Assembly: GCA_963734495.1 (NCBI GenBank)
Contig: CAVTHK010000007.1
Span: 399,978 to 463,977, forward strand
Length of the DNA: 64,000 bases
Reading direction: 5' to 3'
From: an uncultured Spirochaetota bacterium
GTDB lineage: Bacteria; Spirochaetota; Spirochaetia; SZUA-6; CAVTHK01
Within the stretch, counting starts at the first letter, position 1, and each line of letters begins with the position of its first letter. The notes beneath the pieces were generated by a model. The model saw nothing but the letters and a program-made list of their open reading frames with translations, did no database searches and was not told the DNA's origin. Of the stretch, positions 1 through 64,000 are shown one piece after another. The translations under genes and the position numbers were made by a program.

Positions 1-26
1 GCGGCTTCGCGCGGGGAGGTTTCCCG

Positions 27-1244
27 ATGAGCCTCATGGTTCTCATCCGGACGGCGTGGAAGGCGCTGCAGCGGAATGTCAGCCGGTCCCTCCTGACGAT
101 GCTGGGCATCATCATCGGCGTGGGCGCCGTGATCGCCTCGATGGCCATCGGCGCGGGAGCCCAGGCGGCCGTGCTCAAGCAGATCGAGAGCCTGGGCGCC
201 AACCTGGTGGTCATCACCCCAGGCAGCATCACCAGCGGGGGTGTGAGGCTCGGGGGCGGGACCCGCACGTCGCTGCGACAGACCGACGTCGCCTCCATCG
301 CCGGAATCATCCCGAACGTGGCCGCCGCCGCCCCCTATTCGCAGACCAGCGGGCAGGTGGTTGCCGCGGGCGCCAACTGGTCGACGAGCGTCGGAGGGAC
401 GACTCCTGCCTGGTTCACGATCGGAAGCTGGAACATCGCCCAGGGGCGCATTTTCACCGACGACGAGGTCGCGAGGGTGGCGAAGGTCGCGGTGCTCGGC
501 AGCACGGTGGCCGCGAACCTCTTTCCCACGGGGAGCGGGATCGGGGCGACTGTGGTGATCAAGAGCGTTCCGTTCAAGGTGACCGGAGTGCTCGCCTCGA
601 AAGGGCAGACCGGCTTCGGCAGGGACCAGGACGACGTGGTGATCGTGCCGATCACCTCGCACCAGCAGCTGCTGACGGGTCAGTCGTGGGTCAACAGCAT
701 CCAGGTTTCCGCATCCACTCCGGACGCGGTGCCGGGCGTCATCGACTCCACCGAGCGCCTCATGCGCCTTCTGCACCACTTGTCCCCTCGCGACAGCGAC
801 GACTTCACCATCCGCAACGTGGCGAACGTCCAGCAGGTGCGCATCGCCACCACCCAGACCCAGGCGCTCCTGCTTGCGGCCGTCGCCGTCGTCTCGCTGG
901 TGGTCGGGGGAATCGGGATCATGAACATCATGCTGGTCTCGGTGACCGAGCGTACCCGCGAGATCGGGCTGCGCATGGCCGTCGGCGCCCCCGGCCGCTA
1001 CATTCTGCTGCAGTTCCTCATCGAGGCTCTCATGATGGCGAGCGCCGGCGGCGTGATCGGCATCGGCATGGGCATCGCCACCTCGTACCTGGTGTCGTTG
1101 GTGGGCAATTGGCCGACGGTGATCACGGCGTTCTCCGTCGTCCTCGGATTCGTGTCCGCCGTGGTCACAGGGGTCGTGTTCGGATTCTACCCCGCCCAGC
1201 GGGCGGCCGCCCTGGACCCGATCGACGCCCTGCGTTACGAGTAG
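27..1244 (+). CDS. MacB/FtsX-family ABC transporter permease
   Basis: RSLLTMLGIIIGV N-terminus, GGIGIMNIMLVSVTERTREIGLRMAVGA, C-terminal LDPIDALRYE; GGAGG upstream. Confidence 0.95.
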   Translation: MSLMVLIRTAWKALQRNVSRSLLTMLGIIIGVGAVIASMAIGAGAQAAVLKQIESLGANLVVITPGSITSGGVRLGGGTRTSLRQTDVASIAGIIPNVAAAAPYSQTSGQVVAAGANWSTSVGGTTPAWFTIGSWNIAQGRIFTDDEVARVAKVAVLGSTVAANLFPTGSGIGATVVIKSVPFKVTGVLASKGQTGFGRDQDDVVIVPITSHQQLLTGQSWVNSIQVSASTPDAVPGVIDSTERLMRLLHHLSPRDSDDFTIRNVANVQQVRIATTQTQALLLAAVAVVSLVVGGIGIMNIMLVSVTERTREIGLRMAVGAPGRYILLQFLIEALMMASAGGVIGIGMGIATSYLVSLVGNWPTVITAFSVVLGFVSAVVTGVVFGFYPAQRAAALDPIDALRYE

Positions 1245-1286
1245 AGCGAGCGCGCGCGTCGGCCTCTCGCGCACGGCGCCGGCTGT

Positions 1287-3445
1287 CTACCCCGCGAGCG
1301 CGTCCAGTATCGCGATGTAGGAGTCGGTCTCCTTTCGGAAATCCTTCAGGAAGGAGTTGTCCTCGACGCGGCCCAGGACGGCGATCATCTCCTCATCGCT
1401 CTCGTACAACATCCTCCGATAGGGGTCCTCGTAGTCCTTTCGGCGGGATGAATACGCCGAGTCGCAGACGGAGGCAAAGGTGTCGCGCGTGGTGCGCAGA
1501 AGCGACTTCCACCCGCCGGCGTCCATGGAGCCGATCTCGAGCTGCGAGCGCCTGCTCGAGCACGAAGAGGGCGTAGCGGGCCTTCTTCTGCGGATAGCCG
1601 GCCCAGAGCTCGTTGTAGCGAGCATGCACCGCGTCCCAGCTCGCCGAGGGATCCCGGACTTGAGGTCGGCCTTGAGCGCGTCGAGGTCCTTCTTCGCGAT
1701 GACCTGGCCCCCGCAGTTCACCCACTGCTCGGCGTTCTCCGTCGAATGGAGAGACTCGACCCCCTTGAGAAAGGACGGGAGGGAGGTTCGGGTGTCGGCT
1801 CGGAGGAAGTCGACGAGCGTCTTGACCGCGAAGTACGCGCAGAAGTCGCGGTAGTGCTTCCAGCCCCGTGCGGGCTTCTCGATGCGTCCGCCGAAGCGTT
1901 TCATGCACGCCGCGTCTTCGAGCGCGCTCTCGTCGCCGCGCGATCGCGACGAGGATTTCGCGTCCCGTCGCGCGCGGCGTCGGCGGCCCCGCCGCCCCGG
2001 CCGCGCAGGAGTCTCCAGCCGGGCCATCGCCGCCAGGATCTCCTGCACGGTGTCGGGGGCGAGGTAGTCGATCTCGATGTTCTGGTCCCTCACCTTGCGC
2101 AGGTCGCGCCTGCGGAACTTCCAGGAATTGCGGGCCATCGCGTACATGTTGTGCACGAACCAGTACGCGGGCATGAGATGCACGGCCTCGTCCGCGGGGT
2201 CGAGAAAGACCAGGGAGAACGGGTACGGGATGTCCAGCTCGTAGGAATACGAGCCCTTGGCCACGAGGACGAACGACGCGAAGCGGCTGTTGTGCTTGAA
2301 GTTGGTGCACAGCCCGGGCCAGAACCCGCGGCCCGCCACGATCTCGCCGTCGGGGGCGCGGGAGTTGTGGTTGGAGCCGATGGTGGCCCCCGCCGCGATG
2401 TTCGACTGCCCCATGATCGTCGCGGCGATGAGGAACGAGTTGTTGTGATGCTGCTCGTGGAACGGGAAGATGAGGTTGTTGAGCAGCTCGCAGCAGGAGA
2501 CCGTGGAATTGTCCCCGAGCACCGAGTTCAGCAGGCGCGCGCCGTACTTGAGCTGGACGTTGCGCCCGGTCACGAAGCGGATCGCCTTGGCCTCGTAGAA
2601 GATGCGGTTGCCGTATCCCACGATCCCGTTGACGAGCTCGACGCCCTCGCCGATCTGCGGAGCTTCTCGTCGCTGGACGACAGGATGGTGATGTTCTTGA
2701 GCTTGTTGGCGCCCTTGACGTAGGCGTCGGTGCCGATCTTGACGTCCTTGATGATGCCGCAGTCCTTGATGACGGTGCGGGCGCCGACCTCTCCGTAGGT
2801 CCCGCGCTCGGGGCTGAACCGCGCCTCGGTGATCTCGACGAGCCGCGCGAGGAGCTTCTCGTCGCCGCGGTGCTTCGACCACACCTAGGCGTCGGCGGGG
2901 AGCATGCCCTCGAACGGAAGAATCGCCCTGCCCGCGTTCTCGTTGCCGACCTCGAGCCAGATCCTGACGCCCTCTTCCTCCCCCTTCTTGAGCACGCCGT
3001 TGCCGAACTTCGCGTGATTGGTGCAGAGCATCTCGTCGACGTTGAAGATGATGCAGGAGTCGCCGATCGTGTAGTGCGCGAGGTAGTGCACGTCGCGGAT
3101 CGCCACGTTGTTCCCGATGCGGCATGACATGATGGTGGAGTTGCGGATGCCCACGGGGAGCCTGAGGTCGTGGTACTCGACGAACTTGGGCTCGAGGTCG
3201 CCAAAGAGCACGCGGCCGTAGAATTCGCAGTTGATGATCAGGTTTGGAGTGAATGCCTCGGTGACGAGGATGTCCTCCCAGCTTTCCGCGTAGTTGTTGT
3301 TCTTGACGAGGGCGGCGATCTCGTCGGCGTGGAGCGCCCGGAGCCTGGCGCTGCCGCGGCCGTCGTCAGCGCCGCCGTCACGGCCCCCGGGCATAAAGGT
3401 GCTCGAGATGTCTTCGATCGGTTCTATATGGATGGTGTCCGACAT
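1287..3445 (-). CDS. DUF4954 family protein (beta-helix-like repeats), interrupted by an in-frame TAG at 2885-2887 and several indels
   Basis: Pieces 2885-3445, 2570-2884 and 1287-~2660 join into one protein with HEQHHNNSFLIA, GATIGSNHNSRAPDGEIVAGRGFWPGLC, MPAYWFVHNMYAMARN. Confidence 0.8.
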
Positions 3446-3452
3446 GAGCTGG

Positions 3453-3458
3453 ATTATA
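3453..3458 (-). promoter_or_regulatory. -10 element TATAAT 7 nt upstream of the DUF4954 ATG (leaderless-type)
   Basis: Minus strand reads TATAAT-ccagctc-ATG, no Shine-Dalgarno. Confidence 0.6.
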
Positions 3459-3547
3459 GGTTCAGGCGGCCGGGCCGTCCATAAAAGGTTTTGACGCGTC
3501 GACATCGAGCCCCTAAACTGGGGCGATCAGCGCCGAGGAGGGGCAAC

Positions 3548-4507
3548 GTGGGCTTAACAGTAGCGGTGACCAGGAATTTCGATCACATGAGCGAAGTGGC
3601 CGCGGTCATCTTTGGCAGGACGCTCGACCGGGTGCTCAAGGAAAAGAAGGAGGCCGTTCTCGGGCTCGCGACGGGGAGCTCCCCCACGGGGCTGTACAAG
3701 CATCTCGCCAGGGCGGCCAACGCCGGCGAGCTCGACGCGAGGCGCGTGCGCACCTTCAACCTGGACGAATACATCGGGCTGCCGGGGGACAACGCCCAGC
3801 AGCGGGTGCTCCACCCGGAAAGCTATGCCTTCTTCATGATCCAGGAGCTCTTCTCCCTGCTCAACCCCAGGTTCGCGGAAACCAGCCTGCCTGGCGGAGC
3901 GCTCGTCGAGCAGGACACGCTCGAGGAGGAGATGGCGCGCAACCCCCGCGACTGGGAATACCGCGGCGACGGCAGCGGGAAATCGCTTGTCATCAAGGAT
4001 TCGGCAGCCTCGAAGTACCTCGCGTGGGTCAGGGACGAGATCCAGAGGGGCTACGAGCGCCGGATCAAGGCGGCCGGGGGCATCGATATTCAGGTCATAG
4101 GGGTCGGAGGCAACGGGCACGTCGCCTTTCACGAGTCGGGGATCCCGTTCGAGGGGAGCCGGGTGCTGATCGTCAGGATGGACGAAAAGACGATCCGCGA
4201 CGCGGTTGCCGACGGCCACTTCGCGACGGAAAGGGAGAGCCCTCGCTTTGCGGTGAGCATGGGAGCCGAGCTCGTGTACGAGGCACGAAACATCGTCCTG
4301 CTCGCCAGCGGCGAGAGAAAGCGCGTCCCGGTCGCCCGGAGCCTCCTCGAAGAGCCGAGCCCGCGGGTCCCCATCTCCTGCGGGCAGACCTACGCGAAGC
4401 GCGGCGGGAACCTCGTCTACGTCGTCGACGCCATGGCCGGCGCGGATCTCGTAAGCTCCGGGCCGGCTCTCGCGAGGCGCGGGATAGAGCTGCAGGACAT
4501 GCGCTGA
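3548..4507 (+). CDS. Glucosamine-6-phosphate deaminase (NagB)-like protein with internal insertion
   Basis: LGLATGSSP, TFNLDEYIGL, GGIDIQVIGVGGNGHVAFHE; GTG start after GAGGAG. Confidence 0.8.
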   Translation: MGLTVAVTRNFDHMSEVAAVIFGRTLDRVLKEKKEAVLGLATGSSPTGLYKHLARAANAGELDARRVRTFNLDEYIGLPGDNAQQRVLHPESYAFFMIQELFSLLNPRFAETSLPGGALVEQDTLEEEMARNPRDWEYRGDGSGKSLVIKDSAASKYLAWVRDEIQRGYERRIKAAGGIDIQVIGVGGNGHVAFHESGIPFEGSRVLIVRMDEKTIRDAVADGHFATERESPRFAVSMGAELVYEARNIVLLASGERKRVPVARSLLEEPSPRVPISCGQTYAKRGGNLVYVVDAMAGADLVSSGPALARRGIELQDMR

Positions 4508-4603
4508 GCACTCGGCCCCCGCGCGGTTGACAGGCGGGCCTCGCCCGCGAAGACTCGAGCGACGCGCCGGCAGGCGAATCCCCGGAGCACGGAGGAAGAG
4601 GAG

Positions 4604-5650
4604 ATGCAGGAAACGCGGGTCGATGGGCGCGAGCTTCAGGATTTCACAACGAAGGTCTTCGCGGGGCTGGGCATGCCCCTCGCCGACGCGGCGAAAGAAG
4701 CGGAGGTGCTGGTGTGGGCCAACCTGCGCGGCGTGGATTCCCACGGGGTCCAGCGCGTCGCCGAGTACAGCCGCGCCGTCGACGAAGGGCGCATGAACGT
4801 GCGCCCGAAGATCCGCGTCGAAAAGGAGACGGCGGCGATCCTGCTGATAGAAGCCGATCGGGCCTTCGGGCCCGTCGTCACCACGCTGGCGATGGACAAG
4901 GTGATCGCCAAGGCGCGCCAGGTCGGCATCGGGTGGGCCTTGATCCGCAACACGACTCACCAGGGCGCCATGGCCTACTACTCGCGCATCGCCGCCGAAC
5001 AGGGGCTGGCCGGACTCGCCGTCGTCTGCAATCCGCCTAACACGGCCCCTCCCGGCGCGAAGGCGGCCGGCGTCCACAACAGCCCGATCTCGATCGCGGT
5101 GCCTGGCGGGAGCCACGGCCCGCTCTGCCTCGACATGGCCACGAGCGTGGCCGCATGGGGCAAGGTGCAGGTCGCCATCGACAAGGGCGTCCCCATCCCG
5201 GAGGACTGGGCCCTCGACGCGCAGGGACGGCCCACCACCGATCCCGCGACCGCCAAGCTCCTGCGGCCGGCCGGCTCCTACAAGGGCTACGGTCTCGCGC
5301 TGCTCTTCGAGTGCCTGTCGAGCCTGATGGTGGGGAACCCGCTGCTGACCTCGACCATTCTGCAGCGCAATCCGGTGCTGCCGGGCACGCAGAACAGCTT
5401 CGTGGCGGCCATCGATGTCGCGCAGTTCACCGACGTCGAGGAGTACAGGCGGAACGTGGACCAGCTCGTGGAAACGATGCGCGGGCTGCCCGTGGTCGCG
5501 GGAGCGCCGTCGATCATGGTGCCCGGCGACCCCGAGGAGCGCGTCTACCGTGAGCGGGCGAGCAAGGGCATCCCTGTGCCGCCCGGAACGGCCGCGAAAT
5601 TGCGCGCGGCTGCGGAGAGGTTCAAGCTCAAATTGCCTGCGGGTCTCTAG
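4604..5650 (+). CDS. Ldh_2 family (type 2 malate/L-lactate dehydrogenase-like) oxidoreductase
   Basis: ANLRGVDSHG, NTTHQGA, LDMATS, G-PTTDP, YKGYGL. Confidence 0.9.
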   Translation: MQETRVDGRELQDFTTKVFAGLGMPLADAAKEAEVLVWANLRGVDSHGVQRVAEYSRAVDEGRMNVRPKIRVEKETAAILLIEADRAFGPVVTTLAMDKVIAKARQVGIGWALIRNTTHQGAMAYYSRIAAEQGLAGLAVVCNPPNTAPPGAKAAGVHNSPISIAVPGGSHGPLCLDMATSVAAWGKVQVAIDKGVPIPEDWALDAQGRPTTDPATAKLLRPAGSYKGYGLALLFECLSSLMVGNPLLTSTILQRNPVLPGTQNSFVAAIDVAQFTDVEEYRRNVDQLVETMRGLPVVAGAPSIMVPGDPEERVYRERASKGIPVPPGTAAKLRAAAERFKLKLPAGL

Positions 5651-5673
5651 GCCGCCCGGCGGCGGCCTTCAAC

Positions 5674-6318
5674 CTACTCTTCTGTGACTCTGCGCCGCGC
5701 CGCGACGAATCGGGCGAAGTCGTTGAGGTTGCGGATCACGATCTTGTCGGGGAACACCTCGAGGCGGCGCTGCGTCACGAAGTGATTGATGACGTTGCGG
5801 ACCTTGTCCGGCGGCATGCCCGCCCAGTGCGCGACGTCGTCGACCGTGGACTGGATCTGCACGTTGCGGCCGTCGGCGGCATCCTCCCCCCGGGGCTGGG
5901 CCTCGGCGAGCATGAGGAACACGTCGGCCACCCGCGCCTCGGGGTCCGTGAGCGTGAGAATCATGAAGCGGCGCTTCTGATCGTAGATGCGCTTGGTGAA
6001 GAGCTTGAGCAGCTTCATCGCGATCTGCGGATTGCCCTGCATGAGGATCTCGAAGTTCTCGCGGTTGAACTCGAGGGCCGTGACCTTGTCGAGCGCGATC
6101 GCGGTCGCCGAGCGGGGGGCCTCTTCCAGAATCGCCATCTCCCCGAACATCTCGCCGGGCTGGAGGATGTCGACGGTCTTCTGCAGGTCGCCCATGATCC
6201 TCACGATCTCGACCCTGCCGGACTGGATGAGGTAGAAGGCGTCTCCGGGCTCGAACTCGCAGAAGATGATGTCGCCCTTCTGGAAGGTCTTGGCGAAGCG
6301 CTGGAACATCGAGCTCAC
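5674..6318 (-). CDS. Crp/Fnr-family cNMP-binding regulator
   Basis: GEMFGEMAILEEAPRSATA cNMP cassette plus C-terminal HTH-like segment. Confidence 0.9.
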   Translation of the reverse strand: MSSMFQRFAKTFQKGDIIFCEFEPGDAFYLIQSGRVEIVRIMGDLQKTVDILQPGEMFGEMAILEEAPRSATAIALDKVTALEFNRENFEILMQGNPQIAMKLLKLFTKRIYDQKRRFMILTLTDPEARVADVFLMLAEAQPRGEDAADGRNVQIQSTVDDVAHWAGMPPDKVRNVINHFVTQRRLEVFPDKIVIRNLNDFARFVAARRRVTEE

Positions 6319-7352
6319 TGAGGAGCCCCTTCGAGGTCGCGCATCGCCTTGCGCACCTTGCGGTGCAGGGCGTCCGTCTCCTTGGTCATGGTGAGGAGCC
6401 TGCGGTACAGCCCCTCCGCCTTGGCCTTCTGCCCGAGCTGGGTCTGCGATTGCGCCACGTAGTAGATCGCCTCCGCGACGTCGGGGTGCTTGGGATAGGC
6501 CTGGACGAGCTCGGAGAAGGACTTGATCGAATCGCTGTAGCGCTTGAGGAAGAAGTGGCAGCGCCCGATCTCGAAGCGGCTCTTGGCGGCGTACTCCTGC
6601 TCGGCGCCGCCCGCGATGATCTCGCGGAACGCCTTGAGCGCCTCGTCGTACTTTTCCGCGGTGACGAGGCTCACGGCATCGTAGAAGCGCTGGCCTGTCC
6701 CGGAGAGCTCGCGGCTCTTCTCGGGCCGGGCCGCGGGGGCGGCGGCGCCCGCGGCGGCGGGAGCGGGAGCGGCGACGGCCGGCGCGGCGCCGGGGCCCCT
6801 GCCCTGCCCGTACTTCCCGAGCGCCTGCTCCGCGGACTCGAGGTGCCTGGTCGCCAGGTCCGCGTGCTTCCCCGACGGGTAGTACGTGAGGTAGCGGCCG
6901 AAAGCGTAGATCGCCTGCGCGTACAGGCGGCTCTTGAGGTAGTACTCCGCTATGCTGAAGAGGCCCGCCTCCGGGTTGCTCTGCTCGTCGAGCGCCATCA
7001 GGCTCTGCACGCGCTTGTGGATGCGGCGGAGCTGGTTCGAGAACACCTGGAGCATCTTCATGACGACCCGGATGTTCTTGGACGCCATCGCCTCGAAGTC
7101 AGGGACCGACATCGAGATGCACTTGGCGTCGGTGAGCGCGATCGCGGTCTCGTCGCGGGGGTAGCGGCCGAGGGCCGACTTGACGCCGAAGAACTCGCCC
7201 GTCTTGACGAGCTCGTGGACGTCCTGCCCGGTCTCGACGTCCATGTACTTGATCGTCACCTTGCCCGCGTTCAGGATGAAGACCCGGTCGCTGATGTCGC
7301 CTTTGAAGTAGATGATGTTGTTCGGTCGGTAGCTAACGGCCTTCGGCGGCAC
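6315..7352 (-). CDS. cNMP-binding domain plus TPR protein
   Basis: N-terminal cNMP fold (GEFFG..YPR), TPR helices (AIYAFGRYLTYYPSG; YPKHPDVAEAIYY); overlaps the Crp gene by 4 nt. Confidence 0.85.
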   Translation of the reverse strand: MPPKAVSYRPNNIIYFKGDISDRVFILNAGKVTIKYMDVETGQDVHELVKTGEFFGVKSALGRYPRDETAIALTDAKCISMSVPDFEAMASKNIRVVMKMLQVFSNQLRRIHKRVQSLMALDEQSNPEAGLFSIAEYYLKSRLYAQAIYAFGRYLTYYPSGKHADLATRHLESAEQALGKYGQGRGPGAAPAVAAPAPAAAGAAAPAARPEKSRELSGTGQRFYDAVSLVTAEKYDEALKAFREIIAGGAEQEYAAKSRFEIGRCHFFLKRYSDSIKSFSELVQAYPKHPDVAEAIYYVAQSQTQLGQKAKAEGLYRRLLTMTKETDALHRKVRKAMRDLEGAPQ

Positions 7353-7367
7353 TCTTTTCAGCTCCCG

Positions 7368-8333
7368 CTACAGACTTTCCGTCCTGGCCTCTGGCGCTGG
7401 CCCGCCGTACTCGGCGGCGTTGAGACTCATCGGCGGCTCACACGGATTGTAAGTTTTGGCGTTGCGTCTGTCAACTTGCCCGACACTTGCCCGACAGAAC
7501 GGGGCCGGCACGCACGGCCTTGCCGCGAGGCTCAGCGCATCGCCAGCGGGCTCGGCCGACACGAGGCAGACGGCGCGCCCCCACGAGTCCACGGCGCGCC
7601 TGGGGTTGAGCTGGTCGGTCGTCCGCTCCCCGTCGACGAGGAAGACGTAGGAGTGCGGGCCCGGCGGCAGCCTCAGGTCGATCGTGTACTCGCCGGGGGT
7701 GTCTTCGGCGAGGACGTGCATGTAGGGGTCCCACCGGTTGAAGTCTGCGACCAGCGCCACCCGCCTGCCGGGGTCTCCGAGGTAGCGGAAGCGCACGAGC
7801 CCGTCCGGCATCCATTCCGGGCTTCCGGGGGGCTTGATGTCGCGTGGATTGACCTCGATCACGGACCAGTCCAGCCGCGTGGCCTGGTCGAAGGTCCGCG
7901 CCGGGTTGTCCGGGTCCGGCATCCACAGCCCGTCGATCGTGACGCGGTACAGGAGCCGGCCATCGGGCGGCAGGCTCACCGTCGAGAGGTCCAGAGCCAG
8001 GACGAATATGGTGAAGGTTCCCGCGCCGCCGGGCGTCGTCGAGCGCCGGGTGATGCGGCCGTACACGTGCAGCGTCGGATCGTCGCGAAAGCGCAGCGCC
8101 ACGTAGCGGGTGGGCGCCGCGGTCCGGTGGGCCAGGATGACCGTGCTGCCGTAGAGCTCCGGCGCGATCCCGGTATCGAGCGTTGCGATACGGTGCGAGG
8201 GCGAGAGGTAGACGCCGCCGGGCGCGGCCGCCTGGGCCGCGAGGGAGAGACAGGCGGCCATGAACACGGCCGCTGCCGCGGCGCGGCGGGCCTGGCCACG
8301 CCCGGATGCCGGCTTGGAGACGCGCGCGCTCAT
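7368..8333 (-). CDS. Exported glycogen-binding (CBM48/AMPK-beta-like) domain protein; true stop probably near 7532
   Basis: Signal-like N-terminus; YRVTIDGLWMPDPDNP; VALVADFNRWDP...YVFLVDG; the ORF tail overlaps the next promoter. Confidence 0.75.
   Translation of the reverse strand: MSARVSKPASGRGQARRAAAAAVFMAACLSLAAQAAAPGGVYLSPSHRIATLDTGIAPELYGSTVILAHRTAAPTRYVALRFRDDPTLHVYGRITRRSTTPGGAGTFTIFVLALDLSTVSLPPDGRLLYRVTIDGLWMPDPDNPARTFDQATRLDWSVIEVNPRDIKPPGSPEWMPDGLVRFRYLGDPGRRVALVADFNRWDPYMHVLAEDTPGEYTIDLRLPPGPHSYVFLVDGERTTDQLNPRRAVDSWGRAVCLVSAEPAGDALSLAARPCVPAPFCRASVGQVDRRNAKTYNPCEPPMSLNAAEYGGPAPEARTESL
7446..7474 (-). promoter_or_regulatory. sigma70-type promoter of the cNMP-TPR/Crp operon
   Basis: Minus strand TTGACA-17 bp-TACAAT. 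Confidence 0.7.
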
Positions 8334-8365
8334 GCTATATTGGTTTTCGGCGCGGTTTCGCGGCC

Positions 8366-8393
8366 GCTTGAGCGTGCTTGAGCGTGCTTGAGC
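8366..8393. repeat. Tandem 10-bp repeat GCTTGAGCGT x ~2.8 in a divergent promoter region
   Basis: gcttgagcgt gcttgagcgt gcttgagc. Confidence 0.85.
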
Positions 8394-8455
8394 CGACGCG
8401 ATTCGCGTGATAATCCCTTCCCGAGGGAAGGCCGAAATTCGCAATAGGAGGCTTC

Positions 8456-11400
8456 TTGCCTACTCTCGAGAGGATCCGCCAGTTCGAGAAAGCCCTCGTG
8501 TCGCTGGGCGCCGAGCGCGAGATCCTTGCGGAGCGCGGCGAGGAGATCGAAGAGGTTTCGCCGCCGGGCGAGCCGATCTCCCCGGACCTCCAGGACCTGC
8601 TGGCGCCGCCCGAGCCGGCGGCCGGCGGGGAGCCTCCCGCCGCGACGGGCCCGCTCGAGGCGCCTGCGCCGCCTCCCGAGCCGGCCGAAGCGGAGCCCAT
8701 CGGCGACGAGCTGCTCGACACGCTCGACCTCGACGCCCTCGGGCTCGGCGAGGAGACGCCGGCCGAAGGGGCCGAGGACGCCGGGCCCGGCGAGACTGTC
8801 GAGCCCGCCGACGGCTCGGAGGAGTTCACCCTGCCGGAGGGGCTCTTCGACACCGGAGACCAGGCCGGGGGCGAAGCCGAGCCCGCCGCGTCCTCCGAGG
8901 TGTTCGAGCTCCCCGAAGAGGCGCCCGGCGCTTTCGACGAAGGCCCGAAGGAGCAGGCCGGAGAGCAGCAGACCGCGGAGGTCCCCGAAGAGCCCCCCGC
9001 GCCTCCCGGCGAGGGCGCCGGGGAGACGCCCTTCGACCTGCCTGATCTGCCTGACCTGCCCGATCTCCCGCTCGAAGCCGCCGAGACCGAGCTGCCGGTC
9101 GGGTTGCCTGAGGAGCTCGCGCCGCCCGCCGCTCCCCAAAGCGCGGACCAGTTCGAGGTTCCGGAGATCGGCCAGAGCGAGCCGGCGGCCCTTCCCGAAG
9201 AGATCTCCTTTGACGAGAACGAGGCAGAGCCGAGCCTTGATGAGTTGACCGAAACTCCGGAGCCCGTCGAGCCCGCCGAACCCGCGGAGCCGGGGACGGG
9301 CCCCGCCCCGCTCGCCGAGTCGGAGGTGGGGCAGCCGGAGCGGGACCAGGACTTCGTCATCGACGAGTTCGCGCTGCCCGGCGCGGAAGAGACACCGGCG
9401 CAAGAGGAGCAGCCCTCTCCGCCGCCCGGAGCCGCGGGTGCTCCCCCCGTGGGACGCGGCCCGCGTGTCCGGGGCCGCAGAGCCGGGGAGCCCCGCTCAG
9501 AGTACAGCGACAGGGAGTTCGCCGCGATCCGCCGGGCGCTCGCCGACCTGCCGCTCAACCTCAGGGCGGCGGTCGAGGAGCAGATCGGCAATCGGACGAT
9601 CACAGGCGAAGCCCTCCGCCGCATCCTCGACCTCCTCATCGGCGGCGCCGCGGCTTCGGAGATTGCCCGCGCCCTCGCGCAGGCCACGGGCGTCCGCATA
9701 TCGCTTCCGCGTTACCTGGAAAAGGGCACCGGCGTCGAGTTCGAGCGCGAACGGGCCAGCCTCGGATACCTGCTGCGCAAGGCCGTGGTTCCCGCGCTCC
9801 AGGTGCTGATCCCCGTCGCGGGGCTGATCGTCGGGCTGGCGTTCGCGGCGAACGAGGCCATCATCAAGCCGCTGCAGTCGCAGCGCGACTACCGCGGCGC
9901 CATCGCGCAGATCGAGGCCGGGCAGTTCGACGCGGCGGCGCGTACCTTCAACGTCGCCACACGGCGCCGCGCCATCCCCAGATGGTTCTACCGGACGGCC
10001 GACGCATACCGGAAGAAGGAGCAGTACGACCGGGCCGGCGACATCTACGAGCGCCTGATCGGCAGCCGCACCCTGCTCGGAGTCGATTCGAACCTCGCGA
10101 CGGCCGCCGACAAGAGGCAGGACGACAAGGACCGCCGGGGGGCGAGGCTGCATCCCTACGAGCGGGACGCCGTCCTCGCCTACGCGAACATGAGGACCTA
10201 CGAGACCTTCGAGTACGACAAGGCTGAAGGGCTGCTCAACACGTATTTCGAAAAGACCGGCAACAGGGGCGACTACAAGGCGCTTCTCGCCCTCGGCGAC
10301 AACTACATCGAGTGGGGCTCCGAGGTGCCCGGCAAGTACACGGATGCCGAGGTCACCTACCGCAAGGCCATGCGCGAGCAGAGGCCCGCGACCGACGAGC
10401 CGATCATGCGCATCCTGCGCTACTACGCGCGCACCGGCAAGGTCGACGACGTCGAGAAGCTGGTGCTCGGGTTCGAGTCCAGGCCGCGCTCCAGGATCGA
10501 CCCGCAGATCTACTCCGAAGCCGCCGGAGCGCTCATCGACGCCGGCCGCTACGCCATCGCCCGCAGGGCCCTCGGCCGCGCTCACGACACGGACCCCCGC
10601 GTGCCGGAAACCATGTTCCAGTTCGCGCGGCTGTTCCGCTGGCTCGACAACCCGACCGACGAGGAGCGGGCGCTCAGGAACGCGCTGGAGGCCTTCAAGG
10701 GCCGGTCGGCCCTGTCGCGGCGGCAGAGGGAGCAGGCGATCCTCTCGCGCGCGTCGCTGGGAGAGCTCTACTATCGCGGGAACGAGCCCGTCAAAGCCCA
10801 GGCCGAGTACACGGAAGCCATCAAGACGCTCGAGGACGATCTCGCGGCCCGGAGGCTCAAACCGGATCCGAAGCTCGGCCGCGTGTATGCCGACAGCGCC
10901 GACGTCCACTACTACTTCGACAGGGATCTCCAGAGCGCCCTCGCGCTGTACCAGAAGGCCCGCGACCAGGGGATGAAGGACGACGACCTGTCCTACAAGA
11001 TCGGCTACATCCATTACGATCGCGCGGTGTCGCTAGCCGCAGCAGGGGCGCGCCGCCGCCGCCGAAGGCGACACCTCGGCCGCCGCGCTCGAGTTCCACC
11101 AGGTCGTGGAGGCCGAACGCGACAACCCGAGCGCCCTCTTCGCGATGGCCAACACGCTGTACCTGCGCGGCGACTACCTCGCGGCGCAGGGCTACTACAA
11201 CATCCTGCTCCGCCAGCTCGAGGCCCAGCGCCAGCGCACTCCGCTGCTGCAGCCCCAGGACAACGCGCAGCACCACGACCTGGTCGATCTCTCGATGCGC
11301 GCGTTCAACAACCTTGGCGTGACCGAGAAGAGGATAGCCGAGGACTCCCGCGCGCCCGGCAGGGAAGCGCGGGCCAACTACTACCTGCAGCGATCGATCG

Positions 11401-11560
11401 AGTTCTACGACCTGCTCACCCGTACGCCCGTCACGCTGGTCAGGTCCGAAGCGCGGAACCTCGGCTTCATCAACTCCCGCGCCCTGATGTATCCCCAGTC
11501 GGGCGTGGAGCTGCAGATCTACCGCGAGATACCGCTGGACCTCGAGAGCGCGCGGTTCTG
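8456..11560 (+). CDS. flcA: Periplasmic flagellar collar protein FlcA-like (acidic N-region, TM, TPRs); frameshift near 11040-11090
   Basis: MPTLERIRQF..LGAEREILAERG start, acidic Pro/Glu region, LPLNLRAAVEE, single TM, TPRs; C-terminus in frame 11106-11561 (NNLGV..YDLLTRTP.TLVRS..NLGFIN). Confidence 0.75.
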
Positions 11561-11568
11561 AGCGGGGG

Positions 11569-12684
11569 TCACCTGCGGGCGGCGGCCGGCATCGGGACCG
11601 GGGTCATCCAGCCGAACTTGTCCTCGACGGCGCCGTACTGGATGCCCTTGAGGGTGATCAGCAGCGCGCGGGTCGTGTCGCCCATCCTGCCCTTGTTGTA
11701 GACCGCCGTGCGGCCCTTGTGGGTGACCGACTCGATAAAGGCGATCCCCGCGGCCGTGCCGGTCACAAAGCACTCTTTCGCGTCCGTAAACGCCTCGTCG
11801 ACCGAGATCTTGCGCTCCGCGGTGGGGATGCCCATGCTGGCCGCAAGCTCGAGGATCGACTTGCGCGTGACTCCCGGCAGGATCGTGTCGCCGAGCTCCG
11901 GCGTCGCGAGCGTCCCATCCTTCATGAGGAAGAACAGGTTGCAGGAGGAGCCTTCTTCAAAGTACTTCTGCTCCCTGGCGTCGAGAAAGAGGGCCTCCAT
12001 GTAGCCCTGCTCCATCACGGCGTACTTTACCAGCGTCGGGGTGACGTAGTTCGCGTCGCACTTGATCCAGCCGGTGCCGCCGGGAAAGGCGCGTATCTTG
12101 TCGGTGGTGACGGCCCTCGAGCGCCCGGGCTCGAAGTAGGCCCCGACGTTGGACGTGACGATGATCACCCAGGGCGCGTGCGAAAGGTTCAGCCCGATCC
12201 CCGGCTCGGAGTAGGAGAACGGGCGCATGTACACCGCCTCGCCGGAAAGGAAATCGTCCTTCTCCCAGGCGGGGTTGTAGCGCGCCAGAAAGCCAAGCTC
12301 CGCGTTGCGGGCGATGACGCCGACGCATGCGTCGACGAACGCCTTTTCGGGAAAGGCCGGCATCCGGAGCCCCCGCATCGAGTTCGCCATGCGCTCGCCG
12401 TTGCGGTCCGGTCTGAAGATCTTGTATCCGCCGTCCTTCTGCGGCATCGCCTTGATCCCTTCGAAGACACCGAACCCGTACTGCGTCGTGTAGTTGACGA
12501 GGGGGAGCCCCTCGATGGCGTTGCGGCGCACGAGCAGCTCCGCGCGCTCGTCGTCGGAAAGGCGCGCCTCCTCCGCGGGGGTCTTGTGCGGCTGCTCGAT
12601 GTAGCGCTCTTCCCAGCGGCCCTCCTCGACGTAGCGGGCCAGGTAGATCCAGGGATTGACTTGAAGGCTGAAGCCCTTTGCCAT
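11569..12684 (-). CDS. ilvE: Branched-chain amino acid aminotransferase (class IV PLP)
   Basis: YGFGVFEGIKA, IFRPDRN, GTGWIKCDANY, EGSSCNLF, ILPGVTRKS, TGTAA. Confidence 0.9.
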   Translation of the reverse strand: MAKGFSLQVNPWIYLARYVEEGRWEERYIEQPHKTPAEEARLSDDERAELLVRRNAIEGLPLVNYTTQYGFGVFEGIKAMPQKDGGYKIFRPDRNGERMANSMRGLRMPAFPEKAFVDACVGVIARNAELGFLARYNPAWEKDDFLSGEAVYMRPFSYSEPGIGLNLSHAPWVIIVTSNVGAYFEPGRSRAVTTDKIRAFPGGTGWIKCDANYVTPTLVKYAVMEQGYMEALFLDAREQKYFEEGSSCNLFFLMKDGTLATPELGDTILPGVTRKSILELAASMGIPTAERKISVDEAFTDAKECFVTGTAAGIAFIESVTHKGRTAVYNKGRMGDTTRALLITLKGIQYGAVEDKFGWMTPVPMPAAARR

Positions 12685-12838
12685 CGGCGACTCCTCGCGC
12701 GACAGGATAGCGGTGCGGAATTGTAGACTCGCGCACCCGCTGGAGTCAACCCGCCGAGGACGGCGGGCCGCTGTACGAGCGCCCCTCGTTGACGCCCGCG
12801 GGGCCTCGAGGCGATATTCTATCCGAGGCCTTTGCCTG

Positions 12839-14005
12839 GTGACCCTCAAGTGGATGTCGTCCATCTCGGAGATCGACCGCGGCGCATGGAACGCGCTCGC
12901 TGAGCCGCTCGAGACCCCGCTGCTCGAGTGGGACTGGCTGCGCCAGATGGAGGTCTCGGGCAGCATCGCACCGGAGAGCGGCTGGGTGCCCCTTCACCTG
13001 ACTCTCTGGCGCGACGGCCTGCTCGCGGCCGCCGCCCCGATGTACGTCAAGGGACACAGCTCCGGGGAGTTCGTCTGGGACCATGTCTGGGCCGACGTCG
13101 CGAGTCAACTCGGAGTCCGCTACTACCCCAAGCTGATCGGGATGAGCCCCGCCACGCCCGCGGTCGGCTACCGTTTCCTCGTGGCGCCGGGCGAGGACGA
13201 AGCTCAGGTCACGGCCGCCATGCTCGAGCAGATCGAGCAGCTGTGCGGCAAGAACAACGTGTCGAGCTGCGGCTTCAACTTCGTCGACCCGGCCTGGAAG
13301 GACCTCCTGGAAAAGCTCGGCTACACGGCGTGGGCTCACCAGAGCTACGCATGGGTCAACGAGGGCTTCGTCACGTTCGAAGACTACCTGGCGCGCTTCG
13401 ACAAGAACCAGCGGCGCAACATCAGGCGCGAGCGCGCGAGCGTCGAGGAGGCGGGAGTGACGCTGCGCGCCCTGACGGGGGACGAGATCCCGAGCTCGTA
13501 CTACCCCCTCATGTACCGCTTCTACAGCAACACGAACGCGCAGTTCGGGCCCTGGGCTGCCAAGTTCCTCACGCGCAAGTTCTTCCTGGGCCTGGCCGAG
13601 GGCTTCCGCCACCGCCTCCTGTTCGTCGCCGCCTACGAACGCAAGGGCTCGGAGCCGATCGCGATGTCCTTTTTGATCACCAAGGGCGGGCAGCTCATCG
13701 GCCGCTACTGGGGCGCCTCGAAATTCGTGAGCAACCTCCATTTCGACACCTGTTACTACACGCCGATCCAGTGGGCGATCGAGCAGGGAAAAAGCTTCTT
13801 CGATCCCGGCGCAGGCTCGCCGCACAAGATCCGCAGGGGGTTCCAGGCGGTTGCGAACCACAGCCTCCACCGCTTCTTCGACGACGACATGCGGCGCGTG
13901 ATGGAAAAGCACATCGGCCGCATCAACCGCATGGAGCAGGAGGAGATCGACGGGATGAACTCGGCGCTCCCGTTCGCGCACAAGCCTCCCCAAGCCGGTG
14001 GCTGA
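12839..14005 (+). CDS. FemAB-like GNAT protein (DUF482 family)
   Basis: YVKGHSSGEFVWDHVWA, YYPKL, GRYWG, LHFDTCYY, FDPGAG..HKIRRGF. Confidence 0.9.
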   Translation: MTLKWMSSISEIDRGAWNALAEPLETPLLEWDWLRQMEVSGSIAPESGWVPLHLTLWRDGLLAAAAPMYVKGHSSGEFVWDHVWADVASQLGVRYYPKLIGMSPATPAVGYRFLVAPGEDEAQVTAAMLEQIEQLCGKNNVSSCGFNFVDPAWKDLLEKLGYTAWAHQSYAWVNEGFVTFEDYLARFDKNQRRNIRRERASVEEAGVTLRALTGDEIPSSYYPLMYRFYSNTNAQFGPWAAKFLTRKFFLGLAEGFRHRLLFVAAYERKGSEPIAMSFLITKGGQLIGRYWGASKFVSNLHFDTCYYTPIQWAIEQGKSFFDPGAGSPHKIRRGFQAVANHSLHRFFDDDMRRVMEKHIGRINRMEQEEIDGMNSALPFAHKPPQAGG

Positions 14006-14639
14006 CGTCGGGGGGTCCCCCCGGGGCGCCACGGTCAACGAAGACCTCCTCATCGAGTACGAGCGCGCCCGGGTCCCCGCCTGGCGGATCTACGAGCCGC
14101 GCGAGACCTGCGTCGTGCTCGGCGCCGGCAGGCACGGGAAGGGCGACGTGCTCGAGGAGAACGCGGCGGCCGACGGCGTTCCCGTGCTCTCGCGCAAGGG
14201 CGGCGGCGGCACGGTCGTCCTTTCGCCGGGGATGGTCGTCCTCGCGCTGGCCACCGAGGTCGCCTCGCCATTCCGCAACCGCGAGTACGCGAGCCGGATC
14301 AACGGCTGGATCCGCGAGGCGCTCGCGGGGGCCGGGGTCGACGGAGTCGAGGAGAGAGGCATCTCCGATCTCGCCCTCGGCGACGTCAAGATCGCGGGCA
14401 CGTCGATCTTTCGCCGCCGGCTCATCCTCTTCTACCAGGCGAGCCTCCTCGTGGCCAACGACATCGGCCTCTTCGACCGCTACCTCGCCTACCCTTCGTC
14501 CGTCCCCGACTACCGCGCCGGCCGCGGCCACGACGCGTTCTGCACGACGCTGCGGCGCGCCGGCTTCCCCCTGCGGGTCGGGGACGTGATCGCGGCGCTC
14601 GAGCCCGTCGTGGCCTGCGGCCTGCCCGCGCTGCGGTAG
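13998..14639 (+). CDS. Lipoate-protein ligase (LplA/LipM-like) catalytic domain
   Basis: RKGGGGTV, ISDLA..KIAG, PDYRAGRGH. Confidence 0.8.
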   Translation: MADVGGSPRGATVNEDLLIEYERARVPAWRIYEPRETCVVLGAGRHGKGDVLEENAAADGVPVLSRKGGGGTVVLSPGMVVLALATEVASPFRNREYASRINGWIREALAGAGVDGVEERGISDLALGDVKIAGTSIFRRRLILFYQASLLVANDIGLFDRYLAYPSSVPDYRAGRGHDAFCTTLRRAGFPLRVGDVIAALEPVVACGLPALR

Positions 14640-14653
14640 TCGCGCGCCTGTTC

Positions 14654-14682
14654 TTGACAGCGTCCGGGGCGGCCGGTAACTT
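14654..14682 (+). promoter_or_regulatory. sigma70-type promoter, leaderless, for the SorE-like operon
   Basis: TTGACA-17 bp-TAACTT, then 6 nt to GTG start. Confidence 0.7.
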
Positions 14683-14688
14683 CAGCGA

Positions 14689-15960
14689 GTGAAGACCACA
14701 GCCCTCCGGCTCTACGGCAAGAACGACCTTCGCCTGGAAACCTTCGACCTGCCTCCGATCGGCGAGCGCGAGATCCTCGCCGACATCGTCTCGGACAGCG
14801 TCTGCATGTCGACGTACAAGGCGACGATCCAGGGCATGGAGCACAAGCGCGTGCCGAAGGATATCGCCGACAAGCCCGTGATCGTGGGCCACGAGTTCTG
14901 CGGCCGCATCATCGAGACGGGACGCGACGTGGACAGCGTCTTCCGCCCGGGGATGAAATACGCCATCCAGCCGGCGCTCAACGCGCCGGGTCGCGAGCTC
15001 GAAGCGCCCGGCTACAGCTACCGTTACATCGGCGGGGACGCGACGCGCATCGTCATCCCCGCGGAGGTGATGGAGCTCGGCTGCCTGCTGCCGTACGACG
15101 GCGAAGGCTACTTCAAGGCCTCGCTCGCGGAACCGGTCTCCTGCGTGATCGGAGCGTTCAAGACCTCCTATCACTTCAAGCAGGGCGAGTACGTGCACCG
15201 GATGGGCATCGTCGAGGGAGGCGCCTGCGCCCTCCTCGCCGCCGCCGGCCCCATGGGCATGCTGGCCATCGACTACGCCGTGCACGGCCCGCGCAGGCCC
15301 CGGCTGCTCGTGGTCACCGACATCGACCAGGGGCGCCTCGACCGCGCAGCCCGCTACTTCACCGTGGCCGACGCTCGCCGCCACGGGGTCGACCTGCACT
15401 ACGTCAACACCAAGGGGCCCGATGCCCCGGCGGCCCTGATGGCGCTGGTCGGAGGCAAGGGCTATGACGATGTGTTCGTCTTCGCCCCCGTGACGCCGGT
15501 GGTCGAGCAGGGCGCAAAGCTGCTGGCCTTCAACGGATGTCTCAACTTTTTCGCGGGCCCGTCCGACAGGAGCTTCGGCGCCGCCATCAACTTTTACGAT
15601 ATCCACTACTCGGGCCACCACTACGCCGGCTCGTCCGGGGGCAACACGGAGGACATGAAGGACGCGCTGCGGCTGATGTCCCAGGGCGCGCTGAACCCGT
15701 CCGTGCTCATCACCCACGTCGGAGGGCTCGATGCCGCGGCCGGGACCATCAAGGAGCTGCCGCACATCCCGGGCGGGAAGAAGCTGATCTACACGCAGAT
15801 CGCCATGCCCCTCGTGGCCCTCGACGACTTCGAGAACCTGGGCAAGCGCGATCCCGTGTTCCGCGAGCTCGCCCGGATCACGGCCGCCGGCGACGGCCTC
15901 TGGTCCGTGCAGGCCGAAGAATACCTGCTCGCCCACGCGAAGCCGATCAGCGTCGGGTGA
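14689..15960 (+). CDS. Zinc-binding dehydrogenase, L-sorbose-1-phosphate reductase (SorE)-like
   Basis: MKTTALRLYGKNDLRLETF, SDSVCMSTYKA, HKRVP, GHEF, GGKKLIY. Confidence 0.85.
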   Translation: MKTTALRLYGKNDLRLETFDLPPIGEREILADIVSDSVCMSTYKATIQGMEHKRVPKDIADKPVIVGHEFCGRIIETGRDVDSVFRPGMKYAIQPALNAPGRELEAPGYSYRYIGGDATRIVIPAEVMELGCLLPYDGEGYFKASLAEPVSCVIGAFKTSYHFKQGEYVHRMGIVEGGACALLAAAGPMGMLAIDYAVHGPRRPRLLVVTDIDQGRLDRAARYFTVADARRHGVDLHYVNTKGPDAPAALMALVGGKGYDDVFVFAPVTPVVEQGAKLLAFNGCLNFFAGPSDRSFGAAINFYDIHYSGHHYAGSSGGNTEDMKDALRLMSQGALNPSVLITHVGGLDAAAGTIKELPHIPGGKKLIYTQIAMPLVALDDFENLGKRDPVFRELARITAAGDGLWSVQAEEYLLAHAKPISVG

Positions 15961-15983
15961 AGAAGGTCTCGGCGCAGGGAGGC

Positions 15984-17015
15984 ATGATGGCGCGCGCGGA
16001 CGCGCGGGCGGCAGCCGATGGGGAAGAACGGCTCGAGGACGAGCTGAGCGAGCCGTGGGGGCGGCCCGCCGAGGCCGCCCGTCGCATCGACGGCGATATC
16101 CTCGTGCTGGGCGCCGGCGGCAAGATGGGCCCTACCCTGGCCATGATGCTGCGTCGGGCGGCGGCGGGGATGGTCTACGCCGCCTCGCGCTGGTCCGACG
16201 AGGCCGCGCGGGATCGGCTGGAGCGTGCCGGCGTCCGCACCGTCGCGGTCGACCTCCTCGACCGCGACGCCTATCGCGAGCTGCCCGACGCGGCCACCGT
16301 CTACTACCTGGCGGGCATGAAGTTCGGCGCGAGCGCGCGGCAGGACCTCACGTGGGCCATGAACGCCTACGTCCCCGCGCTGGTCGCCGAGCGATTCCGG
16401 GGCAGCCGCATGGTCGTGTTCTCGACCGGGAACGTCTACCCCTTTGTCCCGATCGAAAGCGGCGGCGCGCGCGAGGACACGCAGCCGGAGCCGGTCGGCG
16501 AATACGCGCAGTCGTGCCTCGCTCGCGAGCGCATGTTCCAGTATTTCGGCGGCCGGCACGGCACTCCGGCGACCATAGTGCGCCTCAACTACGCCAACGA
16601 GCCGCGTTACGGCATCATCGTCGACGTCGCCTCGAGGATCCTGCGCGACGAGCCCGTCGACCTGTCGATGGGCCACGTCAACCTCATCTGGCAGGGCGAC
16701 GCCAACAACTACATCGCGGCCTCGGCCGCGATCGCCGCTTCCCCGCCGGCGATCCTGAACGTGGCGGGGGCCGGCACGGTACGGCTGCGCGACCTCGCCG
16801 CCCGGCTCGGGAGCCTGCTCGGGCGGGAGCCGCGGCTCGACGGATGCGAGCGGCCGACGGCGCTGCTTGCGGACGCATCGCGCTGCTTCGAGCTCTACGG
16901 TCCGCCCAGGGCGTCCCTCGACTGGATGACCGAGCGGATCGCCGGATGGCTCGCGGCGGGTGGCCGCACGCTCGGCAAGCCGACGAAGTTCCAGGTGCGC
17001 GACGGGCGCTTCTGA
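15984..17015 (+). CDS. NAD-dependent epimerase/dehydratase family protein
   Basis: ILVLGAGGKMGP, AGMKFG, STGNVY, EYAQSCL, KPTKFQVRDGRF; GGAGG upstream. Confidence 0.85.
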   Translation: MMARADARAAADGEERLEDELSEPWGRPAEAARRIDGDILVLGAGGKMGPTLAMMLRRAAAGMVYAASRWSDEAARDRLERAGVRTVAVDLLDRDAYRELPDAATVYYLAGMKFGASARQDLTWAMNAYVPALVAERFRGSRMVVFSTGNVYPFVPIESGGAREDTQPEPVGEYAQSCLARERMFQYFGGRHGTPATIVRLNYANEPRYGIIVDVASRILRDEPVDLSMGHVNLIWQGDANNYIAASAAIAASPPAILNVAGAGTVRLRDLAARLGSLLGREPRLDGCERPTALLADASRCFELYGPPRASLDWMTERIAGWLAAGGRTLGKPTKFQVRDGRF

Positions 17016-17027
17016 GGGGAGAGAGAG

Positions 17028-18099
17028 ATGAGCGCAGCACCCATGCCGCCTGCCGCCGTCCTGAACGCCCTGCGCCGCGGCTGCGTCATCCCGGCGCACG
17101 CGCTCGCGCTCGACGGCCGCCTCGGGCTCGACGAGCGCCACCAGCGGGCGCTCACGCGCTACTACATCGACGCCGGGGCCGGCGGCCTGGCGGTCGGCGT
17201 GCACACGACGGAGTTCGCGATCCACAGGACCGACGTCGGCCTCTACCGCCCGGTGCTGGAGCTGGCCGCGCGGGCCGCCGGTGGCTGGAGAGGGACCCCG
17301 CCCGACCTCATCCTGATCGCGGGGCTGGTCGGCCGCACCTCGCAGGCGGTTCGCGAGGCGGAGGCTGCGCGAGCGGAAGGCTACCACATCGGCCTCCTCA
17401 GCCTCGGCGCCCTCTCGGACAGCGGCGACGACGAGCTGATCGCCCACTGCCGCTCTGTCGCGGAGGTGATCCCGATCATGGGTTTCTATCTCCAGCCGTC
17501 GGTCGGCGGGAGGATCCTCTCGGAGGGCTTCTGGCGCAGGCTCGCCGGAATCCCCAACCTCGTGGCGGTCAAGATCGCGCCTTTCAACCGCTACATGACG
17601 CTGCACGTCGTGCGCGCTCTGGCCGAGGCGGGACGCGACGACGTGGCCCTGTACACGGGCAACGACGACGCCATCCTCTTCGACCTGCTCACGCGCTACG
17701 AGCTGGCGCTGAGCGGCCGCCGCGTGCGCCGCGAGATCGTCGGCGGCCTGCTCGGCCACTGGGCCTACTGGACCAGGCGCGCCGTGGAGCACCTGGAGCG
17801 CTGCCGCGAGGCGCGCGGAGCCGCGTCGGTCCCGGCCGACCTGCTCACGCTCGCGGCCCAGGTGACCGAGTCGAACGAGGCCGTCTTCGATCCCGCGCAG
17901 CTCGTTTGCGGGCTGCATCAGCGGGATCCTCTACTGCCTCGCGCGGGTGGGCCTCGTCGACGGCGTGCGCACCCTCGGGGAGGGCGAGCGCCTCTCGCCC
18001 GGGCAGACCGCGAAGATCGACCGGGTGGTGGCAGCCTACCCTCACCTGGCCGATGACGAGTTCGTCAGGGAACGCCTGGATCGCTGGCTCGCGCCGTGA
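17028..18099 (+). CDS. Dihydrodipicolinate synthase-family (class I aldolase) protein; frameshift near 17900
   Basis: VIPAHALAL, AVGVHTTEF, FYLQPSVGG, KIAPFNRY, YTGNDD; C-terminus YPHLADDEFV in another frame. Confidence 0.85.
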
Positions 18100-18179
18100 G
18101 CCGTCGCGGCGGGGCCACGGTCCCGCCGCCGGCCCGCCCGGCGCAGTCCGCGACATGAAACCGCAAGGAGGTACTCGCA

Positions 18180-18932
18180 GTGGACGTCCGGGTTTTCGCA
18201 ACAGTGGCCGAAATGGGGAGAGCGGCAGCCCGTCACGGGGCCGAAGGGATCAGGGCCGCGGTGGCGGCCCACGACAAGGCGAACATCATCCTCGCGACCG
18301 GAACGAGCCAGTACTCGATGCTCGAGGCGCTGGCGGCGGAGCCCAAGATCGACTGGTCGCGGATCACGGTGTTCCACCTCGACGAGTACGTCGGGCCTGA
18401 GCGACGACGCACCCGGCCAGCTTCCGGAAATACCTCAAGGAGCGGTTCGTGAGCCGCGTGAGCAAGGTCGCGGCCTTTCACGCGGTGCGGGGCGACGGCC
18501 CCGATCCGGCCGCGGAGTGCCGCAGGCTCGGTGAGCTGATCCGCAGGCACCCGATCGACGTCGCCTTTATCGGCATCGGGGAGAACGGCCATCTCGCCTT
18601 CAACGACCCGCCGGCCGACTTCGACACGGAGGAGCCCTACCTCGTCGTCGCGCTCGACGAGGCGTGCCGCAGGCAGCAGGTCGGCGAGGGCTGGTTCGCG
18701 TCGCTCGCCGATGTCCCGCAGAAGGCGATCTCGATGAGCATCCGCCAGATCCTCCGCAGCTGGGCGCATCGTCTGCACGGTGCCCGACGTCCGCAAGGCG
18801 GACGCGGTCAAGTGCGCCGTCGAAGGCGAGCTGACCAACCGATGCCCGGCGTCGATCCTCCGCACGCACCGCGACTGCGTGATGTTCCTGGACCGGCCGG
18901 CGGGCTCGAAGCTCGCGCGTACGGCGAAATGA
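18180..18932 (+). CDS. Glucosamine/galactosamine-6-phosphate isomerase (NagB family); frameshifts near 18400 and 18760
   Basis: [42 protein letters not shown]. Confidence 0.85.
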
Positions 18933-19957
18933 GGCCCGCCGTGCGGCCCCGCATCGCCTTTGCCGGCTTCCGCCACGTCCACATGCTCCAGTTCCACGCG
19001 GCGGCGAGCCGGCACCGGGGGGTCGAGATCGCCGCCGCGGCCGAAGACGACCGCGCCGCCGCCGACGCGGCGGCAGCCCAGGGCGTGCGGCTCACCCACC
19101 CGACCGTGGACGCGCTGCTCGCGGACGCCGCCGCCTACGACGTGCTCGCGGTCGGCGAGACCTTCGGCCGCCGCGGCGCGCTCGCACTCCGAGGCCTCGA
19201 GGCCGGCAAGCACCTGATCATCGACAAGCCGCCCTGCATACGCCTCGCCGAGCTCGAGCGCGTCGAGGCCGCGGCGCGCGCGAAATCGCTCCGCGTCGGC
19301 TGCCTCCTCGACCTGCGCGACTCGGGCCCGTTCCGCGCCCTCCGCCGGGAGGTGCGCGCCGGCACGATCGGCCGGGTCCACTCGGTCGTCTTTATGGGGC
19401 AGCATCCGCTGATGTTCGGCGCGAGGCCCGCGTGGTACTTCGAGCCGGGCCAGCACGGCGGCACGATCAACGACATCGCGATCCACGCGCTCGACGGGCT
19501 GCCGTGGCTCCTCGGGTCGCCGGTGGCGGAGATCGTGTCCGCCCGCACCTGGAATGACCGCCTCACGCAGCACCCCGACTTCGAGATCGGCGCGCAGCTC
19601 ATGGTCCGGCTGGCCGACGGCACGGGATGCATCGGCGACGTGTCGTACCTCGCGCCCGACAGCCAGGGCTACACCGTGCCCACGTACTGGCGCTTCACGC
19701 TGGCTGGAGAGCGCGGCACGCTCGAAGCCGCTTCGACCGCGAAAGAGGTCATGGCGTGGAAGGACGGCGAGAAGAAGGGCGCGGCCCTGCCCCTCGAGCC
19801 CGCGCGCGCGAGCGGCGTGCTGGACGACTTCCTCGCCGAGATCGGCGGCCGGCCTCACGAGGCGGAGCTCACCACCGAGGGAGTCTTCGCCTCCGCGCGC
19901 GCGGCGCTGCTGGCGCAGGAGGCCGCGCGCACGCACCGGCCGGTGCGCGTCGTGTGA
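18929..19957 (+). CDS. Gfo/Idh/MocA family oxidoreductase
   Basis: [30 protein letters not shown] overlap with the upstream stop. Confidence 0.85.
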
Positions 19958-19967
19958 CAGGCTTACG

Positions 19968-21232
19968 TTACCTCGCCTCCAGCAGCCCACTCACCGCCAG
20001 GTCGTAGTTCGGTTTCGTCCCGTCCCACGCCGGGAAGTTGACATCAGGACCAAGGTCAAGGTTGCGCTCATCAGCCCATTCGCGCATCCAGGCGAGGGCG
20101 TCGTCCACCGGCTCCCGTGGCGGATTCTGCGCCAGCGGTCTGCCGGAGGGCGAGTGGAAGAGCAAGGCGCCATCCGCGCCGGTGCTGATGGTCCAGCCCC
20201 CCTCGTGGACCAGATGATGATGGCGGGTGCAGAGCAGCACGGTATTCTCGAGGCTGGTCTCCCCGCCGTGCAGCCAGTGCTCGATGTGGTGGCCGTGCAG
20301 GAACCTGGTGTGGGTGCACCCGGGAAAGGCGCAGCCGCGGTCCCGCACCATCAAGGCCCGGCGGATGGCGGGCGGAATGCTGCGGGTACGGCGGCCGATG
20401 TTCAGATTCTCCCCGTCCCCACCGACGGCCACCAGACCGCAATCACAGGCCACCCTCCGCAGCGTTTCCGCGGAAACGCGGGTGCCGTCCTCCAGGGTGG
20501 CCGACCACTCGCCGTCGGCGCCGAGCGCCTCCTGCTCGAGATGAACCATGACCTGGAAGCGCTCCCCGCCGCTTCCCGTCACCGGATGGCCGGCCAGGAA
20601 CGACTCGGCGAGCTCGACCGCGCCATCCGCCCGGGATGGCCAGCGCGCTTCCGCGGAAACGCCCGCGGCCGGTCCTCCGCCGCTTCCTTCGCCGGCTCGG
20701 CCTGCACCTCCCGGGCACGCTCGACCGCGCGCAGGACCAGGTCCGCCTCGTCGGGCTCGAGCACCAGCTCCAGCTTGACCATTCCCCCCGGCAGCACCCG
20801 CCGGTATACCGAACGCTCCTCCGGCGCCGGCGCCGTCTCCGAGTCCGTCGCGGCTCGATAGCCCCGGCACAGCCGCTCAAGCTGCGCCCCGGTTGCCACC
20901 AGCGCCAGCTCCAGCAGCTTGCCCTCGTTCTGCGGCGTCGCCACTCGCGTGAGGGCGCGGACCTTGGCGTAGGAAAGGCTGGCCGAGCGGAACGCCTCGT
21001 CTATCGCGGGCAGCGTGCCCAGAGCGCGCGCCACCCGCACCTTCTCCCGCGCGGTGGCCGGGTCCCATCCGAGCCGCCAGGCCAGCCAGTGCGCGCAGGA
21101 AACGGCGCCCTGGTCGCACCAGCCGCCGGCCTCGTCGAACTGCCTGATGCATTCCAGCAGGCGATGAGCGGCCGCATCGAGGTGCGCCGACAGGCTGGCG
21201 ATCTCCTCGCCGAGCTCTTCTGTGGGGGTCAT
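19968..21232 (-). CDS. DUF222 domain HNH endonuclease (13E12-repeat-like); frameshift near 20680
   Basis: [73 protein letters not shown]. Confidence 0.9.
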
Positions 21233-21238
21233 GCTTAT

Positions 21239-21267
21239 ACTATACATATGTATAGCTTCAAATGCAA
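21239..21267 (-). promoter_or_regulatory. Leaderless sigma70 promoter of the DUF222-HNH gene, overlapped by a perfect 16-bp palindrome (21240-21255)
   Basis: Minus strand TTGCAT-17 bp-TATAGT-6 nt-ATG; CTATACATATGTATAG. Confidence 0.7.
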
Positions 21268-21308
21268 GGGGTATCCTGAGCCCCGCCCCCGCCCCCCCGG
21301 CAACGAGC

Positions 21309-23766
21309 CTATATGCCGCGCCTGTTGCGCTCGAGCAGGTCGTCCACCGACTGCTTCGTGCTCGGCGTGTGCCCGGGCAGCGGCAGGAGCCGCTCGTGGA
21401 TCGCGTCGACGATCCACTCCTTCTGCGGGAAGAAGGCCTCCTCGAGCTCGGCCGCGGGCGTGATCCAGTTGCGCGAGCCGACGACGACGGGCGGCCCGTC
21501 GAGCCAGTCGAAGGCGGCCTGCGTGACCTGCGAGGCGATCGTGTGGAGGAACGACCCGCGGTCGCAGGCGTCCGAGGAGAGCGCGATGCGCCCGGTCTTG
21601 CGCACCGACTCGAGGATCGGGCCGTAGTCGAGCGGGTTGAGGAAGCGCGCGTCGATGACCTCGGCCGAGACGCCGTAGCGCGCCTCGAGCAGGTCCGCGG
21701 CCTCGAGCGCGCGATAGAGCGTGGCGCCGAGGGTGACGATGGTGACGTCGCTTCCTTCGCGGCGGACGGCGGGCTCGCCTTCGGGCACCTCGTAGTAGCC
21801 CTCGGGCACGGCCTGGAACATCTCGCCGACGTCGTAGAGCCGCTGGCTCTCGAAGAAGACGACGGGGTCCGTGCCGCGCAGCGCCCGGTTGAGCATGCCT
21901 TTCGCGTCGTAGGGCGTGGCCGGGAAGTAGATCTTGAGCCCGGGCACGTGCGCCATCATCGCGCTCCAGTCCTGCGAGTGCTGCGCCCCGTACTTGCTGC
22001 CCACCGAGATGCGCAGCACCATCGGCATCTTGAGCACGCCCGCGGACATCGCCTGCCACTTGGCCATCTGGTTGAAGATCTCGTCGCCCGCGCGGCCGAC
22101 GAAGTCGCAGTACATGAGCTCGGCGACGACGCGGCCCCCGCACAGCGCGTAGCCGACGGCCGAGCCCACGATCGCGCCCTCGGAGATCGGCGTGTTGAAC
22201 AGTCGCTGATACGGCAGGCTCTCGGTGAGGCCGCGGTAGACGGCGAAGGCTCCGCCCCAGTCGCGGTTTTCCTCGCCGAACGCAACCATCGTCGGGTCGA
22301 TCTCGAAGCGGTGCAGCATCGCCTCGAAGAGCGCGTCGCGAAAGGCGAGCATCCGCGCCTTGGGCACGGGCTTTCCGTCGGCGTCGACGGCGAGGCGGGC
22401 CTTTTTCCGATTGGACTCCACGCGCGGGTTGGCGTCGTGGGCGAGGAGCAGCTCCGGCGCTGCGCTCCTCGTGCCGTTCGACGGAGCCGTTGGAGAACAT
22501 CACCTCCCCGATCGCCTCGCTCGACATCGCGATGCGCGGCGAGATCTCGTCGGAGACGGCGCGCTCGACCGCGCGCTTGACGCGGACGCCGCTTCCGCGG
22601 CCAGCGCGTCGGCGTCCGCCGCCGTGAGCACGCCGCCGTCCACCAGGCGCTTGCGGAAAGACGGTATGCAGTCGACCCGGCTCCACAGCTCGACCTCTTC
22701 CTTGGTGCGGTAGCTCGACGCGTCGGACGGGGAGTGGCCGGAGAACCGGTACGTGACCACGTCGAGCAGCACCGGGCCGTCGCCGCGCTGCAGGACCTCG
22801 CGCTTGCGCTCGACGGCGTCCGCGACCGCCATCGGGTCGTAGCCGTCGACGCGCTCGGCGTGCATGGCCGCCTCGTTGACGCCGGCCCCGATGCGGGCGA
22901 GCACGCCGAAGCCCATGGTCTCGCCCGCGGTCTGCCCGCCCATGCCGTAGAAGTTGTTGAAGAAGTTGTAGAGGATCGGGCGGCGCGCCGCCCATCTCCC
23001 TGGGCCACAGCGTGCGGTACTGGTCCATGGCCGCGACCATTATCGCCTCCCAGGTCGGGCCGCAGGCCGAGGAGCCGTCGCCGATGTTGCAGATGACGAT
23101 GCCGGGCCTCCGGTTGATGCGCTTGAACAGCGCCGCGCCCGTGGAGATGTCGGAGGAGCCGCCGACGATCGCGTTGTTGGGCATGCTGCCGAACGGGGCG
23201 AAGAACGCGTGCATCGAGCCGCCGAAACCGCGGTTGAAGCCGGTGTCCCGCGCGAAGATCTCCGCCAGCGTCCCGTAGAGGACGTAGTCGATCCCGAGCT
23301 CGCGCACCCCTCCCGAGGCGCCGGGCTCGACGATGCGCAGGATGCGGCCGCCCATGTAGTCCCGCATAACGGACTGCAGGCGGGCTTCGTCCAGCTTCGC
23401 GACCGCGGAGAGGCACTTGGCGAGGATCTCGCCGTGGCTGCGGTGCGAGCCGAAGACGAGGTCGTCGATGCCCAGCGTCAGGCACTGTCCGACCGCGGCC
23501 GACTCCTGCCCGATCGACAGGTGCGCGGGCCCCTTGTGCTCGTAGCTGATGCCCTGGTAGACGCCCTTGGTCTTGATCTCGTTGAGCGCGGTCTCGAATT
23601 CGCGGATGAGCATCATGTGCCGGAGCACGGTGCGCAGGGAGTCGTCGCCGTACCGGCGGCGCTCCTTCTCGATGTCGGGCTTGTAGGCGTTGAGCGCGAT
23701 CTCGCGGCTCTTGAGCTTTCCTGCCTTGCGGACCTGCGCGGGGTCCACGACGATGGACTTGGGCAT
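21309..23766 (-). CDS. Fused E1 alpha/beta ThDP-dependent 2-oxoacid/acetoin dehydrogenase-like enzyme; several frameshifts in 22400-23000
   Basis: HLSIGQE, HRSHG, GGSMH, IGDG...[16 protein letters not shown]; beta part [20 protein letters not shown]. Confidence 0.9.
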
Positions 23767-23805
23767 GACTCCTCCCTGTGCGGCGGCGCCCGGGCCGCCG
23801 CGTGT

Positions 23806-25006
23806 CTACAGCGCGAGCTGCAGGTCGATCTCCGCGAGCGCCCGGCCGAGCGCCTGCAGGAACCGCGCCGCCGGCGCGCCGTCGACCACCTGGTGGTCGA
23901 TCGTGAGCGAGAGCCCGAGGCTGTCGACGAACTCGATCTCGCCGTGCGCGTCGCGCACCGGGCGCAGCGTGACGGCCCCGACACCGAGGATCGCGACCTG
24001 CGGCGGGTTCAATACCGGGGTGAATGTCTCCACCCCGAGGCTCCCCAGATTGGTGACGGTGAAGGTCCCCCCGGCGAGATCGTCCGGGCTCACGCTGCCC
24101 TTGACGCAGGCCTCGGCGAGGCGCCGCGCCTCTCGAGACAGGGCGGCCAGACCGAGGGCCTGCGCGTCGCGGATCACCGGCACCATCAGGCCGCGCTCGG
24201 TGTCCACGGCGAAGCCGAGGTGGACCGCCGCGTGGCGCGTGACGGCGCCGCCGGCGAACGTCGCGTTCAGGTCGGGGGTGCGAAGCAGCACGCGCGTGAC
24301 GGCGAACAGCACGAGGTCGTTGATCGTCACGCCGCGGAGGCCGTACTCGTCCGGGCTGTCCTTGAAGCGGCGGCGCAGGTCGAGCAGACGCCGCGCGTCG
24401 GCCGACGCGTTCAGCGTGAAGTGCGCGCTGCCCTGGACCGCGGCGAGCATGCGCTCGGCGATCAGCTTGCGCACGCCGCGCAGGGGTGCCGCGGCAGCGG
24501 GTGCCGCGGCCGCCGGGGCGGCAGGAGCTGTCGCGACGGCCAGCACGTCCCGCACGATGACCCGGCCGCCCGGGCCGGAGCCTGCGAGAGCCGCGGGGTC
24601 GACGCCGCGCTCGGATGCGAGGCGCCGCGCGCGGGGCGACACGCGCAGCCGGCCCGGGCGCGCGCCTGCAGGCGGCGCCCCGGCGGCGCGCCGCCGCTTT
24701 CGGCGCGGGCGCGGGGGCCGCGGCTTTCGGCGCCGCGCCCGCGGGCCGCAGCGCCGCTGCCGACTCCCCGGGCGCGCCGATCGCCGCGATGTTCGTGAGC
24801 ACGGGCACGTCGGCGCCCTCGGCGAAGAAGCATTCGAGCAGCGTCCCCGCGGCGGGGGCCGGCACCTCGAAGACCGCCTTGTCGGTCTCGACCTCGCACA
24901 GCACGTCGCCCGCGGCGACCACGGAGCCCGGCTGCTTCTTCCACGCGAGGATCACGCAGCTCTCCACTGTGTTGCCCTGGCGGGGCATTACGACTGCCGT
25001 AGCCAA
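23806..25006 (-). CDS. Dihydrolipoamide acyltransferase (E2); frameshift in the linker near 24650-24700
   Basis: Lipoyl EVETDKA, E3-binding [16 protein letters not shown], catalytic [11 protein letters not shown] start after GGAGG. Confidence 0.9.
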
Positions 25007-25040
25007 CTGTGCCTCCAGCAGGCTTGGGTCGCCTTCTTCC

Positions 25041-25097
25041 AATGACTTTGTCATTGACTTACGCACCAACACTAATCGGCTTTCACTTGGCGGTCAA
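25041..25097 (-). promoter_or_regulatory. E2-E1 promoter with downstream inverted repeat AATGAC-TTT-GTCATT (25041-25055)
   Basis: Minus strand TTGACC-17 bp-TAGTGT; AT-rich island in a GC-rich background. Confidence 0.55.
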
Positions 25098-25172
25098 GGG
25101 GCGGGTCAGGCGGTCACTTGCCGCCTCGGCTGCATGGGCCGCACTCCCGCCGGCCGCCTGCACGGCCCCCCG

Positions 25173-25930
25173 TCAAACCACCTCCACCTCGACACCCGCC
25201 TCCGCGAGCCGGCGGCGGCCTTCTTCATCCATGCCCGTGTCCGTGATCAGGGTCCCGACCGAGCTGATGGGGGTGATGGTCACGAAGCCCGGTCCTTCCC
25301 CACTTCGAGGAGTCGGCGACCAGGATCGTCCGGTCCGCCCTTTCGACCATTCGCTTGAGGACCGCGGCGGCCTCCGGGAAAGTAGCTCGAAAGGCCGTGC
25401 TCGATGGTGAAGCCGTCGGTGCCCACGAAGGCGAGGCGCACGTGGAAGCTGTCGAGGCCCCCGAGGGCCATCGGGCCCACGAAGGCCTCGGTTTCCGCGC
25501 GAAAGGTGCCGCCGAGCACCACGAGCTGGATCGCCGGATTGGCGCGCGCGTACGGGATGACGAGGGCCGAGTTGGTGACGATCCGCACGTCGCGCCGGCC
25601 CACCAGGTAGCGGGCGACCAGGGCGGTCGTCGTGCCCGCCTCGATCATGATCGTGTCCCCGTCGGTGACGAGGGCGGCGGCGCGCCTGGCGATGCGGTGC
25701 TTTTCGTCGGCCCGGTGCTTCTGCCGTTTCAGGATTTCCGGGTGGAAGGCGGGCGAAGCGCCCCCGCGCGTGCGGAGGATCAGGCCGAGGGTCTCGAGGC
25801 GGGCGAGATCGGCCCGGACGGTCACGGCCGACACCCTCGTCGCCTCGCTCATGCGGCTCACGGTGGCGCCGGGGTCGTCGGCGAGCAGGTCAAGAAGCGT
25901 TCTTTCCCTTTCGGAAAGGTTTTCCAGCAT
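25173..25930 (-). CDS. DeoR/GlpR transcriptional regulator; frameshifted C-terminus
   Basis: VSAVTVRADLARLE..RTRGGA HTH, EKHRIA, EAGTTT, VTNS; ends ..ITDTG..AGVEVEVV*. Confidence 0.9.
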
Positions 25931-26046
25931 GATGCGAACAGTTTCGATGCTGATGCGGGCGCTGTCAACCCCCGATTTCTGCCGTCCCCCCCGCCCCGCG
26001 CCACGGCTCGACCGGGCCCGACCGGGGCGGGCCGATTTGACTGGAT

Positions 26047-26098
26047 TTGACAACCGCACCGGGGTCTGTTATAGCAGAGCCATAACACGAGTGTTGTG
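26047..26098 (+). promoter_or_regulatory. ABC operon promoter with near-palindrome at the presumed start site
   Basis: TTGACA-17 bp-TATAGC with TG extension; CATAACAC-GA-GTGTTGTG at 26081-26098. Confidence 0.6.
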
Positions 26099-26196
26099 CC
26101 GCAGCCACGCGTCGCAGGGCGTACGCTGGAAGATGCCTGTCTCCTGTCCGCCCGTTGGGTGCGGGAGATCATGCCAGAGGGAAAGGGAGGCTCTGT

Positions 26197-27526
26197 ATGA
26201 ACGGAAGAGCACTCGGGTGTTCTGATCGTGCTCCTGCTGTGCTGCCCGATGATGGCGTTCGCTTCCGGGCAAACGCCGGCGGCGAGCGCAAAGGTCGTCG
26301 AGATCCGCTACATGAGCCCGTGGGTCGAGGCCGACCCGAATGGGCCGGTTTTCGGAGCCATGGTCCGGAAGTTCAACGCCGAGCACCCCAACATCAAGGT
26401 GGTGCCCGACCTGCTGCCGTCAGCGAACCTGCGCACCAAGATCACGGTCGAGATGGCGGCCAACAACCCGCCGCACGCGGCCTGGTCGATCCTGAGCTAC
26501 GCCCGCGAGTTCACCAGGGCGGACAAGCTCATGGACTGGGCGCCGGTCTATGCCGATCCGAAGCACAAAGAGTACAAGGAGTGGTTCGACGAGAAGGTGC
26601 TCAAGACGCCGACCTACATGGGCATCATCATGATGTCGCCCTTCGAGGCACACGTCGACGGGCTCTTCTACAATCAGGCGGCCTTCGACAAGCTGGGCCT
26701 GACCGTGCCCGCCACCGGTGACGATCTCATCGCGGTCGCGAGGAAGAGCAAGGCCCAGGGCATCGCCGCGAGCGTGACAGGCGGCAAGACGATGCGCTTC
26801 GCGTGGCTGGCTTCGATCCTCCTGGCCCGCACCTCCGGGCTCGCAAACGCCAACGCCCTCGCCCTCGGCGATGCGATGGACAAGTGGAACGACCCGAAGT
26901 ACGGCTTCCCCCAGGCGATGGCGAAGTTCAAGCAGTTCGTCGACGCAGGCGGCTATCCCGACGGCGTGCTCGGCATGGATCAGAACGAGTCGTACCAGGT
27001 CTTCGGCAAGGGCAAGGCCCTCACCTACTACGAGGGCCAGTGGGTGCCGGCCGCCCTCAGGACGGCAGGCGGCGATGAGTTCTACAAGAACGTGCACCGG
27101 GCCAACTTCCCGAAGTTCACCGACATGCCCAACGGCGACCCCGACGTCCTCACCGGCGGCATCATCGCGGGCCAGATCCTGGCCAAGCAGTACCCCGAGG
27201 CCGAGCGACAGGCAGCAATCCTGTTCTGCAAAACGGTGTCGAGCCCGGAGCTCATGGTGCGCAACATGGAGCTGGGCAACAACATCTACGCCGGCAAGTC
27301 GGCATGGGACGACTCCAAGTCGTTCCCGGTCTGGAAGGAGACGGTCGCGGCGTTCCGCGCGGCACCGCGCTTTATCCCGTCGATGGACGCCTTTGCTCCT
27401 CCGCAGGTCGACCTCGCCATCAAGCAGACGGCCATGCCCGGCATCATCACCGGACAGTTCACGGTGGACCAGGCGGTCGCCGAGGTGCAGAAGGCGGCGC
27501 TCGAGTACCTGAAGACCATCAAGTAG
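26197..27526 (+). CDS. Carbohydrate ABC transporter substrate-binding protein (indel in the signal peptide region)
   Basis: Spirochaete-style signal ..AFASGQ, KFNAEHPNIKV, LFYN..FDKLGL.VP; GGAGG before ATG 26197. Confidence 0.85.
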
Positions 27527-27541
27527 ATCTCGCTGCGATCG

Positions 27542-27573
27542 AGGGGCGCGGGGTGCGAAAGCCTCGCGCCCCT
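27542..27573 (+). terminator. GC-rich stem-loop after the substrate-binding protein gene (mRNA stabiliser or partial terminator)
   Basis: AGGGGCGCGGGG..GAAA..CCTCGCGCCCCT. Confidence 0.55.
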
Positions 27574-27599
27574 TCATTCTCCCTCAAAGAGGTGCGACG

Positions 27600-28469
27600 G
27601 TGGGCGACACGGTCGGCGCAAGCCCTGCAGCGGCCCAGCTCCGCGTATCGAGCGCGTGGGCAAAGGGAGCCATCTACGCGGTCCTGATCTTCTTTGCGGT
27701 CGTGGTCCTGCTGCCGCTGCTCTGGCTGCTGTCGTCGTCGCTCAAGACGCTCGAAGACCTCTCGCAGAACGTCTGGGGCCTTCCCAAGAAGATCGAGCTC
27801 AAGAACTACGTCTTCGCCTGGAACCAGAGCCACATGGGGGTCTACCTCCGCAACAGCTTCGTCGCGACGCTGGTGGCGATCCTCGTGAGCACGACCGCCT
27901 CGGCGACGATGGCGCACGCGCTGGCCCGCTTCCGGTTCCGGATCAACCGTCTCGTCTACTACCTCGTGATCGCGGGGATGATGATCCCGATCCACTCGGC
28001 CGTGATCCCGCTCTACCTGATCGCGCTCAAGTGGAAGATGCAGAACAACCTGATCGCTCTGGGCCTCATCTACGCGGCCTTCAGGATACCGGTCTCGGTG
28101 TTCATCCTCGAGTCCTTCATGCTGACGATCCCCAAGGAGCTCGAGGAGTGCGCGATCATCGACGGCTGCGGCTACTGGAAGATCTTCTGGAAGATCATCG
28201 CCCCGCTCGCTCGCGACGGTGTGGTCACCATCATGGTGCTGACAGCCCAGGCGACCTGGAACGAGCTGCTCGTGGCGATGCTGATGCTCAGCAAGCCGAT
28301 GCTCAAGACTCTCCCCATCGGCGTGCTGGGCTTTCTCACCGAGTACGTCAGCTCGTACCAGCTGCTTTGCGCCGGCCTCATCCTGGCGCTGATCCCCAAC
28401 CTGCTGTTCTACGCCCTCATGCAGGAGAAGATCGAGAAAGGGATGACCGTGGGCGCGGTCAAGGGGTAG
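27600..28469 (+). CDS. Carbohydrate ABC permease (MalG-like)
   Basis: YLRNS, IPKELEECAIIDG, WNELL, GMTVGAVKG. Confidence 0.95.
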   Translation: MGDTVGASPAAAQLRVSSAWAKGAIYAVLIFFAVVVLLPLLWLLSSSLKTLEDLSQNVWGLPKKIELKNYVFAWNQSHMGVYLRNSFVATLVAILVSTTASATMAHALARFRFRINRLVYYLVIAGMMIPIHSAVIPLYLIALKWKMQNNLIALGLIYAAFRIPVSVFILESFMLTIPKELEECAIIDGCGYWKIFWKIIAPLARDGVVTIMVLTAQATWNELLVAMLMLSKPMLKTLPIGVLGFLTEYVSSYQLLCAGLILALIPNLLFYALMQEKIEKGMTVGAVKG

Positions 28470-28473
28470 GCCC

Positions 28474-29362
28474 GTGGAGATGAACCCCAAGGTCAGGCGC
28501 AATCTCGCGATCACGCTCTTCCTGCTGCCCGGCGGGCTGGTCTACGTGCTGCTGGTGCTCAATCCGCTGGTGCAGGCCTTCATCCTGGCGACCTACCGCT
28601 GGAAGACGCTGAGCACGCGGGTCTACGTCGGACTCGACAACTTCGTGACCGTCTTCAGCGACAACCTCTTCTGGATGTCGATGAAGAACAGCCTCATCTT
28701 CATGGTGGGCACGACGCTGCTGCAGGTCGCGCTGGGGTTCGGCCTCGGCTATTTCCTGTACCTGCAGCTCAAGGGCTACCGCTTCTTCAAGACGGTCTAT
28801 TTCATTCCCGCGGTCCTCGCGACCGTGGCCGTCGGGTTCGTCTGGGGTTACATCTACAGCCCGGCCTTCGGGCTGCTCGAAGCCGGCCATGGAGTTCCTG
28901 GGCCTCGGGGCGAAGTACAAGTCGCCGCTTGCCGAGCCGGGCATGGCCCTGCTCGCGCTCATCATCGCCCAGGTCTGGCACTTCTTCGGCATCCAGGTGA
29001 TGATGTTCAACGCAGGCTTCATGAACATGCCGCAGGACGTCATCGAGATGGCCTCCATCGACGGCGCCTCGGGCTGGAGGATGATCTGGCACATGGTGCT
29101 GCCGCTCGCCTGGGAGATCACCAAGACCGTCATCATCCTGCAGATGATCGGGGCGCTGCGCTCGTTCGACCTCATCTTCGTGATGACGCAGGGCGGGCCC
29201 AATCACGCCACCGAAGTGCTGCCGATGCACATGTTCGTCCACGCGTTCCAGAACTTCAACATCGGCCTCGGCGCGGTCGTGGCCGTGGTGATCTTTATCC
29301 TCGCCATGAGCTTGACGATGTGCATGCGCGCGCTCATGCAGCGCGAGGCGCTGCAGTATTGA
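28474..29362 (+). CDS. Carbohydrate ABC permease (MalF-like); frameshift near 28880
   Basis: YVGLDNF, FKTVYFIP, EMASIDGA, FDLIFVMTQGGP. Confidence 0.9.
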
Positions 29363-29415
29363 GCCAGGGATGGCGAGACCCGTGGGCGCCAGGGATGGCG
29401 TAGCCCACGGGTCTC
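29363..29415. repeat. REP-like nested hairpin: GCCAGGGATGGC x2 and a 13-bp perfect inverted repeat
   Basis: GAGACCCGTGGGC (29375-29387) pairs with GCCCACGGGTCTC (29403-29415). Confidence 0.7.
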
Positions 29416-29422
29416 CCACCGC

Positions 29423-29462
29423 AAACGAAAAGCGCCCGCAGGTCGCGATGACCGGCGGGCGC
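29423..29462 (-). terminator. Rho-independent terminator downstream of fucI
   Basis: Stem GCGCCCGC/GCGGGCGC followed on the minus strand by TTTTCGTTT. Confidence 0.65.
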
Positions 29463-29488
29463 CGAAGCCCCGCGAACCGCGAGCCGCC

Positions 29489-31264
29489 CTACCCGTACAG
29501 CGGCCCAAACGCAGCGCACGCCCGGTAGTCCGCGCCCACCGGGTCCATCGCGCCGAACGCGGTCCAGGCGCTCGGCCGGAAGATCCGGTCGTCGGGCACG
29601 TTGTGCATGCAGACCGGGATGCGCAGCATCGAGGCCAGCGTGATCAGGTCGGCGCCGAAGTGGCCGTAGCCGAAGGCGCCGTGGTTGGCGCCCCAGTTGC
29701 CCATCACCGTGTAGACGTCGTTGAAGGGGGCGCTGCCGGTGAGGCGCGGCACGAACCACGTCGTCGGCCAGGTCGGGTCGGTGCGCTCGGTGAGCGCCTT
29801 GTCCGCGTCGGCGGGCAGAGCCGCCGTCACGCCCTCTGCGATCTGCAGCGCCGGACCGAGCCCCTTGATCAGGTTGATGCGCGCCATCGTCACGGGCATG
29901 CCGCCCTTGGTGTGGTACTCGGTCGAGAAGCCGCCGCCCCTGAAGTAGCCGAGCGACGCGGGGCAGAAGGTCGTGGCCGCGAGGCACTTCTTGACCTCGT
30001 CCTCCGTGATCTCCCAGAACGGCTTCATCACCGGCTTGCCGCCCCGGGTCTGCTCGCCGTTGCCGTCGAGGGCCGCCGAGCCTGAGTTGATGAGGTGGAG
30101 GAAGCCGCCGGCCGCGTCGCCCGTCGGCGCCTTTCCGGTCACGCGCTTGACGGCGTCCGGGCTCCAGTAGGTGCGCACGTCGGCGAACACCTGGGCGGTG
30201 TTGGTGAGCAGGTGCGACAGCAGCATCGCGATGCCGTTGAGGCAGTCGTTCTCGGTGGCGCAGATGAACGGCTCGCGGATGCCGTTCCAGTCGAACGAGC
30301 TGTTGAGCATCGTCTCGAGGAAGTCGCCGTTGGGGTAGAAGTCGGTCCACTGCCTCTGCCCCTGGAAGCCGCTCGCGATCGCGTTGTGGCCGTTGGCCTC
30401 CTCGCCGAAGCCGATGTCTTTCAGCTTCGGGTTGCCGATCATCAGGTCACGGGCGATGATCGCCATCTTGGTGACGAACTCCCAGTCGCGCGCCTTCTTC
30501 TCATCGCTGAGCTTTTGCGCGTTGTTGTCGCGGCCTGCCTTGCAGTTCTTCTTGACCCAGGCGAGCGCTTTCTCGTACTCGGCCTTGTCGTAGATCCCCT
30601 GCTCCATGCGCCGGATGAACTCGGTCGCGTCGATCATCTCGTAGCGCATGCCGAGGTGGCCTTCGAGAAAGGCCGGGTCTACGATCGAGCCTGCGATGCC
30701 CATCGAGACCCCGCCCATGGCCAGGTAGCTCTTGCCCCTCATGGCGGCGACCGCGAGGCCCGACCGCACGAACTGGAGGATCTTCGTCTTGACGTCGTCG
30801 GGGATCGTGGTGTCGTTGAGGTCCTGGACGTCGCGTCCGTAGATGCCGAAGGCCGGCAGCCCCTTCTGGTTGTGGCCCGCGAGCACCGCGGCGAGGTAAA
30901 CGGCGCCCGGCCGCTCCGTGCCGTTGAAGCCCCAGATCGCCTTGGGGATGAGCGGGTCCATGTCCATGGTCTCGGCCCCGTAGCACCAGCAGGGCGTCAC
31001 GGTCAGCGACACGCCCACGCCCTCGCGGGCGAACCTGGCCGCGCACCGCGCCGCCTCGGCCACGCCCCCGATGCAGCCGTCGGCGATCACGCACTCGACC
31101 TTCTCGCCGCTCGGGTGCCGCAGGCTCTCCGAGATCAGCTTCGCCGCGTTCTTCGCCATGTTCATCGTCACGTTCTCGAGGCTCTCGCGCACGCCGCGCT
31201 CGCGGCCGTCGATCGTCGGCCGGATCCCCACCTTCGGGAGCGAGCCTGCCAGCCTGTATGCCAT
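29489..31264 (-). CDS. fucI: L-fucose (D-arabinose) isomerase
   Basis: [68 protein letters not shown]. Confidence 0.97.
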
Positions 31265-31472
31265 GGTGCCCTCCAGACGTCTGTTGATCGCCCGCCGTGC
31301 GGGCGGGCGGAACGGCATTCTACACGAGAAGGCACCGGGCGCCAGTTCGCCCTGCCCCGCGCCCGGGCGGGGCCCGGCCTCCGCGCCGTCACGGACTCGT
31401 CACGGCCGGCGCGTAGTCTGTCTGCGTGCGGCGGAGAACCGTCCGCTGCGCGGGAACGAGGGAGGTCGGCAT

Positions 31473-31908
31473 ATGGCTTTGCAGGAGTGCATCGAGTTCG
31501 CGAAGAAGTACCCGGTCGGGTTTCTGGGCACGGTCGACGGCAGCCGCGCCCGCGTGCGCGTGTTCATGCTGTGGCGGGCGGACGCGAGCGGCTTCTACTT
31601 CGAGACCTTCAGGAGCAAGCAGGTCTGCGACCAGATGCAGAAGAGCCCCGGGAGTCGAGGTCTGCTTCTTCAACAACGCGGGCGACATGATGCAGTGGAA
31701 GACGCTGCGCGTGGCCGGGAAGGTCGAGTTCCTCAACGACCAGGAGCTCAAGCGGCAGCTGCTCGAGGACTGGCCTTTCCTCAAGGGAGCAACCAGTGGG
31801 CCGGCAGACCCGAACTTCGTGCTTTTCCGCATCGGGCACGGCGAGGCCTACTTCTGGACCGCGGCGGACATGCTCAAGGAGCGCCAGGTCAGGCGGGAGA
31901 ACTTCTGA
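31473..31908 (+). CDS. Pyridoxamine 5'-phosphate oxidase-like FMN-binding protein; frameshift near 31650
   Basis: FLGTVDG..RVR, FYFET..KQV..Q, VEVCF, LRVAGKVEF. Confidence 0.8.
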
Positions 31909-32041
31909 GGCGGCCGGCGGCACGAGGCGATACATGACCATCTTCAGAGATTCGCTGCCGTCCCCGGGTGCCACTTCGAACCGCCGCACCGGGCCGTTGG
32001 AGGACGACCGCCCGTCGTTTCGTCGGCAGGTGCGCCCGCGC

Positions 32042-35000
32042 TCACCGGCGCCACGGCTTGCGGCCGTTGCGGACAGCGGCCCGGCGCACAGGGGCGGCCG
32101 GCCCGGCGGAGACCGGGCCGCGCCCACCGCGACCGCCAATGCGGTCAGAACCCGCCGCGTCGGCAACCAGCGCTCCGGCCTCATCGAGGTCGGCGCAGTC
32201 CGTCTCGGCGGGGAACCGATCCAGGACCGGCCGGATGAGTCGGACGGCATCCTCTCCCCTCCGACCGGCGACGAGCAGCCTCCCGAGCGAAAGCGCCGCC
32301 CGTAACTCGAACGACAGGGCCCCTTGCCTGCGCGCGACCGCCAGCGAACGCGCATAGGCCCGCGCAGCCTCTGTCTTGCGGCTGAGCGCTTTGAGCAGGT
32401 CCCCGCGTACCCGCAGGGATTCCGCGTCCCAGACCCGCTCGCCGGAGCGAGCCGACTGCGCGAGCCCCCGCCCGATCGCCTCGAGGCCGGCCTTCGACTC
32501 GCCGGCGCGGCCCATGGCTTCGCCGAGCGAGCAGAGGAGCCGCGGGAGGAACAGCCCGTTCCCGGCCGCACCCCACTCCTCCGTCGTGCGTCGCAGATCC
32601 TCGATCGCTGGCCGGGGTCCCGCCGAACGCCGTGCGCCCAGCAGCGCCCCGAGGTTGGCCGAGATCAGCGCGTAGAGGGGAAACCGACCGCTCGCCAGCG
32701 CCGCGACTTCGGCGGCGCACCCGGCGGCAGCGTCGTCATCGCCCAGGAGCATCCGTAGCCAGCCTGCGAAATAGAGAGTCATGGCCAGATTGAACGGGTG
32801 CCCGGCGGCGCGGGCGCGCGACACCGCGAGGTCGCCCATCCGCCGCGCGGTTTCGTGGCGACCGGCCAACCACGCCCCGATCCCGCCCATTATGCCCGCT
32901 CCGGCAAAGGCGTCGTTGCCGAACTCGCGGATCTGCTCCAGGGATCGCTCGGTGTCATACACGTCCAGCGCCGCCTCCGCCTCGGCGACAGCCTGGGCCG
33001 GTGCGCCGCTCTCGAGCAGGGCCTCGCACAGCATGAACGACGCCCGGGCCCGCTCGCAGGCGCTTCTGGCGTGCTCGACCAGCTCGTGGCTCAAGGCGAG
33101 CGCCCGCCGTGTCTCGCCGCGCACGAGAGCGTGCCGGCGCAGCCCGAGCAACGCGTGGAAGAGCCGCTTCCGGTCGCCCAGCTTCCTGCACAGGCGCTCG
33201 GCACACGCGTAGTGCTCGCCCACGTCCGCACTCGCGTGGCCGTGCAGCTGCACGAGCGGCACGCCGAGCGTCACCAGAAGCTCCAGCTCCCGGGAATCGC
33301 GGCTGTCGCCTTCGGGCAGGCGGGGGAGCAGCGCAAGCGCACGGGAGAGGTGGCCAACGGCCTCGGCGTTGGCGGACGAGGCCGCAGCCTTGCGGCCGGC
33401 TTCGAGGAGGTATCCTGTCGCCCTGCCCACGTCGCCCGCCTGCGCCCAGTGATGAGCCAGGATCTCGCAGGCATCCGTACGGTTCTCGGCGTCGATCGCC
33501 TCGATGGCCCGCGCCACTTCGCCGTGGAGCGCCGCCCTCCGGCTTTCGGGGATCCCCGCGTAGACCGTCTCGCGCGTGAGTACGTGCCTGAAGGCGTACT
33601 CCGTCTCCGGAAGAGAGCGCGCAGGATAGACCAGCGCGCGGTCCTCGAGATCCCGCAGGATCGACTCGTGGCGAGCGCTCGGCCCGAGCAGCCGAGCGAG
33701 CAGTCTCACGGGAAACACGCTTCCGATCACGGACGCCGTCTCGAGGACACCGCGGGAGGATTCGTCCATGCGATCGACGCGACCGAGGATGACGCCGCGG
33801 ACGCTGTCGGGTATCGGCGCTTCGTCTGCGGCCTCGCGGGCCTTCCAGGAGCGGCCGTCGTGACGCAGGATCCCGCCGTCGACGAGCGACCGCAGCGTCT
33901 CCTCGAGGAAGAAAGGGTTCCCCTGCGCGCGGCCGAGCACGAGCTCCTCGACGAGAGGCGGGAGCTCGCAGCCGGCAAGCAGCGAAACGGCGAGCCGCCG
34001 GCTCTCTTCGAGCGGCAGATCCGCGAGCCTGAGCTCGCGGTGGCGCTGCGGGCACGCCCTCGACGCGATCGTAGCCAGGTGGCGGCAGGGGTGGTCCTGC
34101 TCCGGCCTGTAGACGCAGATCAGCAGCCAGGCGGAACTCGCCAGCGACTCCATGAGGAACGAAGCGAGCCCGATCGAAAGGCTGTCCGCCCAGTGCAGGT
34201 CCTCGAGGACCATCACGATCGGCGTCGTCCTGGACAGCGCAGTGTAGAAATCGCGCAGGGCCAGGAAGGTCGTCTCTCTACGGCTCTCGGGATCGTCCGC
34301 GACCGCCCGTCCGGCGTGCGCAGGCGGACCGCCTTCGCCCTTCCGCCGGAAGAGAGAGGCGAGCTGCGGCCCGAGCTCCGCAGCACGCGAGGCCGCAAGC
34401 GCGCCCGCGACGACGAGGCTCCGCAGCACGCGGTTGACCGCTTCAAGGCTCACGCCCTCACGGCCTGCGAATTGCGCCCGCATCATGTCCAGGAACGGCC
34501 CGTAGGCAGTCGATTGGGCGACATCGAGGCAGCGTCCCTCGAGCCAGAGATGTCTCGCCCCGCCCTCCCTGGCCCCGGAGCGCAGCTCGTGGACGAGGCG
34601 CGACTTTCCGACTCCCGCCTCACCGACTATGCAGGCCACGGCGCCCTTGCCGGCCGCGGCGCCCACGAGCAGGGCTTGGAGCGCAGCCAGCTCGGGGTCT
34701 CGGCCGATCATCGGTGAGCGCAGCCCCTCGACTCCCCGCGTCTTCGTCGACACCCGAAGCGCACTCCGCACCGCGAACACACCGGTGCCGCGCCCACCGC
34801 CGCTGCGCGACGACGTCGGGAGGTACGAGAAGGACCCGCGCGTGAGGCGAAACGTCGATTCGGCCACCAGTATCTGCCCCGGTTGGGCGAGAGCGGCGAG
34901 CCGGCTGGACGCGATCGCGGCAGGGCCGCCGAGATCCGCGCTCACTTCGCCTGTCTGCACACCCGTGCGCGCGGCTACGCCGACCCGCTCGAGCTCCCTG

Positions 35001-36038
35001 CGCATCTCGATTGCACACCTCACGGCCACCTCAGGGTCGGACTCGCGAGCGCCGCGGGCACCGAAAACCACGAGCAGCCACTCCTCCACAGCCTGCGCCG
35101 TGCCGCCGAGAGCCTCGGCCACGGGCTGCGCGAGCGCGACGAGGGGGGCGGCGCCGGGCGGCAGGACAGCGCGCACCGCAACGGCCGTCCCCAGCCGAGG
35201 ACCGGGCGCGCCCTGCCTCGCATCCGGCGCCGGCGCCCCGCGCGGCGTTTGCACGGACGCATCGGCGGCGACCTCCGGCGACCGGCCGGCCAGAATCGCG
35301 TCTCGGACCGCGGCCGTCGAAGCTGCCGGCTCAGCGCCAAGCTCCTCGCGCATCAGGCGCGCGCATTCCTCGTACTGCCGCAGCGCCTCTGCCCTGCGGC
35401 CGGCGGCCGCGAGAAGAGCCATGAGCAGCTCGTGGGCCCGCTCGTTGAGCGTGTCCAGGAGCAGCCACCGCTGCGACACACGGACCGCGGCCTCCAGCTG
35501 GCGCCGCGCCGCGTACGCGCGGGCGAGCCGCTCGAGCGCCAAGGCGAGCTCGCCCCGCAGCTTCTCCCCTTCGAAGAACTGCCAGTCGTCGAAGCTCAAG
35601 CTGTCGGGGAGCGTGAACCCCCTGAGAAAGTCGTCCTCGTAGAGCGTGACTGCCTCCGCGAGCCGGGACAGGCACCTGTCGCAGCACCCGCCGCGGCGCA
35701 TGGCCATGGCTTGACGCCTCCGCGACCAGGGCACGGAACCGCATGACGTCGACGCTCAGGGCGGGGTCGTCGCGCAGCGCCACGACGTCGCGCCGCGTCT
35801 CCAACCAGAACGCGAGAGGAGTCTTGTTGACCGCGTAGAGAGTCCTGCGCAGTACCGCGCGGCCGCGGGCCTGATCGAATTCCGGCCACAGCAGTGCAAC
35901 CAGAGAATCACGGCCGCAGGGGCGGCGCGTGACTGCGAGGTAGGCAAGGAGAGCCACGGCTTTCCTCGTTTCGAGGGCGACAGGCACTCCGTCGAGCTCG
36001 ATCCGAGGCGGTCCGAGGAGGCGCAGCGCAAGACGCAC
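32042..36038 (-). CDS. SARP (wHTH+BTAD) - degenerate guanylate/adenylate cyclase - AAA/STAND ATPase - TPR regulator; frameshift near 35700
   Basis: LLGPPRI..RKAVALLAYL..RDSLVALLWP; BTAD FDDWQ..LNERAH..LM; GEAGVGKSRL; VLEDLHWAD; GNPFFLEE; ELRAALSLGRL. Confidence 0.9.
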
Positions 36039-36057
36039 AGGAAATCCCTTCCGGGTG

Positions 36058-36091
36058 TCGTCACGCTCTCGTCACGCGGCGAGGGTACACT
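36058..36091 (+). promoter_or_regulatory. SARP-type direct repeat (TCGTCACGC x2, 11-bp period) 8 bp upstream of -10 TACACT
   Basis: Repeats at 36058-36066 and 36069-36077; TACACT at 36086-36091. Confidence 0.65.
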
Positions 36092-36139
36092 TCTCCCTGA
36101 TGATCGCATGACACGTACCCGTCCGCAAGGAGGGACAGC

Positions 36140-36982
36140 ATGGAGAGCCACCGGTTCGGCGTCGGCTCTATGGATTGCCTGCTCGTCCTCGACGGCACGC
36201 ACGACTACGCGAAGCCGGGGGAGAGCTTCTTCTGCAACGCGCCGCGGGACGAGCTGCGGGCGTACCTCAAGGGCCGCGGCCAGGACCCCGACAACTGGCC
36301 GGTCTATGTGAGCCCCTACCCGGCGCTGGTGGTCTTTGCGGGGAACGAGAAGGTGCTGATCGACACCGGGGCGGGCTCCTTTGACAAGACCACGGGCCAC
36401 CTCCTGCCGCGCCTCCGCGCGGCAGGTGTGGAGCCGGACCGCATCGACACGGTCGTCATCACCCACGGGCACGTCGACCACCTCGGCGGCTGCCTGGACG
36501 CGGCCGACGCACCGGCGTTCCCGAACGCGCGTTACCTGATCGACCGCCGCGAGTGGGAGTTCTGGACGACGACAGCCTGTGAGGGCAGATCGTCGGCCAA
36601 GCTCATCGAGCTCGCTCGCAAGCAGCTCCTGCCGCTGGCCGACCGCTTCGTGTTGAGCGACGGCGAAACCGAAGTGGCGCCGGGAGTGCGTCTCCTGCCG
36701 GCGTATGGCCACACCCCGGGGCATCTCTGCGTGGAGGTCGCCTCCGACGGGCAGCGACTGGTCTACATCTCCGATCTCGCGCTTCTCCCGCACCACCTGG
36801 AGAAACCCCAGTGGTTTTACCCCGCTGAAGTCGATCAGGCCATGTGCCTGGAGACGCGGCTGCGCCTCTACAGGTGGATGGCCGATCAGCACGCGCTGGT
36901 CCAGGCGTTCCACTTCGACTTTCCGGGGCTCGGCTACATCGTGCCGTCCGGAAACGCCTGGAGATGGGAGCCGGCGGCCTGA
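36140..36982 (+). CDS. MBL-fold metallo-hydrolase (lactonase/YtnP-AidC-like)
   Basis: LIDTGAG, THGHVDHLGG, FPNARY, GHTPGH, HFDFPGLG. Confidence 0.9.
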   Translation: MESHRFGVGSMDCLLVLDGTHDYAKPGESFFCNAPRDELRAYLKGRGQDPDNWPVYVSPYPALVVFAGNEKVLIDTGAGSFDKTTGHLLPRLRAAGVEPDRIDTVVITHGHVDHLGGCLDAADAPAFPNARYLIDRREWEFWTTTACEGRSSAKLIELARKQLLPLADRFVLSDGETEVAPGVRLLPAYGHTPGHLCVEVASDGQRLVYISDLALLPHHLEKPQWFYPAEVDQAMCLETRLRLYRWMADQHALVQAFHFDFPGLGYIVPSGNAWRWEPAA

Positions 36983-37011
36983 TCGGCTCGGGCGCCGGGT
37001 GGCCCCGGCTG

Positions 37012-37798
37012 TCAGAACGCCTCGTGCGCCACGACCACCGGCCGGCCGGTGACGGGATGCGGAAACTCCAGGCCGCACGCATGCAGGTAGAGCCGCGCGG
37101 CGGCCGGCTGATCCGCCGGCCCGTAGAGGGCGTCGCCGACGATCGGCAGCCCCACCGCATGCGAGGTGGACGCGCACCTGGTGGCGGAAGCCGGTATCGA
37201 GCTCGACCAGAACTTTGAAGAAGGCGCCCGCGGCGGATTCTCCCGGCACGCCGCGGTCCCGCTCCAGCGCGAGCAGCCGCGTGCGGTAGAGCCTCCCGCC
37301 CGCGGCCGCGCCCGCCGCGACGGCGGCCACGCGCCGGCGCCCCGGGCCCCAGGCGCGGAACGCCGATGCGACCTCCAGCGGCAGCGGGGGGAGCGCGTCG
37401 CCCCCCGATTCCGCGAGCCGCGGACCCAGCGGGGCGAGGAGGGCGCGCGTGCCCTCCGGCGGGCGATCGTGCGGCGAGACGAGCGCGCGGTAGCGCTTGA
37501 GGAAGCGCCCGTCGCGGGCGGCGGTCCGCAGGCCCTCCCACGCCGCCGCCGTTCGCGCCACCAGGACCAGGCCCGAGGTGTCGCGGTCGAGCCTGTGCAG
37601 CAGCCCGGGCTCCACCGGCTTGAGGCCGGGCACGGCCGCGATCTCCGGGTAGCGCTCGAGGACCCACGCGAGCAGCGTGCCGCTCTCGCCCGGCCGGAGA
37701 GGAGCCGTGTCCAAGCCCGCGGGCTTGGCTGCGACGACAAACGCTGGATCTTCGAGGACGACGACCGGCTCGGCGCCGGCGATCCGATTACGCTCCAC
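37012..37798 (-). CDS. RluA-family pseudouridine synthase; frameshift near 37160
   Basis: KPAGL, LLHRLDRDTSGL, TGFRHQVRVHLA, PIVGDALYG, LYLHA..L.FPHP. Confidence 0.9.
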
Positions 37799-37913
37799 GG
37801 CGGGCAGCATAGGCCGCGAACCGCGCGCCATCAAGCGCAGCGTTGTCAAAACGCGGCGAATCCGTTAGCCTCATCGCGGCGCAGGCGCGGGAAACGAAAG
37901 GACGGGAGGACCC

Positions 37914-38681
37914 ATGGAAGAATTCGTGCTCGGAGTCAACATGTACTCCGCTCGGACGCTCACCCAGAAGCTGGCCGATCTCAAGGCCGCGCTCAAGCGG
38001 GTGGCGGCGATCGGATACAAGGCGATCCAGGTGTCAGGGTTCGGTCCGATCGACCCCAAGGACGTGGCCGCGCTGGTCGAGGACAACGGCCTCACCGTGG
38101 CCGCGACGCACGTGGCCTGGTCTCGATTCCTGAACGACCGCGACGCCGTGATCGGCGAGCACAAGCTGTGGAAGTGCGAGCACCCCGCCATCGGGTCCCT
38201 GCCCAAGGAATACAACAACCTCGAAGGCCTCAAGCGCTTCGTCGGCGAGCTCCCGGCGGTCCTCGACGACCTCGAAAAGGAAGGACTGGACTTCTCGTAC
38301 CACAATCACAGCCACGAGCTGGCGCGTTGGGACGGAAGGTCCTGGCTGCAGCGGCTGCTCGAGGATGCCGATTCCCGCCTCAAGTGGGAGATCGACATCT
38401 ACTGGATCCAGCACGGCGGGGCCGACCCGGCCGTCTGGCTGCGCAAGCTGTCAGGCCGCATGCCCCTTCTTCACCTCAAGGACATGGCGGTCACGCCTGA
38501 GCGCGAGCAGCGTTTTGCCGCCATCGGCGAAGGCAACATGAACATCGACGCAGTGCTCCGCGAGGCGCGCGCCGCGGGCGTGCGCTGGTACCTCATCGAG
38601 CAGGACCAGAGCTACGGCCGCGACCCCATCGACGAGATGGCGGTCAGCTACCGCGCCTGCCGCGCCATGGGTCTCAAGTAA
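37914..38681 (+). CDS. Sugar phosphate isomerase/epimerase (xylose-isomerase-like TIM barrel)
   Basis: YHNHSHE, EIDIYW..GGADP, LHLKD, IGEGN, IEQD. Confidence 0.9.
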   Translation: MEEFVLGVNMYSARTLTQKLADLKAALKRVAAIGYKAIQVSGFGPIDPKDVAALVEDNGLTVAATHVAWSRFLNDRDAVIGEHKLWKCEHPAIGSLPKEYNNLEGLKRFVGELPAVLDDLEKEGLDFSYHNHSHELARWDGRSWLQRLLEDADSRLKWEIDIYWIQHGGADPAVWLRKLSGRMPLLHLKDMAVTPEREQRFAAIGEGNMNIDAVLREARAAGVRWYLIEQDQSYGRDPIDEMAVSYRACRAMGLK

Positions 38682-38694
38682 GGCTCGAGGGCGC

Positions 38695-39948
38695 ATGGGC
38701 CGTTTCCGCGAGGAACGCATCGTCATCGCGCTCCTGGCGTCCGCGGCCGTCGTGCTGTCGGTGCTCGCCGTGCTGCTGATCCGCGGCGCCCGCACCCGCG
38801 AGACACTTCTGCTCGAGTACCAGGCCGAGCGCGCGGCGGGGAGCCTGCTGGACGCCTACCGGAACGGCAGCCTCGACTCCGAGCGGGGCGACGGCGGCGT
38901 CCGCGGGTTCGGCCTCTACGGCGTCGACGGTGAGGCTGTCGTGCGCCAGGGCACCGCTCCCCAGCGGCTTTCGCCGGAGGACGCGCTGGCCCGCCGCGAC
39001 CGCTTTGTCCACGATCCGGCCCATCGCACCGTGACCCTCCTGCGGCCGATCGGGCCGGCGTCGATGCGGTCCATGATGGGGATGCAGGGACGGCGCGCAC
39101 CCGGGTTCGGGCAGCCGCCGGGGGCGGGGCGGCAGGGAGCCGGCGGGCCCGCGTTCCTGTTCGTCGAGCTCGGGACAGACGAGTACTGGCGGGTCGAGAA
39201 CCGTTTCCGCGCCGCCTCGTTCCTGACGCCCGTCGCGATTGCCGCGATCGCCGCCCTGGCCGGCTACCTCTACTGGAAGAATGCCGGCTACCGCAGGCGC
39301 ATGGCCGCCCAGGACGAGCTCGCGCGGCTCGGCGAGGTCGCGCGGACCCTGGCCCACGAGATCAAGAACCCGCTGGGCGCGATCCGCCTGCAGACCGGCA
39401 TCCTCAAGCGCACGGTCGCGTGGAGAGGGATTGCGGGAGATCACGCTGATCGAGGAGGAGGTGACGCGCCTCGCGCTCCTCTCTGACCGCATCGCGACGT
39501 TCCTGCGCGATCCGCGCGGCGACCCGAGGCCCATCGACATCGAGCCGTTCGTCACGAGCCTCCTCGCGCGTTTCGGCGACACGGTCCATTTCCGCGCCGA
39601 CCCGGCCGCGGCGGGCGCTCAGATCTCCTTCGACCCCGACCGGCTCCGCTCGGTGCTCGAGAACCTCGTGTCGAACGCGCTCGAGAGCGGAGCGAGCGAG
39701 CCGCCCGAGGTGGCGGTGACGGCGGACCCCGGCCGCGTGGAGGTCGCCGTGCTCGACCGCGGCGCGGGCATTGCGCCCGAAGACAGCGACCGCGTGTTCG
39801 ACCCCTTCTTCACGCGCAAGATCAAGGGCTCAGGCGTGGGCCTCGCGATCGCCCGGCGTTTCGCCGACGCCGCCGGAGCGGAGCTCCGCCTCGAGTCGCG
39901 GGCCGGCGGAGGAACCTCCGCCCGGCTGCTCGCGCGGAGGGTGCCGGC

Positions 39949-39952
<4 letters not shown>
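38695..39952 (+). CDS. Sensor histidine kinase; frameshift near 39425
   Basis: Two TM segments, LAHEIKNPL, NLVSNA, DRGAG, FDPFFT, GSGVGL. Confidence 0.9.
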
Positions 39953-41271
<1,319 letters not shown>

Positions 41272-41327
41272 AGGGCGCCGCCTCGCCGCGTTCGTCGGAC
41301 GTCGCGGGCCGCGCTATATTCGTAGCG

Positions 41328-41751
41328 ATGGCTCGCGTTCTTGTGGTCGATGACGATGACGCGACGCGCCTTTCGCTGCGCCGGGCGCTCGAGCAGGCGG
41401 GTCACGAAGTCTCCGAGGCGCGGGACGGCGCTGCGGCGCTCACGCTCGCTCAGGCCGTGCGACATCGTCGTCATGGATATCGTCATGCCGGTCAAGGGCG
41501 GCCTCGAGACGCTCATCGAGCTGCGAGGCGGACGCCCCCGGATCGGGGTGATCCTGATGAGCGGCACCGCCCAGACCGCGGCCGGGCCCTTTCAGCACCT
41601 GGCCGAGCGGCTCGGCGTCGAGCACGTCTTTGCCAAGCCCGTTCCTCTCGACCGCCTCCTCGCCGCGGTGGCGGAGCTCACGTCGCACCTGAGCCGGACC
41701 CTATGGGGCGCCCCCCGCGCGGCGAGCCTGCGCTCGAACTCCCTGCGGTAG
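41328..41751 (+). CDS. Single-domain response regulator; frameshift near 41455, true stop possibly near 41690
   Basis: MARVLVVDDD, DIVVMDIVMPVKGG, MSG, KP. Confidence 0.85.
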
Positions 41752-43215
41752 CCGGCGATGCCGGGAAGCTCGCGTGGAGGCACCGGTGCGAGCTCGATCT
41801 CGAAGAGATCCTTGACCTCCGCGGGGTCGAGCTTCTCCATGGCCAGCTTTCCCGTGATCGCGGCGCCGAAGGCGGTGGCCTCCTTCATGCTCGTGAGAGA
41901 CACGCGCGAGCGGGGCGCGAGAGCGGCGAGCAGGGCGTTGTAGGCCTCGTTCCGGCGGAAGCCGCCCTCGACGTAGAGCGTCTCGCCCGCCCGCATGCCC
42001 GCCCTGCGCAGCGCCACTTCGGTCTGGAACGCGAGCGACAGGTTGAGGACGGGCACGGCCGTGGCCGGGTCGCGGAAGAACGCGGGGACGGTCTCACCCT
42101 TCGCCACGGCCTCGAACGGCGTCACCTTGTCCCCCTCCACGATGCGGGCGCGGGAGCCCGTGAACTGCCCGGTCCCCGGGAATATCTCGGGCAGGATGAA
42201 CAGCCGGCGCTCGCGCAGGATCCGGCCATAGACCTCGGCGTCGAAGGCCGAGCTGCCCTCGCTGCCCGCGGCCTTGCGGAAGAGCGCCATGTACGTGTCG
42301 TACTCGAGCCCTCCGACGAAGATCGCGGTCTTGACCGGCCTCGAGAACGCGTCGAGGTTGTAGAAGACGACCTTGCCGATGTCCTCCTCCTCGAACCGCA
42401 CCTCACGCGAAGGCTTCATGATCACGCACCAGGTCCCGGTCGAGTTGAGAACGAAGTCTTCCTGCGCCTTGATGAGGTACGGGAGGAGCGAAGCGTTGGA
42501 ATCGTGGATGCCCATCGTCACGATCGTCGACGGGTCCAGCCCCGTGCGCCGCGCGACCTCGGGTGTCACGGTGCCCAGCACGTCCCAGGAGCGCCCGACC
42601 TGCGCGGGGAGCTTGTCGATGATGCCGAGGTCCCGGGCGACGCTCGACCAGCGGCCGGCCGCGAAGTCCCAGAGGTACGAATGGCAGCCCACGTAGGTCG
42701 CCTCGGCCCCGACGCGTCCCGTGAGCAGGAACCCGAAATACTGCGGGTAGTTGAGGATGTGACGCACCCGCGGCGAAGTCCTGCGGGAAGCGGGTCTTCA
42801 GAAAGTAGACCCCCTTGGCCACGTTGAGCAGCGAGCTGAAACGGGGAGTCGCCGTGACGCGCTGCAGGGCGTCGCTCGCGCCGAACGCGCGGTAGAACTC
42901 CTCGTTGAACTCCTCGCCCGGGTCGGTCGTGTAGGAGATGACTCCCGGCACGGCCTTCCCGCCGGCGTCGACGGCGGCGAACGTGGCCCCGTGAGTGCAG
43001 ACCGACACGACGCCGATCGGGTGCCTGCGCGCGTGCGCCGCCAGCTGCTCGAAGAACCAGGCGTCGATCGCGTCGATGTCGTCCAGATCCACCCCATCGC
43101 GGCGCACGAGCGGGAACTCCGCGTAGACCGACTCGAGAAGGTTGAGCCGCGAATCGAACACCAGCAGCTTCTTGTTGGTCTTGCCCACGTCGAAGACAGC
43201 TATGCAGTATTCCAT
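41592..43215 (-). CDS. FGGY-family carbohydrate kinase (rhamnulo/fuculokinase-like); frameshift near 42765, true stop possibly near 41701
   Basis: AVFDVGKTNKK, THGAT, GIHDSNASL, STGTW, EGGF. Confidence 0.85.
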
Positions 43216-43261
43216 ATCGCCCCCTCACCCCGCGGGCATTCGCGCCGCCGCCGCCGCGGCG

Positions 43262-45243
43262 CTACCCGAGCATCACCTGGCCGCCGGTCACCGGGATCGC
43301 CTGGCCGGTCTCGTAGCGCTGCTCGACCGCGTACAGCAGCGCGCGGAACACGTCGGCGACCCTGCAGCCGCGGCCCATGGGAACCAGCGATTCGTAGTGG
43401 CGCTTGACGTCTTCGACCGTGCGGGCGCCCGGGACCTTGCCCGCGGCCAGGTACTGCACGAAGAGGCCGTTCTTCGGGTCGGCCCAGAGGGGGCCTTCGA
43501 AAAAGTTGCCCGGGCAGATGGCGTTCACCTTGATCCCGTCCTCGATGAGCTCGAGGGCAAAGCTCTGCGTGAGCCCGATGCCGCCGAACTTCCCGCCCGC
43601 ATAGGCAAAGTTCCTGCGGCTTCCCACGAGGCCGCTCTTGGAGTTGATCTGCACGATGTCGGCCGACCAGTCGGCGGCGAAGCGATGCTGGATCTTCATG
43701 ATCCTCGCGGCCGCGCGGGCGCACAGGTAGTAGCCGGTGTAGTTGACGCGCGTGACGGCCTCGAACGTCGCGGGGTCGGTGGTCTCGATGTCCCCCGCCC
43801 GGAGAATCCCAGCGTTGCTCACGAGCAGGTCGAGGCCGCCGTACTCGAGCGCGGCCGCGAGCACCATCGACCAGGCGGACGCCTCACTGGTGACGTCGGC
43901 CGGCACGGCGAGCGCCCGGCCGGCGCCGTGCGCCGCGGTGATCTCCGCGGCCCGCGCGCGCGCCTGCGCCTCGTTGACGTCGGCCACGACGACGTGCGCC
44001 CCCTCGGCGGCGAGGCTCAGCGCGAGCCCGCCCGCCAAAGCCCTGCCCGCCGCCCGTGACCACCGCGATGCGCTCGGCAAGACGCGGGCCGCCGCCCGCG
44101 CCGCGCCCTTCGGCCACCTTCTTGCGGAAGCGTTCGACCTCCCAGCCGCCGATGAACCGCACGAGCCGTTCCGGCATCGGCTTGCTGCCGCCGAAGCTCT
44201 CGGCGTAGCAGGCGATCCGCAGCGCGTCCCGGAACAGCGCCCACGTCGTGTCCGCGTCCTTCTTCGCGGGTCCCCAGGAGTACAGGCCCAGCCCCTGCAC
44301 CGCCACCACGCGCGGGCCTGCGCCCCAGCGCTCCCGGTAGGCCGCCACCGCGCGCTCGCATGCCTCGGTTTGCGCCTCGAGGTCGTCGTGCGCCGGCCAC
44401 CCACAGCGGCTTCCGCCCGCAATAGACCATGTGGTCGGGCGTGAACGGTTCGTCGAACACCCGGAACGCGGCCTCGTCGGCGATCCGCAGCCGGACCTCC
44501 GCGCTCGTCCGGAAGACGACGATCGAGCTCTCGCCGCCCTTGAGCAGCATGCGGAGCGCGGGCGCAAGGCGGCCGGCGCGCTCGCGGTCGAACGCCGCTT
44601 CGCTCTCGTCCGGCTCGCGGCCGACCCTGCCGCGCATCGCCTTCACGACGCGCTCGGTGAGCCTGCGGACCGTCCCGGCATCGGGGGCAGCCACGAACAG
44701 GCCGTGGTTCTCGATGAGCACGAGCGACGGGGTGCGGCCGTGCTTCGCGCGCCAGGCCTCCATGAGCTCGCGCATCCTCGCCGCGAGCACGTACCCTGGC
44801 TCGATCGCCTCCACCCAGAGCACGTCGTCGCCCAGCAGCTCGCGCGCCGCCCGCTCCCCGTCGCGTCCGCAGGTGAGCCCGTTGACGAGCGCGGGGTGAG
44901 TGTGCACGACGAGAGGCTCGGGAAAGAGGTCATGGAGAAGGGTCTCTACGCTCGGCCTGAGAGAGGCGCCGGGGACGCGCGCGGCGTTCAGGTCGGCCAG
45001 CACCTCGGCCTCCCTCGTCTCCTCGCGGTCCGGGTAGCGCCGCCGCCACAGGACCGCGAGCTTTTCGCGGTCCATCTCGACGAACGTCGCGCCGGATGCC
45101 TCGGCCAGGCTCGTGCCCGAGGCCTTGACGTGGAGAACGCCGCCGATTTTGAGCGATGTGTTGCCACCGCCCGCGAGCACGTAGTCCGGGTCGGCTCCGT
45201 AGAAACGCGAGATCTCGTACAGTTGAGCCAGTGCCTGGTCCAT
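43262..45243 (-). CDS. Bifunctional class II aldolase / SDR (sorbitol-6-phosphate dehydrogenase-like); frameshifts near 44400 and 44040
   Basis: [65 protein letters not shown]. Confidence 0.85.
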
Positions 45244-45416
45244 GCGACGTCCTCCGACCGGGGCGCGCGGCGCGGGCGGCGCCGCCTGTTTGCCGGCGCC
45301 ATCTTAGCCGATGGCGCCGCAGATGGAAAGCCGGGAACATGCGGGAGATGGCGACAGCGCCGGGCATCCCCCTCAGCCAGTGGCGATCCGCTCCCCGACC
45401 GGGTATAATCGCCGCC

Positions 45417-46967
<1,551 letters not shown>

Positions 46968-46994
46968 GAGCACCGCCCGCGCGGCGGTCAGCCT

Positions 46995-48281
46995 TCAATA
47001 TAGCTCTTCGAGGACGTAGAAGAGATTCTCGTGCGTCCCGAAGACGATCCACTTGCCCGCGACGACGGGCGCGCTCAGCATGGCGCCTTCGAGCGGCAGC
47101 GTCCACAGAAGCTTCCCGTCGCGCGCCGAGAGCACGATCAGCTCGGGCCCCTTGCCCTCGCTCGCGTCGATGCCGAAGTAGACGCGGTCGCCGGCCACGG
47201 TCGGCGCGCTCGTCGTCGGAGCCCGGAACTGGCGCTTCCACGCGATGCGCCCGCTCCGCTTGTCAAAGGCGCGCACGACGGTGTCGCCGCTGGTGTAGAT
47301 CACCTTGTCCCGCCACAGCGCGGGCGCGAGGTAGTCGAGCAGGTCGAGGTTCTGGTCGAAGAGGTTCTCGGGGTCGCCCTCGGCATAGCGGCCCCAGTCC
47401 GACGTGTCGCTGTACGTCCATCTCTCGGCGCCGGTGCGGCGGTCCAGCGCGTAATACTTGAGCTCCCAGTTGTTCCCGTAATCTCCGGCCGTGCTGTAGT
47501 AGAGCGTGTTGCCGTCGAGAGCGGGGAACGAGTACCACGTCGCGCCGTCCGCGAGCGTGTCGATGACCCAGAGGTAGGCCAGGCTGTTGAGGTCGTAGGC
47601 GCCGAAGCTCACCGGCCTGCTCTGCGGGCCGGGGGCGAAGTACATGACGTCGTCGTAGACCTGGAACGTGTGATAGTACCACACGGGGTTCGGGATCTCG
47701 TGCTCTTCGACGCCCGCCGGGTTCAGCAGGAACGTGGCTCCGCCGTCGCTGGTAAAGAGGAGGCGGTCCTTGTAGCGCACGATGGTCGACTGCACCGTGC
47801 GGCCCGTCTGGAACGACCAGCGCAGCTTGCCGTCCTTCTGGTCGACGGCGTAGACCTTGCCGTCGTTGGAGCCGAGGTAGACGGTGTCCTTGTCCGCCGC
47901 CGCCACGGAGTTGATCGCGCCCTCCGTCTTGAAGACCCACCGCATAAAGCCGCTCTCGATGTCGAGGGCGTAGAAGTTGCCGTCGGTCGAGCCGAAGTAG
48001 ATCGTCCCGTCCTTGACCACCGGCGGGTTGAACGCGCGCAGGCGGTTGCGGTCGAGCTGGAGCCGCAGCTTCCACTTGACGCCGAACGGCGGGTAGACCG
48101 CGTTGGCGGTGGCGCCCCGGCCCTGCTCGCCGCGGAACATGACCCAGTCGCGCCTGCTGCGGCAGCCGGACAGAAGGGTCAGGCCGGCCACAATGACGAG
48201 AAGAAGGGCGGCGCGGACGCTGCCGGCGCCGCGCGCTGCGGGCCGGGGCCCCGGCCGCGGGGTCGTCACCTCGAGGTTCAC
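46995..48281 (-). CDS. PQQ-like beta-propeller (BamB-like) lipoprotein
   Basis: Lipobox LSGC, WVMFRG, repeated YFGS.DG..YALD..G...W.F blades. Confidence 0.85.
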   Translation of the reverse strand: MNLEVTTPRPGPRPAARGAGSVRAALLLVIVAGLTLLSGCRSRRDWVMFRGEQGRGATANAVYPPFGVKWKLRLQLDRNRLRAFNPPVVKDGTIYFGSTDGNFYALDIESGFMRWVFKTEGAINSVAAADKDTVYLGSNDGKVYAVDQKDGKLRWSFQTGRTVQSTIVRYKDRLLFTSDGGATFLLNPAGVEEHEIPNPVWYYHTFQVYDDVMYFAPGPQSRPVSFGAYDLNSLAYLWVIDTLADGATWYSFPALDGNTLYYSTAGDYGNNWELKYYALDRRTGAERWTYSDTSDWGRYAEGDPENLFDQNLDLLDYLAPALWRDKVIYTSGDTVVRAFDKRSGRIAWKRQFRAPTTSAPTVAGDRVYFGIDASEGKGPELIVLSARDGKLLWTLPLEGAMLSAPVVAGKWIVFGTHENLFYVLEELY

Positions 48282-50488
48282 CACTGGTAGTAGAGCCCCC
48301 TCAGGCTGAACGAGCGCCGCAGGAACCCGCCCGCGCCCTTGCGCCGGGCCCTGTCCAGGGCCGTCCTCCAGGCCGCGCGCACCTGGGCCCAGAGCTCTGC
48401 GTCCTCGTCGGAGCGCGTGCGGTAGTACAGCCTGGTGTAGAGCGATGCGAACTCGGCGAGCAGCGCATAACGGCCCGAGTACTCGAGGGGCGTCTCGGAG
48501 GGGACCTTCACCTCGTATCCTTCTGCCGCGAGCCTCATGAGGAGCAGCCGGTAGAGAGCGCGCAGGCCCTTGCGGTCGCGCCTGCGCGCGATCAGCCGCA
48601 GCACGATCTCCGAGCCGTACCGGTAGAGGTAGACCGCCGAGGCGCCGACGAGGGCCACGATCCCGACGATGCGCGCCAGCAGCAGCCACGGGAACGGCGC
48701 CTGGTGCTCGTAGTCGCGCTCGTCGATGAGCGGGATCACGACGTCCAGGGAGTTCGCGTCGCCGCCGGGAGGCGGCGGCTTGGCAAAGGCGGTGGTCTCG
48801 AAGTCGACCCACCCGTACTCCGGGAGGTACAGCTCGACCCATGAGTGCCGATGCGCGTCGGTGACGAGGAAGAGCTCGTCGAGCGGGACGTCCTTGAGCG
48901 CGGAGATGCGCTCTTTGAGCAGGATCAGCCCGCGGACGTGCGCCGGGGTCTGCAGGTCGCTCGCGGCGAGCCAGCCCGTCACGACGCGCGACGGGATCCC
49001 CGCGAGGCGCGCCAGCAGCGCGGTGGTGTTGGAGAACTCCGTGCAGTCGCCGGTCTTGTCGTCCGAGAGAAAGCTCTTCATCCTGTCGACGGACAGGTCG
49101 TCCTTGAACCCGATCTGGTACTGGTAGCCGGCCCAGCCGTGCAGGATCGCATCGATGCGCTGCCACGGGCTCATGTCCTTCTTGAGCAGCCCCGCCATGT
49201 AGCCGAGAAAGACCTCGCGGTCGCTCTGGCCGAGGGGCACCTTGAGGTACTCCTTGAGCGACTCCTTCTCGAGGTCCGTCAGCTCGGGCGCGGATGCCCA
49301 GTCGGCGGCGCCGGTCAGGCTGACCTCGGAGGTGACGCGATAGGAATAGCTGAAGGGGTACGGCCTCTTGTCCAGCACCGTCGGCTGGATCGTGAGCGGC
49401 TTGTAGGCGGTCACGCGATCGGGGATCGTCGACAGGTAGGACTGCTCGACGGGACCGCGGCCCTTGTCGAGATTCACGCCGGAATCCTGCCACGTCTCGA
49501 GGAGGCGCAGGTTGGTGAGCTCATTGAGGCCTTCGTCTTCGTAGGGCTTGAAGCCGGCGACGGCATCGAGGTGGCCGTCGTACGAGTCGGCGGCGTACAC
49601 CGGGTCGTGCTTGCTGCGCACGATCATCACGGCGCGCTGCTGGGGAGGCGAGCCCTGCGTGCCCTGCCCTGTGCCCTCCCGGCCCCACTGATCGGCGGGC
49701 ACGCCCTTGAGCCCGGGCTTGCCCTGCTCGCCCGGCTGTCCCTCGTTGCCCTGGCGGCCCCGGCCGTTGTGGTCCTGGCGGGGCCGGCCGCGCAGGTTGC
49801 CGTTGGGCCGGCCGTCCTTGTCGTAAGGGAGGTCGAGCGGCGTCGGCTGCGGCTCCGGCCGCAGCACGTTGAGCACGACGGAATGCCGGATAAAGTCCGG
49901 CGGCAGCAGGACCGCCAGCAGGATCAACGCCGGCACGAACACGCCGCCCAACAGGAGGATCTCGCTGCGCCTCCCGGTCTGCCCGCGGAACGCCGCGAGG
50001 TACAGGAGCAGCCCGTGCGCCAGGAAGGCCGCGAGCGTCACGATCATGATCGTCTGCGTCAGCCCCGTGGCCGCGCGCGCGGTCGCCTCCGACGCGCGCG
50101 AGAACGAGATCACCTTGTAGTAGACGATCGCCAGCAGGAAAGGCTCGACAAAGGCGACCTTGCGGCCGAGCGACCCGCCGTGGAACACGAGGGCCGTGAG
50201 CACGAATGCCGCGACGGCGAAGAGCAGGTACTGCAGCGACTGCGGGCTGATCCCGGTCAGCAGCACGGCGGCGATCGCAAGGGGGGCCGCCGCGGCGAGC
50301 AGCCACTGGGCCAGCTTGAGACGCGGCGGCGCGAGGAAGAACGCGATCGCGATCTCCGCCGGCACCACCGCGAACCAGAGCCACCAGCCGTACTGATCGT
50401 AAGGCACGACGACCGCGGGGTGAATCACGGGCAGCGCCACCGCGATCAGGTAGAGGACGAGTCGGGATGTGAAGAGCAGATAGATCAC
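48278..50488 (-). CDS. Membrane-anchored transglutaminase-like domain protein
   Basis: Multi-TM N-terminus; GDCTEFS..LAR.AGIPSRVVTG; HSWVE..GWVDFETT. Confidence 0.85.
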   Translation of the reverse strand: MIYLLFTSRLVLYLIAVALPVIHPAVVVPYDQYGWWLWFAVVPAEIAIAFFLAPPRLKLAQWLLAAAAPLAIAAVLLTGISPQSLQYLLFAVAAFVLTALVFHGGSLGRKVAFVEPFLLAIVYYKVISFSRASEATARAATGLTQTIMIVTLAAFLAHGLLLYLAAFRGQTGRRSEILLLGGVFVPALILLAVLLPPDFIRHSVVLNVLRPEPQPTPLDLPYDKDGRPNGNLRGRPRQDHNGRGRQGNEGQPGEQGKPGLKGVPADQWGREGTGQGTQGSPPQQRAVMIVRSKHDPVYAADSYDGHLDAVAGFKPYEDEGLNELTNLRLLETWQDSGVNLDKGRGPVEQSYLSTIPDRVTAYKPLTIQPTVLDKRPYPFSYSYRVTSEVSLTGAADWASAPELTDLEKESLKEYLKVPLGQSDREVFLGYMAGLLKKDMSPWQRIDAILHGWAGYQYQIGFKDDLSVDRMKSFLSDDKTGDCTEFSNTTALLARLAGIPSRVVTGWLAASDLQTPAHVRGLILLKERISALKDVPLDELFLVTDAHRHSWVELYLPEYGWVDFETTAFAKPPPPGGDANSLDVVIPLIDERDYEHQAPFPWLLLARIVGIVALVGASAVYLYRYGSEIVLRLIARRRDRKGLRALYRLLLMRLAAEGYEVKVPSETPLEYSGRYALLAEFASLYTRLYYRTRSDEDAELWAQVRAAWRTALDRARRKGAGGFLRRSFSLRGLYYQW

Positions 50489-50535
50489 ATCTGCCTCCTG
50501 TCAATAAGCCCTGTCAACGAGGCCTGCAGCCGGTC

Positions 50536-51903
50536 TCAGGCCAGCTCGACCGCGAGCGGCAGGTCCTGCCTGCGCGGCTGCGGCAGCGCCACTGCGCCGC
50601 TCTTTCCACGCCGGCGGGCCAGCACCCACAAGCCCGGAAAAAGGGGCGCCCTGCCGCCGAGAATCCACGCCGCAAAGGGTACCCTGATCGGCTCCAACCC
50701 TCCCGCGGGCGCGCCCGCTGGACGGCCGGCCGGGCTGCCCGCTGGACCGCCCGCCGCGGCCGTGACGGTGCGGCACAGCCACACCTGGGCCTTGCGGTAG
50801 AATGCCAGCGCCTGCGGCAGCATCGCGTCGAACGGGGTCGAGAAGATGTACACCTCGCCTCCGTCCTCGCGGCCTGCGTCGCTCGTCGGGTCCCCCTGGC
50901 CGTGGAGCAGGGCCAGGTCCTGCCCGAACCGCTCGATGTCGTCTTCGGTCTCCAGCTCGAAGACCCCGCGCCCCGTCAGGACGCGGAACGTGTACCTCGG
51001 GTTGTCGCGCTTCTGCCGCCTCAGGAACGTGAGGAGCCAGCTCTTGAGGAAGTCGATGTGGACCACGGCGTCCAGCGAGTCGCGGCGGCCGCCGCGGAAG
51101 TGGCGGAACTCCACCTGCACGACCTGGCTCTTCTCCTGCGTCACCGGCGAGATGCGCGTGACGAGCTCCTGCAGCCGGCTCGAGGACTTCCAGTTGATGT
51201 CGCGGAACCGGTCGCCCGGGACGTACTCGCGCATAAAGTAGCGCTCCTCGTCCGACTGCGTGTGACGGCTCGTGTCCTCTTCGCCCTGAATGGCGCGCAG
51301 CGGCGCGGGCCTGATGTCCGGGAAAGGCGCGGGCTGCACGACCATGCTGCGGGCGTGGTCCGCCCCGAAGCGCGCGCGCGTCAACCCGAACAGGTCCTTG
51401 ACCGAGAGCCGCGCGGTCAGCTCCAGCAGTCCGCTCACGGGAAAGTCGAGCACGAGCGGAAGGACCGATCCGTCGCGGGAGGAGACCTCCTGCAGCACCG
51501 CGAGGCCGGCCTGCTCGCCGACTCGCAGGCGCCCCGCGAGGTCCGCGTGCAGCCGGAAGAACGGCGCCATCGGCGCGCGCGCGCATTCGATCCGCTGCTC
51601 GCAGCCGCTGGAGCGGGCGTAGACCGGCCGGGTCGAGTCCCACTGCACGGGCAGGTCCGCGCGCGCGTTCGCCTGGATGCGGCCCGCGATCGACAGGAGC
51701 AGGAGCGCGATCAGCGCGACGAGCCCGATCGCGAGCGCGTACGGGTTGCGCGCCGCGAGGCCCCGGATCAGGAGAGGCACGATGAGCGCCAGCAGAAGGG
51801 AGCCTGCCGCGGAGAGCGGCCAGCGGAAAGCGATCCAACGAACGATCGACGAACCGGCGCGCGTTGCCCTCGCCGCCGGCCGCGTGCCCCGCGACTCAGC
51901 CAT
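50536..51903 (-). CDS. DUF58 domain membrane protein
   Basis: Two TM segments, DLFGL, REYVPGDRFRDINWKSS. Confidence 0.85.
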   Translation of the reverse strand: MAESRGTRPAARATRAGSSIVRWIAFRWPLSAAGSLLLALIVPLLIRGLAARNPYALAIGLVALIALLLLSIAGRIQANARADLPVQWDSTRPVYARSSGCEQRIECARAPMAPFFRLHADLAGRLRVGEQAGLAVLQEVSSRDGSVLPLVLDFPVSGLLELTARLSVKDLFGLTRARFGADHARSMVVQPAPFPDIRPAPLRAIQGEEDTSRHTQSDEERYFMREYVPGDRFRDINWKSSSRLQELVTRISPVTQEKSQVVQVEFRHFRGGRRDSLDAVVHIDFLKSWLLTFLRRQKRDNPRYTFRVLTGRGVFELETEDDIERFGQDLALLHGQGDPTSDAGREDGGEVYIFSTPFDAMLPQALAFYRKAQVWLCRTVTAAAGGPAGSPAGRPAGAPAGGLEPIRVPFAAWILGGRAPLFPGLWVLARRRGKSGAVALPQPRRQDLPLAVELA

Positions 51904-52951
51904 GTTTCAGCCTGACTCTCGCGCCGCGCCCTACCGCGGTTCCGGCGCCCGGACCGGCTTGTCGACCGGTACCTTCGCCATGACCTCCTCGATGACGGGC
52001 ACGGGCGACTGCGACGGATCCTGCATCACCAGCCTGTGGGCGACCGTCGGGACGAGGATCTCCTTGATCAGGTCGATGGTCACGTAGTCCTCGCCGCGGA
52101 TGAGCGCGAGCGCCCTCGCCATCCGCGACAGCTTGACGCCCGTGCGCGGACTGCCGCCGAGCTGGACGTCGGGGTGCACGCGGGTCTGGCGGACGCACTC
52201 CACAATGTACGCAATGATTTCGGGATGGATCTCGACCTCGTCGACCAGGGCCTGCCAGCCCGTGAGCTCGCGCGACCCGATCACGGCGCGAAAAGCCCGC
52301 CCACCCGTCGTCGCGGCCGTGCTGCCGGACGATGGCCGCCTCGTCTTCGGGCCCGGGGAAACCGATCGAGATCTGGATCATGAACCGGTCGAGCTGCGGC
52401 GCGGGCAGCGGGAAGAGGTGCGCGCCCTTCAGGTTCATCGTGGAAATGATGAAGAAGGGGTCCGGCAGCGTATAGGTCCTGCCCTCGATCGTCACCGTCT
52501 GCTCTTCCATCGCCTGGAAGAAGCTGCCCTGCGTCTTGGGCGTGAGGAGGTTGATCTCGTCGCAGAGCACGAAGTGCGCGAAGATAGGCCCCTTGTTGAA
52601 CACCATCTGGCGGCCGAGGCCGTCGAGCCGGTTGTACCCGAGGATGTCCTGCGGCAACAGGTCGACGGTGCACTGGATGCGGCTGAAATGCTCGACCGAG
52701 ACCTCGCCGTTCTCCGCGGGGTGGTCCTCCCAGGCGATCGACTGCGCGAGGGCGCGCGCCAGCGACGTCTTGCCGACGCCGTGGCTGTCCGCAAGCATCA
52801 CGTGCCCGCCCGCGACTTTGGCGGCCAGGATGTATTCGAGCTTGCGCGTGTCGATATAGATGACACGCTTGATGTTCTCGACCAGCTTCCGCGCGCCCAC
52901 GGTCACGTGCGCGAGCTCTTCCCTGGTACGGGCGACGGTGCTTTGCGCCAT
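51896..52951 (-). CDS. MoxR-family AAA+ ATPase; frameshift near 52290
   Basis: GHVML..HGVGKT, RIQCTVDLLPQD, GPIF, DEIN, AMEE, QLDRF; C-terminus G.SPR..V.HRL in frame 51931-52284. Confidence 0.9.
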   Translation of the reverse strand: MAQSTVARTREELAHVTVGARKLVENIKRVIYIDTRKLEYILAAKVAGGHVMLADSHGVGKTSLARALAQSIAWEDHPAENGEVSVEHFSRIQCTVDLLPQDILGYNRLDGLGRQMVFNKGPIFAHFVLCDEINLLTPKTQGSFFQAMEEQTVTIEGRTYTLPDPFFIISTMNLKGAHLFPLPAPQLDRFMIQISIGFPGPEDEAAIVRQHGRDDGWAGFSRRDRVARAHGLAGPGRRGRDPSRNHCVHCGVRPPDPRAPRRPARRQSAHGRQAVADGEGARAHPRRGLRDHRPDQGDPRPDGRPQAGDAGSVAVARARHRGGHGEGTGRQAGPGAGTAVGRGARVRLKHG

Positions 52952-53081
52952 GTTGATGTGAAAAATAGACAGAATCAGGGACCCCGTCAATCACACGTCG
53001 GGCCGGCAAAGCCGGCCGCCGCCCCCGCCGCCCGGATCCGAGCACCCGGCCGGCGGGCGATCCCGCCCGTCTACGAGAGGT

Positions 53082-54068
53082 CTACGAGACGCCCACCAGG
53101 GCCTTGATGTACTGCGACCGTTCGTAGGTCTCGGGATGCTCGCTGCGCTCGCGGCACAGCAGCCCGTTGAAGTCCTTGATCGTCTTGTAGCCCCGGCCGT
53201 CCATCCACCCCGAAACGTCCCGCAGCATCTGGCCGACGCGGCCGAGGCCGTTGCGGTACAGCGTCGAGCACACCTGGACGGCCCTGGCGCCTACGAGCAG
53301 CTGCTTGATGGCAGCCTCGCCGTCGTGGATGCCGGTCGCGGCCGCGAAGTCGGCGTCCTCGACGTCGCCGGAGAGCAGCGCGATCCACTGGAGGGAGGTG
53401 CCCATTTCTTCCGGCGTCGAGAGCATGGGACCCGTCTTGAGCCGCAGCTTCTGGATGTCCACGTCGGGCCTGTAGAACCGGTTGAAGAGCACGAAGCCGT
53501 TGATCCCTTCGTTGGCGAGCTTGCGGATCATGAAGGCCAGGCCCGAGAAGTGCGGCCCGAGCTTCATGGCGACCGGGATCGAGAGCTTCCTCCTGATCTT
53601 GCGCGCGATGTCGAGGTAGACCGCCTCGATGTCGCGGCCTTCGCTCTTGGAGCTGGCCGGCATGATGAAGACGTTGAGCTCGAGAGCGTCCGCTCCCGCC
53701 TTCTCGAGGCTCGCCGCGTAATCCATCCAGTCGCGCGAGGTGACGCAGTTGAGGCTGGCGATCACCGGCACGTTCGCGGCCGCCTTGACTTCCTTCACCA
53801 TTTTCAAGTGGTCATTGAGATGCAGGTCCTTGCCCATGTGGGTGAGAAAGTCCTGCGCCTCCGTGTGGGCCTCGACCTCCGCGCCTTCGATGTCCTGCCG
53901 CATCTCGGCGAGGATCTGCTCCTCGAACAACGACTTGAGCACCACGGCGCCCACGCCCGCTTCGACGCATTCCAGCGCCTTTGCGGCAGTCGCAGTCAGG
54001 CCGGAGCTCGCCGCCACGATCGGATTCCGAAGCTTCAATCCGAGGTAGGTCGTCGAAAGATCAGCCAT
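53082..54068 (-). CDS. Dihydroorotate dehydrogenase-like FMN protein
   Basis: DLSTTYLGLKLRNP, VLKSLFEEQI, PVIASLN, ALELN, LFNRFYRPD. Confidence 0.9.
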   Translation of the reverse strand: MADLSTTYLGLKLRNPIVAASSGLTATAAKALECVEAGVGAVVLKSLFEEQILAEMRQDIEGAEVEAHTEAQDFLTHMGKDLHLNDHLKMVKEVKAAANVPVIASLNCVTSRDWMDYAASLEKAGADALELNVFIMPASSKSEGRDIEAVYLDIARKIRRKLSIPVAMKLGPHFSGLAFMIRKLANEGINGFVLFNRFYRPDVDIQKLRLKTGPMLSTPEEMGTSLQWIALLSGDVEDADFAAATGIHDGEAAIKQLLVGARAVQVCSTLYRNGLGRVGQMLRDVSGWMDGRGYKTIKDFNGLLCRERSEHPETYERSQYIKALVGVS

Positions 54069-54251
54069 CCGCCCCCTCCTTTGGTGAACAACCGGAGACG
54101 CCGGGTCAAATTAGAGAAGAAGGAAGCAGATGTCAAGAATGAAGGTCTCCGCCGGGCGGCCGCCCCGCGCTGCGCGGCGCCGCGCGCGTCGCGTGACGCT
54201 CCCCCGCGGTGCCTGCGCAGCGGCTTACGCCCGCCTGCTTCCCTTCCCTGC

Positions 54252-54308
54252 CCTTCCTGACACCTTCCTGACACAAACCTTGACCGCGCGCCGGGCCAAT
54301 GATAGCCT
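54252..54308 (+). promoter_or_regulatory. Promoter for the RbsD/FucU gene preceded by an 11-bp tandem repeat
   Basis: CCTTCCTGACA x2 (54252-54273); TTGACC-17 bp-TAGCCT (54280-54308). Confidence 0.6.
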
Positions 54309-54352
54309 CATGAGGCTGGCCTGTACCGCGGCCGGCGGAAGGGCTGACCTCC

Positions 54353-54802
54353 GTGCTGAAATTTCCCCTGCTGCAGCCGCAGATCCTCGAGGCTCTCGGT
54401 CGGGCGGGCCATGGTTCGCAGATCCTCATCGCCGACGGCAATTACCCCTTCTCCACGACTCTCGGCCGCAACGCCGCCCTGGTGAGCCTCAACCTGAGGC
54501 CCGGGCTCGTCAACGCCACTCAGGTGCTCGAGACCATCACGTCCGCTGTGCCCGTCGAAGCCGCCGCCGTCATGGCCTACTCCAAGCAGGGCGCTTACGG
54601 CCTGGCTTCGGACCCTCCGATCTGGGCCGAATTCCGGGACATCCTCTCGAGAGTCGGGTTCCATGAGCCGCTCGCGCTCATCGAGCGGTTCGAATTCTAC
54701 AGGGCGGCGGCTGAGGACCGCGTGGCGCTCGTGATCGCGACTGCGGAGCAGCGCATCTACGCGAACATCCTCCTGACTCTCGGCGTGGTCATGCCCCGAT
54801 AG
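54353..54802 (+). CDS. RbsD/FucU family sugar mutarotase
   Basis: GHGSQILIADGNYP, ERFEFY, IATAEQRIYANILL. Confidence 0.9.
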   Translation: MLKFPLLQPQILEALGRAGHGSQILIADGNYPFSTTLGRNAALVSLNLRPGLVNATQVLETITSAVPVEAAAVMAYSKQGAYGLASDPPIWAEFRDILSRVGFHEPLALIERFEFYRAAAEDRVALVIATAEQRIYANILLTLGVVMPR

Positions 54803-56166
54803 TGGCTACCGCGACCCACTCCGCGCGTGCGGAAATGGAAGAGAAAGAGCTGGCGCGCGCCGAAGACTACTTCGCGTATATAGGCCACGAGCTCGATCAC
54901 CAGAAGATCAGGCGCAGCCCCCATTATCGCTACGTCGTCGGCGGGCTCTTCGCGCCGCAGAACATCGACGACAGAGGCGACAACGTGCGGGTCCGGCTCG
55001 GCGTCCGTCCCGGCCTCTTCACCAGGGGCTCGCTGTTCAGGGACGTCGAGATACGCGGCATCGCCGCCCATCGCAAGCTGGCCGCCGACCCGAATTCCGT
55101 GGTTGCGCTGGTGCCGCGCCACAGGACCCTCTACGACTACCTGCTGCACATGCCTACGCATCACTGGTTCGTCAACCCGGAGGTGATGATCCTCGCGGGG
55201 AACAACCTGTTCGTCTCCAAGTACGACTACGAGCTGCGCTACTTTGGCGGTTTCATGTTCCTGCGCGAAGACGCGGTGCTGGGCCGCAAGGACAAGGGGC
55301 TGCCGCCGGTCAAGCTGTCGATCAAGCGCTACCTCGACGAGGTCTTCCCCGCCTACCTGAAGCAGCAGATGTTCGACGGCGTCGGCCCGGGCAGGCTCAA
55401 GCGCGACCTGATCCTCTATGCCGGCCAGGAAAAGAACCCTGAGACCGGCCGGCGCAGCGGGGGGCGCACCAAGACCGGACGCATCAGGAACCTGAGCCCG
55501 ATCTTCTTCGACAAGTTCAAGAGCCTCGTCCGCTCGAACGACACCGCCCTCTATATCGCGCCCGTGAACATCTCGTTCTCCAAGTACCCCGACGCCCCGT
55601 TCATAGCCCACCCGATCCAGCACGGCGGCGAGGTGGTCAAGCAGATGCGCTACGTCGGGGAGCAGCATTTCGTGATGAAGGCCTACCCCCACTACGCCCA
55701 GACCCACTACGACGCGGAGCTCGAGGCGGTCGTGCGCTACGGCGAGCCGGTGCGCTTTACCGGCGAGGGCATCGAGGGGGTGCGGGACACCATCGCGTAC
55801 GCGCGCGAGCTGCGCACGAAGATCGGGCTCATGGAGACGCTCTTTCCCACCGTCTTCGTCTACCGCACCCTCGGCGAGGACCACAGCCTCTCGGTCCCCG
55901 CCCTCGAGGAAAAGGCGCGGAGGCTCTACGACCGTTACGCCGCCCAGGGAGTGGACGTGTCACGGATTTCGGCGCGCGAGGGCGAGATGATGAGCGGCCG
56001 CGAGCTCGTCGACCGATCGATGCGCACGCTCAACTCCAACCCGTCCATGTACATCTGGGGCGTCCGCCACGACCGCTTCCTCAGCATGCGCCACGGCCGC
56101 GTCGTCTCCCACGACCTCAAGGTCCAGGCCTGGTACGCGAACAACATCCGCCACCTCGACCCCTGA
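54802..56166 (+). CDS. PlsB/GPAT-DHAPAT-like acyltransferase (divergent)
   Basis: HRTLYD (HX4D), ILAGNNL, FGGFMFLR, GGRTKTGR, IAPVNISF. Confidence 0.65.
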   Translation: MATATHSARAEMEEKELARAEDYFAYIGHELDHQKIRRSPHYRYVVGGLFAPQNIDDRGDNVRVRLGVRPGLFTRGSLFRDVEIRGIAAHRKLAADPNSVVALVPRHRTLYDYLLHMPTHHWFVNPEVMILAGNNLFVSKYDYELRYFGGFMFLREDAVLGRKDKGLPPVKLSIKRYLDEVFPAYLKQQMFDGVGPGRLKRDLILYAGQEKNPETGRRSGGRTKTGRIRNLSPIFFDKFKSLVRSNDTALYIAPVNISFSKYPDAPFIAHPIQHGGEVVKQMRYVGEQHFVMKAYPHYAQTHYDAELEAVVRYGEPVRFTGEGIEGVRDTIAYARELRTKIGLMETLFPTVFVYRTLGEDHSLSVPALEEKARRLYDRYAAQGVDVSRISAREGEMMSGRELVDRSMRTLNSNPSMYIWGVRHDRFLSMRHGRVVSHDLKVQAWYANNIRHLDP

Positions 56167-56172
56167 CCTCTC

Positions 56173-57486
56173 CTACAGCAGAGAGGCCGCGATCGCGGCG
56201 AGGAGGCTGCGCTCGCTGCGCAGGAGCGTCATGTGGCCGTGGAGCTGCTCCGCCTTGAGCCGCTCGGCGGTGTACGTCAGCCCGTTGCTGGACGAATCCA
56301 GGTAGGGGTTGTCGATCTGGTAGGGGTCGCCGGTCAGCACCATCTTGGTGCCCTCGCCCGCGCGGCTGATGATGGTCTTGACCTCGTGCGGCGTGAGGTT
56401 CTGCGCCTCGTCCACGATCACGTACTGGCGCGGGATCGAGCGGCCGCGAATGTAGGTGAGCGCCTCCATCTCGAGCAGGTTCTTCTGCTGCATCTCCTCG
56501 ACTTTACGCTGCACGGTCGGGTACACCGACTCTTCGCTGCCGTTGCGCTCGCGCAGCAGGAACGTCAGGTTGTCGATGATCGGCTGCATCCAGTGGATGA
56601 GCTTCTCGTCCTTGGCGCCGGGCAGGTAGCCGATGTCCCGGCCCAGGGGCATGATCGGCCGCGTGACCAGGATCTTGTCGTAGCTGCGGTTCTGCACGAC
56701 GCTCTGCAGGCCGGCCGCGATCGCGAGCAGGGTCTTGCCGGTGCCGGCCTGCCCGACGAGCGTGACGATCTGCACCGCGGGGTCGAGCAGCACCTCGAAG
56801 GCCATGCGCTGCTCCTTGTTGCGCGGCTTGATGTTCCAGGCGCGCTCGTACTGGGACGAAAGGTGCACGAGGGCGTGGTCCTCGCCCACGCGGGCGAGCC
56901 CGGTGTGCTTCTCGTTCGTCTCGTCGCGCAGCAGGATGAACTCGTTGGGGAACATCTGCACGTCGGGCAGCTCGATGGAGGCCTCGGCGTAGAAGCGGTC
57001 GACGACCTCCCGTGCCACCGTGATCTCCCGGTAGCCCTTGTAGAGCTCGTCGATGTTCACCTTCTGGCTTTCGAAGTCATGGGCCTCGATGCCCAGGGCA
57101 TCGGCCTTGATGCGGGCATTGATGTCCTTGCTCACAAAGATCACCCGCTCCCCGCGCCGGTGGTGCTCCCACGCCACGCGGATGATCCGGTTGTCCTTGA
57201 CCCCGGCGTCCAGCCCGTCGTCGCCCTCGCCGTCGGCGTTGGCGATCCGCAGCAGCCCGCCGTTCGCCGTCGGCACCCCTTCGCCCAGGTGGCCCTGCGC
57301 CCGCAGCACGTCGAGCCTGCGGATGACGGCCCGCGAGTTGCGGCCCAGCTCGTCGTTGGCCTTCTTGAAGCGGTCGAGCTCCTCGATGACGGCCATGGGA
57401 AGCACCACGACGTTGTCCGCGAAGCGTTCGATGGACGTGGCGTCATGGAGGAGGACGTTGGTGTCCAGGACGAAGATCTTTCTCAT
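56173..57486 (-). CDS. PhoH2 family protein (PIN ribonuclease + PhoH ATPase)
   Basis: FVLDTNVLLHD, SKDINARIKA, GQAGTGKT, IGYLPG, YIRGRS, DEAQN, GDPYQID. Confidence 0.95.
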   Translation of the reverse strand: MRKIFVLDTNVLLHDATSIERFADNVVVLPMAVIEELDRFKKANDELGRNSRAVIRRLDVLRAQGHLGEGVPTANGGLLRIANADGEGDDGLDAGVKDNRIIRVAWEHHRRGERVIFVSKDINARIKADALGIEAHDFESQKVNIDELYKGYREITVAREVVDRFYAEASIELPDVQMFPNEFILLRDETNEKHTGLARVGEDHALVHLSSQYERAWNIKPRNKEQRMAFEVLLDPAVQIVTLVGQAGTGKTLLAIAAGLQSVVQNRSYDKILVTRPIMPLGRDIGYLPGAKDEKLIHWMQPIIDNLTFLLRERNGSEESVYPTVQRKVEEMQQKNLLEMEALTYIRGRSIPRQYVIVDEAQNLTPHEVKTIISRAGEGTKMVLTGDPYQIDNPYLDSSSNGLTYTAERLKAEQLHGHMTLLRSERSLLAAIAASLL

Positions 57487-57735
57487 GCGGACCACAGGCT
57501 CCAGCCGGCAAGTGTAGCGAGGCCTGAAACGCGCATCAACAAAGCACGCGACGGAATCCGGCGCGCCCCGGCCCCGGCGCCCGGCTCATCGCGCATTCCG
57601 CGGCGAGCGCGCACAAACAGGGCCGCGGCCGGAAGATCGCGGGCACGCGGGCGCGCGGGCAACCGAGGAGGCAGCGGGCGTCCACCCGCGGCCATGCAGG
57701 CCGGGTCATCGGTCTCGCGGGGCTGCCCGGTCATG

Positions 57736-58056
57736 CTACAGGTAGCTCTTGAGCTCTTCGACCGCCTGGTCCTTCTCGCTGACACCGCTGCTGCGCACGG
57801 CCTTGCGGAAGACGTTCAGACACTCCTCGTTATCGAAGGTCTGCTTCATCTCCTCGATGAGCTCGAGGATCCTGACGTCGTTCTTGATGTTATAGATGCG
57901 CTTCCCATCGTGAAAGAAAAGCGACGCCATGCGCTTGATGTACTCGCCGACCGTGCCGGTGCGTTTCTCCGTCCGCCGCTCGGCCTGGTCGGCGCGTTTC
58001 TGCTCGCGTTTGAGCTCGCGTTCTTTGCGCTCGATGTCGGTACGTTTCATGGCCAT
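57736..58056 (-). CDS. Small charged hypothetical protein
   Basis: 106-aa ORF with coding-like composition and AGAGG upstream; no recognised motif. Confidence 0.7.
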   Translation of the reverse strand: MAMKRTDIERKERELKREQKRADQAERRTEKRTGTVGEYIKRMASLFFHDGKRIYNIKNDVRILELIEEMKQTFDNEECLNVFRKAVRSSGVSEKDQAVEELKSYL

Positions 58057-58157
58057 CCTCTTGAGCCCTCCTCTCGCCGAGTTACGGCCGGGATTAGTAT
58101 AGCAGGGAAGCCCATGGCGCGCCTACCGCGACGGGCCGCGCGGAAGGGCGCGAAGCC

Positions 58158-59138
58158 TCACCGCGGGGAGAGGCTGTCTGGCGGGGGGCTTGGCGCGACC
58201 GGCAGCAGAAACCGCACCCCTGCGCTTCCGCCGACCGACCACCATTCCACGCCGTTGAGCTGACTGTCGCTGACGGCGCCGGTGATCAGGTAGGTCCGGT
58301 CCGTGCCCGTCGCCGTCGCGCCGAGCGCCAGGTCGCCCTGCAGGGAAAGGAGCACCGCGGCCGAGAGCGGGACCGCGACCTCCACCGCGCCCCGGAACTC
58401 CTGTCCGTAGGCGCGCTGTGCGAAGCTCTTGGGGTGCTCGAAGTCGGTACGCAGGTTCCAGTCGGCCCACGCGTAGTACGAGTTCCACTGATATCCGAGA
58501 GAGAGCCGGGCCCAGCCGCCGGCGGCGAACTCATAGAGCACCTCTCCGCCGATCCACGGGCCCCACCACGTTGCTATGTAGCGGCTGTCGAGTCCGGGAA
58601 ACGGTCCGACCGAGGGAGGCGTGCCTCCGAAGAGGATGCTCGTCTGCGAGATCGTCTGGTACCCATGGGTCATCCGCAGCCGCTCCTGAGCCACCTCGAG
58701 GCCCAGCATCGGAAGAAAGCTCAGGCGCCAGCCCGCGGGCCGCAGCCGATACCCGAGAGCCGCCGAGGCAACCCACGCCAGGCCGCCAGCGGCGTCGTTG
58801 TTGGAGCGAGACCATTCGAGCTGCCGGTTGTTGCCGTCGTAGTCGGAATCCTGGTTGTCGCCCGAGACGATCCAGCCCGCGATGGCGCGGGCCCGCGCCT
58901 CCAGCGCCCCCCCGATCGGCAGCGACGCGTCTATCTCGAGGCCGCCGACAGTCAGGTTGCTCCACGTAAGCTCCGACAGGATATTGGGGTATCCGCCGGA
59001 ACCTGCGATGCTCCACCGCAACTCGTCGACACGGCCGACGGCAGCGACGCGGAGGCTCGGCGGTTCCGCCCCGAGCGTCGCCAGGGCGAAGAACACGGCC
59101 GCAAGCACACAAGCCCCTATCGGCGCGCGAATTGTCAT
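58158..59138 (-). CDS. Omptin-like outer-membrane beta-barrel protein
   Basis: Signal peptide, LRWSIAG..PNILSELTW, G.NQDSDY, LDSRY...W.GPW.G, ADWNLR.DF.HP.SF. Confidence 0.7.
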   Translation of the reverse strand: MTIRAPIGACVLAAVFFALATLGAEPPSLRVAAVGRVDELRWSIAGSGGYPNILSELTWSNLTVGGLEIDASLPIGGALEARARAIAGWIVSGDNQDSDYDGNNRQLEWSRSNNDAAGGLAWVASAALGYRLRPAGWRLSFLPMLGLEVAQERLRMTHGYQTISQTSILFGGTPPSVGPFPGLDSRYIATWWGPWIGGEVLYEFAAGGWARLSLGYQWNSYYAWADWNLRTDFEHPKSFAQRAYGQEFRGAVEVAVPLSAAVLLSLQGDLALGATATGTDRTYLITGAVSDSQLNGVEWWSVGGSAGVRFLLPVAPSPPPDSLSPR

Positions 59139-59248
59139 ATGCCCACGAGTATAGACCGGTGCCCGCGTTTTGCTAACCCGCGCGGATGCCGCGTCGCTCG
59201 CGAGGGGCCTCCTTCCCACGCCTCCGGCCTCTGCCGGCCCGCATCAGG

Positions 59249-59277
59249 TTGACAGCTCCAGTGGTAGACATTAGACT
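59249..59277 (+). promoter_or_regulatory. tRNA promoter
   Basis: TTGACA-17 bp-TAGACT. Confidence 0.75.
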
Positions 59278-59288
59278 TCGTCTGTCAC

Positions 59289-59362
<74 letters not shown>

Positions 59363-59476
59363 ATCCGTACTTCCTTTCGGCGTAACCCTTTACGGCACAT
59401 CCTCGACGCCCGCTCGGCCGCTGCGGCTTTAGTCCATTGCGCTAAGAATGGACTAAGCCTAAGTCTGGGAACGCCG

Positions 59477-60597
59477 ATGAAGCAGCCGTACTACCTCAAG
59501 AAGCGCGGCGATTTCTGGTACTACCGGCTCAACCCGGAGTCCGGCCTGGTCGTCGGCGAGAACAAGAACTACGTGCACCACCGGCTGCCGCTCCCGGGCG
59601 GCTGCGGAAGCCTTCATGGCCGACATGCTGGGCGAGGAGCCCGTGTCGCCGACGTTCCGGCAGTACGCCGAGCCGTTCTTCGTCTGGGGCGAGTGTCCCG
59701 CACATCCGCCGGGTGCTGGAGGAGGCGGGCGCTTCACGCATCGGCACGCCCGCATCCAGCGCGGCCGGCTGGAGAACCACGTCTTCGACGATCCCTTCGC
59801 GGACAAGCGGCTGTCGGAGATCACGCGGGCCGACATCTTCGACCTGCGCTCCCGGCTGCTGAAGAAATGCACGCCGGCGACGACGAACAAGGTCGATCGA
59901 CGTCGTGAAGGCCGTCATACGGGAGGCGGTGATCCGGGAGGAGCTCGACCACGATCCCACCGAGTTTGTGCGCCGGGTGCGGCACCAGAAGCGCGAGCGG
60001 GGCATCTTCAGCGTGGACGAGCTCAAGCGGCTGTTCCCTGAGCACGGCTACGGGCCGTGGGAAGGGGCGCGGGACTACACCTGCTTCTACCTGGCCGCGG
60101 TCAGCGGGGCGCGGCGTGGCGAGCTTCTGGTGCTGCGCTGGCGGCACATCGACTTCGAGGGCCGCTGCCTGAACATCAGCGAGGCATGGAAGGGCCGCGA
60201 CGAGATCGGGGGCACCAAGTCCGGCAAGAGCCGGGTCGTGCCGCTCTCGGCGCGGATCGTCGACAAGCTGGACAAGCTGCGCGTCGACTCCCTGCACCTG
60301 CAGCCCGATGACTTCCTGTTCTGCTACGACGACGGCTCGCGGGTCGGCGAGACCTGGTGGCACGAGCACTTCAAGGCTGCCTTGAAGGCGGCCGAGATCG
60401 AGCCCGGCGAGCGATGGCTGACCCCGCATAGCTTCCGGCACACGATCAACACGATCGTGCGGGACAGCGGGCACGACCCGGCCAAGATCAGGGCGGTGCT
60501 GGGCTGGATGGACGAGGAGATCCAGGACAACTACACCCACTGGCAGACGGAGGATCTGCGGCGGTGGGCCGAGATCGTGGACCGCATCTGGGAATAG
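59477..60597 (+). CDS. Tyrosine recombinase/integrase; frameshifts between 59570 and 59900
   Basis: GARRGELLVLRW..IDF, TKSGKSRVVPL, TPHSFRH, LGW..YTH. Confidence 0.9.
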
Positions 60598-60688
60598 CTG
60601 CCGTCCCCGCCGGCAGGCTCAGGGCCCTGTCCGTGGCCCTCCGTGATAGCCAACGTCGGCCGACATCGTGTCGGCCTCCTCGATCAGG

Positions 60689-60730
60689 AGGCCCAGGAGC
60701 CCGGGCACGGATGCCCGGGCTCCTGGGCCT
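60689..60730. repeat. Perfect 19-bp inverted repeat with 4-nt loop
   Basis: AGGCCCAGGAGCCCGGGCA-CGGA-TGCCCGGGCTCCTGGGCCT. Confidence 0.85.
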
Positions 60731-60977
60731 GGGCGCCCCTCAGACTCCGTGAGGAGCGCTGCGGCGCTGGCCGCTGGACAACACGTCCAAGACGGCCTGT
60801 GACCGGAAGGCCACCTGCTGGTCGCAGACCTCCAGCCCGAAGTAAGGGTCACATGCGCTCTATGGCGGAATGATTGCTGCCCATGGATAGACTCTTGGCC
60901 TCACTACGCACCCTGCACCCTTGCCCGGCATGAAGGATGAACGGTGATAGGAGCGTGGAGTCACGACCCTCAACATG

Positions 60978-62171
60978 CTACCGGCGTGGCGGCGAGGAGG
61001 CATCAGGGAGGCCATGAGAACCCAAGGTCTCTTCTACTCTTGCGTGCTCGACGAAGTTCATGACCAGGGGCTGAGAGAGATCCTCTTGAGATTGCTGCCA
61101 AGTCACGTACCAGCCTTCCGGCTGGACGAGCACGTCCACGTAGCGACTCGAACCTGTTCCGTACGGCGAAATAAAGGCTGGCGTGTTGACGGAGAGCCGC
61201 TGGATGCAAGTGGGGTCATCATCTACCATCACGGCGAGCCCTCCGACTTCCTCGCACGAAGAGCCTCTCGCGCGGTGGACTGCCCGTGGATGCTCCCCGT
61301 ACCGTCGCATCGACTCCCCACCATCGTAGAACACGAGCGATAGGGCAGGCTGACCCGCCAGGACCCGGATAGGCGGCAGCGGCACGACACCGGTGACCCG
61401 ACTGATAGCAACATCCCAGGCGGAACCCCGCGGAAAGAAGTCATAGCGCGGGGAGCCGATAGAGCCGTCCGAGTCCACTCGCACGCACCCGCTGTTCGAG
61501 CTAGCCCAGCTGAAAGGATGTGTAGAAAAGTAGATGAGAGTCTCTCCTGTGGTCGTCTGGTACAGCAGCGGGTCCTTCACGTGAAGAAACTGGGGATCGC
61601 CGCCTTGCAGCAGTGGCTGCACGGACGCATGTGCCAACTCCTCTATCGAAGGCGCGCACAAGCGATCGATGGACCATACGCCCGTCCCCGGCTTTTGGTA
61701 CGCAGCGAACTCGGCAGGATAGGAGGCTGCTTTCTCTATGGATACCAGCAACTCTACGTGGTCCTCCCTGCGCCACAGGCAGGAGCCCTCGATGGACAGG
61801 ACCTCGCCTCCTCGGGAGGCGAGGTCCGCCTTCGACCACGAAAGCAGCTTCTGGAAAGTCCTTCCCCTGTCATCGGAGTTGAAGATAGCGAGTTCCAAGC
61901 CCCGGCTTCCCGCAGCTATTCCTGTTCTCGCGTCCCCCGGGTTGCGGTAACGGCCGGTCAGATAGAGTCGCCCTTCCGACGCAGTCAACTTCCCGCCGCC
62001 GAACCAGAATCCCTCCGCTCTCTTCTTCGCCTCAACGATCACCCTGGCAGACTTCTGATCCACAAGCGTGAGACCCAGCCTCCATAGGTTGGCACGCGTG
62101 TCGTCCTGCAGTTGCACGCTGTCTACCCCTCCCCTCGGGAAGCGATGTGCGGCACCTCTCAACATGTTCAT
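60978..62171 (-). CDS. Asp-box (sialidase-like/beta-propeller) putative glycoside hydrolase
   Basis: SDDRGRTF Asp-box, FWFGGG, HVKDP, YDGGE, RYVD; ATGA overlap with the GH51 stop. Confidence 0.6.
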   Translation of the reverse strand: MNMLRGAAHRFPRGGVDSVQLQDDTRANLWRLGLTLVDQKSARVIVEAKKRAEGFWFGGGKLTASEGRLYLTGRYRNPGDARTGIAAGSRGLELAIFNSDDRGRTFQKLLSWSKADLASRGGEVLSIEGSCLWRREDHVELLVSIEKAASYPAEFAAYQKPGTGVWSIDRLCAPSIEELAHASVQPLLQGGDPQFLHVKDPLLYQTTTGETLIYFSTHPFSWASSNSGCVRVDSDGSIGSPRYDFFPRGSAWDVAISRVTGVVPLPPIRVLAGQPALSLVFYDGGESMRRYGEHPRAVHRARGSSCEEVGGLAVMVDDDPTCIQRLSVNTPAFISPYGTGSSRYVDVLVQPEGWYVTWQQSQEDLSQPLVMNFVEHARVEETLGSHGLPDASSPPRR

Positions 62172-64000
62172 CGGGGCAGCTTAGCGAGTCTCAAGTCCAC
62201 TCTGGTGACACTGAGAGGTGCCACCGAGAGAGTCACTCTGCTTCCCTCGTCGATGCGGATAGTGGGCTTCCTTTCTTCAAAGCGCAAACCGGGCACCAGT
62301 CTGCCCGTGCACAGGGACACCCCGCTGCACTCTACCACCTTCCCCAGATGGTGAACGTCCATCACCGCTTCTTGCTGCTCCTCGACGTTCTTGTTCACCA
62401 CGGTAGCGACGATTCTCTCGCCAGTGTCGTGAAGGGTGACTGCGAGGTCTATGTCGGGTTGCGTATCGCCGCCTATCGGTAGCAGCGTTCCTCCTCTGTG
62501 CGCCGTGAAGAGTTCGAAGACCTGACCTGCGGGTCGCAAATCGGCTCCTCCCGGCGTCACCTTGACAGCCGCTTCGAGCGGCTCAAAGTACGCGGCAATC
62601 GTGATTCCAGCACTGGAGGAGTGTCGTATGATCCCGTTCACCATGAGCGCCGTATACACCCCTTCGACCGTTCCGGGCTGAGCCTTTCCATGACCGGCGG
62701 ATATTGTACTCGTCGAAAGCAATCCCTATGAATTTCCCTTTCGTATGGCTATCAAGGATCTGCCTGTAATTTGGTAGGTATGCCAACGAGTCGGACCCGT
62801 CTCGGAGTATGGTGGCGACGCTTTCCTTGACGTGCTCTGGGGTATAGTCGTCTATGCCGGGTATGTAGTAATGGAATGAGTAGTGGTCCAGCAGATCGCG
62901 CATCACTGCAATAGCGTGCGCGTCCCAGTCGGGCCTCCAACGAGTGATCGATCCCGAAACGGCAAGGGAGATTGAAGGGTCAGCCTCCTTCATCGCCTTT
63001 GCGCACTCGAGCACTTTTCGAGCAAACAACTCGGCTGTCGGAGGGCCAGCATGGTTCGGATAGCCGTTCTCATTTCCTATAGACCAGTATTTCACTTTGA
63101 ACGGGTCTGGAAAGCCCCCTTTCTGCCGTTCAGCGCCCCAAGTTGTCGAAGTGGACCCGTTACAGTACTCGACGAAGGCGCTCGCCTCCTGCGGGCCATC
63201 CAGGTTGATGTTGACGGTGACGAACGGTTCGCAATTCAGTTCTCTGCAGAGCAATATGAACTCGTTTATCCCGATCTCGTGTGTATCGTACCCGTTCGTG
63301 TGCGCCAGGGTCTTGTGGTCCGAATCGCATATGGCTGGTCGCTTGTGCACGGGGAGGAGACCCTCCATCCAACGGTAGTCCAGAGCGAAATTGCCCCGGG
63401 CCGCCTCAGTATTGTGGGGCCGATTCGCCTCAGTAGGTCGAGCACATCTTTGCGCATGCCATGGAAACTGCGGTGGTTTCGCAGCGAGACACAGCCGATG
63501 TCGACTGAGCCGACTTGTTCAAGTGTGATCTCAAGCGCAGCGTTGTCGTCCGCTCTGCTCGGCGTCACCAAGTACTGCAGTTCGACCCATGTGCCTTTGT
63601 GCAAGTGCGCTGTTTCGCGAAAATGCGTTGTGTCCTCGCCCTTCAGGGAGACTTGGAGTTTCAGTTCCCGGTCAGGTTTGACCGCGAGGAAAGGCTTCGT
63701 ACTCGGTCTTCGCGATCAAATGGAGTCCCGTTCTGTCCGATGCCGCATACGCGTCCATCGGCGAGACACTGGACCCGTTGGCTCTGCCTCTCGTTGCTGT
63801 TCCGGAAGCGCTTCTCGGTGCTCGGGTAGCTGCACGTGTAGGCGTGTTGTTCTGTCTCATGCAGGAAGAACGGCAATCGTCTGCTTCCAATGGGATACCA
63901 GTCTGCGGGCAACCCGTTCATCCGAGGGATTCCCGCGAACTTGCGATTGCGCACCAGTTCCGCGCTCAGCCCACGCCATATACAGCTTCGTGTGTGCTCC
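62168..64000 (-). CDS. GH51 alpha-L-arabinofuranosidase-like protein, 5' end outside the window, multiple frameshifts
   Basis: EHTRSCIWRGLSAELVRNRKF, GMRKDV, GINEF, VEYCNG, YWSIGNE, IAFDEYN. Confidence 0.85.

Follow-up and report, generated by a model that had tools for sequence, protein, structure and literature searches.

In the acetoin dehydrogenase system (AcoA/AcoB/AcoC/AcoL), which consists of a ThDP-dependent E1, a lipoyl-bearing E2 and an E3, AcoAB cleaves a methyl ketol without decarboxylation. A gene set closer to the one analysed here was described in 2021 from Caldicellulosiruptor bescii, where, according to the portions of PMC8579813 that deal with it, the genes for SrlD, SorE, LipB, LipA, E2, E3, E1, the DeoR-family regulator RhaR2 and RhaA stand side by side, with LipB adjoining SorE in its supplement. 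The complex, assigned from genome context only, was predicted there to handle L-lactaldehyde as the last step of rhamnose and fucose catabolism. The supplementary entries concerned list Athe_0704 as closest, among characterised proteins, to acetoin dehydrogenase E1 (41% identity to AcoA of Alcaligenes eutrophus), and give the Zn-dependent alcohol dehydrogenase (Zn-ADH) as 54% identical to Klebsiella sorbose-1-phosphate reductase. RhaEW, in turn, is presented in the relevant part of PMC3870299 as a bifunctional L-rhamnulose-1-phosphate aldolase/L-lactaldehyde dehydrogenase.

The window, by which we mean the whole 64,000-nucleotide stretch that was analysed, carries on its minus strand, in this order, genes for a DeoR-family regulator (25176..25933; Pfam HTH_DeoR and DeoRC), an E2 acyltransferase (23809..25054, stop 23806-23808; Pfam, translation and tblastn) and a fused ThDP-dependent E1 alpha-beta (21312..23766, ATG at 23766, stop 21309-21311; Pfam and tblastn). 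The DeoR gene is divergent from a plus-strand sugar ABC transporter (26201..29359; Pfam and frames) made up of a solute-binding protein (SBP_bac_1, 26201-27523) and two BPD_transp_1 permeases, the second of which is frameshifted, in agreement with the preliminary description of three co-oriented genes placed back-to-back with such a transporter. The sugar and lipoate-type genes that it placed around the complex are likewise present. On the plus strand these are an LplA/LipB-type lipoyl(octanoyl) transferase (13959..14636; Pfam LplA-B_cat, 71.4 bits), which gave no NCBIfam match at 1e-10 and the size of which would fit a LipB, a 426-aa SorE-like Zn-dependent dehydrogenase (14680..15957; Pfam) and an RbsD/FucU-type mutarotase (54314..54799; Pfam, 110.7 bits). 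On the minus strand they are the L-fucose isomerase FucI (29492..31399; NF008220, 1054.6 bits against a cut-off of 775; TIGR01089, 1019.6 against 850), an FGGY sugar kinase with one frameshift (41676..43224; Pfam and homology) and a fusion of class II aldolase with a SrlD-like SDR, with two frameshifts (43265..45246; Pfam and NCBIfam).

As far as the supplement of PMC8579813 covers it, this is the gene content of the RhaR2-type cluster (the kind of Athe_0702-0704): both have E2, a single E1, DeoR, a deoxyhexose isomerase, and SrlD-like, SorE-like and LipB genes, and the same sets are found in five related loci (L041, L043, L099, L106 and L109). The Caldicellulosiruptor cluster also has an E3 gene and the hypothetical gene Athe_0697 alongside, whereas in the window E3 lies outside the operon, FucI takes the place of RhaA, and the partner genes are scattered across 40 kb. 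From the gene names and order in that supplement, we infer that the two sets are orthologous, and we read the locus as a complex of the Caldicellulosiruptor RhaR2 kind with a putative substrate. The idea of such a complex, suggested for this locus as an undescribed pathway, is thus not wholly new, since a like-ordered cluster had already been predicted for rhamnose and fucose.

The domain make-up is that of the 2-oxoacid/acetoin dehydrogenase complexes. The E1 pieces of the window match Pfam E1_dh, Transket_pyr and Transketolase_C (144.8, 109 and 99 bits in an intact orthologue), corresponding to a ThDP alpha domain with the GDG..NN motif, at longer spacing, followed by a beta part. The E2 matches Biotin_lipoyl (54.5 bits), E3_binding (46.3) and 2-oxoacid_dh (230.1), spread over two frames, and translates into a lipoyl domain with ETDKA, an Ala/Pro linker, an E3-binding domain and a catalytic domain with DHQVVDG; in E2 proteins ETDKA is a lipoyl-lysine motif and DHQVVDG a catalytic motif. 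A TIGR01350 search of the assembly gave no match on contig C7, which contains the window, as already noted for the window itself, and located two lipoamide dehydrogenases above the cut-off elsewhere in the bin (528.6 bits on C16 and 521.8 on C13), so that E3 is available via other contigs. The bin comprises two organisms, and the E3 partner of C7 could be from C16 or C13.

Relatives of the E1 are encoded in 598 of the 600 stretches scanned, and the best 80 of these 598 share 62-77% identity and are spread over many phyla; a more distant variant (52.8% identity) resides on a Rhizobium plasmid. The two peculiarities first noticed in the window proved to be family-wide. The spacing between HRSHG and GGSMH is 69-73 residues in all 15 family members, the window and the Rhizobium variant, versus 27 in all six reference E1-alphas having both motifs, and the GDG-NN spacing is 37-38 in 14 of the 15 versus 26 in seven references; the resulting 42-residue insert and the ThDP motif longer by 12 residues occur in no reference E1 examined. 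Against the NCBIfam pyruvate dehydrogenase (PDH) E1 equivalogs (TIGR03182, TIGR03181, NF006667 and NF008854) the intact orthologue stayed below every cut-off, with 172.8 bits against 393.85 for the best alpha model, 242.5 against 321 for the best beta model, and 110.6 against 411.35 and 222.4 against 454 for the others. In a quickly computed tree of 26 beta-domain rows, with long branches present and with AcoB and PdhB references named by gene context only, the family and the Rhizobium variant form one clade (SH-aLRT 99, stem 2.99), apart from PdhB and away from both AcoB rows (Acinetobacter and C. difficile), that is, with no AcoABCL grouping. Judged by these sequence features, the E1 is distinct from ordinary PDH or AcoAB, as the preliminary description had supposed. 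It further differs from the Aco type in being fused and in having a DeoR regulator instead of a sigma-54 AcoR-type one, and genes for acetoin or butanediol dehydrogenase were not seen around it. The heterotetramer-type PDH copy on contig C13 has the same Pfam domains, but its E1-alpha passes the cut-off, and its beta part is only about 39% identical to that of the window. Other fused E1s, annotated “alpha-ketoacid dehydrogenase subunit alpha/beta” (on Rhodococcus opacus pR1CP1 and on contig C1 of the same assembly), likewise combine both subunits in a single polypeptide, with an E2 next in line; they show just 29-33% full-length identity to the window family, have neither the insert nor the lengthened motif (GDG..NN 26), and form their own clade, attached to the stem beneath the window family.

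The genomic neighbourhoods of 92 related loci, 47 of them flanked by 5 kb or more on each side, link the complex recurrently to deoxyhexose and sugar-phosphate genes: E2 is present in 80 loci, DeoR in 52, E3, as part of the operon, in 47, PHP in 26, SDR in 23, Zn-ADH in 16, FGGY in 15, class II aldolase in seven, FucU in six, and FucI, RhaA and a mannitol-dehydrogenase-family gene in three each. The SorE-like, SDR and FGGY partners expected from the window, often in one operon, thus recur with the complex in other phyla, as do PHP, class II aldolase, FucI, RhaA and FucU. Homologues of the SorE-like Zn-ADH in those 16 loci are 53-62% identical and occur in families f1, f4 and f6 of the order; the SDR domain of the window is 52-62% identical to operon SDRs in 22 loci and 46% in one more; and its kinase is homologous to the operon kinase in six loci (40-58%). 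Operon maps show RhaA-aldolase II-DeoR-E2-E3-E1-PHP in L099 and L106, FucI-(FucU)-DeoR-E2-E3-E1 in L041 and L043, with FucI immediately upstream of DeoR there and in L049, and DeoR-E2-E3-E1-PHP-SDR-ZnADH-FGGY adjoining RhaA-aldolase in L109. Within the order (41 genomes), E1 is present in 21 of 22 FucI-bearing genomes, seven have E1 without FucI and 12 have neither, an association that represents few evolutionary events among non-independent kin; the aldolase-SDR fusion is confined to E1-bearing families.

The sugar context recurs in its named partners but is far from general, as 27 of the 47 well-flanked loci, and 10 of 11 such loci in the order itself, have no sugar partner. In family f7, E2-E3-E1 lack aldolase-SDR, PHP and Zn-ADH and are followed by cysteine-synthase-like and JAB genes. 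These loci could be taken to mean that the complex is a further dehydrogenase for pyruvate, acetoin or branched-chain 2-oxoacids and serves no purpose specific to sugars, its sugar neighbours being coincidental in carbohydrate-rich regions, or that it extends lactate or pyruvate to acetyl-CoA. The best-scoring models are indeed PDH E1 models, sequence comparison with the PDB gave E1-beta chains as best matches, from Thermus 2-oxoacid dehydrogenase and from PDH, and extension to pyruvate is plausible since lactate dehydrogenase genes belong to some RhaR regulons in the section of PMC3870299 that treats them. We nevertheless regard this explanation as improbable, given the scores far beneath every PDH cut-off, the insert and longer ThDP motif, the long, separate stem, the DeoR regulator in more than half of the 92 loci, and a canonical PDH E1-alpha (449.3 bits against 393.85) and PFOR already encoded in the assembly. 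The passage of PMC3561251 on PDH in Caldicellulosiruptor, which describes it as lacking enzymatic evidence, also counts against it.

The recurring FucI, RhaA, FucU and class II aldolase point to 6-deoxyhexoses and hence to a methyl-bearing intermediate. The fused E1 and lipoyl-E2, as a dehydrogenase of the 2-oxoacid/acetoin type drawing its E3 from elsewhere in the genome, would then be part of an L-fucose/L-rhamnose gene set, in which FucI, the FGGY kinase and the aldolase-SDR fusion may convert fucose to DHAP and a methyl-bearing C3 unit. The E1 would take this unit, or its SDR-oxidised form, onto ThDP, the candidates being L-lactaldehyde, as predicted in the pertinent part of PMC8579813, and methylglyoxal. 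It would hand the acyl group to lipoyl-E2, which would release acetyl- or lactoyl-CoA, with E3 re-oxidising lipoamide with NAD+, and the DeoR protein would leave the operon upon binding a ketose-1-phosphate. We know of no characterised precedent for such an E1 acting on an aldehyde. For the reading as a whole, that of a DeoR-repressed lipoate-dependent dehydrogenase of fucose/rhamnose use with an inferred candidate substrate, we estimate a probability of about one half. The glycolyl-CoA product favoured in the preliminary description, arising with an aldose by transketolase-like oxidative cleavage of an ordinary ketose or its phosphate, has become very improbable, as the context is one of 6-deoxyhexose genes, the markers of which predict an acyl group bearing methyl, not hydroxymethyl, and no gene for handling glycolyl-CoA turned up in the neighbourhoods inspected, nor did the matches listed include literature joining glycolyl-CoA with lipoamide. 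It could draw on the aldolase-free operons considered below, on the mannitol-dehydrogenase-family gene of the three loci mentioned, and on the Rhizobium variant, which is accompanied by such a gene, by fragments of an FGGY kinase and by a sugar ABC transporter.

Aldolase is present in only three of the 26 PHP-bearing and four of the 23 SDR-bearing loci, a scarcity that better fits a route without aldolase, and most SorE/SrlD/FGGY operons are aldolase-free, including seven tight same-strand DeoR-E2-E3-E1-PHP-SDR-FGGY-ZnADH operons (L053, L056, L086, L091, L097, L059 and L080), so that there is room for the E1 itself to perform C-C cleavage. In the established sorbose route, SorE and then SrlD shift the carbonyl group. 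On this model, the kinase would yield L-fuculose- or L-rhamnulose-1-phosphate, the SorE-like Zn-ADH would reduce C2, and the SrlD-like SDR would oxidise C5. The product, a 1-deoxy-ketohexose 6-phosphate, would be a methyl ketol, as acetoin and DXP are, and its cleavage by E1 would yield a tetrose 4-phosphate and acetyl-lipoamide, the latter going on to acetyl-CoA. The SDRs score best on the sorbitol-6-phosphate dehydrogenase model (212-224 bits), and the relationships of the C. bescii Zn-ADH and E1 in the supplement of PMC8579813, quoted above, also speak for it. We consider it doubtful all the same: in families f2 and f8 of the order, where the complex occurs with the aldolase-SDR fusion and PHP, there is no Zn-ADH at E<=1e-80; SDR is fused to class II aldolase in the window, L102, L111 and L112; L099, L106 and L109 have RhaA-aldolase pairs within the operon or adjacent to it; and the tetrose, by hand-derived stereochemistry, would be D-threose-4-phosphate, not erythrose-4-phosphate, with no fate found for it. 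The fusion resembles RhaEW, as described in the consulted part of PMC3870299, in joining class II aldolase to SDR and in its deoxyhexose loci with DeoR-type RhaR regulators. On the RhaD_aldol-ADH model, however, the window fusion (SDR part) scores 148.8 bits and L102, at full length, 287.8 against a cut-off of 567.75, whereas the window SDR scores higher, 223.9 bits, on the sorbitol-6-phosphate dehydrogenase model, itself below the cut-off of 307.

Six single-base frameshifts, overlooked in the preliminary description, interrupt the operon, two in DeoR, one in E2 and three in E1. Because each of the three genes is split over more than one frame, “fused E1” is read from orthologues, in which the fusion is seen. 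The DeoR frame changes, near 25372 and 25289, were evident from three consecutive HSPs in frames -1, -2 and -3 (residues 3-253; tblastn with two orthologous DeoR queries); that of E2 falls within the Ala/Pro linker, between 24764 and 24629; and those of E1, placed by tblastn with an intact 820-aa orthologue and base-level comparison with the same-genus genome G001, lie near 22978 (+1 base), at 22573-22591 (net -1) and at 22459-22461 (net +1), the first being inside the GDG..NN segment. Read through, the E1 would be about 818 aa. One letter is absent at 22981 in one contig of run X1 and three of run X2. The shifts are most likely assembly errors, and the organism probably has working genes, because orthologues are intact: among 40 relatives in the order, the beta part has counterparts 67-87% identical in 25, which in 23 cases are encoded by open frames of 814-1036 aa, and G001 has the E1 N-part in one 653-aa frame and the aldolase-SDR fusion in one 701-aa frame. 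All six breaks are +/-1 shifts, the correct frames have no in-frame stop and a GC3 of 0.9-1.0, and identity to orthologues is 60-81%. The essential rpoB on contig C3 is equally shattered, into at least six pieces, showing that the assembly has error-prone contigs, and 83% completeness over 18 contigs suits long contigs rich in indels.

The local excess of frameshifts, six in 4.6 kb as opposed to nine or more additional ones across the remaining 59 kb, could mean real decay, with the DeoR-E2-E1 operon, the FGGY kinase and the aldolase-SDR fusion (three shifts in 3.6 kb for the latter two) being recent pseudogenes of a fucose branch undergoing loss; FucI, Zn-ADH, the binding protein and several window genes of 1.3-2.2 kb are intact, as are PFOR (3.5 kb) and the C16 rpoB/rpoC, and a mobile gene has inserted beside E1. 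In view of the orthologues and of rpoB we find this rather unlikely, and it concerns the state of this copy, not its function. The mobile gene (DUF222, HNH-type; 19971..21235, minus strand, frameshifted; Pfam) separates the E1 operon from the Zn-ADH operon convergent with it. It is missing at the matching spot in G001, where 45 bases replace the 1360 of the window, and copies 85-89% identical are found on contigs C13, C2 and C9. This insertion does not belong to the dehydrogenase system. C7 thereby has a DUF222 element in common with C13, one of the two contigs bearing E3.

The E1 family to which this copy belongs is large and widespread, and in many bacteria adjoins fucose and rhamnose genes, its function being a predicted one.

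A domain search combined with third-position G+C places three genes on the minus strand between 25933 and 21309, in the order DeoR-type regulator (HTH_DeoR and DeoRC domains), lipoyl acyltransferase (E2) and ThDP dehydrogenase (E1). Gene placement relied on third-position G+C and homology, as the G+C content of 0.70-0.72 across 20-26 kb of the window leaves many spurious frames open. The E2 has a lipoyl domain (54.5 bits), an E3-binding domain (46.3 bits) and a 2-oxoacid_dh catalytic domain (230.1 bits), and in the fused E1 the alpha part (E1_dh) is followed by the beta part (Transket_pyr, 112.9 bits; Transketolase_C, 99.4 bits) with no stop between them. Coordinates, order and orientation agree with the preliminary description, and so does the presence of a divergently transcribed sugar ABC transporter (26201-29359, identified with Pfam), an LplA/LipB-type gene (13959-14636) and surrounding sugar enzymes.

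While the outline of that description stands, it overlooked six frameshifts. The third-position G+C signal switches frame within DeoR (near 25372 and 25289), within E2 (a single change in the Ala/Pro linker, between 24764 and 24629) and within E1, where three changes are seen relative to an intact 820-aa orthologue; comparison with G001, a genome from the same genus, resolves the latter into one additional base near 22978, a net -1 at 22573-22591 and a net +1 at 22459-22461, bringing the total to six shifts in 4.6 kb. The rest of the window contains at least nine more shifts and one in-frame stop. Genes split between frames include those for a DUF4954 protein (1290-3526, with the stop at 2885-2887), a NagB-like/GFO protein (18159-19954), the second permease (28447-29359), a histidine kinase (38542-39949), an FGGY kinase and an aldolase-SDR fusion (41676-45246, the fusion having two shifts) and a MoxR-like ATPase (51899-52990). 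In G001, the first 556 residues of E1 lie in one 653-aa open frame and the aldolase-SDR protein in one 701-aa frame, and E1 is stop-free in 23 relatives from the order, with open frames of 814-1036 aa. All breaks are of +/-1, the proper frames are without stops, and third-position G+C stays at 0.9-1.0 throughout. Public metagenome runs yielded short contigs, mostly from relatives (the best run shared 0.17 of the sampled words, and none reached half); among them, a bridge differing in length was found only at 22981, where one letter is absent from one contig of run X1 and three contigs of run X2, and nothing clear was seen near 22590, 22460 or the E2 linker.

The assembly comprises 18 contigs at 83% completeness, and the bin has two rpoB/rpoC loci, an intact one on contig C16 (C16:21064-28772) and one on contig C3 (C3:43503-50324), in which rpoB is broken into at least six pieces and rpoC into two, with an in-frame TAG. 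Since the alignable pieces of the two loci share only 65-74% DNA identity, the bin mixes two organisms, and the shattered rpoB on C3 indicates that some contigs carry many indels, which do not spare even an essential gene. Per-contig ORF statistics gave no separation of good contigs from bad. Given the unbroken frames in G001 and other relatives, the exclusively +/-1 nature of the breaks and the state of rpoB on C3, the six shifts in DeoR-E2-E1 are probably assembly errors. Real decay of these genes in this organism would account for their local excess of shifts, and for the three shifts found in the FGGY kinase gene and the aldolase-SDR fusion while FucI, Zn-ADH and the binding-protein gene are intact, and we regard it as doubtful. 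The window's copy is thus an error-laden or decaying member of its E1 family, and the window should be read as part of an assembly with many single-base shifts, in a bin containing two organisms.

The family itself is distinct. The intact E1 orthologue fell below every NCBIfam cut-off tried for pyruvate dehydrogenase (PDH) E1, scoring 172.8 bits against a cut-off of 393.85 and 110.6 against 411.35 with the E1-alpha models, and 242.5 against 321 and 222.4 against 454 with the E1-beta models; the closest solved chains are ordinary E1-beta subunits, and the alpha part matches weakly. The long insertion and extended GDG..NN segment, first noticed in the alpha part of the window's E1, proved to be family traits when motif spacing was compared with that of reference E1s, including the assembly's own PDH: HRSHG and GGSMH are separated by 69-73 residues in the family and by 27 in the references, and GDG and NN by 37-38 and 26, respectively. 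Across 26 beta domains, a quick maximum-likelihood tree, rough in view of its long branches, united the 16 family rows in one group (SH-aLRT 96) and placed them, together with a variant from a Rhizobium plasmid, on a long stem (2.99; SH-aLRT 99), apart from the PdhB rows, from other fused E1s and from two AcoB rows named by their context (acetoin reductase and butanediol dehydrogenase in Acinetobacter, a sigma-54 regulator in C. difficile). Within the family, branching ignores taxonomy in this tree, with, for instance, two genomes of the window's order paired, one with an Anaeromyxobacter MAG and the other with an Atribacteria MAG, which suggests that the operon may have been transferred repeatedly between phyla. 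The assembly also encodes a canonical PDH E1-alpha on contig C13 (449.3 bits against a cut-off of 393.85), in an E1a-E1b-E2-E3 row, and a PFOR (1868.9 bits against 911.35), with no AceE-type E1 found in it; with PDH and PFOR both present, the DeoR-linked complex is an extra one. The Rhizobium sp. variant (L113; NZ_CP087976.1, 189779-216171) is 52.8% identical, and its annotation splits it into two genes that overlap. A free lipoyl protein of 78 aa and an alpha/beta hydrolase follow it where a normal E2 would be expected, with pieces of an FGGY kinase after them; its upstream neighbours are a gene of the mannitol dehydrogenase family, a sugar-binding regulator and an ABC transporter.

A pattern scan over one genome per species found relatives encoded by 598 of 600 stretches among the matches listed, i.e. 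at least 598. The best 80 of these are 62-77% identical and, judged by the titles of their records, belong to Spirochaetota, Chloroflexota, Poribacteria, Verrucomicrobiota, Kiritimatiellales, Propionibacteriaceae/Tessaracoccus (Actinomycetota), Atribacteria (Atribacterota), Calditrichota, Bacteroidetes and Anaeromyxobacter. ORFs from these 80 loci, from 12 loci of the window's order and from the window were clustered, and the clusters were named by Pfam and NCBIfam. Across the 92 loci (best 80 of 598 plus 12), and in the 47 of them with at least 5 kb on either side (second figure), we counted E2 in 80 and 43, DeoR in 52 and 26, E3 in 47 and 24, a PHP-domain protein of ~450 aa, usually directly after E1, in 26 and 10, an SrlD-like SDR in 23 and 12, a SorE-like Zn-ADH in 16 and 8, FGGY kinases in 15 and 10, class II aldolase in 7 and 4, FucU in 6 and 4, FucI in 3 and 2, and RhaA in 3 and 1. 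Several operon layouts recur: DeoR-E2-E3-E1-PHP-SDR-FGGY-ZnADH at L053, L056, L086, L091 and L097; a variant of this set in which Zn-ADH precedes FGGY at L059 and L109, with an AraC-RhaA-aldolase unit next to the operon at L109; RhaA-aldolase-DeoR-E2-E3-E1-PHP at L099 and L106; and FucI-(FucU)-DeoR-E2-E3-E1 at L041 and L043. The window's genes are 53-62% (Zn-ADH), 52-62% (SDR domain) and 40-58% (FGGY kinase) identical to those in these operons, so the SorE-like enzyme, aldolase-SDR and FGGY kinase, proposed earlier as suppliers of substrate, are true partners that happen to be scattered in the window. The PHP protein gave no functional lead beyond its PHP domain (Pfam E 0.2 to 2e-6 in five of five).

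At least one sugar partner is present in 20 of the 47 well-flanked loci and none in 27. The latter contexts, together with family f7 of the order, would suit an ordinary PDH or acetoin role, which we nevertheless find quite improbable, as the model scores and inserts do not fit and the assembly already has PDH and PFOR. In the f7 loci L021, L022, L023 and L032, the genes downstream of E2-E3-E1 are a PALP (cysteine-synthase-like) gene and one with a JAB domain, and L021 has a ThiS-ThiF-rhodanese fusion nearby; these loci have a context of the sulfur-carrier type in place of sugar genes. On the plus strand of the window, 14680-19954 is an operon-like row of Zn-ADH, epimerase-family, DHDPS-family and NagB-like/GFO-IDH-MocA genes, syntenic with G001. 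The epimerase-like, DHDPS-like and NagB/GFO genes (15972-19954) had no homologue in the 92 loci (best 80 of 598 plus 12) at 1e-15, nor did the window's binding protein, LipB, FucU and Ldh_2; apart from the synteny with G001, all of these appear to lie outside the recurrent partner set.

Among the 41 genomes of the window's order (families f1-f8), FucI occurs in 22, of which 21 also have E1, while seven have E1 without FucI and 12 (f3, f5) have neither, and lack SDR, PHP and Zn-ADH as well. Families f1, f2, f4, f6 and f8 have the aldolase-SDR fusion, f2, f6 and f8 have PHP, often adjoining the fusion, and f1, f4 and f6 have Zn-ADH, adjoining it in f6; in f7 the complex stands alone. Because kin are not independent, this profile reflects a handful of events and not 41.

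As first noted, the window has no E3, and the whole of its contig, C7, is without a dihydrolipoyl dehydrogenase. The lipoamide dehydrogenase cut-off is passed by two genes of the assembly, on C16 and C13; a DUF222 element common to C13 and C7 is a modest hint that these two contigs may come from one organism. The window's E2 retains its E3-binding domain, and in 47 of the 92 loci (best 80 of 598 plus 12) E3 lies between E2 and E1 (456 bits against 408.8 in one example). By this gene content the family forms a full three-component complex, with E3 mostly kept elsewhere in the window's order.

What is established is a ThDP-dependent E1, an E2 bearing lipoyl and E3-binding domains, an available E3, a DeoR-type regulator and a genomic link to deoxyhexose genes. 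We propose, with a probability of about one half, that the FucI/FGGY/aldolase route feeds a methyl-bearing C3 unit to E1: fucose would be isomerised by FucI, phosphorylated by the FGGY kinase and cleaved by the aldolase domain of the fusion, and the C3 product, either L-lactaldehyde, as predicted in print, or methylglyoxal after oxidation by the SDR, would load ThDP, the acyl group passing to lipoamide and then to CoA. The earlier reading as an unusual sugar-linked lipoamide complex holds, though its focus has to shift to fucose and rhamnose; an earlier publication had already predicted the link. In Caldicellulosiruptor bescii, Data Set S1 of PMC8579813 lists FucA, RhaD1, a hypothetical gene, SrlD, SorE, LipB and LipA before Athe_0702 (E2, acoC-like), followed by Athe_0703 (E3), Athe_0704 (E1, 41% to AcoA), RhaR2 (DeoR) and RhaA; the window's complex resembles this system by gene names and order. 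According to PMC3561251, enzymatic evidence for PDH is lacking in Caldicellulosiruptor species, and the putative E1/E2/E3 genes Csac_0874-0872 of C. saccharolyticus had earlier been named simply a keto-acid dehydrogenase. RhaEW, characterised in PMC3870299, is an aldolase-SDR fusion that oxidises L-lactaldehyde.

Many operons have no aldolase, which favors a route for L-fucose and L-rhamnose in which the complex itself is the cleaving enzyme. The sorbose route is the model for a carbonyl shift by SorE-like and SrlD-like enzymes; by analogy, the reductase and dehydrogenase would relocate the carbonyl of a 6-deoxy-ketohexose 1-phosphate to the carbon adjoining the methyl group, and an acetoin-dehydrogenase-like E1 would split the resulting 1-deoxy-ketohexose 6-phosphate into acetyl-CoA and tetrose 4-phosphate. 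If so, acetyl-CoA and NADH would be gained in place of lactaldehyde and propanediol, and this would be the first known lipoamide complex working on a sugar phosphate; however, families f2 and f8 have no Zn-ADH, and aldolase-SDR fusions do exist, making such a route rather unlikely. The glycolyl-CoA product proposed in the preliminary description shares the same aldolase-free logic but runs counter to the 6-deoxy markers, and we consider it very improbable. No published assay of the complex or family was found in the non-subscription literature searched. Among the papers listed for glycolyl-CoA with lipoamide, none mentioned glycolyl-CoA; among those listed for acetoin dehydrogenase with Treponema or Spirochaeta, none dealt with the complex; and searches on fused E1 alpha with DeoR, acetoin dehydrogenase with DeoR or sugar, and lactaldehyde with lactoyl-CoA returned nothing relevant.

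Only a few substrates are known for lipoamide-dependent complexes, which are textbook enzymes, and propanediol is the assumed fate of the methyl end of deoxyhexoses in fermenting bacteria. A widespread and strongly conserved E1 family, with an insert and a longer cofactor motif, that is repeatedly tied to fucose and rhamnose genes is a good target for enzymology, with Caldicellulosiruptor, Treponema primitia and Tessaracoccus as cultured carriers. Whatever its substrate, identifying it would change the view of metabolism at the methyl end of deoxyhexoses, above all in fermenting bacteria, and would also give the linked PHP, SorE-like and SrlD-like genes a function.

Two further features of the window concern mobile DNA. 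A frameshifted DUF222/HNH-type gene (19971-21235, minus strand) separates E1 from the convergent Zn-ADH operon. G001 lacks it at the matching spot, and copies 85-89% identical are found on C13 and on two other contigs of the assembly, C2 and C9; the gene is a mobile insertion and lies outside the dehydrogenase system. In addition, a phage-integrase-family gene lies at 59863-60594, after which G+C falls to 0.575 at the window's end (62001-64000), and the two may mark the edge of an integrated element.
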